Positions 1 through 57,189 of a stretch of 57,189 nt of DNA are shown here, piece after piece. Location: contig JACPEK010000005.1 of the NCBI GenBank assembly GCA_016183535.1, positions 1-57,189 of the forward strand, read 5' to 3'. Within the stretch, counting starts at the first letter, position 1. Each line of letters begins with the position of its first letter. Position numbers and translations under genes: made by a program. The stretch comes from Candidatus Brennerbacteria bacterium. GTDB taxonomy: Bacteria > Patescibacteriota > Minisyncoccia > UBA6257 > GWB1-50-10. The notes below the pieces were generated by a model, which saw nothing but the letters and a program-made list of their open reading frames with translations, was not told where the DNA came from and did no database searches.

Positions 1-22
1 AAACATCGGCTCGAACCATATT

Positions 23-739
23 TTGAATTTTGGGGGAAAGAAAATTTTTAATTCTATGTTTGATTTTGATAAAGCAACTGAAAATGTTGGTGGGTGGTTG
101 ACAGAAGCCGAAGGTCTTTCTTTGTATAACGCTGCTAAAAAAATCAAACATGGGAATGTAGTTGTTGAGATTGGCTCTTGGAAAGGAAAATCTACTATTT
201 GCCTCGGTAATGGTTCTAAAGACGGAAACAAGGTCAAAATTTTTGCCGTTGATCCACATATTGGTTCCTCTGAACATCAAAAAATGTTCAATAATAAAGT
301 TGATACGTTTGAGGAGTTTAAGCAAAACATAAATAGAGCCGGAATTGCTGAATTTGTTGAACCAATTAGAGATACGTCCGAAAATGCGGCAAGAAATTTT
401 AGCCAAAAAATTGAGTTTATTTTTATTGACGGTGCTCATGAGTATAGTTTTGTTAGATTAGATTTTAGATTGTGGTTTCCAAGAGTAATGAATAACGGAG
501 TTTTGGCTTTCCATGATTCTTGGCACTTTATTGGCCCGAATCTAGCAACAGCAATTCCTTTACTGACTTCCTCTAAAATTAAAAATCCGCACTTGGTTGA
601 TACCACTACATATTTTGAAAAAGTAGAAAAAAATTCTTTATTTGATCGTTTGAAAAATATTATTTTTGTCATATATCGCACATTGTTTGGCATAAGTGGA
701 TTTTTAAGATTAAAATATCAAGGTAGTAAAGTTATTTGA
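23..739 (+). CDS. class I SAM-dependent methyltransferase (Methyltransf_24/TylF-like)
   Basis: 238-aa ORF. SAM-binding motif VVEIGSWKGKST, then IFAVDPH and FIDGAHEY. Start is TTG at 23 or ATG at 56. Clearly AT-richer than adjacent DNA. Confidence 0.7.
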   Translation: MNFGGKKIFNSMFDFDKATENVGGWLTEAEGLSLYNAAKKIKHGNVVVEIGSWKGKSTICLGNGSKDGNKVKIFAVDPHIGSSEHQKMFNNKVDTFEEFKQNINRAGIAEFVEPIRDTSENAARNFSQKIEFIFIDGAHEYSFVRLDFRLWFPRVMNNGVLAFHDSWHFIGPNLATAIPLLTSSKIKNPHLVDTTTYFEKVEKNSLFDRLKNIIFVIYRTLFGISGFLRLKYQGSKVI

Positions 740-913
740 ACTTGCCGCCAAAGAAAAACTTGAAATTGTCAGCGGTGCGGCTCCGCCGCCTTTCCGAATT
801 TTCGCGGGGGGTTTTCCTCGCCGCCGCAGGCGGCGAAATGCGTTCGAACTACTTTTAGAATACAGCACCAGAATAAAACTAGACGGCTTGGTGCCACGTT
901 ATAATCAGTCCAC

Positions 914-1174
914 ATGTTCGACATCTTCTTCCCGCGCCGCGATCAAAAGGCCATGAACGCGAAAAACCTTGAGAAGCTCCTCAAGGAAATCTCCGCACTC
1001 TCGCCCGAAGAACGCGAATACGTGAAGGCGGCATTTAGTCGTTTTCAAACGAACGGGATTTCGAAACTTGAGGCGGAACAGGCAATCCGCAATCTCAAAT
1101 TAAACTTCCGCGACACTCTCGATCCCGCCGAGGTGGAAAAAGTGAAGCTCAAAATCCTCTCGTTTTTCGTCTAG
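914..1174 (+). CDS. hypothetical small protein (86 aa)
   Basis: ORF with host-like composition, followed by a 46-nt palindrome. No recognisable motif. Confidence 0.4.
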   Translation: MFDIFFPRRDQKAMNAKNLEKLLKEISALSPEEREYVKAAFSRFQTNGISKLEAEQAIRNLKLNFRDTLDPAEVEKVKLKILSFFV

Positions 1175-1184
1175 CTTATCACAA

Positions 1185-1230
1185 GAACAAAAGAGCGTGC
1201 TATACCTAGGTATAGCACGCTCTTTTGTTC
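1185..1230. terminator. 46-nt perfect palindrome between convergent genes (bidirectional terminator candidate)
   Basis: GAACAAAAGAGCGTGCTATACC|TAGGTATAGCACGCTCTTTTGTTC, with 23-nt arms. Confidence 0.6.
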
Positions 1231-1263
1231 AGAATCCCGCTCTGCCCGAAAAAATGGCGGGGG

Positions 1264-1812
1264 TTAGGACGAGGTTTGCTTCGGAATTTTCACAAGAAAC
1301 AAGTGCACCGCGAGCGCGGAAACGACGCCCGCCACGGCGCCCGCGAGAACGTCGGTCGGCCAATGGACGCCCACGATGACGCGCGCCACGCCGTTTATGA
1401 GCGCGAGCGCAAAAAACCAGTATCCCCATTTCCGGTTGATGAACCACGCGGCCATCGCGAGCGCAAACAGGGCCGCGGCATGACCCGAAGGGAATGCCGA
1501 GGTCGCGCTTTGCTCGATCAAAGGTTCAAACTGAAGTGTGATGAAGGGGCGCGCACGACCGACAAAGTAACGGACAGCCTCGGTTATCAATCCCCGCGAA
1601 ACGAGAATGGCGAGCGTAAGGAAAATAACGTGCTCCGCTTTCTTGATGCTCGCCCGGCCGCCCGCAAGATGCGGGGGGGTGCGAAACGCAAGCGCGAGGG
1701 CCGCGAGCGCGAGCGCCCACGGGAGATAGTCGGCCGCCACAATCGCGAGCCAATCGCCGATCGTCGAAACCCTGGCAAGCGAGTGAAAAAAATTAAAAAC
1801 AACGGTATCCAT
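1264..1812 (-). CDS. PAP2-family phosphatase (undecaprenyl-diphosphatase-like membrane protein)
   Basis: PSGHAA and ARVIVGVHWPTDV motifs (PAP2 signature). Multiple TM segments. ATG at 1812 preferred over the TTG at 1857 used by the ORF track. Confidence 0.8.
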   Translation of the reverse strand: MDTVVFNFFHSLARVSTIGDWLAIVAADYLPWALALAALALAFRTPPHLAGGRASIKKAEHVIFLTLAILVSRGLITEAVRYFVGRARPFITLQFEPLIEQSATSAFPSGHAAALFALAMAAWFINRKWGYWFFALALINGVARVIVGVHWPTDVLAGAVAGVVSALAVHLFLVKIPKQTSS

Positions 1813-1817
1813 GTCGG

Positions 1818-1890
1818 TAAAATTGTAAATCCGAAATCCCTTCCTACCGGCAGGCAAGCTAAACTCTAAACAATTCCAAACTCCAACCCC
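1818..1890. repeat. family-2 repeat (CTAAA/TTTAG-rich) with central GC hairpin
   Basis: GTAAATCCGAAATCC-CTTCCTACCGGCAGGCAAG-CTAAACTCTAAACAATTCCAAACTCCAA. Confidence 0.5.
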
Positions 1891-1891
1891 G

Positions 1892-2104
1892 CTATCGCCT
1901 CACAAAAGGTAACAATCCCATCACCCTCGCCCGCTTGATGCTTCGCGCAAGCATCCGCTGATGTTTCGCGCAAATCCCCGTGTGGCGCGGATCCACGATT
2001 TTAGCCTGGCCCGAAGTGAAACGGCGGAGCGTTTCGACGTTCCGATAGTCAATCACCTTTACGTTCTGCGAACAAAACACACAATGTTTCGTGGGAATTG
2101 GCAT
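1892..2104 (-). CDS. rpsR: 30S ribosomal protein S18
   Basis: CVFCSQNVKVIDYRNVETLRRFTSGQAKI...RSIKRARVMGLLPF; lies in an rpsF-ssb-rpsR arrangement. Confidence 0.95.
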   Translation of the reverse strand: MPIPTKHCVFCSQNVKVIDYRNVETLRRFTSGQAKIVDPRHTGICAKHQRMLARSIKRARVMGLLPFVRR

Positions 2105-2109
2105 GAGAA

Positions 2110-2601
2110 TTAAAACGGAATATTTTCCGGCCTGATGTCGCCCTCGTCAAGGTTGATTTCAGGAAGCGCCTCGTGCGCCAACTCGTCCACGCCCTGCGCG
2201 GATATGGTATTTTTCTGCTCACCCGCATAAGGCGCTCCGCTCGCACGCGGGTTCGTCTCTCCGAAGCCTCCGGCGGCGCGGGGGCCGAACTGCATCCGCT
2301 CGCACACTATCTCGGTGGTAGTGCGGTTTTGCCCTTGTTTGTCTTGCCACGAGCGATTCTGGAGCCGCCCTTCCACCATCGCCATACTTCCCTTTTTCAA
2401 AAATTGGCTCGTGATTTCCGCCTGGCGTCCCCACACCACCACATTGTGAAACTGCACGTCCTCCTGTTTCTGTCCTTGTTTGTCGGTCCAGACGCGGTTT
2501 GTCGCAATACCAAACGAAGCCACCGACTGGCCGCCCGTGGTCGTACGTAGCTGGGGGTCAGCCGTCAAACGGCCTATGAGGAAGACTTTATTTAAATTCA
2601 T
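2110..2601 (-). CDS. ssb: single-stranded DNA-binding protein
   Basis: MNLNKVFLIGRLTADPQLR OB-fold N-terminus, Gly/Pro-rich linker, C-terminal tip DIRPENIPF. Confidence 0.95.
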   Translation of the reverse strand: MNLNKVFLIGRLTADPQLRTTTGGQSVASFGIATNRVWTDKQGQKQEDVQFHNVVVWGRQAEITSQFLKKGSMAMVEGRLQNRSWQDKQGQNRTTTEIVCERMQFGPRAAGGFGETNPRASGAPYAGEQKNTISAQGVDELAHEALPEINLDEGDIRPENIPF

Positions 2602-2698
2602 TGTAATCGCGAATGTTCACTATAGGATTCACGAATTTCACGAATACCATCGTATCATATTTGTGCCATTCGTCCACATTCGTGAGCATTCGTTGCTG

Positions 2699-3106
2699 TT
2701 ACTGCAGTATTTCCTCTATTTTCTTTTCAATTTCCTCGTTCGTGAGAACCGCCGACACGGGGGGGATGATTCGCGGCGGCGCGGGGCGCCTCGATTCCAT
2801 TGGATTCTTTTGTTGCTCCTCGTTTTCAAGGCGGGGAGGGACAGTGATAAGGAAGCGAAGAATGCCGGCGGCAAGCGAAAGCGCGCGAGAAAGAGACTCT
2901 ATTTCTTCAGGCGGAAGAGCGACGCGAAGCGTGCCCATGAACGCAAACGATTCCTTCGCGATTTTAAACTCAAACCGAACTTTTTCGAACGGCTTTTCCT
3001 CGACCAACTCGCCGCGGTGCGCACCCACCGCCGTCTTAACCGGCGCGGCGTTTTCCTCCCTCGAGTAAAAAGCTATCTCGTATTCCCGCTTTTCTGATTC
3101 TTCCAT
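2699..3106 (-). CDS. rpsF: 30S ribosomal protein S6
   Basis: YEIAFYSREEN S6-like N-terminus and position ahead of ssb/rpsR. ATG at 3106 preferred. The alternative GTG at 3130 overlaps the rpoC stop (GTGA). Confidence 0.85.
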   Translation of the reverse strand: MEESEKREYEIAFYSREENAAPVKTAVGAHRGELVEEKPFEKVRFEFKIAKESFAFMGTLRVALPPEEIESLSRALSLAAGILRFLITVPPRLENEEQQKNPMESRRPAPPRIIPPVSAVLTNEEIEKKIEEILQ

Positions 3107-3126
3107 GTGTTTGTCTCGGTAACGTA

Positions 3127-6100
3127 TCACACCCCCTCCGTAGGGTCAATTTTTTCTTCGACGTGAACTGCCACGGACTCCGAGGCCTCCACACTCAAAT
3201 CGCCCGTATGGTCTTCCGCGATGCGCGGGGGTGTGGCATACACCTTGCGCTTGAGGTCCGCGATGTATTCCTGCGGCACCCCGCGCACGCCGGTACCGGC
3301 CGGAATGAGTTTTCCTATGATCACGTTCTCCTTGAGACCGCGGAGCGGGTCACGCTTTCCCTCAATTGCCGCCGCCACGAGTACACGACTCGTTTCTTGG
3401 AATGAAGCGGCAGAGAGGAATGAGAGCGAATCGAGCGCCACCCGCGTAATTCCCATCACTTTGAGCACGGCCTTCGCCGGCGCTTGCTTCTCTCTTTTTG
3501 TTTCGCGGTTCATCTGAACGAACTCCGAACGTTCCACCACGTCGCCGGGCATAAAACTGGTCTCGCCGGGATCTTTCACCACCACCCGCGAGAGCATCTG
3601 CCGCACAATGAGCTCGATGTGTTTGTCATTAATGGCGCCTCCCTCCGGCACATAGATTCGCTGTATCTCGTTCACAATGTAATGCACGAGGGCTTCGAAT
3701 CCGCGATACGCCAAAAGTTCGCGAAGATCGAGGGGTCCCTCGCAGAGTGCCGCGCCTTTTTCCACTCGATCGCCCGCCTTCACGTAGAGCGCTACGTTCG
3801 CCGGCACCGCATATTCATCGTGCGGTTTCTTGGCATGCTTTCCTTTTTTCATCCGCTTTTCCACCGACGGCTTTATCTTGATGATGCGGAGGGATCCTCG
3901 ATCTTCGATCTCTTCCACTGCGCCCTCCGTTTTCACGAGCGGCACCTTTCCTTTCGGCGGACGCGCCTCAAAAATTTCTTCCACTCGCGGAAGACCGTGC
4001 GTGATATCCACACCGGCAACCCCGCCGATGTGGAAAGTGCGCAGAGTAAGCTGGGTGCCCGGCTCGCCGATCGATTGGGCCGCGACGATTCCCACCGCTT
4101 CGCCAACCTCGACCAATTTATTCTTCGAAAGATCGAGTCCGTAGCAGGCGGCACAGATACCTAAAGGAGTCTTGCAGGAAATCGGCGAACGAACTTTCAC
4201 CTCCGCGAGTCCGGATTGCTGGATTGCGGCCGCGACCTCGCGGGTAATGACGCCTCCCGCCCGCACCACGAGTTTGCGTTCCACCCGGATGTCTTCGAGC
4301 GCCGTGCGCGCGTAGAGCCGTTCTCCGAACGCGAACCCGTATTCGTCTCCCTCTTTGCGCACAACCGTAATACCTTCTTTCGCCCCGCAATCTTCTTCCT
4401 GGATGACGAGGTCTTGCGCCACGTCAACGAGGCGACGCGTGAGATATCCGGCCGATGCGGTTTTGAGCGCGGTGTCGGTGGTGCCTTTTCTCGCACCGTG
4501 GGTCGAGATGAAATATTCGAGCACGGTGAGGCCCTCTTTGTAGGAAGATTTTACGGGAAGCTCGATGATCTGACCCTTCGGGTCCTGCACCAAACCCTTC
4601 ATCCCCATCATCTGCGTCGGTTGAGACCATGACCCACGAGCCCCCGAATCAATGATGGTATAGATGGGGTTCCCAGGATCAAGCGTCTTGGGCATAAGCT
4701 TCGCGATCTGATTGCGGGTTTCAGTCCATGCCTCGACAATTTTTTCTTGGCGCTCCTCCGCGGTGAGGAACCCTTCATTCCACTGCGACTCAATGACTGC
4801 GATCTGCGACTCCGCTTCGCGTAGAAGCTCATTCTTCTCTTTCGGCACCACGGTGTCCCCCATTCCCCACGTAACTCCCGAGCGGGTGGCATAGTAGAAC
4901 CCGAGATCCTTCATGCGGTCGAGATATTCCTGCGAGCGCTCAATGCTGTAGCGATCAATGAGGCGCGCCACGAGCTTTGAGAGGGTTTTCTTTCCCATGT
5001 GTTCGTTCACAAATCCGAAATCATTCGGGAAAATTTTATTGAAAACAAGACGCCCGTACGTGGTCTCGATGCGTCGCACGCCTGACCCCTCCGCGGAATC
5101 GGCGGACTTGTCCACGAGAGAGGCGGGCGCGCGCATCTCGATTTTCGCGTCGAGCGCAATCGCTCCCACTTCATATGCCAGCGCGGCCTCCCGCTCGTCG
5201 GTGAATATTGTTCCCTCGCCTTTCGCGCCGGACACCGCGCGGGTGAGCACGTAGAGCCCCAACACAATGTCTTGCGTCGGTGAGACGATAGGATCGCCGT
5301 TCGCGGGTTTCAAAAGGTTCCGCCCCGCGTTCATAAGCTCGGATGCTTCATACTGCGCCTCAAGTGTGAGGGGAAGATGCACCGCCATCTGGTCACCATC
5401 GAAGTCCGCGTTGAACGCCGAACAAACCGCGGGAGGAATGCGGATCGCAAGGTCCTCGATGAGGAGCGGGCGGAACGCCTGAATCCCCAGTCGGTGCAGG
5501 GTCGGCGCGCGGTTCAGGAGCACCTTCTTGTGCGCGATGACTTCCTCGAGAATTTCCCACACCTCGGGCGAGCCCTGCTCAATGAAGCGATTCGCCTGCT
5601 TGATGTTGTAGGCGAGCCCGCGGTCGATGATTTTATTGATGACAAAATGCCGGAAGAGTTCAAGCGCCATCGTTTTCGGGAGTCCGCACTCGTTGAGCTT
5701 CAAGTCGGGGCCCACCACGATCACCGAGCGACCCGAGTAATCCACGCGCTTTCCCAAAAGGTTTTGGCGAAAACGTCCCTGTTTTCCTTTCAAGATGTCC
5801 GCGAGCGAGCGGAGGGGGCGGCGGCGGGTCGAAAGAAGCTGGGTGCCCGCGCGCGATGAATTGTCGATTAGTGCGTCCACCGCTTCCTGCAACATGCGCT
5901 TTTCGTTGGTAATAATGACGTCCGGCGAGCGGAGCTCAATAAGTTTCTTCAAACGATTGTTTCGGTTGATAACGCGCCGGTAGAGATCGTTCAGGTCCGC
6001 GGTCGCGTAGCGGCCGCCATCCAAAGCCACCATAGGTCGCAGATCGGGCGGAAGAACCGGCAGTACGGTAAAGACCATCCATTCCGGGCGAACTCCCGAC

Positions 6101-6873
6101 CGCAGGAATGACCGCACCACCTTGAGACGCCGGAGCACGCGACTCGCTTTCGTTTCGTCTTTCACACCCTCGAGTTCTTTTGCAAGCTGACGAGAAAGCA
6201 TCTTCAGATCGAGATGCTCCAAAATAGTCCGCACCGCGCCGGCTCCCCGATCGGCTTCGAACACGTCGCCAAAACGCTCCGCGAGCGCGTAGTATTCATG
6301 CTCGGAAAGAATGAGGCCTGGCCGGAGCGCATCGAGCGCTTTTTTGAGTTCTGCGCCGCGCGCCACCGCCGATTCGAAATCGGGGCTCCCATCGGTTTTG
6401 AGATTTTTAAGCTCTTTTCCGATCGCGTCCATCGCCCGCTTCCGGTTCTCTTCCCGCACCGCCGTTACGATGAACGACGCGTAATACATCACCTTCTCGA
6501 GCTTCGAGAGGGGGACGTCGATGAGGAGGCTAAGGCGGGAGGGAACGGTGCGGAGAAACCAGATATGCGAAACGGGCGCGGCGAGCGTGATGTGGCCCAT
6601 CCGCTCGCGCCGGACAATGGCGCGCGTCACCTCGACGCCGCATTTCTCGCATACCACGCCCTTGTAGCGGATTTTCTTATATTTGCCGCAGTAACACTCG
6701 TAGTCCTTTGTGGGGCCGAAGATCCGCTCGGAAAACAAACCGTCTTTTTCAGGGCGCTGAGTACGGTAATTTAAGGTTTCCGGCTTTGTAACCTCGCCCT
6801 TCGACCACGCGAGAATCTCCTCGGGGGACGCGAGTTTGATAGTTACGTTTTTAAGACCGTGTCGAGTGTTCAT
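3127..6873 (-). CDS. rpoC: DNA-directed RNA polymerase subunit beta'
   Basis: 1248 aa. Zn-finger [35 protein letters not shown] catalytic motif, trigger-loop region. Confidence 0.98.
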
Positions 6874-6891
6874 AATATTGAGAGGTTGGCG

Positions 6892-9800
6892 TTACGCCAC
6901 ATCCGTAATGCCTTCGGGAAGTTCGTCCGGTTCTCGCCCCTCCTCGGATTCGTAGCTGATCGAGAGTCCGAGTGATTTAATTTCGGAAACAAGCACGCTA
7001 AAGGACGCCGGCACGTTCGGTTTCTTAATGTCCGAACCGCGGATGATGGATTCGAACGCCGCCGAACGGCCGAGCACATCGTCGGATTTGATCGTGAGCA
7101 TCTCCTGCAACGTGTGTGCCGCGCCGTAGCCCTCCAAAGCCCATACCTCCATTTCCCCGAACCGCTGGCCGCCGAGCTGGGCTTTGCCGCCCAAAGGCTG
7201 TTGGGTAATCAAAGAATAAGGGCCGGTGGAACGCATATGGATTTTATCTTCCACGAGGTGATGAAGTTTCATGATGTAAATGTAGCCGACTGTCACGGGA
7301 TCCTTGAATTTTTCTCCGGTCACGCCGTCCCAAAGATCCACCTTGCCGGTTTCAGGAATTCCGGCCGCTTTGAGTTCTTCCTTGATATCCTCTTCCGTCG
7401 CGCCCACAAAGTTTGGCACCGCGGCGTGATACCCAAGCTTTGCCGCGGCGAATCCAAGATGCGTTTCGAGAATCTGTCCGAGATTCATACGCGAGGCGAC
7501 TCCAAGGGGGTTCAGGATGACATCGACCGGCGTGCCGTCCGCAAGGTGGGGCATATCCTCGACCGGCCGGATCTGCGAAATAACGCCTTTGTTGCCGTGC
7601 CGCCCCGCAAGCTTGTCGCCCGCGCGCACCTTCCGGAGTTGGGCAACTTCGATCTGTACCTTTTTAATAATCCCGGGTTCGAGTTTGTCGCCGCGCTCGC
7701 GGGAGAAAATCTTAATGCCGATCACGCGGCCCTGCTTGCCGTGCGGCAAGGTGAGCGAGGTATCCTTCACGTCGCGCGCCTTCTCCCCGAAAATCGCACG
7801 GAGTAGGCGCTCCTCGGAGGTGAGCTCCGATTCTCCTTTCGGCGAAATTTTTCCGACCAGGATATCGCCGGGACGAACCTCCGCGCCAATGCGCACGATG
7901 CCCTCTTCGTCAAGATTGCGGAGTTTGTCTTCCGCAACGTTCGGGATATCCATGGTGGTGATCTCCGGCCCAAGTTTCGTGTCGCGCACCGCGCATACAA
8001 ACGTTTCGATGTGAATCGAGGTGAAGCGATCCTCTTCCGCAACGCGCTCCGAGAGAATAATCGCGTCTTCGAAGTTCCGGCCGCGCCACGGGAGAAACGC
8101 CACGAGAAGATTCTGGCCGAGCGCGAGCACTCCATCTTTGGTGGCGGGGCCATCGGCGAGCACAGCTCCTTTTTTCACGTTGTCGCCCACCCCGACGACC
8201 GGGCGCTGGGAAAGACAAGTAGTCGCGTTCGACCGCACAAAATTGACGAGCGGATATTTCTCAATGCCTTTCGCGGTTTTGAGGGCGATGGCATGCGCTT
8301 CCGCTTCCATCACCACACCATCCGATTCCGCGAGTACGACTCGCTGGGAATCGCGGGCCGCGCGTACCTCTTCACCCGTGCCCACCAAGGGCACCTCGGG
8401 ACGGATCGACGGGACCGCCTGACGCTGCATGTTGGACCCCATAAGCGCCCGGTTCGCGTCGTCATGCTCGAGAAATGGAATAAGCGAAGTTGAGATGCTC
8501 GCGAGCTCGGTCGGCGACACGTCAATATATTCGATCTCTTCCCGTCGGCAGGTTCCGGCTTCCCCACGCACCCGCGCGGGCACGATGGGTGCGATTATTT
8601 TTCCGTTTGTGTCGCGTGCAGCGTCCGCCTGGGCGATGTTCGCCCGCTGTTCTTCGAATGCGTCGAGCCATACGACATCTTCCGCCACTTTCCCTTCTTT
8701 CACTTTGAAATAGGGGCTTTCGAGGAAACCAAATTCGTTCACGCGGGCGTAACTCGCGAGCGCCGACACAAGCCCGATGTTCGCCCCTTCGGGAGTTTGG
8801 ATGGGGCAGATGCGACCGTAGTACGAGGAGTGCACATCGCGCACCTCGAATCCCGCCCGCTCGCGGGTGAGTCCGCCCGGCCCCATCGCGGAAAGACGCC
8901 GTTTATGTTCGAGTTCCGCAAGCGGGTTTACTTGATCCATAAACTGGGAAAGTTGTGAGGATGAAAAGAAGTCCCTCACCACGGAGGTGATGAGTTTGTA
9001 ATTCACGAGTTGGACGGGCTGGAGCGCGCTCCGGTCGAGGGTAGACATACGATCCTGCACCCCGCGGCGGAGACGGGCGAACCCCACCCGCAGACGCGAC
9101 TGTACGAGCTCGCCGACCGCACGGATACGCCGGTTGCCAAGGTGATCAATATCGTCGGACTCTGCGGCAGGATCGTTGTTCAGGCGGATCACCTCTTTCA
9201 TGATCGCGACGAGATCCTCGCGGTCGAGAAGTCCGCTCTCTTTCTTTATGAGATCAAGTCGTTGGTTTGTTTTGAACCGGCCAACACGGGAGAGATCGTA
9301 TCGGTCGAACCGGAAAAATATAGACTCAACGAACGAGCGGGCGTTCTCGGGCGTGGTGAGGTCGCCAGGGCGGAGGCGGTGGTAAAGACCTACGAACGCC
9401 GAGGGGCGATCTTTCGCTTCGTCTTTTTTAAGCGTGGCTTCAAGGTAGCGAAGCGGGCCCGTGTCGGCGTCTCGGAACGCGGTCAATATATCTTCCGTCG
9501 TATCGAAACCGAACGCGCGGAGCAGTTGGGTGACGGGCGCCTTCCGTTTGCGGTCTATCTTCACGCCGATAAAACCGTCGGATTCTGTTTCTAACTCGAG
9601 CCACGCGCCGCGGTTCGGGATAACCTTCGCGCTGAAAAGCTTTTTCCCGCGGAACGCGCTTCCTGAAAAATACACGCCGGGCGACCGAACCAGTTGGGAC
9701 ACCACGACTCGCTCAACCCCGTTAATGATGAAGGTCCCCTGCTTCGTCATGAGGGGAAAATCGCCGAGATACACTTCCTGCACTTCCGCCCGCTTCGTCG

Positions 9801-10083
9801 CGACATGCACGAGTTTCAACTTCACGCGGAGCGCCGCTTCATATGTCTGATCCTTGTCCTTCGCCTGGAGCTCGGAGTATTTCGGCTCGTCGAATTTAAA
9901 ATCAAGAAAATGGAGTTCGAGCTCGCCGCCGGTATGATCCCGGATGGGAGAAATCTCGTCGAGAAGCTCGCGGAGCCCGTGACTCAAAAACCATTCGTAC
10001 GAACGTGTTTGAACCTCGACGAGATTCGGCAAGGGATACGAGTATCCGCGATAGGACGAAAATGTTTTGGGCTTATACGCCAT
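6892..10083 (-). CDS. rpoB: DNA-directed RNA polymerase subunit beta
   Basis: 1063 aa. GNRRIR, RERAGFEVRDVH, LAGRHGNKGVIS and KSDDVLGR motifs. Lies 18 nt upstream of rpoC. Confidence 0.98.
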   Translation of the reverse strand: MAYKPKTFSSYRGYSYPLPNLVEVQTRSYEWFLSHGLRELLDEISPIRDHTGGELELHFLDFKFDEPKYSELQAKDKDQTYEAALRVKLKLVHVATKRAEVQEVYLGDFPLMTKQGTFIINGVERVVVSQLVRSPGVYFSGSAFRGKKLFSAKVIPNRGAWLELETESDGFIGVKIDRKRKAPVTQLLRAFGFDTTEDILTAFRDADTGPLRYLEATLKKDEAKDRPSAFVGLYHRLRPGDLTTPENARSFVESIFFRFDRYDLSRVGRFKTNQRLDLIKKESGLLDREDLVAIMKEVIRLNNDPAAESDDIDHLGNRRIRAVGELVQSRLRVGFARLRRGVQDRMSTLDRSALQPVQLVNYKLITSVVRDFFSSSQLSQFMDQVNPLAELEHKRRLSAMGPGGLTRERAGFEVRDVHSSYYGRICPIQTPEGANIGLVSALASYARVNEFGFLESPYFKVKEGKVAEDVVWLDAFEEQRANIAQADAARDTNGKIIAPIVPARVRGEAGTCRREEIEYIDVSPTELASISTSLIPFLEHDDANRALMGSNMQRQAVPSIRPEVPLVGTGEEVRAARDSQRVVLAESDGVVMEAEAHAIALKTAKGIEKYPLVNFVRSNATTCLSQRPVVGVGDNVKKGAVLADGPATKDGVLALGQNLLVAFLPWRGRNFEDAIILSERVAEEDRFTSIHIETFVCAVRDTKLGPEITTMDIPNVAEDKLRNLDEEGIVRIGAEVRPGDILVGKISPKGESELTSEERLLRAIFGEKARDVKDTSLTLPHGKQGRVIGIKIFSRERGDKLEPGIIKKVQIEVAQLRKVRAGDKLAGRHGNKGVISQIRPVEDMPHLADGTPVDVILNPLGVASRMNLGQILETHLGFAAAKLGYHAAVPNFVGATEEDIKEELKAAGIPETGKVDLWDGVTGEKFKDPVTVGYIYIMKLHHLVEDKIHMRSTGPYSLITQQPLGGKAQLGGQRFGEMEVWALEGYGAAHTLQEMLTIKSDDVLGRSAAFESIIRGSDIKKPNVPASFSVLVSEIKSLGLSISYESEEGREPDELPEGITDVA

Positions 10084-10129
10084 TTATCAGTGGATATTGC
10101 TTATTGGTCTTCTTGGGCCTATAGGTGTT

Positions 10130-11167
10130 TTATAAATATTTGGCGCGATTCATATTGTGTTCTTCTAAGGTGCGCGAGAAAATAGTTTCCTTCGTGTCAC
10201 GCGCGGAAAGATAGTAGAGATAGGAGCTCGCCGCGGGTTCGGCCGCGGCCCGGAGCGAGTGCGCGCCCGGGCTCGCGATCGGGGTGGGGGGAAATCCCCG
10301 CCGCGCATAAGTGTTGTAGGGAGAATCGAGAGTGAGATCGCCGCGGGTGGCCACAATCTCCTCACACCCGCGATAGCCACCACCGCATTTCGCATAACTC
10401 ACGGTTGCATCCACCTGGAGCGGCATCCCAAGCTTGATTCGCTTTAACAGGACGCCGGCCACGAGCTGGCGGTCGGCGAAAGTCGCCACTTCACGCTCGA
10501 GTAACGACGCAAGAATAAGCGTCCGATACCAATCATCCTCACCCTCAATGAGCCGCATTCCCTTCCTCATAAAATTCTCAATCATCCGGCGCGCCACCGA
10601 TTCCGCGGAGACATCGAGCGTGAAATAATAGGTGTCCGGAAATAGTAACCCTTCAAGCGAGGGAGTCCCCGCGAGTTCCGGGAATTCAAGCGCGAACGCA
10701 CCCGGGCGAAGCGCGATGAGCGTACCGCTCCGTATCACCCCCTTTTCGCTCAACATGGCGTCGATATCTTTCAGCGAAGAACCTTCCGGTATCGTTACCA
10801 GCACATCGCCGTTCGCACCCGTCGTGAGGAGGCGTACAATTTCCGGAACGCTCATGGCGGGCGAGAGTTCATAAACGCCCGGCTGAAACTTTTGCGCACG
10901 CCCCACGAGAAGCGCGTATGCCTTGAAAATTGAAAGCGAGCGGATAAAGTTCCGGCGGGACAGGGCTCCCCCTATTTCGCGAAATCCCTCCCCTTTCACA
11001 ATGGTAAATTGCGCGACCGCTTCTTCACGAATATCCTCCGGCCCGCGCTCGGCCGCCGAAGGTTCCTCCCGCGAGAGATCCGCGGAGACCGGCTGGAGGC
11101 CGTAAAAAAAATACGCGGCGGTAAGGAGAAGAATCAGGCAGGCGCCGAGCGAAAAAAGAAAGCGCAA
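10130..11167 (-). CDS. mltG: endolytic murein transglycosylase MltG (YceG-like)
   Basis: N-terminal TM segment, LLFPDTYYF, ILASLLEREV, SPYNTY..GFPPTPIASPG. Start uncertain: TTG at 11167 gives no overlap, TTG at 11227 overlaps the upstream gene by 41 nt. Confidence 0.85.
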   Translation of the reverse strand: MRFLFSLGACLILLLTAAYFFYGLQPVSADLSREEPSAAERGPEDIREEAVAQFTIVKGEGFREIGGALSRRNFIRSLSIFKAYALLVGRAQKFQPGVYELSPAMSVPEIVRLLTTGANGDVLVTIPEGSSLKDIDAMLSEKGVIRSGTLIALRPGAFALEFPELAGTPSLEGLLFPDTYYFTLDVSAESVARRMIENFMRKGMRLIEGEDDWYRTLILASLLEREVATFADRQLVAGVLLKRIKLGMPLQVDATVSYAKCGGGYRGCEEIVATRGDLTLDSPYNTYARRGFPPTPIASPGAHSLRAAAEPAASSYLYYLSARDTKETIFSRTLEEHNMNRAKYL

Positions 11168-11186
11168 GCCGACTTTCCCTCCTTGT

Positions 11187-12272
11187 TCAGCTTGAGGATA
11201 CAACGTGAATATGTTGCATGATACCAATGAGCGCGGATGCGGTCAAGAGGCTCGATCCCCCGTAGCTAAAGAACGGGAAGGTAAGCCCCGTAACGGGCAG
11301 GAGGCCGACATTCGAGCCCGCGTTCACGAAAAACTGCGCGAGAAAGAGCGCCGCCGTTCCGATGGCAACAAAGCGAAAAAAATTATCGTTCGCGCGCGTA
11401 CCGATCGAAAGAATTCTCGCAATGAGCACGAGAAACGCAGCGAGAAGCACCGCGGCGCCCGCGATGCCCCACTCTTCCACGAACGCGGCAAAAAGAAAAT
11501 CGTTGTGCGCCGCGGGAAGAAACTGGAGACGCGCCTGCGTGCCTTCTCCGAATCCCTTACCCCACCATCCCGCCGAACCCACGGCGATTTTCGCCTGTAT
11601 CACGTTGTAGTTCACCCCAAGCGGATCGCGTTCCGGAAAAAGAAACCCCGTCACGCGCGCCTTTTGATACGGCGCGAGGGCAAAGGTCCATAAAAGCGCG
11701 AGAATGGTGGCCCCGAGCGCGGCGGCCGCGAGAAACCGCTTCAGATGGATACCGCTCGAAAGAAACATGCCGAGGGCGGCCGCGAGCACCATAAGCGCCG
11801 ACCCGAGATCCGGATGAAACATAATCATCATAACCGGCGCCCCCACCGAGAGCACAAGAAATAACACATTGGCCCCGCGCCACGCCTCAAGGTGGCGGCG
11901 CGCGAAAAAATGCGCCAGGAGCACGATGACGCCAAGCTTTGCAAGTTCGGCCGGCTCGAACTGAAAACCTCCGAATACGAGCCAGCTCCGCGTGCCGCGG
12001 ATCACCGCGCCTTGGAGGTAGGTGGCAAAAAGGAGCGCCAGTGAAACGCCGTAGATCCCGTATCGAAACCACCATTCGGCGGCAAGCCAGCGCCAGTCAA
12101 TCAACGCCCCCACCAGCACCGCGAGAAACGCAAGGCCATACCACACGAGTTGGCGCAGAAAGAAGGCGGGAGCGATGGACGCAAGCGTCACTCCGCTCGC
12201 CACGGCGATAACCGCGAGCGCTCCCATGAGTTTCCAATCGAGCAAGCGAAGCCGGCGAGCGATCGTCATCAT
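11187..12272 (-). CDS. FtsW/RodA/SpoVE (SEDS) family peptidoglycan glycosyltransferase
   Basis: 361 aa polytopic membrane protein. HNDFLFAAFVEEWG and PFFSYGGSS motifs. Confidence 0.9.
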   Translation of the reverse strand: MMTIARRLRLLDWKLMGALAVIAVASGVTLASIAPAFFLRQLVWYGLAFLAVLVGALIDWRWLAAEWWFRYGIYGVSLALLFATYLQGAVIRGTRSWLVFGGFQFEPAELAKLGVIVLLAHFFARRHLEAWRGANVLFLVLSVGAPVMMIMFHPDLGSALMVLAAALGMFLSSGIHLKRFLAAAALGATILALLWTFALAPYQKARVTGFLFPERDPLGVNYNVIQAKIAVGSAGWWGKGFGEGTQARLQFLPAAHNDFLFAAFVEEWGIAGAAVLLAAFLVLIARILSIGTRANDNFFRFVAIGTAALFLAQFFVNAGSNVGLLPVTGLTFPFFSYGGSSLLTASALIGIMQHIHVVSSS

Positions 12273-12970
12273 CGCGCTTCAAGAATAATTTCCGTTTTCT
12301 CAAACGCCGCGCGGCGCGCTATATCGGGATCCCGCGGAAATCGTATAAAGAACGGGCGCGCGGCGCTTCCCGGCGCCGAACCGATCGCGGTTTGCGCGGC
12401 GGCAAGCGAAAATCCGTTCACGTCTTTTAAAATCGCGACTACGCGGATATCGGAAGCCGCAACCGCTCCGCGGTTCCGCGCCGCGCCTTCCACGAACGGG
12501 CCGCGATCGTCCACGCGCCCCTCCACTCCTTCCACAGCAACCGAAGGACGAATGAGAAACGCCGCCGGTTCCCAAATTGGTTTGCTTGCCGCAAGCGCCG
12601 TCGTGGCGCCGTACGGCACGGGAATGAAAACGGTTTCAACGAGCACCGTCGTTTCTCCGGCGTGTGCGAAACCCGTCCGACGGGGAGCCTCGAATATCGT
12701 CGCTCCATTCTGTATGAAGCGGAACGAATACGAAAAAGACGCGACATGCCCGGGATTCGGATTGTGTATGCGCCCGAGAAATGTCACGCTTCCGTCCGCG
12801 GCGGTCATTATGGTAACCGCTCCGCGCATCTCGAGCGGGTGGATGCCTTCGGGAATCGACGGCATAATAGTCGTTCCGTTTCTGTCGCCCCCCAACAACT
12901 CTCCCACCACCAGTGCGATGAGCGCGAGATACAAAGCGCCGTAGATGAATTGTTTGGCGGAGCGGTTCAT
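12269..12970 (-). CDS. hypothetical membrane-anchored protein
   Basis: N-terminal TM helix FIYGALYLALIALVVG. 4-nt overlap with the SEDS gene. No known motif recognised. Confidence 0.5.
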   Translation of the reverse strand: MNRSAKQFIYGALYLALIALVVGELLGGDRNGTTIMPSIPEGIHPLEMRGAVTIMTAADGSVTFLGRIHNPNPGHVASFSYSFRFIQNGATIFEAPRRTGFAHAGETTVLVETVFIPVPYGATTALAASKPIWEPAAFLIRPSVAVEGVEGRVDDRGPFVEGAARNRGAVAASDIRVVAILKDVNGFSLAAAQTAIGSAPGSAARPFFIRFPRDPDIARRAAFEKTEIILEAR

Positions 12971-12987
12971 TGATAAAATGATAACTT

Positions 12988-13040
12988 GAGAGATTGAAAG
13001 ATTAAATTAAGGCATCCTTCAATTTTTCAATTCTTCAATG
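12988..13040. repeat. family-1 AT-rich hairpin repeat (TTGAAAGATT / AATCTTTCAA units)
   Basis: GAGAGATTGAAAGATTAAATTAAGGCATCCTTCAATTTTTCAATTCTTCAATG. Overlaps the last codons of tpiA. Confidence 0.7.
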
Positions 13041-13773
13041 AAGCGGCGGTGATTATTTTTCCAAAAGACGCCGCCTTCAGACTCGCCCTCCCCACGAGGA
13101 CGCCGTCGACGTCCTTCTCTTCGAGAAATGCTTCGGCGTTCCGGGAAGTGACAGAGCCGCCGTAGAGCACGCGAATAGTTTTTGGTTTGTAGTTCTTAGT
13201 TTTTAGCGATTTCTTGATAAATCGCGCCATTTCGGCGGTTTCCGCGGGCTCATCCGCTTTCCCTGTGCTTATAGCCCATACCGGCTCGTAGGCAATAATC
13301 AATCCTTCAATCTTTAATTTTTCAATACCCCGAAGGGCGGTGCGGAGTTGGCGCAGAACAAAACGCTTTGCCGCGGCGAGTCCTTTTTTGCGCACGTTCC
13401 ACGGTTCGCCGACGCAGAGAATCGGCGCAAGCTTTTCGGCAAAAACAGCCTCTATTTTCTTTCTTACCACCGCGTCCGTTTCACCTTCACCCGCCGGCGG
13501 ATACCGCCGCTCCGAGTGTCCGATGATCACATACCGCACGCCAAGCGATCGCAACATCGGCGGAGCCACCTGCCCCGTATAGGCGCCTTTTGCTTCATAA
13601 AAAACATCCTGCGCGCCGAGCGTGGATTTGTGGAGCGCGGCGCGGACCGCCTCGAGGAAAGGGAAAGGCGCGGCGACGATGACGTTCTCCGCGTCCTCCG
13701 CGCGCGCGAGGCGTACCGCCTCGCGCGCAGTCATCGGATTAAGTTTCCAGTTTGCAACGATAAGTTTTTGCAC
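13027..13773 (-). CDS. tpiA: triosephosphate isomerase
   Basis: IVANWKLN, IIGHSERR, AYEPVWAISTG, YGGSV. GTG start. Confidence 0.95.
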   Translation of the reverse strand: MQKLIVANWKLNPMTAREAVRLARAEDAENVIVAAPFPFLEAVRAALHKSTLGAQDVFYEAKGAYTGQVAPPMLRSLGVRYVIIGHSERRYPPAGEGETDAVVRKKIEAVFAEKLAPILCVGEPWNVRKKGLAAAKRFVLRQLRTALRGIEKLKIEGLIIAYEPVWAISTGKADEPAETAEMARFIKKSLKTKNYKPKTIRVLYGGSVTSRNAEAFLEEKDVDGVLVGRASLKAASFGKIITAASLKN

Positions 13774-13846
13774 AGTGTTCGATGATCAATCTGCGATTTT
13801 CAACGTTTCGATTTTAAAATCGATTCAATGGTGAATTGATAATTCT

Positions 13847-16225
13847 CTAATTGCGGAGTCGCTCCCTAATCTCCCGTTCCACCTCTTCCCTTGGTTTGCC
13901 GTACCGGACGCGCGAGAGTTCTTTAATAAGCGCGGCGCGCGATCCGTCGCCGCGCGCGAACGGCACGAGCGCGACCGAGAATGGCGGCGCGGTCTCTCCA
14001 CCCACCAAGAGCTTCATGGCGCCCCGGAAATTGTCCAGATTTGTGAGATCATCCTGTGCGAACACCCCGCCGAGCTGTTTCGTCAAAAGTTCCGCGTCCG
14101 GCGCGCCGACACGGAACACCAAAGACGATCCCACGTTCCCGAACACCGCATCGCGTATTTTTTCCGTCAACTGCCCCACGAACTGATGCGCGATTGTGAG
14201 ATTCAATCGGTACTTCCGCGCTTCGGAGAGAATAGTCGCGATAGAGTCGGTAGTAAAATTTTGGAATTCGTCTATGGAGAGGTAGAAGTCGCGGCGGGAC
14301 GCTTCCGAAACGTCGCCGCGGCTCAAAGCCGCCATGAGAAGTTTTCCCACCACAATCATACCGAGAAGATGCGCATTCAAGTCGCCTATCTTCCCTTTGT
14401 TGAGATTTACCAGAAGAATCTTTCCCTCATCCATGAGCGCGCGAAAATTGAACGCCGAACGGGTTTGGCCGATGATGAGCCGCATATAATCGTTCGTGGT
14501 GAACGCGGAAAATTTCGAGGTAATGTAAGGTGTCATGTTCGCCAAGGCCGCCTCGCCGCCCGCTTTGATCGCTTCTTTTTCCCAAAAATCCTGCACGGTG
14601 GGGTTCGTGATGCGCACGAGCTTCCGCGCGCGGAACGCCGCGTCAGTGAACACCCGCGGCACCTCCATAAGCGTGGCGGGTTCCACCGCGCTGTCTTCCA
14701 TGAGGAGGAGGAGCGCGTTTCGCATATACTGTTCGAACATCGGACCGCCCGTAACCTTGAGGTCATAGAGTTTTTCGAAAATCCCGAGAAGTTCATTCAC
14801 AATGAATGTTTTCTGTTCGGGCCGCGCGGGATCGTACTCGATCATATTGAGTCCCAAGGGAAGATCGAGATCGGATGGATCGAATACCACCACATCGTTC
14901 GCCCGCTCCGACGGCACGAAACCAAGAAGCCGCTCCACAAGGTCGCCGTGCGGATCAATAACGGCGATACCCTTTCCCTCCGCCATATCTTGCGCCGCAA
15001 GCGAGGTGATGAGCGTGCTCTTCCCCGTCCCCGTCTGTCCCACGAGGTAGAGATGGCGGCGGCGATCTTCCTCGGCGAGCCGCACCGGCCGTCGTTCGCC
15101 GCGATACACGCTTTCTCCGATAAGCACGCCACGCGCGGGAAGCTTTGCGGGAGGAGGCGCCTCGCGACTTTTCACCGCCTTGAGCCGTGGGAGCGCGATA
15201 TGCGGGGCGGGAAAATGAAATACACTCGCAAGTTCTTCCGCGTTCAAAACCATCGCATCATCGGGCGTGAATTCCCTGAACGAGAATTGACGCACCAGCC
15301 GATCCGCATTCCTGGGACGAGTCAATTTGAACGCGTTTCGCTCCGGCGCTTCGAACTGCGCGAACCCCGCGGTAATCTCCGACAAGAGCTCTTCCGCCCG
15401 GCGAGGAGTGGGCGCCGAAGCCACCGCCCGGATATTCACCTCAAAGAGCGGTTTTGCGAGTTTGCCAGAAAGGAGAGTTTCCGCCCGATCATCTTTGCGT
15501 TCGCCTTTCTCTTCGGAAGAACGAGGGGGGGCTATGGCATGTTTCAGATCGGAAAATGCGGCGCGCTTCTCATCAAGGAGATGCTTCCACGGCGTTCCCT
15601 TCTGAAGCGCCTTCATCCCGTAAATAAGTTCGCGCTTCGCGGATTTCGGGGCGGGCCTCACGAGATACTGAAGCGCGCAACCTTCCCCCACCGCGTTCAC
15701 CTTCACGAGACCTCCGAGGACGGGGAGAAACGAATCCGCTTCAAGTTCACGATATGTGCGGATAGGAAGTAAAAATCGAGCCGATTCGCGCACCACCGCC
15801 GCCGCCACCGCGCCGCCGTAATGGAACACGTTGTAATCGTCGGCCGGATCAACGCGCGCGTCGGGCCATAGAGATTGTGCCCCCCGCACGAACGGCTCCG
15901 CCATGTGGCGAGGCACTCCGACATAAAAATGGATTTCTTCTCCGACGTAGGGTACGGCCACCTCGAACGCGAACGGTTCCCCCGCCGCAGAAAGCATGGA
16001 GAAAAGTCTCTCTGAACGCGCAATGATTTCCATAATTTCTCCCGCGCCCCCGCCGCCGGACGCCGTGGTCCCTTTTTCGTCCGCGCCACGCGGCAATTGC
16101 ACGAGAAAAAGCTTCATCCGGAGACTCTCCCTCATGCGGCGCCGCGCGACCCCGCGCGTCCAAAAGAAAAAACCGACCCCCACGCCGATGAGCGCGAAGA
16201 AGAAGATAATCGTAAAAGCGGACAT
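13847..16225 (-). CDS. TraD/TraG/VirD4-like (T4SS coupling-protein-like, DUF87/HerA-type) P-loop ATPase
   Basis: 792 aa. N-terminal TM helix, Walker A GQTGTGKST, Walker B-like YLSIDEFQNF, AHQFVGQL. Confidence 0.75.
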   Translation of the reverse strand: MSAFTIIFFFALIGVGVGFFFWTRGVARRRMRESLRMKLFLVQLPRGADEKGTTASGGGGAGEIMEIIARSERLFSMLSAAGEPFAFEVAVPYVGEEIHFYVGVPRHMAEPFVRGAQSLWPDARVDPADDYNVFHYGGAVAAAVVRESARFLLPIRTYRELEADSFLPVLGGLVKVNAVGEGCALQYLVRPAPKSAKRELIYGMKALQKGTPWKHLLDEKRAAFSDLKHAIAPPRSSEEKGERKDDRAETLLSGKLAKPLFEVNIRAVASAPTPRRAEELLSEITAGFAQFEAPERNAFKLTRPRNADRLVRQFSFREFTPDDAMVLNAEELASVFHFPAPHIALPRLKAVKSREAPPPAKLPARGVLIGESVYRGERRPVRLAEEDRRRHLYLVGQTGTGKSTLITSLAAQDMAEGKGIAVIDPHGDLVERLLGFVPSERANDVVVFDPSDLDLPLGLNMIEYDPARPEQKTFIVNELLGIFEKLYDLKVTGGPMFEQYMRNALLLLMEDSAVEPATLMEVPRVFTDAAFRARKLVRITNPTVQDFWEKEAIKAGGEAALANMTPYITSKFSAFTTNDYMRLIIGQTRSAFNFRALMDEGKILLVNLNKGKIGDLNAHLLGMIVVGKLLMAALSRGDVSEASRRDFYLSIDEFQNFTTDSIATILSEARKYRLNLTIAHQFVGQLTEKIRDAVFGNVGSSLVFRVGAPDAELLTKQLGGVFAQDDLTNLDNFRGAMKLLVGGETAPPFSVALVPFARGDGSRAALIKELSRVRYGKPREEVEREIRERLRN

Positions 16226-16231
16226 GGGATA

Positions 16232-16297
16232 GAATTGAAAGATTAAATGATTGAAAGATTCGTTATGGTAATTCTTTAATCATTCAATTTTTCAATT
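16232..16297. repeat. family-1 hairpin repeat
   Basis: GAATTGAAAGATTAAATGATTGAAAGATT...AATTCTTTAATCATTCAATTTTTCAATT inverted arms. Confidence 0.75.
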
Positions 16298-16706
16298 ATT
16301 TTACTATTCCTCTCCTTTCGAGCTCCGGCATTAATTTATCCACAAGCGCATCGTGAAACGCATCAAGCACGAAGGGCGGGTGTTTCGCCGCGGCCGCAAC
16401 CGCAGGCGCGATACCCTCATCGAGCGCGAGCGAAACCAAACGCTCCACTTCCATTCTCACTTCGGGCGATTCTCCGGAGAGATAAGAGGGAAGGCGATTG
16501 TTGTTTTCTTTTTCTGAAACTCCCGCCTTCGTTGAAGTTCCAGCGGGCGCGTCGGCGGGCAAGGGTAGCACCGCGGCGACAATGGACGCTCTCACCACCT
16601 CTCGCGCGGGCACTTCGGGCGCATGTTCCCGCCGCACCGCGATCTCGGCAGTCACCCGTTCCAAATCTTTCTCGAGCTTTTCGTGAAAGTTTTTTACATT
16701 GGGCAT
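16296..16706 (-). CDS. hypothetical protein (136 aa)
   Basis: ORF in the pilus-like operon, bounded on both sides by hairpin repeats. No motif recognised. Confidence 0.45.
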   Translation of the reverse strand: MPNVKNFHEKLEKDLERVTAEIAVRREHAPEVPAREVVRASIVAAVLPLPADAPAGTSTKAGVSEKENNNRLPSYLSGESPEVRMEVERLVSLALDEGIAPAVAAAAKHPPFVLDAFHDALVDKLMPELERRGIVK

Positions 16707-16733
16707 AGATACAGTATAAACCTATAGAGATAG

Positions 16734-16805
16734 CATTGAAAATTGAAGGATTGAAAGATTTTCTATTCTAATTCTTCAATCCTTCAATTTTTCAATCTTT
16801 CAATA
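16734..16805. repeat. family-1 hairpin repeat
   Basis: CATTGAAAATTGAAGGATTGAAAGATT...AATTCTTCAATCCTTCAATTTTTCAATCTTTCAAT. Confidence 0.75.
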
Positions 16806-18131
16806 CTACTGTTGCGAGAGATTCTGTATCTGTATCGTGCCGCCGGTCGTCGAGGCGTTCGTGGAGCTCGCGAACTTGCTCGTGGGTTCCGCCACCGCGC
16901 CTTCACTCGCGGCTCCCCCCGACCAGTCGGTCTGTCGAAACACCGCGTTGCGCGAACGCGTGAGAATCACGGGAAGTGTGATTTCGCCCGTTCCCGCACC
17001 CGCCACCCACCGTACGTAGGCCGTCGCCCATTGCGTGGAACCGTCTTCCAACGTGCCGCCACAGGGCGCCGTCGAAGCGATGGTGCTCGACGCGTCATTC
17101 GTGCGACACGCGTTCTCGACAGTGAAAAAACGCTCGTACGCACCGCTGTGAGAGAGTTGGCGCACCTCTTCCGACGAAAGAGCGCGATTGTAAAAACGGA
17201 CATCGTCGAGCGTACCGTCAAAATATTCCTTTCCTCCGATCGCTCCGGCGATTTTTATGTCGTTCGTATTGGAAACGACGATGCCGCTCGAATCCGTGTG
17301 CTCCTCTGCGCCGTCCACATACAGCGTGGCGGAGCTCCCTGTGTACACCACGACCGCGTGATACCGCGTTCCCGCGGCGATAGTGGAGGTCGAGGTCAGT
17401 GAAATCGTGCCTCCGCTCTCGGTCGACCAGAACTTCAATTTCTGCGGATCAGACTCGCCGATTCCAAACCGGAACCCGCTCGCCGCATATGTCTCGTTCG
17501 ATGCGAGCGATCGCAAGGTGGAGGTACCGACTGCGTCCGCGTTGAACCATAAAGAAAGGGAAAATGCCGCGTTCCCCGCCGGCACTACCTCGCTCGAGCC
17601 GTTCGAGATTGTCATAACATCATTCACACCGTCGAAATTGAGGCAGTTGCCGATCATGCAGGTCGAGGTGGCGCGCGAGGGGCCGTTCAGGGTAGCGTGC
17701 CGCCCGTTTCCGGTCGCGTCATAAGCCGTCGTGGAGGTGGACGTTTCAACCTCGTCAAACCCCCAACGACCCGTGAGCCCGTCCGGCACCTCCCCGTCGA
17801 ATACCCCTTCTTCTCCCTCCACCACAAAGAAGGTGGTTCCCGACGCGTTTAGAAAATAGTGTGTGCTGGTCGCTTTCGTGAGACGGTACACGCCATCCCA
17901 GCTTCCCGCCGCGAATGCGCGCACATTGTCGGAGAGCGCCTGCGCGAAATGGGATGCAAATTGTGATCTCTCGGAGGTGAGATTCGTGCGGAGCATGGTC
18001 GTCACCGCGAACGCCGCGGTGCCCATCAGGATGGCACCGATGGCGAGACCAATAACGACTTCCACTAATGACTGCCCGCTCCGCGGATGAGGCGATTGAA
18101 GGAATGAAAGATTGAAGGATTCCTTTTTCAC
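16806..18131 (-). CDS. type IV pilin-like protein with LamG/concanavalin-A-like lectin domain
   Basis: Prepilin-type N-terminus RSG|QSLVEVVIGLAIGAIL. LamG-type C-terminal motif GTLDDVRFYNRALSSEEV. GTG start. Confidence 0.75.
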   Translation of the reverse strand: MKKESFNLSFLQSPHPRSGQSLVEVVIGLAIGAILMGTAAFAVTTMLRTNLTSERSQFASHFAQALSDNVRAFAAGSWDGVYRLTKATSTHYFLNASGTTFFVVEGEEGVFDGEVPDGLTGRWGFDEVETSTSTTAYDATGNGRHATLNGPSRATSTCMIGNCLNFDGVNDVMTISNGSSEVVPAGNAAFSLSLWFNADAVGTSTLRSLASNETYAASGFRFGIGESDPQKLKFWSTESGGTISLTSTSTIAAGTRYHAVVVYTGSSATLYVDGAEEHTDSSGIVVSNTNDIKIAGAIGGKEYFDGTLDDVRFYNRALSSEEVRQLSHSGAYERFFTVENACRTNDASSTIASTAPCGGTLEDGSTQWATAYVRWVAGAGTGEITLPVILTRSRNAVFRQTDWSGGAASEGAVAEPTSKFASSTNASTTGGTIQIQNLSQQ

Positions 18132-18168
18132 AATTTTTCAATTATTTAATATTTCAATTCTTCAATTT
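18094..18168. repeat. family-1 hairpin repeat (left arm is inside the pilin start region)
   Basis: GATTGAAGGAATGAAAGATTGAAGGATTCC...CAATTTTTCAATTATTTAATATTTCAATTCTTCAATTT. Confidence 0.7.
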
Positions 18169-18169
18169 A

Positions 18170-19321
18170 TTACTTAAGGTCATTATAGAGCGCCTCTACC
18201 TCGCTCGCGGTGAGAACGCGGTTCCAGATATGGACCTCGTCTATTTTTCCGTTAAGGTAATATCCCCCGCCGTATTTTCCGAGATAATTTGTCTGCCCGC
18301 GATGATCGGCGCCGGCGTTCGACCAGGTGAGCGTCGAAGATGCGTCGAGAGCTCCGTTTATATAGAGTCGGCTCCCGGACGCGTCCCACGTCGCGGCAAC
18401 GAAATACCAGGCATTGAGCGAGAGTGCGGACGCGGAATCATAGGAGCGGGCGGCGCCGTCGTAATAGTAATACCGCAGGCGGTTGTCGCTTAACACCTGG
18501 AACGCGAGGTATACGTTGTCGTTCGAGATGAAGGTGGTGTTCTGCCAAGGCTGTCCGCCGTTTGCGACGCCGTTTGCACCGAGCCTCATCCACATACCGA
18601 CGGAACCCTGGGACAGCTCGTCGAGCGCCGAGGTTCCCAGGTCAAGGTAATCGTCCGTGCCGTCGAAGCTCACGCATCCTCCCGCCTTACAATTCGAACC
18701 CGACTGCCATGTGGGGCCGCCCGTGAGCGTACCGTTCCGGCCGTTTCCAGAAGCGTCGTAGGCGGAGGTTCCCGTCCCTTCGTCGAGATGCCAGTAACCC
18801 GCGAGACTCTTGTCGGTCCGGGCGGTGATTGCCCCCACCGTGCGGAGCACAAGATCGCCAACCAAGCCGTCCACGCTCCCCACGAGAGTAAGCACTTTGT
18901 TTGCGGAGAGCGCGCCCGAGAGGGGCGCGAATGACGCATCGTAGGTGCTCGAAGCCGAAGGATTCCCAAACCCCACGGGAGTTCGGAGTGAATAGGTGCG
19001 CACCACACCGCTCGTGGCATACGAAGCGCCCTTGAATACGGAATAGGAGGAAACACCCGAGGTCGCGTTCGTGAAACGCACGCCCCAGCGATTTCCCTCC
19101 TCTTGCGCCACCGAGCGACGTTTCGCGTTCTCGACGGCCGCGCGAAGTTCGTCGAGTCCTCCCTCAAGCGCCTGCTTGTTCCGATACTGCGCGAGTCCGA
19201 GGAAACCGCCGACCGAAACCGCGATGACAATGGCGGTAACGACGAGGGTTTCTATAAGCGTGAACGCGCTCCGCGCGTCACGCAATTGAAGGATTGAAGG
19301 ATTGAAGGATTTTTTATTCAT
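18170..19321 (-). CDS. type IV pilin-like protein with LamG/concanavalin-A-like lectin domain
   Basis: SA|FTLIETLVVTAIVIAV prepilin motif. GKIDEVHIWNRVLTASEV LamG motif. Confidence 0.8.
   Translation of the reverse strand: MNKKSFNPSILQLRDARSAFTLIETLVVTAIVIAVSVGGFLGLAQYRNKQALEGGLDELRAAVENAKRRSVAQEEGNRWGVRFTNATSGVSSYSVFKGASYATSGVVRTYSLRTPVGFGNPSASSTYDASFAPLSGALSANKVLTLVGSVDGLVGDLVLRTVGAITARTDKSLAGYWHLDEGTGTSAYDASGNGRNGTLTGGPTWQSGSNCKAGGCVSFDGTDDYLDLGTSALDELSQGSVGMWMRLGANGVANGGQPWQNTTFISNDNVYLAFQVLSDNRLRYYYYDGAARSYDSASALSLNAWYFVAATWDASGSRLYINGALDASSTLTWSNAGADHRGQTNYLGKYGGGYYLNGKIDEVHIWNRVLTASEVEALYNDLK
19284..19310. repeat. family-1 repeat, three tandem ATTGAAGG units (inside the pilin N-terminal codons)
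   Basis: AATTGAAGGATTGAAGGATTGAAGGAT. Confidence 0.75.
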
Positions 19322-19701
19322 TTATGTTTATGCCGTTCTTTAGTAAATGGGGATTGTCGCAGATAACTCGCAAACATACTGATACCCTTTGAAACTTTTT
19401 CACATTGTTTGAAACATTCTTTGAAATCCTCATTACTTATCATGCTCGCATCCAGTGCTACATAAAGTTGTGCTCGGAGTTCCCCAATGGATCCTTTTGC
19501 GATATACAAAAACTGGAGAAGTTCTTTATTGGAACCGCGTTCAAAACCTTCCGCGATGTTCGAAACGCCAGAAACCGCCGCACGCCTCATCTGATCTCTC
19601 AATGAAAAATCCTTCATTGAGAGGGTAATTTTGTATAGTATCTGAGAAAGTGCGCGAGCGTCTTTCCATATCGGTAAATCTTCAAACCGTTCTATTTTCA
19701 T
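19318..19701 (-). CDS. four-helix-bundle protein (23S rRNA intervening-sequence protein family, TIGR02436-like)
   Basis: FEDLPIWKDARAL...VSNIAEGFERGSNKELLQFLYIAKGSIGELRAQL. AT-rich. ATGA overlap with the downstream pilin gene. Confidence 0.85.
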   Translation of the reverse strand: MKIERFEDLPIWKDARALSQILYKITLSMKDFSLRDQMRRAAVSGVSNIAEGFERGSNKELLQFLYIAKGSIGELRAQLYVALDASMISNEDFKECFKQCEKVSKGISMFASYLRQSPFTKERHKHK

Positions 19702-19736
19702 AATCCTTTAATTTTTCAATCCTTTAATCATTCAAG
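19702..19736. repeat. family-1 repeat in inverted orientation relative to 19284..19310
   Basis: AATCCTTTAATTTTTCAATCCTTTAATCATTCAAG. Confidence 0.7.
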
Positions 19737-19749
19737 GCAACTCAATTCA

Positions 19750-20958
19750 TTAGAATTGAGTTGTCAGCTGATAGATCGGTACGATGATGGCGAGCGCGAT
19801 CACGCCGATGACCGTGCCTATCATGACGAGAAGGAGCGGTTCAAGGAACGACACGAGCGACTTCACCGACGCGTCAATCTCCTTCGTGTAGAAGTCGGAA
19901 AGCGTCGCGAGGACGTCGTCCAAATGCCCCGCCTTCTCGGAGATGGACATAAGACTCGCGACGGTTTGGGGGAAAAACGGTTCCCGCCGGAACGCTTCCC
20001 CGACCGTGAGCCCCTTCATAAGTCCTTCGCGCGAGATCCGCATCAAAGATTCCGAAAGTTCCACATTCCCCACCGCCGCGGCGGTGATCTCGAGCGCCTC
20101 CGTGATGGGCATGCCGGCGCGGATAAGGGAAGAAAACGTCGCGGCAAACCGCTGGAGGGCGATTTTTTTTATCACGTCGTGGATAACCGGAATCTCCGAC
20201 ACAACGCCGACGACGAATTTCTTGAAAAACAATGAGGAAAGGTAGAGGCGAACCGCGATCGCCCCGACCGCCGCCACAAAAATCAAGACGAACAAGCCGT
20301 AATCACTGAAGAAGAGACCCACGTTGAAAACGATGCGGGAGAAGAGCGGCGGCTCGAACCCTCCCTGCAGGAACACGTCGGCAATTTTCGGAAGCGCGAA
20401 GCCGATGAGGAATGCGAGAATGAGCACCGACCCTATGAGGAGTAAGACGGGATAAATAAGCGCGCCCCGGATGCGATCGCGGAGATCTTTTTGTTTGGTG
20501 AGATCTTCGGTCAAATCTTCGAACACGTGTTCGAGATCGCCCGACGCCTCTCCCGCCTTCACAAGGTTTGCATATACGGATCCGAAGATGCGCGGATATT
20601 TTGCAAACGTCGTGTAAAACGGCTGGCCTTGTTCCAACGAGGTACGAATCTCAAGGAGAATGTCGCGCACCGCCGGTTTCTTCAGATCTGCGACGAGAAT
20701 ATTCACGGCTTCAAGGAGCCCCGTGCCTACTTTGAGCATGAGTGAAAGATACTTCGACATGAACACGAGATCGGTCATGGTCACCTTCCCGCGGAAGAGC
20801 GCGAATGAGCGCTTCACGCGCGCTTCGAGCGGCTTTAAGCTCACCGGCTTTAATTGGTTCTTTGCAAGAAATGCGAGCGCTTCACTAATATCACGCGCCT
20901 CGAGGTCGCCCTCAACGACGCGGCTATCGGGTTGGGAGGCAATATACCTAAACTTCAT
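19750..20958 (-). CDS. pilC: type II secretion system F family protein (PilC-like platform)
   Basis: 402 aa with two GspF repeats and 3 TM regions. Lies adjacent to the PilB-like ATPase. Confidence 0.9.
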   Translation of the reverse strand: MKFRYIASQPDSRVVEGDLEARDISEALAFLAKNQLKPVSLKPLEARVKRSFALFRGKVTMTDLVFMSKYLSLMLKVGTGLLEAVNILVADLKKPAVRDILLEIRTSLEQGQPFYTTFAKYPRIFGSVYANLVKAGEASGDLEHVFEDLTEDLTKQKDLRDRIRGALIYPVLLLIGSVLILAFLIGFALPKIADVFLQGGFEPPLFSRIVFNVGLFFSDYGLFVLIFVAAVGAIAVRLYLSSLFFKKFVVGVVSEIPVIHDVIKKIALQRFAATFSSLIRAGMPITEALEITAAAVGNVELSESLMRISREGLMKGLTVGEAFRREPFFPQTVASLMSISEKAGHLDDVLATLSDFYTKEIDASVKSLVSFLEPLLLVMIGTVIGVIALAIIVPIYQLTTQF

Positions 20959-20986
20959 GTTTTTATAAATATTTTCATGGTGGTAT

Positions 20987-21119
20987 CGCTAAAATCCTAA
21001 ATCCGAAACCCTAAACTCCAAACAAATTCCAAACTCCAAATTCAAATGTCCCAAACGGTTTGGAATTTTAGATGTTGGTCATTGGAGTTTCTTTAGGATT
21101 TAGTGCTTAGGATTTAGCG
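20987..21119. repeat. family-2 long imperfect inverted repeat (about 130 nt)
   Basis: CGCTAAAATCCTAAATCCGAAACCCTAAACTCCAAAC...GGTCATTGGAGTTTCTTTAGGATTTAGTGCTTAGGATTTAGCG. Confidence 0.75.
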
Positions 21120-21127
21120 TTTCCGAG

Positions 21128-22843
21128 TTATTCACGAATAACTCGGAAGAGTTCCTCGATCGTCGTAATCCCCCGCTCCACCTTGCGGAGTCCGTCTTCA
21201 AACATACTGACCATCCCTTCCGCGCGCGCGACCTTGCGAAGGTTGTCGAGGTTGAATTCGTTGGAGATGATGAGCTTCCGCACCGCTTCGGTGACGGGCA
21301 ATACCTCGAAAATGCCTACCCGCCCGAGGTATCCCGTTCCGCCGCATGCGGCACAACCCTTCCCGCGATAAAACGTTTTGGGAAGCTTCACGGTGCGCGG
21401 ATCCACTCCCGCCGCGGCGAGCTCGCGCGCGACGCTCTCGGTCACCCCCCGCTCCGGCACATACGACTCGATACAGTCGAGATGAATTTTCCGCACGAGG
21501 CGCTGGGCAATCACGTCGTTCAGCACGGCGGCGACGAGAAAGGGCGGCACTCCCATGTCAATGAGTCGCGGCACCACCGTCGGCGCATCGTTCGTGTGGA
21601 GCGAAGACAACACAAGGTGTCCTGTGAGCGCCGCCTGCACCGAGATGTTCGCCGTCTCCGCATCGCGGACCTCGCCGACCATAACGACGTTCGGGTCCTG
21701 CCGGAGAAGCGCGCGCAATCCCGACGCAAAGGTGATGCCGGCCGCGACGTTCACCTGCATCTGATTCGCGTAGCGCATATCATACTCCACCGGATCCTCA
21801 ATCGTAACGATGTTCACCTCCGGCTTATTGAGAAGATTCAAGATGGAGTAGAGGGTGGTGGTTTTCCCCGATCCGGTGGGGCCGCACGCGAGCACCATGC
21901 CATACGTTTTTCCGATCGCCTCCTCGACGGAACGCGCGTCGCCCTCAAGCATGCCGAGATCCGAGAGTGAGAGGGGTTTTTGCGTCGCGGCGAGGAGGCG
22001 AAGCACCATTTTCTCCCCGTAGAAAGTGGGAATGATCGAGACGCGCACGTCGGTCATGTTCCCGCCGAGTTGGTAGCGGAACCTCCCGTCCTGCGGGTGG
22101 GTATGTTCGTCGACGCGGAGATTCGAGAGAATTTTGAGGCGCGCGACGACCGCCGGATGAATCTCCTTGGGCATGCGGATAATTTCATGAAGGATGCCGT
22201 CCACGCGATACCGCACGAGAATACCGTCGTCGAGCATTTCAAAATGTATGTCGGAAGCCCGCGAGGAGATGGCGTACTCGAGTAAGTTATCCACGATGGC
22301 GACGATGGGAATATCCTGCGCCGCCTCTTCGAGATCTCCACGCGATTTTGAGCGGAGCGATTCCTGCACGCTTTCTTCAATGGTTTTCTTATAATCTTGC
22401 GTGAGACGCTTTTGATAAACCAGAAAACCGCGATTCAAATCGTCGTCGTCCGCAAGGTAGGGTTTCACGGACCCCTCGAGTTTCAAACCGAGGAAATCAA
22501 GCGTTTCGAGGTCGGTGGGATCTTCCATCGCCACACGAAACCGCCCGTCTTGCTCTTTCCCGAATGGAATTACCCTCCGGCGGCGGGCCGCGTCTTCAGG
22601 GAGAAGATTTAAAACCTGTTCGTCGATCTTCACCACGCCAAGGTTTATCCGCTCGACGCCTAATGCCTTCGCGACGAGCACGAGAAAATATTCCTTGTTC
22701 AACAATCCGCGGGAAATGAGAATCTCAACGGGACTTTGGCGCTTTCGCGTCGCTTCCTCAAGCGCCTCGTCGAACGCCGTTTCGTCCACCGCTCCCGCGC
22801 GGACGAGAATTTCTTTGAGTTTTTCAGGTGGGAGAACAATCAT
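21128..22843 (-). CDS. pilB: GspE/PilB family type IV pilus assembly ATPase
   Basis: Walker A GPTGSGKTT, Asp and His boxes, tetracysteine CAACGGTGYLGR. Confidence 0.95.
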   Translation of the reverse strand: MIVLPPEKLKEILVRAGAVDETAFDEALEEATRKRQSPVEILISRGLLNKEYFLVLVAKALGVERINLGVVKIDEQVLNLLPEDAARRRRVIPFGKEQDGRFRVAMEDPTDLETLDFLGLKLEGSVKPYLADDDDLNRGFLVYQKRLTQDYKKTIEESVQESLRSKSRGDLEEAAQDIPIVAIVDNLLEYAISSRASDIHFEMLDDGILVRYRVDGILHEIIRMPKEIHPAVVARLKILSNLRVDEHTHPQDGRFRYQLGGNMTDVRVSIIPTFYGEKMVLRLLAATQKPLSLSDLGMLEGDARSVEEAIGKTYGMVLACGPTGSGKTTTLYSILNLLNKPEVNIVTIEDPVEYDMRYANQMQVNVAAGITFASGLRALLRQDPNVVMVGEVRDAETANISVQAALTGHLVLSSLHTNDAPTVVPRLIDMGVPPFLVAAVLNDVIAQRLVRKIHLDCIESYVPERGVTESVARELAAAGVDPRTVKLPKTFYRGKGCAACGGTGYLGRVGIFEVLPVTEAVRKLIISNEFNLDNLRKVARAEGMVSMFEDGLRKVERGITTIEELFRVIRE

Positions 22844-22846
22844 GAT

Positions 22847-22918
22847 GAATTGAAAAAATTAAGAATGAAAAGATTGAGGAGCTCTTACAAAATTTCTCAA
22901 TCATTCAATCTTTCAATG
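22847..22918. repeat. family-1 hairpin repeat
   Basis: GAATTGAAAAAATTAAGAATGAAAAGATTGAGG...TTCTCAATCATTCAATCTTTCAATG. Confidence 0.7.
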
Positions 22919-22984
22919 ATAATTATATACCAAAAACTCCCGCTTTCGCAGGAGTTTGGCGCGCACGGATAAGTTGCGCGATTA

Positions 22985-23635
22985 CTAGAGGTCCAAACCG
23001 GGATCATTCCCCACCTCGTAGGCGTTCGCGTTATCGCCGCCATCTTTTGAGTTTGATTCGACGTCGGAGCCGCCGCCGTTCGCGTACTTGGTGCTTTCCA
23101 TGGAAGCATTGAGTTCGTACGTGAGTGTTGTGTTGCCGGAAGTGAGATACTGGTAAAAGCAGGCGGTCGCCCCTGTCCCGCAGTTCGTCGAACTGTTGTT
23201 CGGATCAAGGGGAAGCTTTGCGAGAGGCGAACCAGACGAAATACTCCCAAAGTTGATCGTAACCCACCCGCCGCCCGTAGTCACAGTCGAGGTGGAAGCC
23301 GAGCACGCCATCGTTCCTTTCGTCGTGGTCCCCGACGTGCAGTACGAGGTGGCGCCGATGGCGGGCGACGCGACGTCCGAAAGGTAGAGTGCGATCGCGC
23401 TGTTGAGGGTCGCGAGGTCGGAAATGCGCGTGGTGTCGCGCGCTTGTTTGATAAGCTCCGCGGGATTCAACACCAACACCACCGTCACGGCGAGCACCGC
23501 GAGAATGGCGATGACGACTAAAAGCTCAATAAGCGTAAACCCCGCACCTTTTCTCGAATGACCAAAATCAACAACCCGCGCAATACGGCGGCTCGTGTTC
23601 AAGAAAGGGTGCGGGATAAATCCTTTCGGTCTCAT
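22985..23635 (-). CDS. type IV pilin (prepilin-type N-terminal cleavage/methylation domain)
   Basis: KGAG|FTLIELLVVIAILAVLA. Unusually long (about 32 aa) leader if the ATG at 23635 is used. Confidence 0.85.
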   Translation of the reverse strand: MRPKGFIPHPFLNTSRRIARVVDFGHSRKGAGFTLIELLVVIAILAVLAVTVVLVLNPAELIKQARDTTRISDLATLNSAIALYLSDVASPAIGATSYCTSGTTTKGTMACSASTSTVTTGGGWVTINFGSISSGSPLAKLPLDPNNSSTNCGTGATACFYQYLTSGNTTLTYELNASMESTKYANGGGSDVESNSKDGGDNANAYEVGNDPGLDL

Positions 23636-23698
23636 ATTTTTCTTGTTGCCTTAAGTATATTCCACCAGTTTTCTTTGTGTTGTGGATAACTCATGTCT

Positions 23699-24082
23699 TT
23701 ATTGTTTCTCGGAGAGAAAGGTTTTTATATGTTCCACAAGCTCTTCAATCGAGACCTTCGCCTTCACGAAATACTCGATGGCGCCTAAGGCTTCCCCTCG
23801 CGCCACGTCGCTCTCCTGCCCGAGGTTCGAAATGATGATGACGGGAGCTTTTTCAAACTGGGGATCCGCTTGGAGCGTCTCCAAAAGTTCAAACCCTGAA
23901 ATCTTGGGCAGAATGATATCGAGCAGAATGAGATCGGTTTTAATCTCGCGCAGGCGCGCGAGCGCCTCTTCCCCGTCGCGCGCGAGAACAATCTCAAGTC
24001 CTTCCTTTTCCAACCTTTGTTTTAAAAGGTTTCCCAAAAGGGGTTCGTCTTCGACGAGAAGGATTTTTTTTGTTTCGGCCAT
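23699..24082 (-). CDS. stand-alone response regulator receiver (CheY-like)
   Basis: KILLVEDE, LILLDIILP, and K in the FVKAK position. No output domain (127 aa). Confidence 0.9.
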   Translation of the reverse strand: MAETKKILLVEDEPLLGNLLKQRLEKEGLEIVLARDGEEALARLREIKTDLILLDIILPKISGFELLETLQADPQFEKAPVIIISNLGQESDVARGEALGAIEYFVKAKVSIEELVEHIKTFLSEKQ

Positions 24083-24302
24083 GTTGGGTGAATTCTAACA
24101 AACACCGCGCGAATGCGCGAATGCGGGGGAACAAACCAAAACTTTTTCCGTTGTCCTATTGCCGCGACTTACGGCTCCGCGGCCAACACCGTTTGGGCCC
24201 TCGCGGGCCTACGCGATCCGACAAAGAGCGGAGCGCACAACGAGTGTGCTCTCCACTCCATGCCCATCCGCGTTCGACGTCTTCCTGCAAAGCAAGAAGA
24301 TG

Positions 24303-25797
<1,495 letters not shown>

Positions 25798-25950
25798 AAA
25801 GTCTGGCCGAAGCCAAACTTAAAAATATCTAGGACAACGAAAAAAGTTTTCGTTTCTGGTATGCCCGTTTCCGTTGCTGCAACGAAAAGCGGGCTTTTAA
25901 TTTATCAATGGACGCGCTATGTAAACGCACGTTTTCCATAGGCGAGGACT

Positions 25951-25978
25951 ATTATAGGGAACGAGCTTCCCTTGTCAA
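25951..25978 (-). promoter_or_regulatory. sigma70-consensus promoter for the 16S gene
   Basis: Minus strand reads TTGACA-16 nt-TATAAT, both hexamers perfect, about 150 nt upstream of the 16S 5' end. Confidence 0.55.
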
Positions 25979-26135
25979 TCCCGTAAGAAGTAGCCTCTCC
26001 TGCGCCGATGCTCCGGCGGGCAGGCGCGCCCGTGGTCCTCCGCGCTCGCGACTCCGTCGCGAGCGCAACCTCTCACGGAATCAAACCGACTTGCCATTTC
26101 TCGCAGTTTATAGAACAATGGGCTGGCATAAACTT

Positions 26136-26420
26136 ATGAAAGAGAGTATCCACCCGAAATACTATCCGAACGCGAAGGTAACATGCGCATGCGGAGAAAC
26201 CTTCACGGTCGGCGCCACGGTGCCGGAGATTCGCGTCGAAATCTGTTCAAAGTGCCACCCGTTCTACACCGGCAAACAGTCGCTCATCGACACCACCGGC
26301 CGCGTGGAACGTTTTCGCGCCCGCTCCCGTGCCGCCGAAGCTCGCTCCGGCGAGGTGAAGGCGCGCGGCGCGAAAACCACCGGCGCGGTGAAGAAATCCA
26401 AACCGAAAAAGCGGACGTAA
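26136..26420 (+). CDS. rpmE: 50S ribosomal protein L31
   Basis: [26 protein letters not shown]...[12 protein letters not shown]. The ORF-track N-terminal extension from 25908 is judged spurious. An alternative ATG lies at 26118. Confidence 0.9.
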
Positions 26421-26456
26421 AATTTACCGTCGGCGTCCGTTTCGCCGACAAACAAA

Positions 26457-27101
26457 ATGGCAACGGAACTCAAAGTACAATCGAGAAGCGTATTCGGAAA
26501 AAAGACCGCCGCGCTCCGCCACGCGGGTTTCGTTCCCGGCGAAATCTACGGCCACGGGAGAAATAACCTCCATGTGGCGGTTCCGCTCAAGGAATTTGTC
26601 GCGCTCTATCGCGCGGCCGGGAGCCACACCGTCATTTCGGTCGCGACCGAGGAAGGCGCGATTCCCGCGGTTATCGCGGAAGTGGCATACCATCCACTCT
26701 CCGATGAGATTCTCGCGATCGATTTCCACGCGGTGAAGAAAGGCGAAAGGGTGCGCGCAAAAGCGCCGGTCGCGTTCGTCGGCGTGGCGCCGGCGACGAA
26801 AGCCGGCTTCGTTGTCGTCGAGGTCGTGCACGAGATCGAGATTGAGGCGCTCCCCGAACACCTTCTTCACAAGATCGAGGTTTCGTTGGAAAAACTCGAG
26901 AAACCCGGTGATTCCGTCGGGATCAAAGATCTCTCGCTCCCCTCCACCGTCAAACTCCACGTTCCCACCGACACCACACTTGCAACCGTGCGCGAACACG
27001 CGAGAGAAGCGACGATTTCTCCGCCCGTGGCGGAAACGGCCACTCCCGCCGAGGAAGCCGCGACTTCGGAAAACGCTCCCGCACAACCGGAGAAAAAGTA
27101 G
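26457..27101 (+). CDS. rplY: 50S ribosomal protein L25/general stress protein Ctc
   Basis: LKVQSRSVFGKKTAALRHAGFVPGEIYGHG and a two-domain length of 214 aa. Confidence 0.9.
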   Translation: MATELKVQSRSVFGKKTAALRHAGFVPGEIYGHGRNNLHVAVPLKEFVALYRAAGSHTVISVATEEGAIPAVIAEVAYHPLSDEILAIDFHAVKKGERVRAKAPVAFVGVAPATKAGFVVVEVVHEIEIEALPEHLLHKIEVSLEKLEKPGDSVGIKDLSLPSTVKLHVPTDTTLATVREHAREATISPPVAETATPAEEAATSENAPAQPEKK

Positions 27102-27106
27102 CCTTA

Positions 27107-27132
27107 AATCCCGATCATGCGATCGGGATTTT
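27107..27132 (+). terminator. rho-independent terminator after rplY
   Basis: AATCCCGATC-atgc-GATCGGGATT followed by TTTT. Confidence 0.6.
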
Positions 27133-27164
27133 CGTGTCCCCCGCGCCCAACACGGGATGGCGTG

Positions 27165-27193
27165 TTATCAAAACGGGATTCCGCCGTTATAAT
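27165..27193 (+). promoter_or_regulatory. candidate promoter
   Basis: TTATCA-17 nt-TATAAT. The -10 hexamer ends 16 nt before the ATG at 27210. Confidence 0.4.
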
Positions 27194-27209
27194 TGATAGG
27201 GAGATAAAT

Positions 27210-28658
27210 ATGAAACATTGTTTTTTTGCACGCGGTGCCTCGCTTGCGCTTCTCGGCATAATATTTTTGTCTGCGGCGCGACTCGATCTCGTTTCAGCTC
27301 CGTTGGCGATCCGCGACGCTTTCGGCTCGGCGATCGCATATGCGCAAGCAAGCCCGCCGGCGGGCGGAGAGGAAGAACGCCGCGCGCTCGAATCCCAACT
27401 CGAAGAGCTTGAGAAACAAATCGAGGAACATGAGGCACAGATCGCAAAGTACAAAGCCCAGGGGAAAACCCTCTCCGGCGAGATTGCAACCTTAAACGCG
27501 AAAATCGCGAAGGCGGGCGCGCAAATTAAGGCGTTGAACCTCGAACTTTCGCGTCTTACACGGGAAATCAACGAAACCCAGCGTCAGATCAACCGAACGG
27601 AAGACAACATCGGATCTCACAAGGACGCGATCGGCCGGTATCTCCGCGATCTTTACGAATCGGATCGCGCCGACTTGGTAGAGGTGGTGCTTTCACAGGA
27701 GGAGCTTTCTGATTTCTTCGGCTACATCGAGAATGTGACCTTGGTGCAGGAGAACCTCCGCATCTCGCTCGCCGAGATCACGCGCCTCCGCGAAGATCTC
27801 GTGGAACAAAAAGAACATCTCGCGACAAAAAAAGATGACACGGAAAACCTCCGCGCCGTTCAGGAGGGCCAAAAAAAGAATGTCGAAGCGGCCCAAGCGC
27901 AGAAAAATCAACTCCTCAAAACCACAAAAGGAAAGGAATCTGAGTATCAGAAACTTCTCACAAAAACCCAGGCGAGCGCGGCACAGATTCGCACCCGCAT
28001 CTTCCAGCTTCTCGGCGGGGGCGAACTTACGTTCGAAGCGGCATACGATTTCGCCCGCATTGCGGAGGGCGCGACCGGCGTACGCGCCGCCCTCACGCTC
28101 GCGATCCTCCACCGCGAATCGCTCCTCGGGAAAAATGTCGGCCGCTGTTCCTATGCGAAGGCGATGCACCCCACGCGCGACAAGCCCTATTTTCTTGAAC
28201 TCCTCGGCCGTCTCGGTATCGATCCTTCGTCCGACTTTGCGAAAGTTTCATGCCCGAACGCCCATGGCGCGTACGGCGGCGCAATGGGCCCCGCGCAGTT
28301 TATCCCCTCCACCTGGAAGCTCTACGAATCAAAGATCGCCGCGGTCACCGGCAATAATCCCCCCTCACCATGGAACAACGCGGACGCGTTCGCCGCCACC
28401 GCGGTCTACATGAAGGATCTCCTCGGATCGTCGAGTTGTAAGTCGTACGCCGAGGCAAATAAAAATCAAGTTTCCTATCAAACACTTGTTGAGCGGTGCG
28501 CCGCGGCGAAATACTATTCAGGCGGCAACTGGTACACCTACCGTTTCTGGTACGGCGATCCGGTTGTCACCAAAGCGAACGAATTCGAACAGGATATTTC
28601 AGTCCTGAAGGCGAATGCGGCGGTTCCCGCTTCGCTGAAATTCGCCGCCGTAGAATAA
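27210..28658 (+). CDS. secreted coiled-coil protein with C-terminal lytic-transglycosylase/lysozyme-like domain
   Basis: Signal peptide MKHCFFARGASLALLGIIFLSA, about 250 aa of heptad-rich sequence, then LHRESLLG and GAMGPAQFIPSTW (MltB/SLT-like). Confidence 0.6.
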   Translation: MKHCFFARGASLALLGIIFLSAARLDLVSAPLAIRDAFGSAIAYAQASPPAGGEEERRALESQLEELEKQIEEHEAQIAKYKAQGKTLSGEIATLNAKIAKAGAQIKALNLELSRLTREINETQRQINRTEDNIGSHKDAIGRYLRDLYESDRADLVEVVLSQEELSDFFGYIENVTLVQENLRISLAEITRLREDLVEQKEHLATKKDDTENLRAVQEGQKKNVEAAQAQKNQLLKTTKGKESEYQKLLTKTQASAAQIRTRIFQLLGGGELTFEAAYDFARIAEGATGVRAALTLAILHRESLLGKNVGRCSYAKAMHPTRDKPYFLELLGRLGIDPSSDFAKVSCPNAHGAYGGAMGPAQFIPSTWKLYESKIAAVTGNNPPSPWNNADAFAATAVYMKDLLGSSSCKSYAEANKNQVSYQTLVERCAAAKYYSGGNWYTYRFWYGDPVVTKANEFEQDISVLKANAAVPASLKFAAVE

Positions 28659-28828
28659 CGCGCCGCCGCATCCCGCCGCGCGATACCACAGGGTGCTATA
28701 CTTTAGTATAGTGCCTCGTCCCAACGCCTAAACTGACTTACCCACCTCGCCCTCCAACGTCTTTTCTATACGTAAAACTTTTTCCCAATCCGGTGATTCT
28801 CGCCTGCCCGCGGGCAGTGGCGATGCGA

Positions 28829-29560
28829 TTACTGCTTCAGGAACGCTTCGACAATGGGATCCATGGCTCCTTCTAATAATTTTTCTATGTTATGAAATTT
28901 CTTGCCCAACCGATGGTCGGTAATCCTATCCTCCGGAAAATTATACGTACGGATTTTCTCCGCGCGTTCGCCCGATCCTATTTGTTCTTTCCGGAGTTCC
29001 GCCACTGATCCCACCGCTTGTTCTTTCTGCGCTTCATAAAGTTTCGCGCGGAGCACCTCCATTGCCCGCTCGCGGTTCGCATACTGCGAACGCTCTTCGC
29101 GCGACCCCACTACCACTCCCGTCGGTTTATGGAGAATACGCACGGCAGTTTCCACCTTATTTACGTTCTGGCCGCCGGGGCCGCCCGCGCGGGAGAACGT
29201 CACTTCCAAATCGCTCTCTTTTATGTCAAACGCTTTCGCCTCTACAATCGGCAGTACCGCTACCGACGCGGTCGAGGTGTGAATACGTCCCTGTCGTTCG
29301 GTCACGGGTACTCTCTGCACGCGATGCACGCCCGACTCCCATTTGAGAGCGCCGTAAACCCCCGCGCCGCTCAATTCGGCGACGAGCGTCTTGTATCCCC
29401 GCGCGCCGGATTCCGACGCGTCTACCATAACAAACCGCCAGCCGCGCCTTACCGCATACTTCTGGTACATCCGCGCCAAGTCACCCGCGAAAAGCGACGC
29501 CTCGTCGCCTCCCGTCCCCGCCCGGATCTCAAGGATTATTTTTTTTACCTCATCAGCCAT
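28829..29560 (-). CDS. prfA: peptide chain release factor 1-like, lacking N-terminal domain 1
   Basis: [14 protein letters not shown] (PxT, RF1-type tripeptide) and [11 protein letters not shown] (GGQ). Only 243 aa. Begins at the [13 protein letters not shown] domain-2 boundary. Confidence 0.85.
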
Positions 29561-29579
29561 AACGAAGAGAGTAGCGAAC

Positions 29580-30458
29580 TTAAATCCGATTGAAAAGGCG
29601 CAGGTGCCGTTCCACCACCGCTTCCATCGCAGTCAAAATATCCGGCATTATTTTGTAGGGCGATATTTCATCCGGATGCTCTTTCAACTCTTCCTCCAAA
29701 CTTTTCCGCCATGCGACACGAAGCTCCGTAGAGATGTGCACGATGGAAATTCCGGCATCAATCGCGGCGACGAAATCCTCGTCCACAATCCCCGAACCGC
29801 CGTGGAGCACGAGTGGCACCCCCGCCGCTTCGCGTATCGCCTTGATGCGCGCAATGTCCAGACGTGGATTCGGCGCCGAGGCGAACATGCCGTGGAGATT
29901 CCCCACCGCGGGCGCCAGTAAATCAACCCCCGTTTCCTTTACAAACCGCGCCGCGTCCTCCGGCATCGTCATGTCTTCGGGTGTTATCGCCGCGCCTTCG
30001 GGAACTTCTTTCCATACCTTGGACGAAGAGCCGATATAGCCGAGCTCGCCCTCTACGAGCGCCTCTTTGCTTGCTTCTTTCACCGCCATAACCGCTTCCT
30101 TCGTTCGTTGAATGTTCTCTTCCATCGGCAACTTTCCCTCGTCAAAGAGCACCGCGTCAAAACCGACGCCCGCCGCCTCTTTTGCTCTTTCGAGCGAATG
30201 GGTATGGTCGGCGTTCAAGAACAGCCGGAATCCTCCCTCCTTTGCGTGTTCGTCGTTATAACTTTTTGTCAAGTCCCGCACATGGTGCACGCCAAAATAC
30301 TCTCGCTCACCTTCCGAGACACCGATAATAACCGGCACATTGAGGCGCATACCGACATGCGCGATCGCTTTCAACTGCTCCAAGTTCGCGATGTTGAAGT
30401 GACTTATGGCTATTTTTCGCGTTTCCGCATCTTTTATTACCTGAAGTAAGGTCTCCAT
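29580..30458 (-). CDS. fba: class II fructose-bisphosphate aldolase
   Basis: [43 protein letters not shown]. Confidence 0.9.
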
Positions 30459-30556
30459 ATTCGCTAATTTTGTAATTTTTAAATTTTATAAACAAATCCT
30501 AATGCTTTAATTTTTAAACATTTGGCAAATTTAAACATTATTTAAAAATTAAAAAT
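30459..30556. repeat. AT-rich low-complexity spacer (TAATTTTTAAA-type units)
   Basis: TTGTAATTTTTAAATTTTATAAAC...TTAATTTTTAAACATTTGGCAAATTTAAACATTATTTAAAAATTAAAAATTT. Confidence 0.5.
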
Positions 30557-31822
30557 TTATATCTCAAAATAACCCTGCAAAAGGTACTCCTTGGAGACCT
30601 TTTCCAATTCGTCACAGCTGAAATATTCCATAAATATTTTGTTCCAGAGCGCCTCTTGGTGGTGGTAGAGGTACTTCACGAGCTCTTTTTGTTTTACGAG
30701 CGACATCACGGTGTCGACGATATTGAAACTCACGAGTGTATTATTGCCTATCTCGTCTTTGAAATAGTCGCCCACCCACCCCAAATCCTTCCAGAACGCC
30801 ATGTCGGCCGCAAAACCATCTACCTCATCTCCCAACTTCACGAGATCCTCTTCAGCTCTCATCCAGTGAAGCGCCTCGGGATTCACCCGCGGTACCGAAA
30901 GCCGCCAGTCGTGCTCGTCATCTTTTGCGAGGTAACGTTGCACCACAAGCCAAAAAGTTTTGTCTCCCTCCGACAGGTGTCGGTCAAACACATCACCGCG
31001 CAGAAGTGAAATAACGTTTGCCGCAAAGGTCGTAGGCACCTCGGCAACGCGTCGGAACATATCGGAATAGAACGGCACCTCGTGAAGATAATGAAACACC
31101 AAGGAGAGCATCCGAAGTATCTCCCCCGAGATGCCGAGGTGAATAGGGATAACGAACACCACGCCGAGTTCCTTCAGATGACTAATGTTGTGCCACTTCT
31201 TCCGCACGAACTTTTCCGCCGCTCCCACCCATTTATCGGAAAGCGCCTGTGCCTTTACCTCGCGCTCCTCGAAGTCGTCGGGAGTAAGCGTTTCATACTG
31301 TTTAAAAAATACATTGTTCAACCACTCGCTCCCTTCAATAAAGCGAAGCGCGCTCATTACCTCGTAGAGATCCTCCTTCGCGAGCATCGTTTCCACCAAA
31401 TCGTATCCAAGATACCCCATCACTTCACGCGGCGGTTTTTTTGCAAGAAACTCTCGCGCCTTTTCCTCTTTCATAAAAAATCCTTTCCGGATTCCCGCTA
31501 CTTTTTTTGCGACCGCGAGCATGCGCTCGCAGTCGTTGCAATCAGAACACTTCGGTTCCCCGAACGCCTTGAATATTATGTGGTCGTCTGCCTCTATCTT
31601 GGAGATAAGCGCGTCGTAGACCTCGCGCGCGCCTGCTCCGCCAGCTGGTGGATTCGCAACCCCAAGCGTAAGAAGACAGCGCTCCACCGCCGCGGAGTTC
31701 TCATCCACAATCCTCTCCAGCACCCCTTTCTTCCCCGTCACCGTGGAGAGACGCGCGTCTATTTTCGCAAGATAGTCCCGATCGGTGCGAAGGATATTAG
31801 ATAACTTTTCAATGGCAGTCAT
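30557..31822 (-). CDS. hypothetical protein (421 aa), function unknown
   Basis: Long ORF between fba and the PfkB kinase, bounded by AT-rich hairpin spacers. No motif I can name. Confidence 0.6.
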   Translation of the reverse strand: MTAIEKLSNILRTDRDYLAKIDARLSTVTGKKGVLERIVDENSAAVERCLLTLGVANPPAGGAGAREVYDALISKIEADDHIIFKAFGEPKCSDCNDCERMLAVAKKVAGIRKGFFMKEEKAREFLAKKPPREVMGYLGYDLVETMLAKEDLYEVMSALRFIEGSEWLNNVFFKQYETLTPDDFEEREVKAQALSDKWVGAAEKFVRKKWHNISHLKELGVVFVIPIHLGISGEILRMLSLVFHYLHEVPFYSDMFRRVAEVPTTFAANVISLLRGDVFDRHLSEGDKTFWLVVQRYLAKDDEHDWRLSVPRVNPEALHWMRAEEDLVKLGDEVDGFAADMAFWKDLGWVGDYFKDEIGNNTLVSFNIVDTVMSLVKQKELVKYLYHHQEALWNKIFMEYFSCDELEKVSKEYLLQGYFEI

Positions 31823-31828
31823 AAATAA

Positions 31829-31892
31829 TAATTGAAGAATGGAAAAATAGAAAAGGCGGAACCTTTTAATTTTTCAATGTCCAATTTTTAAT
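31829..31892. repeat. family-1-like AT-rich hairpin spacer
   Basis: TAATTGAAGAATGGAAAAATAG...TTTTAATTTTTCAATGTCCAATTTTTAATT. Confidence 0.55.
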
Positions 31893-31894
31893 TA

Positions 31895-32899
31895 CTACAG
31901 TGGTTCCACGTCCAAACTTAAATATTTGAACCGGTTTGTGGTGAAGTTCTTTGCGGTCAATATTCCCTCCTGCGCGCCCACCTGTTCCACCACCGCAGTC
32001 GCATTCGCCGAGGCGAGACGAAGTGCGTAGTGCACGTCCCGTTTTTGTATAAGTCCCGCCACAAATCCGGCACCAAACGCATCCCCCGCGCCCGTGCGGT
32101 CCACTAGCTTCTTTTCTTTAAAAGTCTCCGCGATATAGAGATATCTTCCGTCCGAAACTTTCGCGCCGCGCGGCCCGTCGGTGACGACCGCAAGTCCCGG
32201 CACGAGGTCGTCGAAACGCTTGAATATCTTCCGTTCTTTCGAAAAATCAAATCCAGTGAGAAGCGTCGCTTCTTCGCGGTTCACAATAACCACGTCGAGC
32301 AGAGAGAGTAACGGCTTCATTTTTTCCGCACCCATTTTCACGTAAGCGCCGGAAGGATTCATTGCGACGGAGGTTCCCCGCTTTTTCAACGACACCACCA
32401 GTTCCCGCATGAGCGCCATAGGAAGCGCGCCGGGAGTAAGGTACGCCCATCGTGCGGAAAGCTTGTTCCATGGAATATCGCGCCGCGCGAGATCCTCCGA
32501 GGCGCCGCCATAGGAAAGAATGGTGCGCTCGCCGCCCGCAGTAAGGAGTACTACGGAATATGCGCTGGCTGTTTTTTTATCACGCGCCGCGAACGACGTT
32601 ATTTTTTCGCGCTTCAAGTGCGCGAGAAGAGCGTCGCCGCTCTCGTCCTCTCCCACCTTCACGAGCGCGCCGGTCGTAAGCCCCTGCCGCGCGAAAGTAA
32701 CCGCGGCATTCACCGCACCGCCCCCAAACGCAAACACCGGCGCTTCAACCGAAAGTTTGCTCCCCAGCGCAAAACACTCCGCCTCCCCCGTCACGAATCC
32801 GAGTTTTTTCAAATGCTCCGGGTCGCGGAGCACCTTGAACTTAGGGCTCCGGAGAAACACATCGCGCGTCGCGGTACCAATGGTGATGATGTCAAACAT
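31895..32899 (-). CDS. PfkB-family carbohydrate kinase (ribokinase-like)
   Basis: DIITIGTATRDVF N-terminus and TGAGDAFGAGFVAGL ATP/anion-hole motif. Confidence 0.9.
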   Translation of the reverse strand: MFDIITIGTATRDVFLRSPKFKVLRDPEHLKKLGFVTGEAECFALGSKLSVEAPVFAFGGGAVNAAVTFARQGLTTGALVKVGEDESGDALLAHLKREKITSFAARDKKTASAYSVVLLTAGGERTILSYGGASEDLARRDIPWNKLSARWAYLTPGALPMALMRELVVSLKKRGTSVAMNPSGAYVKMGAEKMKPLLSLLDVVIVNREEATLLTGFDFSKERKIFKRFDDLVPGLAVVTDGPRGAKVSDGRYLYIAETFKEKKLVDRTGAGDAFGAGFVAGLIQKRDVHYALRLASANATAVVEQVGAQEGILTAKNFTTNRFKYLSLDVEPL

Positions 32900-33016
32900 A
32901 AAACAAAAACTCTAAACAAATTTGAAATTCTAAACCAAAATGTTCAAAACGTTTAGGACTTGGGATTTTGGTCATTGGAATTTGTTTAGGATTTAGGATT
33001 TCGTGCTTAGGATTTA
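32900..33016. repeat. family-2 long imperfect inverted repeat (about 115 nt)
   Basis: AAAACAAAAACTCTAAACAAATTTGAAATTCTAAACC...GGTCATTGGAATTTGTTTAGGATTTAGGATTTCGTGCTTAGGATTTACG. The right end supplies the last codons of tkt-C. Confidence 0.75.
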
Positions 33017-34002
33017 CGCCGCTTTGCACGTTTCACGGCGCTCTTGATATCGCCCACCCCCATCCCATAAAACTCGAGGAGCTCCTCCGAAGGTCCCGAC
33101 TGGCCAAAGGTGTCGTGAAGCCCCACGAATTCTATAGGAACAGGTCCTTCTTTAGCAAAGAATTCCGCGACCGCCCCGCCAAGCCCGCCAGCAACTTGGT
33201 GTTCTTCGGCAACGACGAGCGCACCGGTACGGTTCGCAAGCGCGCGAAGCGCCGGGCCGTCCAATGGTTTTACGGTGTGCACGTTGATGACCGCCACTTC
33301 GATGCCATCGGCTTTGAGCTCCTGCGCGGCGCGAAGCGCCGTCGCCACCAAAAGCCCGCACGCGACGATTCCCACCTCCGGTTTTTTTGAATCCCAAAAA
33401 AGCTCGGCTTTGCCCGGCGTGAAAGGCGTTTTACCGGTCGTCATCACCGGTGATTTTTCGCGCGCGAACCTTAGGTAGACTGGCCCTTTGATTTTTGCGG
33501 CCGCGAGAGTTGCCTTCTTCGCTTCCACCGCGTCGCACGGAACAATAACCTTCATGTTCGGCATGGTGCGCATCCACGCGATGTCCTCGGTCGCCTGGTG
33601 CGTCGCGCCGTCCGGCCCCACCGACACTCCCGCATGGTGCCCCGCGATTTTCACGTTCGCATCGTTATAGGCGATGGTAGTGCGTATCTGCTCGAGGTTC
33701 CGCCCCGGCGAGAAGGTGGCGTAGGACGAGATGAAGGGGGTTTTCCCGGAAATGCCAAGTCCCGCCGCGATCGTCGCCATATTCTGCTCGGCCACGCCAC
33801 ATTCGAAGAACCGCTCCGGATATTTTTTTGCGAACGCCTCGGTTCGAGTTGATTCGGATAGGTCTGCGGTTAATACCACTACGCTCTTATTTGTCTCGCC
33901 GAGCGCGAGAAGTCCTTCACCGTACCCGTCGCGCGTCGCGCGCCGCCCTTCGGCATCGACTTTGAACATGTTTTGATTCAGTTTTGCGAATGGTTCGAAC
34001 AT
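33007..34002 (-). CDS. tkt: transketolase, C-terminal subunit (pyrimidine-binding plus C-terminal domains)
   Basis: GVAEQNM, GPDGATHQATEDIA. Lies directly downstream of the N-terminal subunit. Confidence 0.95.
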   Translation of the reverse strand: MFEPFAKLNQNMFKVDAEGRRATRDGYGEGLLALGETNKSVVVLTADLSESTRTEAFAKKYPERFFECGVAEQNMATIAAGLGISGKTPFISSYATFSPGRNLEQIRTTIAYNDANVKIAGHHAGVSVGPDGATHQATEDIAWMRTMPNMKVIVPCDAVEAKKATLAAAKIKGPVYLRFAREKSPVMTTGKTPFTPGKAELFWDSKKPEVGIVACGLLVATALRAAQELKADGIEVAVINVHTVKPLDGPALRALANRTGALVVAEEHQVAGGLGGAVAEFFAKEGPVPIEFVGLHDTFGQSGPSEELLEFYGMGVGDIKSAVKRAKRRKS

Positions 34003-34004
34003 AT

Positions 34005-34865
34005 TTATTCGTGTTCCGATCTGATGCGCTTCCCGAGTGTGCGGAGCTCGCTCAAGGCCGCTTTTGCCTCGTCCTTTTTAGGCGCCTTGCCGTGCCACGC
34101 GTAGTCGCCCTCCATAAAACTCACACCCTTCCCCGGAATCGTATGCGCGAAGATCACGGTTGGTTTCTCGTAGATGGCTCGTGCCTCGTGCACCACATCC
34201 ACAAATCGTTCAATATTATGTCCATCTATCTCGAGCACGTTCCATCGGAACGCCTCGTATTTCGCGCGGAGCGATTCCAAAGGCATCACCTCTTCAGTCG
34301 CGCCATCTATTTGAATATTGTTCCGATCCACGATCGCGGTGAGGTTTGAAATCCGGTATTTCCCCGCGAACATCACCGCCTCCCAATGGTTTCCCTCTTG
34401 GTGCTCACCGTCCGAGGTGATGCAATAGGTGCGATATTTATTTTGGTCGAGCTTCGCCGCAAGCGCCACGCCGATCGCCTGCGACAATCCCGATCCGAGC
34501 GGCCCCGAGGTGGTCTCAAGCCCCGGAAGCGATGTGCGGTGGGGGTGCCCCTGCAAACGCGAGTGAAGCTTCCGTAAAGTCTTCAGTTCCTCGATCGGAA
34601 AATATCCCGCGTACGCCATCGCCACATAGCGAATCGGCGCGATGTGGCCATTCGAAAGAATGAGCCGGTCGCGGAGGGCCCAGTCGGGCTTCTTCGGGTT
34701 GTGGTTCAAGACGTGGAAATAGAGCGCGGCGAAGATGTCGGCCATGCCGAGGGGTCCCGCCGAGTGCCCGCTCCCCGCCTCGACAAGCGTCTGGATAAGA
34801 GTCTCCCGCATCCGGTTCGCCAGTTCCTCTAAATATTTCAGTTTTTCCTCGTGTAAAGGTTCCAT
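34005..34865 (-). CDS. tkt: transketolase, N-terminal (TPP-binding) subunit
   Basis: GHSAGPLGMADI, SNGHIAP, ITSDGEHQEGNHWEA. Confidence 0.95.
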   Translation of the reverse strand: MEPLHEEKLKYLEELANRMRETLIQTLVEAGSGHSAGPLGMADIFAALYFHVLNHNPKKPDWALRDRLILSNGHIAPIRYVAMAYAGYFPIEELKTLRKLHSRLQGHPHRTSLPGLETTSGPLGSGLSQAIGVALAAKLDQNKYRTYCITSDGEHQEGNHWEAVMFAGKYRISNLTAIVDRNNIQIDGATEEVMPLESLRAKYEAFRWNVLEIDGHNIERFVDVVHEARAIYEKPTVIFAHTIPGKGVSFMEGDYAWHGKAPKKDEAKAALSELRTLGKRIRSEHE

Positions 34866-34902
34866 AGTGAGATAATGCGATTTCCTCCATTATACCCCAA
34901 AC

Positions 34903-34930
34903 AAAAAAACCCTGCCTACCGGCAGGCAGG
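34903..34930 (-). terminator. rho-independent terminator after rpe
   Basis: Minus strand: CCTGCCTGCCGGTAGGCAGG followed by GTTTTTTTG. Confidence 0.6.
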
Positions 34931-34935
34931 CCCGC

Positions 34936-35598
34936 TCATGCCTCCAAAAACTCCTGATACGCGGCGAGCGGATCACGCGCGGCGAAGATATATGAACTTG
35001 ATGCGACAATGTCCGCGCCAGCTTCCTTAAGCCGGCGCGCGACGGCGGGTGTCACGCCGCCGTCAATCTCAATCGTCGCCTCGGGCGCGCGATCGCGGAG
35101 ATACTCAAGCTTTTCAAACGTCCCCTCGTCGAACGCCTGACCGGAGGGTCCAGGCGCGACGGCAAGGAGTTGGATGAAAAGCGTCTCACCAAGGTAAGGC
35201 ACGAGCTCGTCAACCGACGTGCGAGGTGCGATGGCGAGTCCAAGCTCCGCCCCCGCCGCGCCGCACATCCGCTCAAGTTCGCAAAAAAAGTCATAGGAAT
35301 TTTCTTTTGGGAATACCTCCACATGGACAATGGCGCGGCGCACGCCGGCCGCGAGCCATTTCGCCAGCACCGGTTTTACGTCCCGCACCATGAGATGCGC
35401 TTCCGCGAACGCGTCCTCTAATCCCTCTTTTTTGAGGAGCGCGGGGAGTTCTGCGGGGTCGTTCCAGGTAACAGTCGGCGCGAAAGTGCCGTCCGACACG
35501 TCGAACTTCACTTTTTCAGAACCGAGAAGCGCCGCGATCCCGAGCGCACGCCGCACACATTCCTCGTCACCGCAGTTGATCGTCGGAATGATTTCCAT
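34936..35598 (-). CDS. rpe: ribulose-phosphate 3-epimerase-like protein
   Basis: FDVSDGTF, HLMV, VHVE, GPSGQAF, IEIDGGV. ATG at 35598 preferred over the ORF-track start at 35667. Confidence 0.8.
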   Translation of the reverse strand: MEIIPTINCGDEECVRRALGIAALLGSEKVKFDVSDGTFAPTVTWNDPAELPALLKKEGLEDAFAEAHLMVRDVKPVLAKWLAAGVRRAIVHVEVFPKENSYDFFCELERMCGAAGAELGLAIAPRTSVDELVPYLGETLFIQLLAVAPGPSGQAFDEGTFEKLEYLRDRAPEATIEIDGGVTPAVARRLKEAGADIVASSSYIFAARDPLAAYQEFLEA

Positions 35599-35605
35599 CC
35601 TTTCA

Positions 35606-36073
35606 TTATTCCCGTAGCCGGAGCGTCTCCGCCTCAATTTGCGTAAGTTTCTGAAGTCTCCGCACAAAGCGGGGTTCTTTCGAAAAAGGAGTGGCGAGCC
35701 ACGTCACGGCGATTTTTTCGGCCGCCGCGCCGTCGAGATAATTTGCCCCAAGACAAAGCACATTCGCGTTGTCGTCGTTCCGGCTGTCGAACGCCTGGTC
35801 GGGACTGCCGACCTGCGCCGCCCGTATGTTCGGAAATTTGTTCGCCACCACCGACACGCCCACGCCGGAACCGCACAGCAAAATACCGCGGCTTGTTTCT
35901 ACGTTCGCGCTCACTTTTTCCGCGGCCGCGGCCGCGATGTCGGTATAATCGTCGCTCTCATCGTATGCGGCGGCGCCTAGATCCACGACGGGATAGCCGC
36001 GCCGCGCAAGCGCGCCCTTCAGGAACTCCTTAAGCTCAAATCCGCGATGATCCGCGCCGAGATAAACAACCAT
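35606..36073 (-). CDS. rpiB: ribose-5-phosphate isomerase B
   Basis: MVVYLGADHRGFELKEFLK, LLCGSGVGVSVVANK. The ORF-track extension to 36130 runs into the IS terminal repeat. Confidence 0.9.
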   Translation of the reverse strand: MVVYLGADHRGFELKEFLKGALARRGYPVVDLGAAAYDESDDYTDIAAAAAEKVSANVETSRGILLCGSGVGVSVVANKFPNIRAAQVGSPDQAFDSRNDDNANVLCLGANYLDGAAAEKIAVTWLATPFSKEPRFVRRLQKLTQIEAETLRLRE

Positions 36074-36170
36074 ATATGGATTATCGGCGATTATTTTTCG
36101 ATTTTCAATTGCGGGTGGCCTGACCCCCATATGTTAGACACAAAGGTCGAAGTGGATATACCCTTGTGTC

Positions 36171-36428
36171 ATGAAGAAAACACATCGTATCGCTCCTGAG
36201 GTGCGGGAACAGATACTCAAACGCATTAAAGAGGAGGGAATACCGGTGGCGGCCGCGGCGAAAGACGCGGGCATCTCGGAAGCCACCATATACGGCTGGC
36301 TCGGGAAGGGGGTGAAGAGCGCTCCGACGATCGGCGAACTCGTGCGCGTGAAGCGCCAGAATGAGGAGCTCCTCGCCCTCGTGGGCGAGCTCACCCTCAA
36401 GATGTCCCAGTCCCAAAAAAAGGGTTGA
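36171..36428 (+). CDS. IS3-family transposase OrfA (HTH)
   Basis: 85 aa. HTH GISEATIYGWL and a leucine-zipper-like tail. Confidence 0.85.
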   Translation: MKKTHRIAPEVREQILKRIKEEGIPVAAAAKDAGISEATIYGWLGKGVKSAPTIGELVRVKRQNEELLALVGELTLKMSQSQKKG

Positions 36429-37234
36429 TCAAACGTCAGGGAAAAACGAGGTGGATGCTCGCGAGGGAACTCGGCATCTCCCGCGCCTCCCTCTACTACG
36501 TCTCGAAGCAGTCGCCGAAGGATTGGGCGCTCAAGGAACGGATCAGTGCGATATTGCAGGAGCATCCCTCCTGCGGCTTCCGGAGAGTGGCGCTGGAGCT
36601 CCGCATCAACAAAAAAAGAGCCCAACGTGTGATGAGGATTTTTGGCATGCGAGCCCATCGCCGGAGGGGCAGAAAGCCAAGGAAAACCGGCCTTGCGAGC
36701 ATCCTCTACCCCAACCTCCTCTCGACCAACTATCCGAGAGGACTGAACGACATCTGGGTTGCCGATTTCACGTATATCCCGTACCGGGGGAAGTTCCTGT
36801 ATTTGGCGACGGTCATGGATCTCTTCGCACGGGAGATCGTGGGTGCCGCGGTCATGGCAAACCACTCTGTGCCGCTCGTCTTGCAGGCGCTCTTCGCCGC
36901 CACTCTGCATCACCCGCGTCCCGACGTCTTCCATTCAGACAACGGGAGAGAGTATGGCGCAACGATATTCACGCGGGCGCTCACGGAGCTTGGCATTGCG
37001 ATCTCACGAAGTGCAAAGGCATCACCGTGGCAGAACGGATATCAGGAATCGTTCTACTCGCAGTTCAAGGTGGATCTCGGTGACCCTGAGCGCTTCAAGA
37101 CCCTGGGGGAACTCGTCTATGAGATCCATCGCCTTATCTGGGACTACAACCATCGGAGAATCCACTCCGTGCTCAAAATGCCGCCGAAACTGTTCGCCAA
37201 TCGCTACCAGAAACTCTTAGAAAAGGTGTCTTAA
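36425..37234 (+). CDS. IS3-family transposase OrfB (DDE/rve integrase core)
   Basis: WVADFTYI (D), HSDNGREYG (D), PWQNGYQESF (E). Probably expressed as an OrfAB fusion. Confidence 0.9.
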   Translation: MIKRQGKTRWMLARELGISRASLYYVSKQSPKDWALKERISAILQEHPSCGFRRVALELRINKKRAQRVMRIFGMRAHRRRGRKPRKTGLASILYPNLLSTNYPRGLNDIWVADFTYIPYRGKFLYLATVMDLFAREIVGAAVMANHSVPLVLQALFAATLHHPRPDVFHSDNGREYGATIFTRALTELGIAISRSAKASPWQNGYQESFYSQFKVDLGDPERFKTLGELVYEIHRLIWDYNHRRIHSVLKMPPKLFANRYQKLLEKVS

Positions 37235-37315
37235 GTTTGGGGGTCTTTACAGTGGTAGGAATCACTCTCATCATTGCTTTAGCCACGTCAGATTAAAATC
37301 TAGAGTTTCCGGAAC

Positions 37316-37435
37316 ATGACTTGGTATCAAATTCTCACAGTGGTAGTGATTGGAGCATTGGTTTTCTATATTTGGTCGAAGATTTCCAACCTTGAAGATC
37401 GAGTTGAGAAGCTCGAAAAAGACGATAGACCATAG
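37316..37435 (+). CDS. possible small membrane protein (39 aa)
   Basis: MTWYQILTVVVIGALVFYIWSKISNLEDRVEKLEKDDRP: one TM helix plus a charged tail. Below the ORF-track cutoff. A truncated paralog-like tail (VVGITLIIALATSD*) abuts the IS right end. Confidence 0.25.
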   Translation: MTWYQILTVVVIGALVFYIWSKISNLEDRVEKLEKDDRP

Positions 37436-37689
37436 TTTCTATTGGGGTTACTGTTTCTCTTTCCGTCAATTTTTCCCTCCTTATACCGTCTTGCGCCTCA
37501 TACTAAGCTGCCCTCATACGATGCACGTTATGCGTTTCCCTCCAAAGCTTCTTTTCATAAAAGGTTCTAACCATTCGCGCTGAATTGCTACTCCCTCGTG
37601 AGTGGCGATTTCTTGACGCACCCCGCTCGGCGTGGGAAAGTGAAGTCCGACACTAACCGATTCTTAACAAAAATATAAAGGGGAAGAAA

Positions 37690-38070
37690 TTGGAACTTAC
37701 CAAAGACCAAGCTAAAGAAGTAATCGAAACAGCCCTTTCCTACGTCGGTCACCCCTATGATTCAAAAGAGTTCAATTGTGTGGGCTTCGTCCGTACCGTC
37801 TACCGCACAATCGGAATTAAAATCTCGCCCCTCAAAAGCTGTGCGCCGCCCGCCGAGCTCAACTTATCGGCCGAGCAGGCAAAGGACCTTCCGGTCGGCC
37901 ACCTGATGTTTCTGAAAGACAGGGACGATCCGAGAAAAGAAAGGAGCTGGACTCACGTAGTCATAATACTCACGAAGGAGACGTGCATTCATTGCTCGCT
38001 CTTCTTCGGGCGAAAGGTCACGATTTCCTCTTTTGCAGAGATGTATTGTAAATATGACGTTGTGATATGA
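37690..38070 (+). CDS. NlpC/P60 (C40) family cysteine peptidase-like protein
   Basis: FNCVGFVRTVY (catalytic Cys context) and WTHVVIIL (His). TTG start preceded by AAGGGG. Confidence 0.65.
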   Translation: MELTKDQAKEVIETALSYVGHPYDSKEFNCVGFVRTVYRTIGIKISPLKSCAPPAELNLSAEQAKDLPVGHLMFLKDRDDPRKERSWTHVVIILTKETCIHCSLFFGRKVTISSFAEMYCKYDVVI

Positions 38071-38072
38071 CA

Positions 38073-38100
38073 AACCACCCGAAAATGTAGGGTGGTTTTT
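38073..38100 (+). terminator. rho-independent terminator
   Basis: AACCACCC-gaaaatgta-GGGTGGTT followed by TTT. Confidence 0.6.
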
Positions 38101-38131
38101 CATTACCACCCCCACCCCCTATACTGAAAGC

Positions 38132-38596
38132 ATGAATGGGGATGGCGAAAAAATCAGCTTCGAAAAGGCCACCGTGGAAGACGTGGACCAATTCGTCACG
38201 CTTGAGAAGAAGGTCGTCGGCCTCAAAACGTATTCGGGAATTACCGGTAAGGAAGAAGCGAAGACAGAGATAGAGCAGAACGAGGTCTATTTTATTAAGA
38301 AAGAGGATAAGGTTGTCGGGACTACCGAGTATCAGATACAAGGACCCGATGCCGCCTATCTCGGCGGGTTAGTTGTTGATCCTGAATTTTGGGGGCAGGG
38401 AATTGCGCGGCAGGCAATAGAATTTCGACTTGATAAGCTTCGAGACATAAAGCGTGTTTGGCTCGTGACCCACCCGCACAACAGTAAAATCATCCGGCTC
38501 TATCTTTCCTACAGTTTTATCGTGGAAGCATGGAAAGATAACTACTATGGAGATGGGGAACCGCGCCTTGTGCTTGCGCGAGAGCGCTCCATCTAA
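38132..38596 (+). CDS. GNAT family N-acetyltransferase
   Basis: LVVDPEFWGQGIARQAIEF acetyl-CoA binding motif (Q/RxxGxG/A). Confidence 0.8.
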   Translation: MNGDGEKISFEKATVEDVDQFVTLEKKVVGLKTYSGITGKEEAKTEIEQNEVYFIKKEDKVVGTTEYQIQGPDAAYLGGLVVDPEFWGQGIARQAIEFRLDKLRDIKRVWLVTHPHNSKIIRLYLSYSFIVEAWKDNYYGDGEPRLVLARERSI

Positions 38597-38630
38597 AGTG
38601 AAATAAAACTGTCTCTCATCTTGTACTACT

Positions 38631-38840
38631 ATGACAGGGATGGGAGAACCGACTTCGGACGAGGATATCGTGAAACGGGTGCAGGAGGGAGATGCCGAAG
38701 CATTCGGCGTTTTAGTTGAGCGGTATGAAGCCCGGCTTCTTCGGTACGCACGGCGGTTTCTTCTCGAAGTAGCCGACGCCGAGGATCTCGTCCAGGAGGT
38801 CTTTATCAGCGCCTATGAGAACATACGAAGCTTTGACGCG
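38631..38840 (+). pseudogene. ECF-type sigma-70 factor, 5' fragment truncated by IS insertion
   Basis: The first 70 codons encode region 2 (DAEAFGVLVERYEARLLRYARRFL...AEDLVQEVFISAYENIRSFDA). The reading frame then runs into the IS left end at 38841. No region 4 is found downstream. Confidence 0.7.
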
Positions 38841-39121
38841 TGGCCTGACCCCCATATATTAGACACAAAGGTCGAAGTGAATATACCCTTGTGTCATGAA
38901 GAAAACATACCGCACCGCTCCCGAAGTGAAGGAGCAGATACTGAAGCGAATCAAAGAAGAAGGGATCCTGGTCTCTCAGGCTGCGAAAGAGCACGGCCTG
39001 AATCCCGCCACCATATACAACTGGCTTGGGAGAGGGGTGAAAGGCACTCCCACAATCGGAGAACTCGTTCGCCTCAAACGCCTGAATGAGGAGCTCCTCG
39101 CCCTCGTGGGCGAGCTCACCC
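38841..39121 (+). mobile_element. 5' fragment of a second, diverged IS3-family element (left IR plus most of orfA)
   Basis: Same terminal TGGCCTGACCCCCATAT and an orfA homolog (ORF 38896..39219). Similarity to the first copy ends after GAGCTCACCCTC at about 39121. No orfB follows. Confidence 0.75.
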
Positions 39122-39251
39122 TCGTGCGCGGGAAGGTAGGAGCGCTGCCATCCACGAAAACCACTCTCCTAAAAAATGAAAAGCTCTATGCATACTTCAT
39201 AGAGCTTTCGAATCAATGAAGCTTGCTTCATGAGCGACCTGTCCGTCCGCA

Positions 39252-39647
39252 TTAGCGGAGCAGGACCATCTTCTTCGTCGCGGTGAAGGCGTTCGCTCCG
39301 ACGCTACGGTCGGAGTGCGCTTCAATCCGCACAAAGTAGATGCCGCTCGGGAGTCCGGAGGCATCCCACGTTGTCCGGTGGGTGCCGGCCGAGACCTCCT
39401 CGTCAATCAATGTTGCTACCTCTTGGCCAATTACGTTGTACACCGCAAGGCGTATATGGCTTCGGTCGGGAAGCGTAAACTCGATCGTCGTACTCGGATT
39501 GAACGGGTTCGGGTAGTTCTGATGCAGTGAGTAGCTAGCGGGGAGCAGTGAGTAACCGTCCTCTTCCACCGACACCGGCATATCGATCGCCCCGTCCACG
39601 CGGTAGAGGGTGTTGTAGGTTCCCACCAAAAGCGATTTGTCTTTCAC
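39252..39647 (-). pseudogene. 5'-truncated gene fragment encoding a T9SS type-A C-terminal sorting domain
   Basis: LHQNYPNPFNPSTTIEFTLPDRSHIRLAVYNVIGQEV...GLPSGIYFVRIE. Near-duplicate of the C-terminus of the 46059..47363 gene. Only 131 codons and no signal peptide. Confidence 0.6.
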
Positions 39648-39781
39648 TGCGAGCGAGAAGACGGCGAGAACGGAATCCGAGACAATCTGCGTTCACGCTT
39701 TCATGTCGTACTAAAATTTTTGCCGGAAAATCGAGTTTGGTATAAATTTTAAGCGCGTATATAATTTCCTTAACATACAAT

Positions 39782-40681
39782 ATGACGTCTACTCCCTATA
39801 TTAAAGTTGAACTTAGTGATCGGATTTTCTGCTTTTATACGCTCCTCAATGCAGGCGGATACTCTCAAGGACACGAGGTACATCCCATCAGAAGGAGAGT
39901 GGTCCGTGCCGCACGAGAGCGTCTCACGGGTGAAGTTACAAAAGTAATAGAGGAGCTTCTCGTGAAACCTGGAGCCACACAACAATACTGGTTTCCATAC
40001 CGCACCTGGGTGCTGTGTCATGGTCAGCCTTCGGAGTTTTCTGAACTATCGGAAAAATGGAAAAAAATCCTCGATGAAAACAGTGGAGAAAAATTGCGGG
40101 CCGTATTGCAAGCAATATGGTCCGATTTTGGCATATCTGAATTATGGGAACGTGAAAGAGCGGAATATCTCCGCGCGGAAAGGCAATGCGAAGAAAACGC
40201 ACGCAACGCGGTGCAAATTTCAATGGATTACCTTCGTCTACGCAGAGAGGAAATTACTTTCAAAAATTTCGTTGTCATACCGAATTTTCTTGACGAGTAC
40301 CACCGCGGCATAGGACCGTTGATTGAAAATACCGCGTACGCGCTCATGGGTCCTTCTCCAGATCCAAATGACCCATTTCCGGAAGAGCGGATTCAGCATG
40401 AATTTTTGCACTCAATCATAAATCCTGTGGTGGGAAAAATATTTCATGATTCCTCTCACCAAGAGAAATCAAAACTGCGGGAGACGCTCATCCATGGTAT
40501 TGTCCTCAAGACTCACCGGAATGACCAGAATTATGTGAGGCATAAGCGCGAAGATCTGATCGGCAAAAAAATAAATGTGGTGCCTGTTCTCAAAGTCTTC
40601 GAGGAATATGAAAACACTGGAGGAAGTTTTGAAGAATTTGTGAAATTGGAAATGCAAAAAATAAAAGAGGCGTGCCGTTGA
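39782..40681 (+). CDS. hypothetical protein with HExxH motif (putative zinc metallopeptidase)
   Basis: 299 aa. IQHEFLHSIINP contains HEFLH. Convergent with the rSAM/peptide unit. Confidence 0.5.
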   Translation: MTSTPYIKVELSDRIFCFYTLLNAGGYSQGHEVHPIRRRVVRAARERLTGEVTKVIEELLVKPGATQQYWFPYRTWVLCHGQPSEFSELSEKWKKILDENSGEKLRAVLQAIWSDFGISELWERERAEYLRAERQCEENARNAVQISMDYLRLRREEITFKNFVVIPNFLDEYHRGIGPLIENTAYALMGPSPDPNDPFPEERIQHEFLHSIINPVVGKIFHDSSHQEKSKLRETLIHGIVLKTHRNDQNYVRHKREDLIGKKINVVPVLKVFEEYENTGGSFEEFVKLEMQKIKEACR

Positions 40682-40687
40682 GGCGCG

Positions 40688-40703
40688 CCTCTTGCGCAAG
40701 AGG
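40688..40703. terminator. 16-nt palindrome between convergent genes
   Basis: CCTCTTGCGCAAGAGG, immediately after both stop codons. Confidence 0.45.
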
Positions 40704-40704
40704 G

Positions 40705-40827
40705 CTATTTTACGTCATCGTTGCATGTGCAATCGTCGCCACAGCTTATGTCCGCGGGACATCCGAGCGCCACGCTATCGAGCTCGGGCACAGAGACGTC
40801 AATGATGACGATGTTCTCGCTATCCAT
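40705..40827 (-). CDS. 40-aa Cys/Asp-rich peptide, candidate RiPP precursor
   Basis: My own translation gives MDSENIVIIDVSVPELDSVALGCPADISCGDDCTCNDDVK. AAAGGAGGAACTT precedes the ATG. Starts 14 nt after the rSAM stop. Not in the ORF track (<60 aa). Confidence 0.6.
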   Translation of the reverse strand: MDSENIVIIDVSVPELDSVALGCPADISCGDDCTCNDDVK

Positions 40828-40841
40828 AAGTTCCTCCTTTT

Positions 40842-42092
40842 TTATTTTAGATAAGCACCTTCCGCCACGCGCTTTATGATTCTTGGAATGATCGCGCGCA
40901 TGAAAGCGCAGTGAGTGGGATCCGGAGTAAACAAATCTCCGGTTTTGGTTAGCCCTTTATGGGCACATCCGCCACGACACAGGTTCCGAACGAAACAATC
41001 GTGACACTGTTTCATATTCGTCGTGCGCCGACTTGCAAGATACTCCGCCTTGCCGCCGTCGACTACAAAGCCGTCCCCAATGTTTCCGATGAAGAACGAC
41101 GGCCATTTTTTGTTCAATCCATCGTCGACTTCACTACACGCAGTAAGTTCGCCTCGGTGATTTACCACCAAAGTCGAACCTCCCATCGGACCACAGTAAG
41201 AGCGATGAGTTGCACCTTGGAAAAAATACGTTAATTCACCCACCCGCACTTTTTTCGAGGCTCTTCTTGCCCATTCCAAAGCATGGATAATAGCGTCCAC
41301 CCATTGTTCTACCTCTATCGGTGCCGCACAATTGATGTTTTTTCCTCTTCCCAATCCATACATAGGTTCAAGATGTATCCGGTCAACGCCGAGATCTTCG
41401 AAATATTCGAGAATCTCTCCAATGCGTGGAATGGAATCGCTTGTTAACGTTGTCCTCACCGAAAGAGGGTTGGATGATCTTTTCTTCCAAATACGCAAAG
41501 ATCTCTCGACGTGCGAGGAAGAGGGAAAACCACCTTTGAGCGGGCGTAATCTATCTTGTATGGACGGTGGGCCGTCAATTGAGAATGTGATGCCAACATT
41601 GTAATCAATCAACCACTCCAACAGCGTTACCGACATTACGCCGGAAGTTGTGAGCGTCCATCGAACGCGGGTATTGTACTTCGCCACCACGTGCTTTATT
41701 ACTTGGGCGGCCGAAGTCGGTTCACCTGCTCCGAACAACGTTACGCGCGGATTTTTATGGTTCAGCGCGAGATAACAAGCGATAGCCTTGTCGGCCAATT
41801 CAACGCTCATAAGCTCGTTACTCGCTCCCGTGTTCGCGTAACAATATACACAACGCAACGGACAACGCTTACTGAGAAGCAACATCAAGTTCGACAGCTT
41901 CTGCGGCGCGGGGATAACTTCCGAACACACTTCACGAAAGAATCCCGCCTGTATAAGGTTTTCCATGACTTCAGCACATAGATTCGACGAACGAGCTACT
42001 TTTTTAACGCCTTGCCCGTAGATCAGGAAACAATGACCATCGGGCACTATTATTGTGTCGCCGATAACAGTCGGAAATTCTATCGTTCTCAT
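40842..42092 (-). CDS. radical SAM enzyme with C-terminal SPASM domain (peptide-modifying maturase-like)
   Basis: CPLRCVYC (CxxxCxxC), GGSTLVVNHRGELTACSE, CHDCFVRNLCRGGC (CX2CX5CX3C). AAGGAG lies 8 nt before the ATG. Confidence 0.9.
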   Translation of the reverse strand: MRTIEFPTVIGDTIIVPDGHCFLIYGQGVKKVARSSNLCAEVMENLIQAGFFREVCSEVIPAPQKLSNLMLLLSKRCPLRCVYCYANTGASNELMSVELADKAIACYLALNHKNPRVTLFGAGEPTSAAQVIKHVVAKYNTRVRWTLTTSGVMSVTLLEWLIDYNVGITFSIDGPPSIQDRLRPLKGGFPSSSHVERSLRIWKKRSSNPLSVRTTLTSDSIPRIGEILEYFEDLGVDRIHLEPMYGLGRGKNINCAAPIEVEQWVDAIIHALEWARRASKKVRVGELTYFFQGATHRSYCGPMGGSTLVVNHRGELTACSEVDDGLNKKWPSFFIGNIGDGFVVDGGKAEYLASRRTTNMKQCHDCFVRNLCRGGCAHKGLTKTGDLFTPDPTHCAFMRAIIPRIIKRVAEGAYLK

Positions 42093-42122
42093 CTCTTATT
42101 CTCCTTTTTAATTTCTTTTGAA

Positions 42123-42128
42123 ATTATA
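42123..42128 (-). promoter_or_regulatory. candidate -10 element for the rSAM/peptide unit
   Basis: Minus strand reads ...TTGTTGTTTTTTTGTTGTATAATTTC, with TATAAT about 30 nt upstream of the ATG. The -35 is not clear. Confidence 0.3.
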
Positions 42129-42197
42129 CAACAAAAAAACAACAAGAAAACAAAACACTCTGTTTTTTTGCTACAAGGATTTTGAATAAACCAATGC

Positions 42198-42230
42198 AAA
42201 AGGGCTGATATGAAATTTCATATCAGCCCT
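42198..42230 (-). terminator. rho-independent terminator after proS
   Basis: AGGGCTGATATGAAATTTCATATCAGCCCT perfect hairpin followed by TTT on the minus strand. Confidence 0.65.
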
Positions 42231-42306
42231 TTGATAAATCTACTTCACGAGCACGTGCCAGTCCGCGGCTAGCGGAGGAAGACCATCTTTTTCGCGATGA
42301 TCGAAT

Positions 42307-43773
42307 TCAGTATGCCTTCGCGAAAATAACCCTCCGAGGAGAATCTCCTCCACATCTCACGCATTTCCCCTGCTCATCCTCGCTGTTGAGAGGAATGCAA
42401 CGGATTGTCGCGAGCGTTTCTTTTTTGATTTGAGATTCACACGCAACATCACCACACCAATGCGAGTAGAGGAATCCTCCAGAGCCGACTGCCTTTTCTT
42501 TGAATTCGTCCCAAGAATTTACTTTCTTGGAATGCTCATTCTGGCGTTGCAATGCTTTTTCAAAAAGATTCTTTTGAATCGCAGCTAGTGTATTCTCCAC
42601 GTGAGCAACGACGCCCACATCATCCACTAGAACCTTCTCGCCAGTATCTCTCCTTACTACTATCAAAGAATTAGCTGCAAGCTCCTTTGGGCCTATTTCG
42701 ATGCGGATTGGCACTCCTTTTTTCTCCCATTCGAAAAACTTGGCGCCCACTCTTCCCTCTCCCTCATCAATCTTCACGGTAATGCCGAGTTGTTCTTGAA
42801 GCTTAGCGGCAACCGTATAAGCTCTCTGCACTATCTCCTTTCCACCCACTTCGACTGCCACTGGAATGATAACAGCGTGAAGTGCGGCGATTTTAGGAGG
42901 AATAATGACTCCTTTGTCATCGCCATGCACCATGATGAGTGCACCGATAATCCGAGTGCTTAATCCCCAGCTCGTTTGCCACACAAATTGTTCCTCTCCT
43001 CCCTGGTCAGAGAATTTCACGTCAAATGCTTTTGCGAAATTCTGCCCGAGCATATGAGAAGTCGCGGCCTGAAGTGCTTTTCCATCTTGCATAAGGGCCT
43101 CGAGGCAAGTAGTGTAAAGTGCGCCGGCAAATTTCTCCTGCTCACTTTTTTTCCCTATTACAACGGGAATGGCAAGGTGGTCCTCAACGAAACGGCGATA
43201 CACCTCGATCATCCGCATTGTCATCTCGCCTGCCTCCTCTTCAGTACTGTGAGCTGTGTGGCCTTCTTGCCAAAGAAACTCGGTGGTCCTCAAGAACGGG
43301 CGCGGACGCATTTCCCAACGAACCACGTTCGCCCACTGGTTTATGAGAAGCGGCAAATCCCGGTAGGAGTGAATCCACCTTTGAAAAGAAGAGTAGATAA
43401 TGGTCTCCGAGGTTGGCCGCACCACCAGAGGTTCTTCAAGAAGCCCCGTCGGGACTAGAACTCCCTCCTCATTCGCCTCAAGACGATGATGGGTGACAAC
43501 GGCGCATTCCTTGGCAAATCCTTCAACATGCTTGGCTTCCTTCTCTATGAGGTTCTTTGGAATAAATAACGGGAAATAAGCATTTTGAATCCCGAGAACT
43601 TTAAAAGCGGAACCAAGTACTTTTTGGATATTTTCCCATAACGCATAACCGTTGGGCCTGAACACCATACAACCTCGGACAGAGGAGCTGTCCGCCAGTT
43701 CAGCGGCTTCAATAAGATCTAGATACCATCTGGAGTAATCCTCCGTCCTTTTGGTTATTTTTCTGTTGTTCAT
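42307..43773 (-). CDS. proS: prolyl-tRNA synthetase, archaeal/eukaryote-like type
   Basis: 488 aa. YSRWY, RPTSET, FLWQEGHTAH, SHMLGQNF, WQTSWGLSTR, HGDDKG, C-terminal Zn-domain ending ...AKAY. Confidence 0.95.
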   Translation of the reverse strand: MNNRKITKRTEDYSRWYLDLIEAAELADSSSVRGCMVFRPNGYALWENIQKVLGSAFKVLGIQNAYFPLFIPKNLIEKEAKHVEGFAKECAVVTHHRLEANEEGVLVPTGLLEEPLVVRPTSETIIYSSFQRWIHSYRDLPLLINQWANVVRWEMRPRPFLRTTEFLWQEGHTAHSTEEEAGEMTMRMIEVYRRFVEDHLAIPVVIGKKSEQEKFAGALYTTCLEALMQDGKALQAATSHMLGQNFAKAFDVKFSDQGGEEQFVWQTSWGLSTRIIGALIMVHGDDKGVIIPPKIAALHAVIIPVAVEVGGKEIVQRAYTVAAKLQEQLGITVKIDEGEGRVGAKFFEWEKKGVPIRIEIGPKELAANSLIVVRRDTGEKVLVDDVGVVAHVENTLAAIQKNLFEKALQRQNEHSKKVNSWDEFKEKAVGSGGFLYSHWCGDVACESQIKKETLATIRCIPLNSEDEQGKCVRCGGDSPRRVIFAKAY

Positions 43774-43846
43774 GACTTTTCCTCTGATTTAGATGGGAGT
43801 TAAATTTCTTTTTTGATTATAAAACTATATTTCTTTTCAGTCAAGT

Positions 43847-44395
43847 CTAACTGCTGTTGGCATCCTTGTTCCTTGGAGAAATGAAGTCTTTATAAATCTG
43901 CGATTCCATCGGTCCACGACTATTTTGATACTTCCCTCCATACAGTCGTATTTTCCCTTTTGGAACCCAAAAGGTCACTTGACCAATAAGCATGTTGCGA
44001 TAAATCCTTATTTTTTGCACCGTGTGCAACTGGAGAGTCCATTGATTGACCGAACCGATATCAATGAGATCGGCGGTAATATGGATAAACAGTCCCACTC
44101 TCCCAATGGAAGATCTTCCTCTTATAATCGGGACATAATGGTTGCTCCCCATAATTTCTTCTGTGTGCCCCAAGTATAGCCTCCTTGGGTCTAAAACGAG
44201 GCCGTTGCGAGGAATTTCTATTAGATCAACCTTTTGCTTCAATTTGGGATTCAGCAATCGATTTCTGTATACCTTGATAAACCTTCCCAACCGAAAATTA
44301 TAGGAATTTGGATTTAATTGCCTTCTCCGAAACGGGGAGATTATTATTCTTCCTTTTTGCACTTCCTTTTCTATTTCTTTTCCGGTAAGTATCAT
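43847..44395 (-). CDS. dCTP deaminase (Dcd/dUTPase-fold) family paralog, catalytic Glu replaced by Gln
   Basis: MILTGKEIEKEV..., NPNSYNFRLG, GRSSIGRVGLFIHITADLIDIGSVNQWTLQL. Canonical Dcd has ...TLE/VLE at this position. Confidence 0.8.
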   Translation of the reverse strand: MILTGKEIEKEVQKGRIIISPFRRRQLNPNSYNFRLGRFIKVYRNRLLNPKLKQKVDLIEIPRNGLVLDPRRLYLGHTEEIMGSNHYVPIIRGRSSIGRVGLFIHITADLIDIGSVNQWTLQLHTVQKIRIYRNMLIGQVTFWVPKGKIRLYGGKYQNSRGPMESQIYKDFISPRNKDANSS

Positions 44396-44922
44396 GGGCG
44401 TTTTCGATTCAATTCTTTATATATCTTGCTCGTTCTCGGTTTCGAATATCTGCCGTATTCCCCTCGATAAAGAAGTTTTTTACTCCCATGCATAGTCCAA
44501 AAGCTTACCTGGCCGATTTTCATAAGTGGATACACCATCAAAGGTTGTACGGCATGCAATTCGAGTGTCCATGCATGTTCCGACCCCACATGCCCTAGAT
44601 CTGCTGTAATTTGAAGGTAAAGGCCTAGCCTCCCAACAGAAGATCTTCCACTTAAAATGGTTACGTAGAAATCACTTCCTATTCTTTCAAAAGTGTGTCC
44701 TAAATACAACTTACCTGGTTCCAAAATAGATCCACGCTCGGTGAGTTTTATTTTTCTGTATCGGAGCGGCTTCTTAAGATTAGAGCCTTTTTTAATTTCG
44801 AACAGCGTCCTCCCCAACCGATAGTTATAGCTATTCGGATTCACGTTTTCCTCTATAAATGGGGATATACATATCCGCCCACGTTTCACTTCTTTTTTTA
44901 TTTCTTCGCCGGTAAGAATCAT
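44392..44922 (-). CDS. dCTP deaminase (Dcd/dUTPase-fold) family protein
   Basis: MILTGEEIKKEV..., NPNSYNYRLG, GRSSVGRLGLYLQITADLGHVGSEHAWTLEL (Glu retained). ATGA overlap with the downstream paralog. Confidence 0.8.
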   Translation of the reverse strand: MILTGEEIKKEVKRGRICISPFIEENVNPNSYNYRLGRTLFEIKKGSNLKKPLRYRKIKLTERGSILEPGKLYLGHTFERIGSDFYVTILSGRSSVGRLGLYLQITADLGHVGSEHAWTLELHAVQPLMVYPLMKIGQVSFWTMHGSKKLLYRGEYGRYSKPRTSKIYKELNRKRP

Positions 44923-44931
44923 TTGGTTATT

Positions 44932-45969
44932 TTAGAAAAAATCCCTCCATCCTTGTTCGGCTTTTGCCTGTTTGGAAAACTGAGGCTCATCCGATGAATA
45001 CTCCTCAAGATGCGCGGTCAACCATTCTGTTGCGAGTGTCGCTTTTCCAAATTCTTCTTTCTCATACAAATTTGCTAGATGGATAACCTCCTCTGTTGTT
45101 AATGAAAGTTTCTTCTTAAGATAATTAAGTCCTTGGAGATAGAGTTTAAGGATTCGTCCCTTATCTCTATCTGAGGGCTTGATATTTTCTCTCAGTATCA
45201 CGACAACACAAGAAAGTGCATCAGAAAACTTTCTAGCATATCTCCCCTCTATAGGGGCGAGGAGATTTGCCGCTGTTGCTTCGATGGAACTTCCTAAATC
45301 GTGTACGCGCGAAATCATCGTGCTCACTCCAAAACCCAGTTCCACCGCAAGCGCCTTTCCACTAGATGCGTTTTCCGCAAGAACGATATTCCCTATGACT
45401 CTGAACTCCCCTGTTTTACTATTTATCATGGAGAAATTAAAATTTCTCCCTTTTATTTCCTGTGTACCGTAACGATGACGATACGTGTCGATATTCCCGT
45501 GAACAACGTTTAGCTTTGGAGTGTCTTGATCGCTTTGAATTTGTGATATGAAATCACCATCTTCAGAAGCTATATCAATTCTTATGCGATCCTTTTCAAT
45601 CCCTAGTTGATACAAGTATTTGCAAGTGTCATGAAAAAGTTCAGCTACGCGATTTGGCGGAGCTATAATGCCGGTAGCAGTAAAATACGAACTCCAATCG
45701 GGAATAATCTCATCATTGAGAAGAACTTTCGCGTTTTGCGTCCTCAAACATTTTTGCACAAGAAAAAAGCCAGGGGTTGGTATGCCGCCATAAAGGAGGA
45801 GAGACTTGAAAACGTTTGTTGTCGAGCCGATAAATCTTACGCTGTGATCAGCGGAAGATACGAGAGAGCTCGGCGGGTATTCAATATACCCGAGGTCGCC
45901 AAAGTGTTTTCTAAACACGCTCGAAACGAGAAGGGTTTGTTCTTTCAGCCAGTTTTTATCCTTCCTCAT
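44932..45969 (-). CDS. alanyl-tRNA-synthetase-like class IIc catalytic core, stand-alone (no editing or C-Ala domains)
   Basis: By-eye alignment to the E. coli AlaRS N-terminus. FRKHFGDLGYIEYPPSSLVSSAD matches [30 protein letters not shown] matches SQRCVRA. SYFTATGII matches TFFEMLGNF. IGNIVLAE matches IWNIVFMQ. VELGFGVSTMISRV matches VDTGMGLERIAAVL. ATG at 45969 chosen because the ORF-track start (46152) overlaps the upstream gene and its terminator. Confidence 0.7.
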   Translation of the reverse strand: MRKDKNWLKEQTLLVSSVFRKHFGDLGYIEYPPSSLVSSADHSVRFIGSTTNVFKSLLLYGGIPTPGFFLVQKCLRTQNAKVLLNDEIIPDWSSYFTATGIIAPPNRVAELFHDTCKYLYQLGIEKDRIRIDIASEDGDFISQIQSDQDTPKLNVVHGNIDTYRHRYGTQEIKGRNFNFSMINSKTGEFRVIGNIVLAENASSGKALAVELGFGVSTMISRVHDLGSSIEATAANLLAPIEGRYARKFSDALSCVVVILRENIKPSDRDKGRILKLYLQGLNYLKKKLSLTTEEVIHLANLYEKEEFGKATLATEWLTAHLEEYSSDEPQFSKQAKAEQGWRDFF

Positions 45970-46010
45970 TAAAGTTATAACGTTCCTTAAATTATGCCTT
46001 GAGCACGCGG

Positions 46011-46042
46011 AAACAAAAAGCCCCATGCGTACTGCACGGGGC
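46011..46042 (-). terminator. rho-independent terminator after the BNR/T9SS gene
   Basis: Minus strand: AGCCCCGTGCAGTACGCATGGGGCT followed by TTTTTGTTT. Confidence 0.5.
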
Positions 46043-46058
46043 TTCTGAAACAATAAAT

Positions 46059-47363
46059 CTACTTCATGAGGACCATCTTCTTCGTCATGGTGAACGCGCC
46101 TGCGTTCATTCTGGCGAAGTAGATGCCGCTCGGGAGTCCGGAGGCGTCCCACGTTGTCCGGTGGGTGCCGGCGGAGACCTCCTCGTCAACCAACATCACA
46201 ACTTCCTGGCCGAGCGCATTGTACACTGTGAGGCGTACATGACTTCGGTCGGGAAGCGTAAACTCGATCGTCGTACTCGGATTGAACGGGTTCGGATAGT
46301 TCTGCTTGAGAACAAATTCGGTTGGAACCGAATTGTCTTCAACCTTGACGATGTCGTCCCACTTCGCCATCCAAACACCGTCGTTGGTGCCGATCGCAAG
46401 CGTGAGCGCATCAACCCTCACAATCGAGATGGGGATAAACCCCGTGAGGTTGAGCGGTTTCCATTCCTCCTCGCTCACTCTTTGATACAGAATGGGGTCT
46501 CCGGGATTTGGAGTAACCCCCGCTATGGTGCCAAAGGGCGCAGGTCCGACGTAGACCACTTCCCCGAGTTCTTCAGGGACACCGTCAACGTGTTGCCAGG
46601 TGTCCCCTTCATTCGAGGAATGGAAGATGCCGCCTCCGTCCGTCGCGACATAGACACCTCGGTACCAACCGACAGTGTCCGCGGCAATACTCAAAATATT
46701 AGTAGAGGTCAGGCCGCTACTCACATTTTTCCACGTTTCGCCCCTATCTGTAGAACGGAGCACGCCCTTTGCGGAATCCTTCACCCCGGAGTTCAATCCT
46801 ATATACAGGTATCCAGACGGGGCTTCCGTCATCCTCTCGGTATAATACTTTATAAGAGGATGATTGGGAGCGAGAATAACTTCCCATGTCTCTCCATCGT
46901 CGATGGATTTGTACAATCCATCACCGCCAGCAAAAACCGTTCCGTTCTTCGTCGCAAAAAGCATTACAAGAGATTCATTTTCCGGATCCCATACATGTCG
47001 CCAGCTTTCTCCACGGTCGGTGGATTTGAATATACCATTCCATGCGGCGACAAGAATACCCCCGTCTTTTGTCTTTACAATGCCTTCGACAGAAGACGGG
47101 TGGAGGTCAAGCCCATACGAGGGGCCGATCTCATAGAAATCGCTCTTGTTCTGGGACGCGTACAGGTAGAGATTCGTCCCGGCGAAGATGAGTGAATCGT
47201 CGTAAACGAGGAGATGCCGCGCATTCACCTGTTGACCTTTGAGGTTCCAGGGCCATGCCCAGGTAAAGGTGATTTTTCTGGCCGAGGTTTGCGCCCATCC
47301 CTGAAACGGAACAGACGCGAGGAGCATCGCGAAGATGCCCGCAAGAATCCATAACCGTTTCAT
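46059..47363 (-). CDS. BNR/Asp-box repeat protein with T9SS type-A C-terminal sorting domain
   Basis: Signal peptide. Asp-boxes STDRGESW, SIDDGETW, STDRGETW, SNEGDTW. C-terminus NYPNPFNPSTTIEFTLPDRSHVRLTVYNALGQEV...GIYFARM. AAAGAGG lies upstream of the ATG. Confidence 0.85.
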   Translation of the reverse strand: MKRLWILAGIFAMLLASVPFQGWAQTSARKITFTWAWPWNLKGQQVNARHLLVYDDSLIFAGTNLYLYASQNKSDFYEIGPSYGLDLHPSSVEGIVKTKDGGILVAAWNGIFKSTDRGESWRHVWDPENESLVMLFATKNGTVFAGGDGLYKSIDDGETWEVILAPNHPLIKYYTERMTEAPSGYLYIGLNSGVKDSAKGVLRSTDRGETWKNVSSGLTSTNILSIAADTVGWYRGVYVATDGGGIFHSSNEGDTWQHVDGVPEELGEVVYVGPAPFGTIAGVTPNPGDPILYQRVSEEEWKPLNLTGFIPISIVRVDALTLAIGTNDGVWMAKWDDIVKVEDNSVPTEFVLKQNYPNPFNPSTTIEFTLPDRSHVRLTVYNALGQEVVMLVDEEVSAGTHRTTWDASGLPSGIYFARMNAGAFTMTKKMVLMK

Positions 47364-47469
47364 TTCGCGCCTCTTTGTTTTGTTATTAGTTTTTCTGGTT
47401 AGAATTGTACCACAAACAATGGGGAAAAGTCAATATTAGGACAGTGCATAAGCGGTGCGTCAAGCGGAC

Positions 47470-47496
47470 AAAAAAAACCGCCCACAAGGGGCGGCT
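47470..47496 (-). terminator. rho-independent terminator
   Basis: Minus strand: GCCGCCCCTTGTGGGCGG followed by TTTTTTTT. Confidence 0.6.
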
Positions 47497-47523
47497 TTCG
47501 CGTTTATTCGCCTTCTATATTCC

Positions 47524-49620
47524 CTATGGCTTCAGCTCTCCTCGCACAAAGAAAGCGTATTCCGTGTCAGGGTCGAGACCTGTAATAACGGCGGTTTTGT
47601 TGGACCCTTGGAGAAGGAGGTTACCTTGGAAAATATCGAGCCGAGATCGATATTTCAATTTGTCTGCGTAATCGGCAGTGAGGGTTTTTTCTTGTCTCTC
47701 AATAAAAATTTTTTTATAACTAATCGGATTCTCCCATTCCACCTCGACAGAGGTGCCGCCCGGGAGCGGCCGCACGTCTTTCAAAATCGGCCCGCCGAAG
47801 GAGAGCCAGCCCGCCGTGTCGCCGCCCCACGCGAAGCCGCGGAACTCGCCCGCGCCGTCCGTCGTCGTCGCGTAGACCAACTTGTAGGAAGGCTCGCCGC
47901 TCTTCGGCGACAAGCTCACAAATTGGCCGAGGCCATTCCCCTTCCCGTCACCCATAAACTTCGCCCATCCCGTTACGGTGCGAAACCGCTGGCCCGCGTC
48001 GGCCGCCGCGACTTTCGCCTCGCATGCTCCGGAGGGACACTGCGCGAGGTCGCCTTTATTGAAAGAGAGCCAGCCCGCGTACGGGCTCCACGCATACCCC
48101 GCGAGCGTGCCCGCGCCATCCAGATATATGCCGTAGGGAACGCTTTCGGCAGGCGCTTTCGCGGGCCCCCAACTCGAGTTCGCCGAATCGTTCGAGAGCC
48201 GGATCCATCCGAGGCCGTTCCCGCTCCACACCCAGCCCTTGACCGCGGTGAGATTAGCGTTAAACGGGATCGTTTCAGAATACACCTCCGTTCCTCCACG
48301 AGACGCCCGTATGCGATACTCGTAGTTTTCTCCTCTTACCAACAAATCCCTGCACGCGTTGACCGCAGTACCGCAGTTTCCCTCATTCACCTTTTTTTCC
48401 GTAAATGCGGGATTCCCGCCCGCCACCCGACGCCCCATCCAAAATTCAGTTCCGGACAATACAAGATCAACTTTCCAAAAAACGTTGACCCCCACCGTCG
48501 TCGGATCGGTAAAGCTCGGAGAAACCTTGAGGCCATACGGCGCCGGAAGCCCGGTGGATGCCGCCACGGGAGCGGAGTACGCCGAGCACGCCGTTTCGGT
48601 GCACCCGCGCGCCTTATACCAATAAATTTGCGTCCCGCCCTGTTCAACCGCGCCGTCTTCATATCGGGTTACGCCGGCACCGACAACATAAGGAGCGGAG
48701 AGGGTGTTGTCCGCACTAAATGATTCAGACTTGGAACGGAGAATTTCGAATCTCACCTCATTTGCTTCGCCTTTCGAGTTATCCCGCCAATTGAGCGTGA
48801 TCTTGCGCGGCTTATCGCTGAAGTCGACGGTAAGCTTATCGGGCGCGGACGGCACCACTGCGGCGGAAGATCCGTCGGAAACCGCGACGTGCGCCGCACG
48901 GAGCGGATTGCATCCTTCGCCCCCCGTCTCCTGCGTTTTCACTACGTAGCGATACGCGTTCGCCCCCGTAACATCTTCCACGTCATAATAGAAAAATTTT
49001 TCGTTGTTTCTTTGGGACGAGGGGGGGCGACCGATGCGCGCAAGCGGCCCGAACGAATTGCCGCCATTCGTCGAAGCCGCGCGCCATATTTCGAAACCGC
49101 CGTAAGCTTGGAAAAGATTCGAGATTGGCGCGTTCATGTCCCATTGGAGCTCGATGCGCCCCGCGGCCTGGTTAAAAACTACCGCGACGTTCTTCGGGCT
49201 CTCGGGTTTCGGCGGGAGCGCGAGCGCGGTGGCCGACGCCTCGCTTGACCATTCGCTCTGCGCACCCGTCACGGTGTTTTTTGCACGCACGCGATAGGAA
49301 TAGGACTCGCCCGGATCAATATGATCGCGCGCATCTTCGGCCGACCAAAGCGCATCGCCGTCCTCGTCGGTAAAAACCTTGCCTCCGCCTTCGTCGGCCG
49401 TCGCGATATTCACTTCGGCAATGCGGTTCCGCTCCACGTCATAAGCGTCTGCGCCTTCCGCCGGCACCCAACTTACCTTGAACGCGCAGGAAGAGACGGG
49501 GATTGCGGCAAGATTCCCCGGCGTACCCAGTGTTTGCGCTTCCGCGATAAAACTAAGCGCGCCGAGAAAAACCCCGACTCCCGATAGAACCAAAACTAGC
49601 GTGATAACATGCTTTCGCAT
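47524..49620 (-). CDS. large secreted protein with fibronectin type III-like repeats
   Basis: Signal/TM MRKHVITLVLVLSGVGVFLGALSF. Repeated Fn3-like segments (PGNLAAIPVSSCAFKVSWVP..., PKNVAVVFNQAAGRIELQWD...). ATG at 49620. Confidence 0.65.
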   Translation of the reverse strand: MRKHVITLVLVLSGVGVFLGALSFIAEAQTLGTPGNLAAIPVSSCAFKVSWVPAEGADAYDVERNRIAEVNIATADEGGGKVFTDEDGDALWSAEDARDHIDPGESYSYRVRAKNTVTGAQSEWSSEASATALALPPKPESPKNVAVVFNQAAGRIELQWDMNAPISNLFQAYGGFEIWRAASTNGGNSFGPLARIGRPPSSQRNNEKFFYYDVEDVTGANAYRYVVKTQETGGEGCNPLRAAHVAVSDGSSAAVVPSAPDKLTVDFSDKPRKITLNWRDNSKGEANEVRFEILRSKSESFSADNTLSAPYVVGAGVTRYEDGAVEQGGTQIYWYKARGCTETACSAYSAPVAASTGLPAPYGLKVSPSFTDPTTVGVNVFWKVDLVLSGTEFWMGRRVAGGNPAFTEKKVNEGNCGTAVNACRDLLVRGENYEYRIRASRGGTEVYSETIPFNANLTAVKGWVWSGNGLGWIRLSNDSANSSWGPAKAPAESVPYGIYLDGAGTLAGYAWSPYAGWLSFNKGDLAQCPSGACEAKVAAADAGQRFRTVTGWAKFMGDGKGNGLGQFVSLSPKSGEPSYKLVYATTTDGAGEFRGFAWGGDTAGWLSFGGPILKDVRPLPGGTSVEVEWENPISYKKIFIERQEKTLTADYADKLKYRSRLDIFQGNLLLQGSNKTAVITGLDPDTEYAFFVRGELKP

Positions 49621-49727
49621 TTTGGTTCCATTATACCACACGCAACGAACACCGCTCCTGAAGATTCTCGTTCAATCAGAAGAAACGTTCCGCTCAAAAA
49701 CAAACTAACCAAATCCTGATTTTAGAA

Positions 49728-51158
49728 TCAGTCAAAACAGAACAATAAACCTCCCTTCGTGCCAAAAGCACGGCCGCCACCCTTACAAGTGCCATCATTG
49801 TTAATCCCCCCGACTGTCCGTCCTGCTAGGCACCCGGATTCAGCATCAGATTCGCATACCCCGACAACCTGCATGGCTTTTAGCCCTCCCACTTGTAAAT
49901 CACCGCCGAGATAGATATTGCCGCTAAGTGTAAGCGACCCCGTATCGCCGCCCATGCCTATTACCGATCCCTTTTCACGATCAATAATAGTAATGGTCCC
50001 TTGGGGATTGATACTTACTTTCCCGCTTGCAAATTCGGCACTCCCGTTCGGATTCAAACGAGCGTATTGTGTTGAAGCAACTCCCGACACCGCTTTTCTT
50101 TTGTATATCCTGACTTTTTCGGTGCAACTATATTGGCCACTAAGATTTCCTTGGCACGGTTCTTTATAAACATAATCATACGCCACGCTGGGCCATCCGC
50201 CGGCTTTGCCGGGTGGGGGCGCGGGGATTACATCGGGACATTCGACACCATCGTTCGAAAGCGAGGTGAAAGACTTTCCCCCCGCATTACCATCGCACCA
50301 CAAGCGCGGACGATGGGCGCTTGTCCTCACAGCTTCACCTTCAAAAACGTATTGATAGCCTCCTCCGTCCGCCTTGTCATAAATTTGCGCGTACGGACCC
50401 TGCGCGAATCCCCCTTGAGAAACGGATGTGTTGTAACGCGTATCCGGCGTGGAAGCGGACCCTGATTGAAGCGAGGCGCTCCCGAAACAATCTCTTACGC
50501 TTGAAACGTTCGTGTCGCACGCAAGACGCTTATCCAAAGCTAACGCATTTACCGTGACGCTGTTGGTTTCCCAAGAAAAATTGTATGAACCGAAATCAAT
50601 TCCTTCTTGCGTGGTGTTTGTCGCTGAAGCGCTGTAGCGAGGGAAGTAGAGTTGACCGCTTACATTCACTGCTTTTGGATATTCACCGATAAAAACCGCG
50701 CCGTCTTGGTAAAAAATGTTCGCACCGGGTATGGCGCTTATGGTCGGATCTGTTTTTTTCCAGAGCAAATCACTACTTACGCCGGCCGTTTCGGTGCCGG
50801 TGCTAAAATCTTTCCAATCGGGGTCGACATTAAAAATCCCCTTTGTGCTGAACTGTAATTTCCCGGTGGTTTGGTTGTAGCGGATGCCTTCTTTTGCAAC
50901 TCCCGTGCTGTCCGTGAAATGAATCTGCCCCGTGCTCGTCAGAATAAGTTTCGGCGCGCCGCCAATCGTGAGCGCGCCGGTTTTCGTTTGCAGTAACGGA
51001 CCTTCGTTCAAGGGTTTTGGCGGCATGCCGTCCGTGGGAGCGGCGGTCGGCCCCTGGTAGTTTGTCTGCGCCGACACAATACCATACACCTGAAATGCGA
51101 GGAGCGCCGCGAGCGCCACCGACAGATACGCGAACGGATTCCGCAGGAGATTTTTCAT
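49728..51158 (-). CDS. hypothetical secreted/surface protein
   Basis: N-terminal anchor MKNLLRNPFAYLSVALAALLAF. Gly/Thr/Ser-rich, beta-rich sequence. ATG at 51158. Confidence 0.55.
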   Translation of the reverse strand: MKNLLRNPFAYLSVALAALLAFQVYGIVSAQTNYQGPTAAPTDGMPPKPLNEGPLLQTKTGALTIGGAPKLILTSTGQIHFTDSTGVAKEGIRYNQTTGKLQFSTKGIFNVDPDWKDFSTGTETAGVSSDLLWKKTDPTISAIPGANIFYQDGAVFIGEYPKAVNVSGQLYFPRYSASATNTTQEGIDFGSYNFSWETNSVTVNALALDKRLACDTNVSSVRDCFGSASLQSGSASTPDTRYNTSVSQGGFAQGPYAQIYDKADGGGYQYVFEGEAVRTSAHRPRLWCDGNAGGKSFTSLSNDGVECPDVIPAPPPGKAGGWPSVAYDYVYKEPCQGNLSGQYSCTEKVRIYKRKAVSGVASTQYARLNPNGSAEFASGKVSINPQGTITIIDREKGSVIGMGGDTGSLTLSGNIYLGGDLQVGGLKAMQVVGVCESDAESGCLAGRTVGGINNDGTCKGGGRAFGTKGGLLFCFD

Positions 51159-51257
51159 ATCGGCTTTATTATAGCAAAACACTCTCCAAGCAAGCGCCGG
51201 TTTATCCACAAGAAGAAGTTCAGACCCGGTGAGCGGATACTATATAATGGAAGCGAT

Positions 51258-51752
51258 ATGGAGAACGTCACGCCTTCCGTCATCGGCCTGAAAAAATCGA
51301 CTGTCGCGCTCATTGCCGCCGCGCTCATTGTGGGGCTTGTAGCGGGTTACTTCGCGGGAAGCTTTGAAGGCGAGCGGGCCGCAAACACGCGTCTCGCGCC
51401 GATGGTGGACCTCGCATTCCCAAAACCGCCTTCCGAAATGTACGCCCTGACCGGAAAAATACTTGGCGTCTACGGCGCGACCGTTAAACTTGAGATTGAC
51501 AACGTGGATGACTACCTCCCCCATCCCGACCAAAGCGCGCGCGCAAAGGAAACACGGAATGCGAATATAACAAGCGCGACCTCGTATGCGATAATTGACT
51601 TCTCGAAACTTGACGCCGCGGGCAATCCCGCCCGTTCTATCTTCGCGCTCGCCGATCTCAAGGAGGGTGAGATCGTAACCGTGCGGAGCGCGGAGAACAT
51701 TCGCAACGCCGAATCTTTCGACGTCATCGCCGTTGAACGCATTGCCTACTGA
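51258..51752 (+). CDS. hypothetical membrane-anchored protein
   Basis: N-terminal [23 protein letters not shown]. Chosen over the antisense ORF 51240..51776. Confidence 0.5.
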
Positions 51753-51770
51753 GCGTTTCTCGAGCCACCC

Positions 51771-51799
51771 TTGCACTCTATTGCTTCGTGCGGTATTTT
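51771..51799 (+). promoter_or_regulatory. candidate promoter for clpP
   Basis: TTGCAC-17 nt-TATTTT, ending 12 nt before the ATG at 51812 (very short leader). Confidence 0.45.
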
Positions 51800-51811
51800 A
51801 ATTTTGCAACC

Positions 51812-52396
51812 ATGAACCTCATCCCTACCGTCATCGAAAAAACAGGTTACGGCGAGCGCGCGTACGATATCTACTCGCGCCTCTTGAAGGATCGCATTAT
51901 TTTCCTTGGCGGCCCCGTTACTGACACGCTCGCGAACGCGGTAATCGCCCAACTCCTTTTCCTCGAGCACGAGGATCCGAAAAAAGACATTAAGATATAT
52001 GTGAACACGCCGGGCGGTTCCGTGACGGCCGGCCTCGCGATCTACGACGCGATGCAGTACGTGAAAAACCCCGTCTCGACGATCTGCGTGGGAATGGCGG
52101 CCTCGATGGGCGCGGTGCTTCTCGGGGCGGGGAAAAAAGGAAAGCGGCTCGCGCTTCCCAACTCCGAGATCCTCCTCCACCAGGTGATGGGCGGCGCGGA
52201 AGGCCAGGCAATCGAGATCGAGATCACCGCGAAGCATATTGTAAAAATCAAAGACAAAATCAACCAAATTCTCGCGAAACACACCGGGCAGAGATTGGAT
52301 CGCATCGAGCGCGATACCGACCGAGACTTCTACCTCTCCGCCGCCGAGGCGAAGGAGTACGGCTTGATCGACGAGATCATCAAAACGAAAAAGTGA
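51812..52396 (+). CDS. clpP: ATP-dependent Clp protease proteolytic subunit
   Basis: [30 protein letters not shown] (Ser), HQVMGG (His), [11 protein letters not shown] (Asp). Confidence 0.95.
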
Positions 52397-52452
52397 ATTT
52401 GAGCGGAAGCTTAAATTCATCCCGAGCGGAGCGAGGGATAGTATTTGGCGAG

Positions 52453-52482
52453 GCCCGCCTGCCGCCAGGCGGGCGTTTTTTG
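52453..52482 (+). terminator. rho-independent terminator after clpP
   Basis: GCCCGCCTG-ccgc-CAGGCGGGC followed by GTTTTTTG. Confidence 0.65.
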
Positions 52483-52507
52483 TTTTGTCATATATAATAG
52501 AGTGGTT

Positions 52508-53665
52508 ATGACCGATGCACTCAAAAATCTCATGACCCGTGGCGTAGCAGATGTCATCGACCGCGACCACCTCGCGCGGGCGCTCTCGTCCGGCCGCAAG
52601 CTCCGCGTGAAGCTCGGCATTGACCCGACTTCCCCCGACCTTCACTTGGGCCACGCGGTCCTTCTCCGCAAACTTCGGCAATTTCAGGATCTCGGCCACA
52701 AGGCCGTACTCATCATCGGAGACTTCACCGCGACGATCGGCGACCCCTCGGGTCGCGATAAAACCCGTCCGCCGCTCACCGAACGCCAGGTGAAAGACAA
52801 CATGAAAAAATACCTCGCGCAGGTTGGGAAAATCGTGAACATAAAAACCGCGGAGGTGCGGAAAAACAGCGAGTGGCACAAAAAGGACGGGCTCGCTTCC
52901 TTGCTCGCGCTCGCGCGCACGGTTTCCTACCAGCAGGTTATCAAACGTTCGGACTTTCAAAAACGAATGAACGCGGGCGAGGATATCACCCTCATTGAAA
53001 TTTTGTACCCGCTCCTCCAGGGATATGACTCGGTGGCGATCAAAGCCGACGTGGAGCTCGGCGGCACCGACCAAACGTTCAATTTGTTGATGGGTCGCCG
53101 CGTCCAACGCCACTTCAAACAACCGGAGCAGAACATTCTCACGGTGCCGCTTATCGAAGGCACGGACGGCGCGCGGAAAATGTCCAAGAGCTATGGAAAT
53201 TACATCGGCGTCGCCGAGAAGCCGGCGGAAATGTTCGGAAAACTCATGGCGATTCCCGACGCGCTCATGGCAAAATACTACGAAACGCTCACTGATCTTG
53301 AGCCGTCGCACGGCAACCCCCGCGATCAAAAGCTCACGCTCGCCGAAACCATCGTCGCATGGCTCCACTCCGCCGCCGCGGGGAAAAAAGCGCGTGAGGA
53401 ATGGATAACAGTATTTTCAAAAAAAGAGCTTCCGGAGAAGATCGAGGGGGTAATCGTTCCGCACAAAACGAGTATTCTTGACGCGCTCCGAAAATCGGGA
53501 ATTAAAAGCAACAGCGAAGGTGTGAGATTGCTTAAACAGGGAGCGATTCGAAAGAATGGGGCGGTAGTGCAAAACGAGAAAGAGATGGTGAATGACGGAG
53601 ACATCCTAAAAATAGGAAAGAAAAAAATAGTAGAGATAAAAGGGTTGTTCGAGAAAGTGGAGTAG
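52508..53665 (+). CDS. tyrS: tyrosyl-tRNA synthetase
   Basis: PDLHLGH (HIGH), KMSKS, C-terminal S4-like domain. ATG at 52508. Confidence 0.95.
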   Translation: MTDALKNLMTRGVADVIDRDHLARALSSGRKLRVKLGIDPTSPDLHLGHAVLLRKLRQFQDLGHKAVLIIGDFTATIGDPSGRDKTRPPLTERQVKDNMKKYLAQVGKIVNIKTAEVRKNSEWHKKDGLASLLALARTVSYQQVIKRSDFQKRMNAGEDITLIEILYPLLQGYDSVAIKADVELGGTDQTFNLLMGRRVQRHFKQPEQNILTVPLIEGTDGARKMSKSYGNYIGVAEKPAEMFGKLMAIPDALMAKYYETLTDLEPSHGNPRDQKLTLAETIVAWLHSAAAGKKAREEWITVFSKKELPEKIEGVIVPHKTSILDALRKSGIKSNSEGVRLLKQGAIRKNGAVVQNEKEMVNDGDILKIGKKKIVEIKGLFEKVE

Positions 53666-53702
53666 AAAAAAACCGCCGTTCGGCGGTTTTTTTCTACTCC
53701 AC
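53657..53702. terminator. 46-nt perfect palindrome spanning both convergent stop codons
   Basis: GTGGAGTAGAAAAAAACCGCCG-tt-CGGCGGTTTTTTTCTACTCCAC. Confidence 0.6.
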
Positions 53703-54308
53703 CACCATCACGCCTTCTTCGCCGCGCGCGCGGTGGCCCGCCACGTCGCAGTAGAAAACATATTCTCCTTTTTCCTTCGGGGCGTAGAACTCAATGAGGC
53801 GGGTTTCATCCGGCCCCAGGCCGACCACCGCTTTTTTAAGTGAGGGGTCTTCGAATTTGAACACGTGGGTGTGGTCGCCGGAGGTGAGCGAGATGCCGAC
53901 GAGGCCGCCCGCGGGCACCGCAAATCGCGAGGGAGAAAATCCTTCGGCCGACACGGTCATTTTGAGAAAGTCGTTGGGAATTTCTTTCTCGGCCACCGGC
54001 GCGGACTGATATGGGTTCTCCGGCGTGCCAAGCGCGGGCCCTGACGGCCCGGCCCCTGGTGGAGGCGTCGCGGGCTTTTCCTCCAGCGCGGATGTTTCTC
54101 TCTCCGACGAGGGCGCGAAAAGTTCTTTGAGCGCCGAGAGGGCGCTCTGATCTATCGAAACTCGCTCCGTACTTGTCGCGGGACCGCCTTTCAAGGCTCT
54201 TACTATTTTTTCCGCCGGCGCGATGGAGAAGAGCGCAAAAAACACGATCGCCCCCGCGAGAATAGTGATGAAGATGATGGTAAAAACGACCCGCGCGAAA
54301 TTTTCCAT
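53694..54308 (-). CDS. membrane-anchored cupredoxin-like protein
   Basis: TM helix, then SGDHTHVFKF ... YVFYCDVAGHRARGEEGVM (His/Cys/His/Met spacing like type-1 copper sites). The ORF-track N-terminal extension overlaps tRNA-Gly. Confidence 0.55.
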   Translation of the reverse strand: MENFARVVFTIIFITILAGAIVFFALFSIAPAEKIVRALKGGPATSTERVSIDQSALSALKELFAPSSERETSALEEKPATPPPGAGPSGPALGTPENPYQSAPVAEKEIPNDFLKMTVSAEGFSPSRFAVPAGGLVGISLTSGDHTHVFKFEDPSLKKAVVGLGPDETRLIEFYAPKEKGEYVFYCDVAGHRARGEEGVMVVE

Positions 54309-54361
54309 TGCTTCTAGTATATACGAATGCAAAACACCCCGTTGTGGGTTACATAATCCCA

Positions 54362-54394
54362 CAAAAAGAAAACACCAGGCCTTGTGCCTGGCGT
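54362..54394 (-). terminator. hairpin plus T-run downstream of tRNA-Gly
   Basis: Minus strand: GCCAGGCACAAGGCCTGGTG followed by TTTTCTTTTT. Confidence 0.5.
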
Positions 54395-54404
54395 TTTCTT
54401 TTTG

Positions 54405-54475
54405 TGCGGCCATCGGGAATCGAACCCGAGTCTCAACCTTGGCAAGGTCGTATTCTACCACTAAACCATGGCCGC
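54405..54475 (-). tRNA. tRNA-Gly (GCC)
   Basis: GCGGCCA...CCTTGCCAAGG...GGTTCGATTCCCGATGGCCGCA cloverleaf. CCA not encoded. Confidence 0.9.
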
Positions 54476-54485
54476 AAGTCCGTTG

Positions 54486-54656
54486 TTAATTACCGACCAT
54501 ACCCGGCGGGGGGCCGCTCGGACCCTCCACGTAAGGTTCACCGGTCGGACCCTGGAAATCTCTGGGAGCGTCGGGCGTAATGGATGAAAGCAGGACATAT
54601 GCCCCGACCGCTATCACGAGAAGTCCTATGAGCGCCGCGATTACTTTCCACTGCAC
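54486..54656 (-). CDS. possible small membrane protein (56 aa) between tRNA genes
   Basis: GTG start. (M)QWKVIAALIGLLVIAVGAYVLLSSITPDAPRDFQGPTGEPYVEGPSGPPPGMVGN. Below the ORF-track cutoff. Speculative. Confidence 0.25.
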   Translation of the reverse strand: MQWKVIAALIGLLVIAVGAYVLLSSITPDAPRDFQGPTGEPYVEGPSGPPPGMVGN

Positions 54657-54695
54657 GATTGAATGCTACCGCACCGAAAAAAAATCTTCAATCTG

Positions 54696-54778
54696 TGTCC
54701 GGGGTGGGAGTCGAACCCACAAGGCCTCGCGGCCACAACGTTTTAAGCGTCGCGCGTATACCATTCCGCCACCCGGAC
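54696..54778 (-). tRNA. tRNA-Leu (UAA)
   Basis: GTCCGGGTGGCGGAATGG...CTTAAAA anticodon loop, long variable arm, GGTTCGACTCCCACCCCGGACA. Confidence 0.9.
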
Positions 54779-54784
54779 ATTTTG

Positions 54785-54856
54785 AGGTGCGGGAGGGATT
54801 CGAACCCTCGCATAGTGGTTTTGCAGACCACCGCGTTGCCTCTTCGCCACCGCACC
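54785..54856 (-). tRNA. tRNA-Cys (GCA)
   Basis: GGTGCGG...GTGGTCTGCAAAACCAC...GGTTCGAATCCCTCCCGCACCT. Discriminator is U. Confidence 0.9.
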
Positions 54857-54860
54857 ACTC

Positions 54861-55154
54861 TTATTGCTTTACCTTATCGATCTCGATCGAAATGCGCGGC
54901 ATCGGCTTCACATTTATCTTGCGCACGAGCGCGTGTCGCAGTGCCAGCAATTGCTTTTCCACTGCAAGAAACGCCTCCAATTCCTTCGCTTTAGGGATGA
55001 TACCAAGCTTCACTCTTGCTTGCAATAAATCGGGCGTGATGAATACATCGGTGATGGTAATAAGAGCGCCCTCCACATACACCTCCCGCGCGATAAGCTT
55101 GCCCAATTCCTCCTCGATCAAATCCTCCATTTTAAGATTGCGGTACGGTCGCAT
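54861..55154 (-). CDS. rbfA: ribosome-binding factor A
   Basis: 97 aa. LGKLIAREV...ITITDVFITPDLLQARV. Lies downstream of infB. Confidence 0.9.
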   Translation of the reverse strand: MRPYRNLKMEDLIEEELGKLIAREVYVEGALITITDVFITPDLLQARVKLGIIPKAKELEAFLAVEKQLLALRHALVRKINVKPMPRISIEIDKVKQ

Positions 55155-55171
55155 CTTGTAATGATCAATGA

Positions 55172-56602
55172 TTATGAACCGCTAAAACGGAGTGTGTCTT
55201 CTTTCGTGATTGCCGCGGAACTTTCCACGAGAAGACCCACTTCCGTTCCCGCGGTCGCCTCGGATATATTCTTCTTTTTGGACTGAAGATTCACAATTTG
55301 CCCCTCGCCTACTTCACGGCCACCGCGAAAAACCTTGAAGAGCGCGCGATTTTTTACCGTACCTTCCGTAATGCGGCCGCCCACGATTTGCTCTTCCCCC
55401 TTCCCCGCGCCGAACACCGCGAGAATCTCAAGCGTCGCGCCTTCTTCTTTCTTCTCGCCCCGAAGCCGCGCCTCGAGAAATTTCTCGAGTTCATAAATGA
55501 TGTTCGCAATCGCAATCGTCACTTTTTTCCCCTCCGCAAGATTTTCCGCCGCGCGATCCGCTTTGACACGGAACCCGAGCACCAACGCGCCGGTACTCTC
55601 GGCGAGTTTGATGTCTCCTTCATAAATATTCCCGATGCTTTTCTCCACAATGCGACACGGGGCTTCCCGGCACGTTTTTTCGACTACCACCGCGAGCGCC
55701 TCCAGAGAGCCGCGCTCGTCCGCCTTCAGTATGAGGCGGACACCGTCCTCCGTCTTTTCAGATCGCGAAGATTGCGACACAGGAGATACCATTCCATGGT
55801 ATACCTCCGCGATCGCCGCTTCGCCTCCCGCGCGGAATTCCTCTCCCACCTGCGGAGGCGCTTCAAACCCTCCGATCAGGGCCGGGGCGCACGGAACAAG
55901 TTCCTTCGCGCGCGCGCCCGTAAAATCCTCGAGCGCTTTTACCTTCCCTTTTAATGTTTCGGTCGCGATCATATCACCTACACGGAGGACGCCGTTCTTT
56001 ACCACTATGCCGGCGAGCACGCCGCGGCGCGCATCGAGCCTGCTCGAAAGGACTACGCCCGAGGCGGGCGCCTCTTTGTCCCACGTGAGTCCGAGGAGAT
56101 CGGTGGCGAGAAGAATGAGATCGAGAAGCTCCGGCACGCCCTCGCCTGTTTTTCCCGAAACCGCGTGCCACGTAACGGAACCGCCATATCCTTCGAGTAG
56201 CACTCCGGACGCGGCGAGTTCCTGCTTTACTTTCTCCACGTTCGCATTCGATTTGTCGATCTTCGTTACTGCCACAAGGTACGGTACACCGGCCGTCGCG
56301 ATCGCGGCGAGCGCATCTTTCGTCTGCGGTTTCACGCCGTCGTCGGCCGCCACCACCAAAACTGCGAGGTCCGCCACCTTCGCCCCGTGCGCGCGCATCG
56401 TGGCAAACGCCTCGTGGCCGGGCGTATCAACGAACGTTATTTTTCTGTCGCCGTGGACGATCTCGTAGGCACCGACCGATTGGGTGATGCCGCCCGCCTC
56501 CCGTGCCGCTACGTTCGCCTTGCGGATAAAGTCGAGGAGAGTGGTTTTCCCATGGTCTACGTGTCCTAGGATCGCCACGACGGGAGATCGTTTCTCCGTC
56601 AT
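55172..56602 (-). CDS. infB: translation initiation factor IF-2 (short form, no long N-terminal region)
   Basis: [36 protein letters not shown] at 56602. The ORF-track extension to 56860 overlaps tRNA-Ser. Confidence 0.95.
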
Positions 56603-56668
56603 GGTGAGGTAAGAGTGTTGTAACCGTAACAGAGAAGTGCTATAAACACAAGGTATTTCCAGCACAAA

Positions 56669-56758
56669 GGAGGCGTGGCCGAGTGGTTTAAGGCAGCATC
56701 CTGCTAAGATGTTAGGGGAGCAATCCCCTCGAAGGTTCGAATCCTTCCGCCTCCGCCA
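56669..56758 (+). tRNA. tRNA-Ser (GCU), CCA encoded
   Basis: GGAGGCGTGGCCGAGTGG...CCTGCTAAGAT...long variable arm...GGTTCGAATCCTTCCGCCTCCGCCA. Confidence 0.9.
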
Positions 56759-57189
56759 ATAGAAACTTCGCGATTTGAAAGGGTTGCTCCGCGCGGCCGC
56801 GAGGCGGCCGCGCTCCGCAAAATCCCTCGCCGCTTCGCGGCGAACTGGCTTGGTGGGCAAAAATCAAAGACGGCGGATTTGTTATGAACCCGAGGGTTCG
56901 TTCCGATTTTTTGGACGAAAGATTTAATTTCGTGCAAATTGTCGGACTTCGCCAAAAAATCGGCTTGTTTCGTATCTAAAATCCATTCCCGCAGGGGTTC
57001 GATCCAATTTTTTCTCCCGTTTTCAAAATCTTTCTTCCTTTGTTCTAAAACGGCAGAAGCGAGCAAAATTTCGTCTTTCTTTTTGAGATAAGTTTGTTTT
57101 GGTATATCACCGTCCAAATAGGTGGAAACTAACTTTTCCATTTTCGCTTCTGCCGTTTTGATATTTTCGGAAAGATTTTGAACCTCGCT
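56704..57189 (-). CDS. 3' part of a gene running off the window; resembles the coiled-coil C-terminus of a large serine recombinase
   Basis: The frame is open to the window edge. ...LVSTYLDGDIPKQTYLKKKDEIL.... AT-rich. The true stop is uncertain because the ORF tail overlaps tRNA-Ser. Confidence 0.35.
   Translation of the reverse strand, partial: SEVQNLSENIKTAEAKMEKLVSTYLDGDIPKQTYLKKKDEILLASAVLEQRKKDFENGRKNWIEPLREWILDTKQADFLAKSDNLHEIKSFVQKIGTNPRVHNKSAVFDFCPPSQFAAKRRGILRSAAASRPRGATLSNREVSIGGGGRIRTFEGIAPLTS

Follow-up and report, generated by a model that had tools for sequence, protein, structure and literature searches.

A mosaic island beside an fn3-BNR surface-protein operon in a Candidatus Brennerbacteria genome: probable piecemeal import of low-GC genes

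How did a block of low-GC genes come to lie beside a conserved surface-protein operon in a CPR/Patescibacteria genome? We addressed this question in a window of 57,189 nucleotides (the whole stretch of DNA analyzed) from the 605-kb (~0.6 Mb) genome of a Candidatus Brennerbacteria bacterium. The host is an ultra-small groundwater bacterium. An initial annotation, made from the sequence alone, had proposed an ~11-kb mosaic island that was either acquired from a donor of the FCB type or joined to the contig by an assembly error. Our results indicate that the mosaic island is genuine and that an FCB donor is without support. The region is probably a strain-specific accessory island at the 3' end of the conserved fn3-BNR operon, built by piecemeal import and module recombination (Table 1).

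Table 1. Features of the island and its borders, in window coordinates
Feature	Coordinates	Strand	Remarks
rpiB	35606..36130	-	last gene of conserved left flank
Intact IS3-family element	36116..37251	+	Pfam HTH_Tnp_1 and rve
IS3 orfA	36171-36428	+	part of intact IS3-family element
IS3 orfB	36425-37234	+	part of intact IS3-family element
Cargo segment B	37252..39199	+	GC ~0.48-0.53
Small membrane ORF	37317-37436	+	segment B
NlpC/P60 domain gene	37690-38070	+	segment B
GNAT gene	38132-38596	+	segment B
ECF sigma gene, truncated	start 38631, cut ~38837	+	segment B
Partial IS copy, 287 nt	38837-39123		segment B; interrupts sigma gene
Module copy 2	39200..39692	-	3' remnant of BNR-type gene; complete T9SS-type tail, stop, terminator hairpin
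Cargo segment A2	39693..42198	-	between module copies 2 and 3
299-aa HExxH protein gene	39782-40681	+	segment A2
40-aa Cys/Asp-rich peptide gene	40705-40827	-	segment A2; strong SD site
Radical-SAM/SPASM maturase gene	40842-42092	-	segment A2; strong SD site
Module copy 3	42196..42325	-	tail-only remnant; last sorting-tail codons, stop codon, terminator hairpin
Cargo segment A1	42307..46012	-	GC 0.41-0.48
Type-I ProRS (proS)	42307-43773	-	TIGR00408, 560.7 bits (cut-off 437)
dcd1	43847-44395	-	TIGR02274
dcd2	44392-44922	-	TIGR02274
Stand-alone AlaRS-catalytic-core paralogue	44932-45969	-	345 aa in one source's gene call
BNR/Sortilin-type beta-propeller gene	46059-47363 (region 46013..47363)	-	native; N-terminal signal-peptide-like segment
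fn3-domain surface protein gene	47524..49641	-	native; conserved upstream neighbour of BNR gene

Extent and composition of the low-GC DNA

GC per kb was 0.586, 0.560, 0.602 and 0.573 to the left of the low-GC DNA (33-37 kb) and dropped at the island from ~0.57 to 0.41-0.52, with values of 0.475, 0.493, 0.521, 0.465, 0.489, 0.446, 0.463, 0.407 and 0.418 (37-46 kb), followed by 0.531, 0.532 and 0.584 (46-49 kb). Tetranucleotide distance to the genome mean, determined for 583 4-kb windows covering the whole 605-kb genome, lay between the 87th and 98th percentiles for windows of this contig (C6) that start at 36,001-44,001, with a maximum at 42,001-46,000 (percentile 97.8), and at or below the 71st percentile for the remaining C6 windows. 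Over the drop in GC it reached the 92nd-98th percentile. GC3 was 0.39-0.59 in the cargo genes versus 0.52-0.73 in the flank genes. The drop in composition that the initial annotation had estimated by eye was confirmed, but the proposed borders of 36,116 and 47,470 did not hold. The IS3 element (GC 0.56-0.58) and the BNR gene (GC 0.533, GC3 0.62) resemble the host in composition, which limits the low-GC DNA to 37,252 to ~46,012 (~9 kb). The BNR gene, which the border at 47,470 had taken in, is native and lies outside the imported DNA. This stretch is one of many such patches rather than a unique one: by our own count from the window list, GC fell below 0.50 in 84 of the genome's 595 2-kb windows, which form about two dozen patches.

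Shine-Dalgarno (SD) sites had been cited as a further mark of the island. The quoted sites exist (AAAGGAGGAACTTATG, with one match against zero expected, and that of the radical-SAM (rSAM) gene), but they do not set the island apart, being no more frequent there than elsewhere. An SD core of at least 6 nt was present upstream of 25 of 545 ORFs genome-wide (21 of the 480 with GC3 of at least 0.5 and 4 of the 65 with lower GC3). Among the ten island ORFs of at least 100 aa, one had a 5-mer core and two a 4-mer core; the respective frequencies were 7.9% and 13.0% for the 545 ORFs and 6.4% and 14.1% at random positions.

At the left edge, the flank encodes proteins that are 70-93% identical to those of both congeners (G001 and G002). 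The IS3 element has an A7G slippery site near 36415, TG...CA ends and imperfect inverted repeats (36122-36141 and 37226-37245), and a copy 75% identical to it is present in a same-family genome (G021). No perfect 3-bp target duplication was seen in the sequence read at both flanks, because these read GGG and GTG. The partial IS copy in segment B is 81% identical to 36,112-36,398 of the intact element, and the sigma-70 gene that it interrupts retains region 2 as its sole region. Gene fragments listed earlier (the sigma factor, an IS and a tail-bearing gene) were all confirmed to be partial, and the tail-only remnant at 42,196-42,325 extends that list.

Sorting tails and tail-plus-terminator modules

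Two tails in the window scored 44.7 and 45.4 bits against PF18962 (cut-off 27), the lower score being that of the truncated gene in module copy 2, and 39.3 and 47.4 bits against TIGR04183 (cut-off 23). Their earlier identification as T9SS sorting domains was therefore upheld, but not the view that they are foreign, since 12 of 24 same-family genomes, as well as both congeners, have such tails. We found seven copies in the host genome (G000) and none in 16 genomes of other families in the same order; of 300 other genomes sampled from the phylum, 11 had tails, one of them being a one-contig genome with five copies. Identity is 62-77% among the host tails and 45-58% between these and the tails of relatives. 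Searches of the host genome found neither SprA nor PorV, and the sole match to PorU was via its own tail. The tails are a native, family-wide feature of a lineage in which no T9SS parts were found. Full-length BNR homologues adjoin an fn3 homologue in G001, G002 and G022, and the fn3 gene anchors the locus on its right-hand side.

The tails form part of a module of host-like composition in which the T9SS-type C-terminal domain is followed by a stop codon and then by a terminator hairpin. Three copies of this module partition the low-GC DNA into cargo segments B, A2 and A1, which differ in composition (GC 0.41 to 0.53); one copy is full, another lies in a gene that lacks its 5' part, and the third is a tail-only stub. 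In an alignment, homology among all seven of seven copies begins at the tail and ends just past the hairpin, and a profile search of the genome (nhmmer) recovered nine copies, three in the window and six on contig C4. Copy 1 is the 3' end of the BNR gene (tail 46071-46298, stop, terminator to ~46013; nhmmer match 46002-46306). Copy 2 (GC 0.576, GC3 0.735; nhmmer match 39171-39523, E 8.8e-82) includes the truncated gene at 39,252-39,692, whose product shares 67% identity with BNR protein residues 321-433. Copy 3 adjoins the proS stop codon and was recovered as direct repeat D5; it matched nhmmer model positions 192-292 with a weak score (E 0.0014), its hairpin is a perfect 34-nt palindrome (42199-42232), and it has in common with copy 2 a subtype-specific insertion in the alignment. 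A comparable array with full, partial and tail-only copies is present in G021, which belongs to another genus.

In G001 and G002, rpiB adjoins genes that are found at C4:32.6-38.9 kb in the host genome. In these two genomes a pilus locus comes after the BNR gene; its host counterpart lies at C4:10.7-15.9 kb. Gene strands fit a single inversion relative to both congeners, and the arrangement of these two separate contigs suggests that the island is one end of this inversion and that the other lies on C4. At the C4 end, these modules form a larger array, with different low-GC cargo; no repeat shared between C4 and C6 exceeds 83% identity.

Origin of the cargo and alternative explanations

At E<=1e-5, the NlpC, 299-aa and AlaRS-like genes had no match in 40 relatives and the GNAT gene had one (G026, 55%). 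Neither rSAM nor dcd was found in the two congeners at E<=1e-3; type-I ProRS, dcd1, dcd2, the AlaRS-like gene and the rSAM/peptide pair were likewise absent from both. Of the host's two ProRS genes, the one common to relatives lies on contig C1 and encodes the 419-aa bacterial type. Absence from nearly all relatives, together with a ProRS that is a second copy, supports the view that the low-GC genes were acquired horizontally; gene by gene, differential loss in relatives could conceivably take the place of gain. The best NCBIfam matches of the rSAM protein were PapB-type (132 bits, cut-off 340) and QhpD-type, and its closest proteins are 72, 67 and 70% identical. The AlaRS-like protein matches the AlaRS fold (TM 0.70-0.73, E 2.8e-12), and dcd2-dcd1 recurs as a unit on other low-GC metagenome contigs, where the AlaRS-like gene often accompanies it. 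We found no donor of the cargo among matches that reached at best 72% (rSAM), 76% (dcd) and 50% (AlaRS-like).

It is unlikely that the region is an ancestral variable one, with old genes lost by relatives and a low GC due to local mutation bias or relaxed selection. Other genera of the family are low-GC, with loci of G021, G023 and G005 at 0.38-0.42, so that low-GC DNA in a genus of 0.54 GC could be a relic; also, 69 of 300 other genomes sampled from the phylum have a type-I ProRS. However, searches found the cargo genes in neither congener and almost nowhere among 24 same-family genomes, the conserved bacterial-type ProRS makes the type-I enzyme redundant, the latter did not group with the 14 CPR rows of our tree, and the cargo boundaries lie inside broken genes.

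Movement of the region by a single mobile element, either an IS3 composite transposon or an integrative element minus its integrase, is unlikely as well. While the intact IS3 at the left edge, the partial IS in the same orientation and the lack of a perfect target duplication would be compatible with it, the two IS copies are just 81% identical and enclose segment B only. The right side has no IS, integrase or tRNA gene (the nearest tRNA is at position 54.4 kb), segments A1 and A2 are bounded by modules rather than IS ends, and searching viral contigs with dcd1 and rSAM yielded no locus.

It is very improbable that a Bacteroidota/FCB donor recently supplied the entire ~11-kb block, sorting domains included. 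In favor of this origin are the type-A scores of the tails and the ProRS matches, which were mostly Bacteroidota (63 of 81 tally rows, comprising the best 80 kept, at 53-59% identity, and G033). Nevertheless, two starred branches of the ProRS tree (100/98 and 97/91) exclude the window protein from the Bacteroidota/Balneolota/Rhodothermota clade, although its placement is unsure because its branch is long (0.86). None of the best 80 ProRS loci has an adjoining dcd or rSAM gene, and the relatives of the AlaRS-like gene that carry taxon names are Paceibacterota and Omnitrophota. Also against this origin are the tails of same-family CPR genomes, the synteny of the BNR gene, the unequal GC of the segments, and the strong SD sites of the rSAM and peptide genes, as Bacteroidota genes typically lack such sites. 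Of the proposed transfer, then, acquisition is supported, since the cargo is lacking in relatives, and the FCB source is not.

Assembly was assessed by depth and junction bridging in Logan contigs of three runs, X1, X2 and X3 (X1 and X2 may be the source samples of the genome, and all four runs come from one study). Depth in X1 was 22.0 and 21.1 for the left flank, 19.2 for IS3 plus B, 21.5 for A2, 20.7 for A1 and 20.0 for the right flank; the respective values in X2 were 7.1-9.6, 10.2, 8.4, 8.0 and 8.2, and flank and cargo pieces in X3 had depths of 2.7-4.6 with 0 differences. Contigs bridged the junction at 36,116 (rpiB to IS3) in all three runs, and those at 37.2-37.3 kb (IS3 to segment B) and near 46,013 (cargo to terminator) in X1 and X2. 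One contig (42,203-46,146) links A1 to the module terminator and tail end. The listed contigs end within repeats at 39,358-39,482 and 46,147-46,314; for this reason, it is the original assembly, together with equal depth, that connects the BNR body to the cargo. Contigs also break at repeats 36,369-36,388, 38,847-38,870, 39,094-39,113 and 42,203-42,228, the contamination estimate for the genome is 2.97%, and a loose end lies at 40,045 in four of four runs; yet a chimera, in which DNA of another organism such as an FCB bacterium was joined into the CPR contig at repeats, is highly unlikely, given that flank and cargo depths agree (~20-22, ~8-10 and ~3-5 in X1, X2 and X3), that both left junctions are spanned, that A1 is tied to a module end specific to the host's CPR family, that cargo is interleaved with three host-like modules, and that IS3 and the sigma fragment (DNA matches of 69-70% in two same-order genomes) have kin in the same family or order.

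We therefore favor piecemeal import of the cargo from low-GC donors that are not demonstrably FCB. The anatomy of the island suggests that recombination among the ~300-nt module repeats may have aided integration or retention; import would have involved homology-anchored, partly illegitimate recombination following DNA uptake, and IS3 activity may have caused additional breakage. The host genome encodes ComEC and RecA, and type IV pilus genes are present in the window.

Comparison with known systems

As in Bacteroidota T9SS type-A domains (TIGR04183/PF18962), the tails score well over both cut-offs, and as in Bacteroidota cargo they have the motif pattern YPNPF...GIYF...KKMVL and an extreme C-terminal position, along with an N-terminal signal-peptide-like segment. 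In contrast, the host here is a CPR bacterium whose 0.6-Mb genome yielded no SprA or PorV, and the domain forms a lineage-specific family.

Chromosomal HGT hotspots without dedicated mobility genes were reportedly described by Oliveira and colleagues in 2017. The island likewise concentrates strain-specific, compositionally deviant genes between conserved core genes and has neither an integrase nor a tRNA site. A further shared trait is turnover ascribed to homologous recombination in the flanks. The island differs in that its cargo is subdivided by internal repeats of host gene ends (sorting tail plus terminator) and in that it coincides with an inversion end point and IS3.

The rhs and cdiA polymorphic-toxin genes are followed by arrays of "orphan" 3' gene fragments. 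In the island, too, a full secreted-protein gene is followed by 5'-truncated copies with a recombination-prone conserved segment, in a scrambled, strain-specific array. However, in rhs/cdi the conserved segment precedes variable toxin tips, which come with immunity genes, whereas the conserved part here is an extreme C-terminal sorting domain plus terminator with unrelated metabolic or RiPP cargo between copies, and no toxin/immunity pairs were seen in the island.

Homology-facilitated illegitimate recombination during natural transformation, reportedly described in Acinetobacter and Streptococcus around 2002, allows foreign DNA to integrate through a homologous anchor on one side, a few hundred bases long, while the opposite end is joined illegitimately. 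The island's junctions in broken genes at 42.3 and 38.8 kb resemble such joints, but the proposed anchor is a multi-copy gene end rather than unique flanking DNA; we know of no demonstration of this process in CPR bacteria.

The closest parallel within the same genome is the C4 array, in which tail-plus-terminator modules also bound low-GC inserts. Compared with its six modules, the window array is smaller (three modules), is attached to the fn3-BNR operon, carries IS3 and forms the reciprocal inversion end.

Composition, borders and assembly of the low-GC island

The genome that carries this contig (C6) comprises 604,585 bases on six contigs, with an estimated completeness of 98.3% and contamination of 2.97%. 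Its gene content is of the CPR/Patescibacteria type, including a split transketolase and type IV pilus genes, and its relatives measure 0.5-1.4 Mb. The initial annotation described, by eye, a drop in composition over 36116..47470. This drop is real in GC, tetranucleotide usage and GC3, but its borders lie elsewhere. GC per kb was 0.56-0.60 at 33-37 kb, 0.41-0.52 at 37-46 kb and 0.53-0.58 beyond 46 kb. The tetranucleotide distance of 4-kb windows starting at 36,001-44,001 fell in the 87th to 98th percentile of the 583 such windows of the whole genome, with the remaining 4-kb windows of C6 at or below the 71st percentile, and GC3 was 0.39-0.59 in the cargo, i.e. the low-GC genes of segments B, A2 and A1, versus 0.52-0.73 in flank genes. 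The intact insertion sequence at the left edge (IS3; GC 0.56-0.58) and the beta-propeller surface gene on the right (BNR gene; GC 0.533, GC3 0.62) are host-like in composition. Therefore, the deviant DNA extends from 37,252 to about 46,012, and the right border had been set about 1.4 kb too far to the right.

GC below 0.50 was found in 84 of 595 2-kb windows of the genome (counted from the list), many of them at contig ends; patches of low GC are frequent here. In other genera of this family, the loci compared (L161-L163, in genomes G021, G023 and G005) have a GC of 0.38-0.42, and those of this genus (L033 and L035) 0.53-0.54. Thus, low GC is not un-CPR-like; the genus appears to have shifted toward higher GC, so that imported or relic low-GC DNA stands out. 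Two further low-GC genes were seen in host-like DNA of the window, encoding a 23S-rRNA-intervening-sequence-family protein and a methyltransferase.

Shine-Dalgarno (SD) sites had been proposed as another foreign signal of the island genes. The quoted sites exist, but they do not mark the island, because ORFs are no richer in them than random positions and 8 of the 10 island ORFs of at least 100 aa have no SD core. Genome-wide, cores preceded 7.9% (5-mer) and 13.0% (4-mer) of 545 ORFs and were present at 6.4% and 14.1% of random positions, respectively, i.e. with no excess at ORF starts. Cores of at least 6 nt preceded 21 of 480 high-GC3 ORFs and 4 of 65 low-GC3 ORFs.

Coordinates of the island features and of other genes discussed in the text
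Feature	Position in window	Strand	Description
Methyltransferase gene	23-739	+	contig start; GC 0.33
23S-rRNA-intervening-sequence-family gene	19318-19701	-	between pilus-locus genes; GC 0.40
Release-factor gene	28829-29560	-	243-aa ORF
Intact IS3	36,116-37,251		left of segment B; orfA (HTH), orfB (DDE rve), TG...CA inverted repeats
Segment B	37,252-39,199		small ORFs, NlpC/P60 gene, GNAT gene, sigma-factor gene cut by a 287-nt IS fragment
Module 2	39,171-39,523, upstream homology to ~39,692	-	5'-truncated BNR-type gene with complete tail; GC 0.576
Segment A2	39,693-42,198		rSAM maturase, 40-aa peptide, convergent 299-aa HExxH protein
rSAM gene and 40-aa ORF	40705-42092	-	
Module 3	42,196-42,325	-	tail-only stub abutting the proS stop codon; profile E 0.0014
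Segment A1	42,307-46,012		AlaRS-like paralogue, two dcd genes, type-I ProRS
ProRS gene (proS)	42307-43773	-	
AlaRS-like gene and dcd pair	43847-45969	-	
Module 1	46,002-46,306	-	end of BNR gene
BNR gene	46059-47363	-	

A chimeric join in the metagenome assembly was one of the two origins initially considered. Logan contigs of X1-X4, the four sequencing runs with window DNA, all labelled as groundwater metagenomes, were placed on 32,001-51,000, depth being one figure per contig. In X1, depth was 22.0 and 21.1 in the left flank, 19.2 in IS3 plus segment B, 21.5 in A2, 20.7 in A1 and 20.0 in the right flank. The corresponding values in X2 were 7.1-9.6, 10.2, 8.4, 8.0 and 8.2, and the flank and cargo pieces of X3 had depths of 2.7-4.6 and 0 differences. 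The junction of the last left-flank gene, rpiB, with IS3 was bridged in X1, X2 and X3, and that of IS3 with segment B in X1 and X2; the four runs come from one study, and the assembly may itself derive from X1 and X2. In X1 and X2, a 3,944-nt contig ran from A1 into module 1, taking in its terminator and last 85 nt. Contigs broke at repeats only (IS ends, tails and a 34-nt palindrome), and those listed stop short of crossing 39,358-39,482 and 46,147-46,314. Because depth co-varies across three samples and the cargo is physically joined to lineage-specific modules, a cross-organism chimera is very unlikely.

In X4 (depth ~2-4), parts of both flanks and segment B were covered and 40,877-45,948 was without contig cover. 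No contig joins across this gap, and thus X4 gives no evidence of an island-free strain. A loose end was observed at 40,045 in all four runs, where a contig matches rightwards and continues leftwards into unrelated sequence, and depth was raised in the bin 39,609-40,242; part of the gene for the 299-aa protein may also occur in other surroundings within the community.

Sorting tails, modules and genomic context

As first annotated, two genes of the window end in a T9SS type-A C-terminal domain, with scores above the curated cut-offs of both PF18962 (45.4 and 44.7 bits; cut-off 27) and TIGR04183 (47.4 and 39.3 bits; cut-off 23). The tail of the BNR protein spans residues 356-431 of 434, and its N terminus, MKRLWILAGIFAMLLASVPFQGWAQ, is signal peptide-like as judged by eye. 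The accompanying claim that this domain is foreign to the host does not hold. Por_Secre_tail had seven matches in the genome, two on C6 and five on contig C4, and the domain was present in both congeners (G001 and G002) and, across the family, in 12 of 24 genomes. Sixteen genomes representing 16 further families of this order gave no match, and even sampling of the phylum gave 11 positives among 300 other genomes (~4%), including one that consists of a single contig and has five copies. Tails are 62-77% identical among the copies of this genome and 45-58% identical between them and those of family relatives. Full-length homologues of the BNR protein were found in G001 (40%) and in the same-family genome G022 (36%), and a BNR homologue lies directly downstream of a homologue of the upstream neighbour, the fn3 gene, in G001, G002 and G022, as in the window. 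This conserved neighbourhood, together with the family-wide tails, indicates that the BNR gene is resident.

Searches of this genome gave no match to SprA (TIGR04189), with a profile that matched no control genome either, and none to PorV (NF033710); the PorU profile (NF033707) matched at model positions 999-1094 only, which is PorU's own tail. By these three profiles, the lineage that hosts this family of T9SS-type sorting domains has no detectable T9SS. Because the domain occurs in half of the family genomes searched and in about 4% of the 300-genome sample, with no T9SS parts found, a "T9SS sorting domain" is unsafe as a taxonomic marker or contamination flag. A full-text literature search returned no paper linking the T9SS/Por_Secre_tail domain to CPR/Patescibacteria, and passages of one preprint (bioRxiv 10.1101/2025.01.14.632903) do not link the domain to CPR.

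The seven tail copies were aligned with their surroundings, and the resulting profile was searched across the genome. Homology begins at the tail or at most ~150 nt before it and ends abruptly past the stop codon and a conserved terminator hairpin; we refer to this unit as the module. The profile found nine copies: an array on C4 contains six, and the window has three, each on the minus strand. Further support for module 3 comes from direct repeat D5 and from the alignment, in which it has a subtype-specific insertion in common with module 2. In GC, the modules resemble the host, and they split the low-GC DNA into three segments. A similar array was found in G021, which belongs to another genus; over 11 kb it has one module that is full, two that are partial and one reduced to the tail. 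The loci of G023 and G005 hold single intact genes each. The gene fragments initially reported in the island, i.e. a truncated sigma factor, a truncated IS and a truncated tail gene, were all confirmed by domain matches and alignments.

IS3 carries a slippery site (an A7G run near 36,415), and a 75%-identical IS is present in G021. No perfect target-site duplication of the expected 3-4 bp was found at its flanks (GGG and GTG), which is weak evidence only. Long direct repeats are confined to the IS ends and the tail modules, no integrase domain was detected among 18 ORFs scanned, and the tRNA nearest to the island is at 54.4 kb. A composite transposon was rejected, as the second IS copy is the 287-nt fragment, 81% identical, and brackets segment B only.

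Between 24 and 36 kb, the left flank keeps the gene order of G002 and G001, with 70-93% protein identity. The release-factor gene of this flank matches PCRF positions 99-194 only, and the N-terminal part is absent from the frame. The gene could be a short form or, like prfB, depend on programmed frameshifting; its orthologues in both congeners are 88% identical. In both congeners, rpiB adjoins genes whose orthologues here lie at C4:32.6-38.9 kb, and the BNR gene is followed by 1.4-1.9 kb and then by genes and a pilus locus orthologous to C4:10.7-15.9 kb. The gene strands fit a single inversion exactly, with end points in the C6 island and in the low-GC array at C4:20-32 kb. The same arrangement might come from a repeat-driven reciprocal mis-assembly of C4 and C6. 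The best repeat shared by the two contigs is 83% identical over 254 nt, with none above 83%, and a tail swap would not restore the congener order. We therefore interpret the rearrangement as real.

Cargo genes and their relatives

At the DNA level, the island had no matches in 40 relatives beyond the IS, the tails, the sigma fragment and a short proS stretch. At the protein level (E<=1e-5), none of the 40 relatives had a match to the AlaRS-like, 299-aa or NlpC genes, and one had a match to the GNAT gene. Matches to the dCTP-deaminase-family (dcd) genes occurred in nine and to the radical-SAM/SPASM (rSAM) maturase in seven, all at <=35% identity and none in the congeners. The 299-aa protein fell into protein-atlas clusters without a name (DUF4932 share 14%) and has no firm family.

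Two ProRS genes of different types are present in the genome, one in the window and one on contig C1 (~48.3-49.6 kb); the latter encodes a 419-aa protein of the bacterial type, the form common to relatives. The window protein scored 560.7 bits against TIGR00408 (cut-off 437) over residues 7-488 and contains PF09180 (ProRS-C_1), and this type I was found in only 2 of the 40 relatives, at 46-48% identity. An FCB-type donor had been suggested for the island. The best 80 ProRS matches from named genomes were mostly from Bacteroidota (53-59% identity), which reflects database make-up, and the loci of these 80 held no cargo genes except proS; one of the loci compared, L057, had a weak sorting-tail match. 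For a careful tree of 52 rows, the Bacteroidota rows were thinned to one third, the remaining rows were all retained, and 12 of the 69 CPR type-I sequences were included. In this tree, the window sequence lay outside the Bacteroidota/Balneolota/Rhodothermota clade (100/98) and the next clade (97/91), on a long branch and apart from the 14 CPR rows; it shared a polytomy with a Solibacteraceae MAG and an unclassified bacterium. A quick 82-row tree gave the same outcome. With the ProRS outside the Bacteroidota clade and the named relatives of the AlaRS-like gene restricted to Paceibacterota (47%) and Omnitrophota (39%), nothing points specifically to an FCB donor.

Two of the sequences compared merit separate mention. 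The type-I ProRS match at L011 (G030:C4:8296-9726, in a same-order genome) has eight in-frame TGA codons, which suggests either a TGA-recoding organism's contig in the bin or a decayed gene. The ProRS at L070 (JBILLF010000090.1), labelled 'Patescibacteria group bacterium', is nested within Saprospiraceae in both trees and probably lies on a mis-binned contig.

The AlaRS-like protein (345 aa) is paralogous to the catalytic fragment of AlaRS and stands alone; its structural model (pLDDT 82) matched AlaRS fragments with TM 0.70-0.73 and E 2.8e-12. A PDB sequence search with this protein gave no match, and the protein atlas gave only sub-threshold values (0.80-0.81) for a 406-aa ORF, with a tRNA-synt_2c lead that was later confirmed by structure. 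The tandem genes dcd1 and dcd2 are 51% identical to each other. Their order, dcd2-dcd1, was repeated on 19 of 23 metagenome loci, of which 18 are at GC 0.26-0.38, and an AlaRS-like gene lay within a few kb at 15 of the 23. The closest dcd proteins are 73-76% identical to those of the island, and they and the closest AlaRS-like proteins are on contigs of matching size (5,023, 5,195 and 7,353); from this linkage we infer that the trio travelled as one unit. The AlaRS-like and dcd unit recurs on many low-GC metagenome contigs (loci L138-L157). The flanks of the dcd-pair contigs had only scattered matches to proteins of this genome, at 21-52% identity, and scans of viral contigs with dcd1 and rSAM yielded no usable locus.

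The best NCBIfam score of the rSAM maturase was to PapB (132.5 bits; cut-off 340), below every equivalog cut-off, and its closest maturases are 67-72% identical. By these scores, it is related to the PapB/QhpD thioether families and a member of none. A 40-aa ORF, MDSENIVIIDVSVPELDSVALGCPADISCGDDCTCNDDVK, starts 14 nt past the rSAM stop codon with its own SD site and has a Cys/Asp-rich C-terminal half, and the two genes are probably a small thioether RiPP pair. The spare ProRS near this predicted peptide-maturation pair might serve in resistance or immunity; a terminator lies between them. A distant rSAM/SPASM gene, located in a 496-aa open frame and 24% identical to that of the window, was observed in the C4 module array (G000:C4:27568-28554). 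For the cargo overall, we infer that it came piecemeal from low-GC donors.

Probable acquisition of the island and comparison with known systems

The composition of the island deviates, and its cargo was not found in the two congeners while the flanks are 70-93% identical. We consider it likely that the island was acquired by horizontal gene transfer. Foreign DNA would be taken up by competence and integrated or retained beside modules via recombination anchored on the ~300-nt repeats, and recombination between modules, together with IS activity, would give rise to truncated genes and inverted segments. The modular anatomy, the junctions inside broken genes and IS3 are consistent with these steps, and ComEC, RecA and pilus genes are present in the genome. 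To this module-anchored mechanism we assign an even chance. A more speculative and rather doubtful proposal is that a CPR family without outer membrane or T9SS adopted the tail as a sorting or anchoring tag, and that the ~300-nt gene ends serve as capture slots and inversion anchors. The genes captured in such slots would be competence-acquired DNA, including spare tRNA synthetases and the putative RiPP pair.

CPR genomes are tiny and streamlined, and how such cells gain genes is little understood. If acquired as proposed, the island would mean that a genome of 605 kb has gained genes repeatedly at one defined site, where 3' ends of native surface-protein genes occur in several copies. The cargo is of note in its own right: besides a ProRS of a second type, it includes an AlaRS-core paralogue that stands alone and is linked to a conserved dcd pair, and what is probably a small peptide system with a radical-SAM enzyme. 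Strain-specific islands of deviant composition at hotspots are already known. The variant features of this island are slots bounded by the sorting-tail and terminator ends of host genes, T9SS-type tails without a detectable T9SS, and its position at an inversion end point.

Follow-up and report, generated by a model that had tools for sequence, protein, structure and literature searches.

The locus lies in a 57,189-nt stretch of contig JACPEK010000005.1 (assembly GCA_016183535.1, Candidatus Brennerbacteria bacterium), here termed the window. It comprises a gene for a Cys/Asp-rich peptide, a radical SAM/SPASM enzyme gene directly upstream of it and a convergent gene for a zincin-like protein, together with the following signals:

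39782..40681, plus strand: convergent, zincin-like HExxH...E protein of 299 aa (motif conservation, weak DUF4932 matches, structure model)
40688..40703, no strand assigned: 16-nt perfect palindrome CCTCTTGCGCAAGAGG; the convergent stop codons on either side leave a gap of 23 nt
40705..40827, minus strand: putative gene for the precursor peptide, 40 aa and a stop codon (ORF read from the sequence)
40708-40761, minus strand: peptide core, residues 23-40, CPADISCGDDCTCNDDVK (predicted boundary)
40762-40827, minus strand: peptide leader, roughly residues 1-22 (predicted leader/core boundary)
40833..40840, minus strand: ribosome-binding site AAAGGAGG, within the 14-nt gap after the enzyme stop codon (direct reading)
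40842..42092, minus strand: putative radical SAM/SPASM peptide maturase, 416 aa (Pfam/NCBIfam scores, cysteine motifs, structure model)
42123..42128, minus strand: TATAAT box; the ATG of the enzyme gene follows 30 nt downstream (direct reading)

The first-pass annotation had proposed a minus-strand ORF for a 40-aa peptide 14 nt behind the enzyme gene, preceded by a ribosome-binding site and followed by a palindrome, and each of these elements is found in the DNA. Positions 40827..40705 (-) encode MDSENIVIIDVSVPELDSVALGCPADISCGDDCTCNDDVK. The TAA stop codon of the enzyme gene (40844-40842) is followed by the gap (40841-40828) and then by the ATG of the peptide gene, with AAAGGAGG at 40840-40833, 5 nt before this ATG. 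The palindrome at 40688-40703 is situated between the two convergent stop codons and could act as a terminator hairpin that serves both transcripts. A scan reports it on the plus strand only, and its function is a matter of inference because, judged against shuffled sequence, sites of this kind are no more frequent than expected by chance. A long hairpin (42201-42230) follows the ProRS gene, and the TATAAT box lies downstream of this hairpin, which weakly suggests that the enzyme and peptide genes may form a transcription unit of their own. The promoter reading of the box is itself weak, since the promoter scan reported nothing on its strand.

The gene for the 40-residue Cys/Asp-rich peptide is real. 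It had been predicted that the small ORF would recur beside homologues of the enzyme, and this is what we find: a same-strand small ORF directly downstream of the enzyme gene is present in 44 of the 46 related loci with 200 nt or more of DNA downstream of the enzyme, at enzyme identities of roughly 32-100%. Hits at 31% identity or less, including those from Aenigmatarchaeota, were not assigned to the same family; three of these loci (L011, L013 and L014) are without a downstream Cys/Asp-rich peptide, and in a fourth (L012) the downstream DNA is too short to judge its presence. A profile search with the peptide recovers about 40 unnamed proteins of 37-62 aa among 5.8 billion (best E 8.5e-16), and an exhaustive HMM search among 1.84 billion yields 27 representatives at E <= 0.001, about 23 of which are short peptides. 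Moreover, a 40-aa gene is called at the position of the peptide on a copy of the window contig (L165), and gene callers have predicted the peptide gene independently on other contigs. Finally, over 16 core codons from 11 loci the mean pS is 0.94 and the mean pN 0.14 (pN/pS about 0.15). The core thus combines saturated synonymous sites with little non-synonymous change; therefore it is the peptide frame that selection acts on, rather than the antisense ORF 40672..40854, and the substitution pattern indicates that this selection is purifying.

A chance ORF, or a non-functional remnant beside a radical SAM enzyme that acts on another substrate, might look similar at first sight, as the ORF is below the usual gene-calling length and matches no curated family. 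The comparative data refute this explanation, whose probability we regard as negligible: conservation across the loci, the profile matches, the independent gene calls, the low pN/pS over saturated synonymous sites and the strong ribosome-binding site all argue against it. Across genomes the peptide gene, whose leader and core are both conserved, is linked to the modifying enzyme, and as judged from these comparisons the two are a RiPP precursor/maturase pair.

The downstream peptides of the related loci share a leader of the pattern xDIxIxDAxLxEL and a core of the pattern C-P-x-D/H-V-x-C-G-D-D-C-T/S-C-x-x-D. In the alignments L16, C29, G30, D31, D32, C33 and C35 are invariant, E15, C23 and D38 are conserved at 90% or more, and the invariant core stretch reads CGDDC(T/S)C. 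The Asp at +3 of C29 is invariant and that at +3 of C35 is found in at least 90% of the sequences; the first acceptor position is occupied by His instead of Asp in several homologues (CPGH, CPTH), and C33 is without a conserved Asp partner. In a more distant clade the CxxD unit is repeated four to five times (CPGD-DCNTD-..-CLPAD-..-CGQD-CSCPSD). The core of the window peptide contains four Cys, five Asp and no aromatic residue. A core free of aromatic residues argues against cyclophane or Lys-Trp chemistry. Searches of NCBIfam and Pfam with the window peptide returned no family at E <= 1, which covers any SCIFF precursor model that they contain.

The 416-aa enzyme had been described as a radical SAM protein with a CPLRCVYC motif and a SPASM signature, and both descriptions are correct. 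The first motif starts at C77 and provides the SAM-cluster motif CX3CX2C (C77/C81/C84), which is invariant in 24 homologues; the second, CHDCFVRNLCRGGC, spans C363-C376. The suggested search with PF04055 (Radical_SAM) gives 45 bits and so exceeds the gathering score of 29.5. The Pfam SPASM HMM scores 13.7 bits, below its cut-off of 21.5 bits. SPASM domains are defined here by the pattern CX9-15GX4C...CX2CX5CX3C...C, which binds two auxiliary [4Fe-4S] clusters. The enzyme shows C300-X13-G314-X4-C319, C363-X2-C366-X5-C372-X3-C376 and C395, and all seven cysteines are invariant in the 24 homologues, with G314 present in at least 90%. Its sequence motifs thus place the enzyme in the radical SAM superfamily and the SPASM subfamily. 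The seven cysteines match CteB, whose auxiliary cluster I has an open iron site, and not the eight-cysteine anSME.

The NCBIfam models that match the enzyme best are PapB, QhpD, Nif11-peptide maturase and SCIFF maturase. PapB ranks first (132.5 bits) and QhpD second (121.5 bits), both below their cut-offs, and these are the two families known for Cys-Asp thioethers. The best sequence match in the PDB is CteB (5WGG, E 1.8e-30). An AF2 model of the enzyme (pLDDT 87) is matched by Foldseek to CteB with E 6.5e-20 and a TM score of 0.72, and superposes on CteB, anSME and SuiB, anSME being the second-best solved relative. The model thus shows a predicted CteB-like fold. None of the four named families compared here accommodates the enzyme. 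PapB (NF047865) is the best NCBIfam match, yet its score is far from the 340 bits required for membership, and the same applies to QhpD (TIGR03906, cut-off 453 bits). For a SCIFF system (TIGR03974 plus a six-Cys-in-forty-five precursor) the maturase scores 96 vs 425 bits, and the peptide has four Cys. anSME (TIGR03942) ranks eighth with 70 vs 349 bits, and the invariant SPASM-region cysteines number only seven. Those neighbouring ORFs of the cassette that were scanned include neither a sulfatase nor a QHNDH subunit gene. A defence-system reading was rejected, as PADLOC assigned the enzyme only generic radical SAM (viperin) noise and reported no match among the adjacent genes. Grouping with anSME or cofactor maturases, which would have spoken against a thioether RiPP, is thus not seen: PapB and QhpD rank above anSME, and CteB is the closest structure.

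The same ranking bears on the possibility that the cassette makes a sactipeptide-type product, in which Cys sulfur would be joined to the alpha-carbons of the acceptors and not to Asp side-chain carbons. Sactisynthases, too, are radical SAM enzymes of the SPASM or twitch type and modify Cys-rich cores, the window enzyme shows weak matches to StsB, GggB and SkfB-type families, and alpha versus beta/gamma regiochemistry is inseparable by sequence alone. However, the first named sactipeptide maturase in the NCBIfam ranking, StsB, comes thirteenth with 59.6 bits, behind the four maturase families named above, the closest structure is that of a ranthisynthase, CteB, and a conserved Asp at a fixed +3 from Cys is a hallmark of PapB-/QhpD-type acceptors. 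We consider a sactipeptide unlikely.

The enzyme was further suggested to carry a 75-aa N-terminal extension that might be a RiPP recognition element (RRE), and this suggestion was not confirmed. An RRE is an N-terminal PqqD-like winged helix of three beta strands and three helices that is detectable with PqqD/RRE profiles. Residues 1-60 of the enzyme instead form a short beta-rich domain, modelled with a pLDDT of about 90 as four strands (8-10, 13-17, 22-26 and 31-35) and one helix (40-48), and not as a three-helix winged helix. A Pfam scan of residues 1-66 from 14 homologues found neither PqqD nor any other match, and a PDB-sequence profile search with the N-terminal region returned nothing meaningful. 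This short, apparently non-RRE domain could represent a new solution to leader recognition.

The convergent 299-aa protein, for which a role as leader peptidase had been suggested, carries HEFLH at residues 206-210. Seventeen homologues all share H206, E207, H210, R233 and E234; ten of them weakly match PF16286 (DUF4932; best E 9e-7), and one family member is named DUF4932 domain-containing protein by NCBI; the window protein itself has no Pfam match. Gluzincins (clan MA) combine a zincin fold and an HExxH helix with a downstream Glu as the third zinc ligand. In the AF2 model (pLDDT 91.8) two strands lead into the HExxH helix, which is followed by the helix carrying E234, an order compatible with such a fold. 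Foldseek found no match to this model in the PDB at E <= 0.001 (best E 0.45); its weak matches are M61, thermolysin-like and M36 proteases (E about 0.5, probability 0.5-0.6). The gene adjoins the enzyme-peptide pair in the copy of the window contig and in 22 further retrieved loci, which include several near-identical contigs. Other sub-clades have, near the pair, a different zincin (HELTH) or M16 together with S41 peptidases. Since hhalign detected no similarity between the window-type HExxH family (A2) and the clade-2 HELTH family (A6), we treat the two as non-orthologous replacements. The suggested role gains support from the co-conservation with the pair and from the unrelated peptidases in other sub-clades, and the peptidase activity belongs to its predicted part. 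We propose the HExxH...E protein as a candidate leader peptidase.

Peptide, radical SAM enzyme and zinc-protease-like gene are adjacent in dozens of uncultured bacteria, and comparison of these neighbourhoods shows the three genes to be co-conserved. The relatives are mostly metagenome-assembled genomes of Patescibacteria (CPR), namely Wolfebacteria, Azambacteria, Portnoybacteria, Kazan, Saccharibacteria and Paceibacterota. The cassette of the window lies within a low-GC island beside IS3 remnants. Other genes of this island, namely ProRS, two dCTP-deaminase paralogues, a 406-aa ORF, NlpC/P60 and GNAT, were excluded from the cassette because they have no homologue in any related locus. The window also contains a 16S gene (24303-25799), and T9SS-type sorting domains are present in its host. 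The observation that no exporter is visible holds for the window, but not for three relatives (L001, L110 and L120), which have an ABC transporter nearby.

These neighbourhoods also bear on a further alternative, namely that the enzyme carries out another radical SAM modification (anSME-like formylglycine formation, epimerisation or a different side-chain reaction) and that the product is metal-binding or cofactor-like and not cyclised by thioethers. SPASM enzymes catalyse varied reactions, and among solved structures anSME comes second after CteB. The four Cys and five Asp of the core would make it a metal chelator, and a window free of exporters would fit an intracellular role. The ABC transporters near the pair in the relatives speak against such a role, however, and the layout of leader plus protease is that of a processed RiPP. 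The low anSME score, the lack of a sulfatase gene beside the cassette and the seven, instead of eight, SPASM-region cysteines point in the same direction. We regard this alternative as rather improbable.

We are highly confident that the locus is a radical SAM-modified RiPP cassette, and a new ranthipeptide-like RiPP family is its best reading. In this scheme the 40-aa precursor, which has a strong ribosome-binding site of its own, would be made right after the maturase. The conserved leader, a hydrophobic strand plus D-A-x-L-x-E-L, would bring the precursor to the radical SAM/SPASM enzyme, whose short N-terminal beta-rich domain is a possible docking site. SAM would then be cleaved at the C77/C81/C84 cluster and a side-chain hydrogen atom abstracted in the core. 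Aided by the two auxiliary [4Fe-4S] clusters, the enzyme would join core cysteines to acceptor carbons in intramolecular thioethers, and the convergent cytoplasmic HExxH...E zincin would remove the leader. The result would be a ranthipeptide-type product that is small, acidic and knotted. The affinities to PapB, QhpD and CteB, together with the conserved CxxD spacing, suggest that Cys sulfur in the mature peptide may be linked to a beta- or gamma-carbon, and the modification is probably a thioether. The most likely acceptors would be the beta-carbons of the conserved +3 Asp residues (C23-D26, C29-D32 and C35-D38), an assignment that is quite possible and that we make with reserve. CX2D rings are chemically plausible because PapB forms Cys-Xn-Asp rings with n = 0-6 (PMC9413430). 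Thioether identity, linked residues, the role of the N-terminal domain, peptidase activity and export enter the scheme as predictions. Taken as a whole, we consider the thioether RiPP cassette a likely reading.

In the databases the precursor, maturase and protease families have neither a curated model nor a specific name or annotation, and searches of the literature on ranthipeptides or RiPPs in Patescibacteria or CPR, on DUF4932 and on the CGDDC motif yielded no description of the family, which is undescribed as far as these searches reach. The predicted RiPP cassette is minimal, with three genes in about 2.3 kb. If the CX2D thioether prediction is true, the ranthipeptides would gain a ring size and a scaffold that are new to them, and peptide engineers a compact maturase that is related to PapB, an enzyme already in use for macrocyclisation. 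Patescibacteria (CPR) are usually reported with few or no biosynthetic gene clusters. Surveys of such clusters report little or nothing for groups of this lineage (e.g., PMC11613949), and a conserved modified peptide in them would offer a way into the biology of such reduced episymbionts. More speculatively, the locus might be the founding example of an undescribed, Patescibacteria-centred RiPP class, characterised by a very small, highly acidic peptide whose three to four Cys-X2-Asp thioethers are nested or in-line and by a SPASM enzyme in which a novel short leader-binding domain replaces the RRE, the cassette having been acquired horizontally by the host of the window. On this reading the peptide could serve episymbiotic bacteria in signalling, in the capture of metals or in interaction with their hosts.

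Four known systems can be compared with the locus. The HExxH...E protein resembles DUF4932 (PF16286)/Peptidase_MA-type zincins in its HExxH motif and in the invariant Glu about 28 residues further on, in the next helix, but differs in that it matches no Pfam family or, significantly, any PDB structure; protease activity of its family is a prediction. QhpD, the second-best HMM match of the enzyme, matures QhpC, the gamma subunit of quinohemoprotein amine dehydrogenase; the thioethers that it makes join Cys to Asp at C-beta and to Glu at C-gamma (PMC8326336). The putative substrate of the window enzyme, in contrast, is a 40-aa leader-plus-core peptide instead of an enzyme subunit, and lacks a Trp from which a CTQ cofactor could be built. 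CteB, the maturase of CteA (thermocellin, SCIFF), is the closest solved structure (5WGG/5WHY); both systems have seven SPASM cysteines and a Cys-rich precursor of about 40-45 aa that is leader-dependent, as predicted for the window peptide. However, the CteB product is a Cys-Thr gamma-thioether, and CteB has a full winged-helix RRE. Finally, the locus shares with PapB/PapA (freyrasin, Paenibacillus polymyxa) a radical SAM/SPASM maturase and a Cys/Asp-rich core with a repeated Cys-Xn-Asp unit. It differs in having CX2D spacing and four Cys, whereas PapA has CX3D spacing and six motifs, in an unrelated precursor whose gene lies downstream of that for the enzyme, and in the short, non-canonical N-terminal domain and the DUF4932-like zincin partner. 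Moreover, its hosts are mostly Patescibacteria, whereas those of PapB/PapA are Firmicutes.

The first-pass annotation had described a small Cys- and Asp-rich peptide ORF directly behind a radical SAM (rSAM)/SPASM gene. Its account of the ORF, the 14-nt spacing, the element AAAGGAGG, the palindrome and the motifs of both neighboring proteins was confirmed throughout by the sequence:

39782..40681, convergent to the peptide ORF: HExxH ORF of 299 aa, with HEFLH at residues 206-210
40688-40703: perfect palindrome CCTCTTGCGCAAGAGG, inside the 23-nt gap between the peptide ORF and the convergent 299-aa ORF
40827..40705, minus strand: precursor peptide ORF, encoding MDSENIVIIDVSVPELDSVALGCPADISCGDDCTCNDDVK
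40840-40833, minus strand: AAAGGAGG, 5 nt ahead of the peptide ATG
40842..42092, minus strand: rSAM/SPASM ORF of 416 aa, with its TAA stop 14 nt ahead of the peptide ORF start, CPLRCVYC starting at C77 and CHDCFVRNLCRGGC spanning C363-C376

The enzyme has approximately 30 close, unnamed metagenomic homologues (39-72% identity), followed by a gap down to ≤30%. DNA carrying such homologues was drawn from assemblies, species-representative genomes and metagenomes, and the resulting loci are given L-numbers here. Retention of the small ORF beside rSAM homologues had been set beforehand as a computational criterion. Of the 46 loci with 200 nt or more of DNA beyond the enzyme gene, 44 have an ORF of the same type directly downstream of it, on the same strand. 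The two exceptions, L010 (Myxococcota) and L109, have divergent, yet still Cys/Asp-rich peptides at that position. Alignments define a leader consensus, x-D-I-x-I-x-D-A-x-L-x-E-L, and a core consensus, C-P-x-(D/H)-V-x-C-G-D-D-C-(T/S)-C-x-x-D. Across 34 aligned sequences there is no variation at L16, C29, G30, D31, D32, C33 and C35, and at least 90% have E15, C23 and D38. For the 16 codons of the core, compared across 11 loci, synonymous change has reached saturation (mean pS 0.94) while mean pN is low, at 0.14, and thus selection acts on the frame of the peptide. What the ORF tool lists on the opposite strand (40672..40854) is a by-product. No NCBIfam or Pfam family matches the precursor. A profile search of 5.8 billion proteins returned about 40 unnamed matches of 37-62 aa (best E 8.5e-16), and when 1.84 billion cluster representatives were scanned exhaustively with an HMM, 27 reached E ≤ 0.001, about 23 of them such peptides. 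The peptide family is real, small and unannotated.

Two loci have two tandem precursor genes each (L099, 6251-6600; L100, 4883-5230), which share the leader MDDIRIVDA.LEELSS and differ in the core (...TTCTNDVEDDPCPGDFCNNDN versus ...CPCGDNAEVGCGDDCTCNDQD); one maturase may act on more than one core there. Moreover, a second, more distant peptide clade is found downstream of the rSAM match in L008, L009 and L111-L121, where the enzyme is about 33% identical. Its core is longer, CPGDDCNxDxGGC(L)PADxSCGQDC(SCPSD), with the CxxD unit repeated.

In 24 homologues of the enzyme C77, C81 and C84 are invariant, as are seven more cysteines (C300, C319, C363, C366, C372, C376 and C395), which together with the nearly invariant G314 complete a full SPASM motif. 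In Pfam only Radical_SAM passes threshold and the SPASM HMM match is weak. The NCBIfam scores for PapB (132.5 bits), QhpD (121.5), Nif11-peptide maturase (103), SCIFF maturase (96), HxsB (83) and anSME (70) are all far below the curated cut-offs, and the enzyme is therefore a member of none of these families. Grouping with anSME or a cofactor maturase, which the first-pass annotation had named as grounds for refuting its proposal, is not what we find, since PapB and QhpD head the NCBIfam ranking and anSME comes eighth. The nearest solved structure by sequence is the ranthisynthase CteB (5WGG, 1.8e-30), followed by anSME. An AlphaFold model built from the family alignment (pLDDT 87.3) likewise has CteB as its best Foldseek match (E 6.5e-20, TM 0.72), ahead of the ChlB radical SAM protein and anSME. 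Residues 1-60 are confidently predicted to fold into a small domain with four beta strands and a single helix, with a poorly ordered linker after it. For this domain Pfam shows no PqqD/RRE signal and the PDB sequences no match; the domain may bind the leader and is not demonstrably an RRE. Finally, four Patescibacteria-type loci have a second radical SAM gene near the cassette (L095, 3568-4671; L097, 384-1817; L114, 123-1199; L115, 5718-7103), of which the L097 copy matches Pfam SPASM. These genes hint at larger or duplicated clusters.

The genes for the precursor, the rSAM/SPASM maturase and the zincin-like protein are genetically linked, and we propose that the maturase would turn the core cysteines into intramolecular thioethers. 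Several features favor Cys-to-Asp (ranthipeptide-type) links. The core has no aromatic residue, which speaks against cyclophane or Lys-Trp chemistry. The SPASM region has seven, not eight, cysteines, as is the case in CteB with its open iron site. Three of the four core cysteines have an Asp at +3 (always at D32, in at least 90% of sequences at D38, and usually at D26, where some have His), and in the distant clade four to five copies of the C-x-x-D unit follow one another (CPGDDCNTDTGGCLPADSSCGQDCSCPSD). Moreover, the top two HMM relatives are PapB and QhpD, both of which make Cys-Asp thioethers (PMC9413430; PMC8326336). Since PapB tolerates Cys-Xn-Asp with n = 0-6 (PMC9413430), CX2D rings would be feasible. 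The candidate acceptors are the Asp residues at +3, at either the alpha or the beta carbon; for C33 no partner Asp is conserved.

The 299-aa protein has 19 homologues (31-57% identity), nearly all unnamed; NCBI names one of them, in a Patescibacteria MAG, 'DUF4932 domain-containing protein' and one other, in Candidatus Portnoybacteria, 'hypothetical protein'. H206, E207, H210, R233 and E234 are invariant, and 10 of 17 family members weakly match PF16286 (DUF4932). In its confident model (pLDDT 91.8) two strands lead into the HExxH helix and then the helix with E234, a predicted order that is the one expected of a gluzincin. Foldseek returns weak similarity only, to M61, thermolysin-like and M36 proteases. 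Reading the sequence by eye reveals no obvious signal peptide. A conserved K-(E/K)-A-C-(R/L) tail closes many members of the family (window 40657-40681), and it is conceivable, as pure speculation, that this Cys, if next to the putative zinc site, is a cysteine-switch-type latency element. By tblastn the gene adjoins the rSAM/peptide pair in 22 fetched loci, several of them near-identical contigs, lying downstream in convergent orientation or, on the same strand, upstream. L165, an independent contig, holds nothing beyond the three cassette genes. Where the window-type HExxH protein is absent, other peptidases lie near the pair. In the 33%-identity clade this is a different convergent protein with an invariant HELTH...E, weakly Peptidase_MA_2, for which hhalign finds no similarity to the window-type family. 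M16 and S41 peptidases are both present in L096 and L097, an M16 homologue in L003, L095 and L100, and an S41 homologue in L102. Because the protease is thus recurrently replaced by others, we read this as the strongest indirect evidence that the leader is removed. ABC transporters are found near the cassette in L001, L110 and L120.

The cassette is part of a compositional island (window 39700-46150), in which genes from 39.8 to 46.1 kb have a GC3 of 0.39-0.50, whereas the sampled backbone genes mostly lie at 0.62-0.73. Besides the HExxH and rSAM genes, the island and the rest of the window include:

24303-25799, minus strand: full-length bacterial 16S rRNA gene (Rfam, 1172 bits)
36112-39123: region of an IS3-family element, with orfA (36171-36428) and orfB (36425-37234; 204 bits to transpos_IS3)
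38837-39123: second, truncated copy of the IS3 left end (82-86% identity), fused to and interrupting an ECF sigma-factor gene (start at 38631)
39252-39647: fragment of a T9SS-tail gene, next after the truncated copy
39262-39521 and 46069-46304: direct repeats (89% identity) bracketing the island, the 3' ends of two T9SS sorting-domain genes
42201-42230: long hairpin after the prolyl-tRNA synthetase (ProRS) gene
42307-43773, minus strand: type-I (archaeal/eukaryote-like) ProRS (TIGR00408, 560 bits), directly upstream of the cassette
43847-44922, minus strand: tandem pair of dCTP-deaminase-like paralogues (182 and 176 aa), with a 4-nt overlap
44932-46152, minus strand: 406-aa ORF, its true start probably further in

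The island adjoins an IS3 transposase and a truncated second copy of the left end of that element, and gain of the cassette by horizontal transfer is plausible, not proven. The second dCTP-deaminase paralogue falls under the TIGR02274 cut-off (75.8 versus 92.8 bits), and neither paralogue has a PADLOC match. The 406-aa ORF (GC3 0.40, second lowest in the island) has no match in Pfam, NCBIfam, PADLOC or PDB sequences. We rejected ProRS, the paralogues and this ORF as cassette partners, since they are never beside the cassette in related loci.

Genome-resolved relatives at 45-49% identity belong to Candidatus Wolfebacteria, Saccharibacteria and candidate division Kazan, and protein records extend the range to Azambacteria, Portnoybacteria and a 'Patescibacteria group' MAG. 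In the two loci nearest to that of the window, L001 and L002 (67% identity), T9SS sorting-domain proteins adjoin the cassette, just as they do in the window. Hosts of the 33% clade are Patescibacteria UBA6257, Paceibacterota and one Myxococcota MAG. One survey reports zero BGCs in its Patescibacteria MAGs (PMC11613949).

We found no description of this locus in the literature searched. The interpretation of the first-pass annotation is supported on both computational counts, the retained small ORF and the placement of the enzyme, with chemistry, leader binding and protease activity all predicted. The locus would represent a new precursor/maturase/protease family among the rSAM/SPASM-modified Cys-rich RiPPs: a solid, testable family that brings no new principle. 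What makes it unusual is its CX2D spacing, a core that is both tiny and acidic, an N-terminal domain of non-canonical type, a DUF4932-like partner and a distribution centered on the CPR. In its way of working it may be likened to the ranthipeptide systems PapB/PapA and CteB/CteA, and to QhpD, whereas its enzyme lies under every curated membership threshold of these known systems (PapB, CteB/SCIFF and QhpD).
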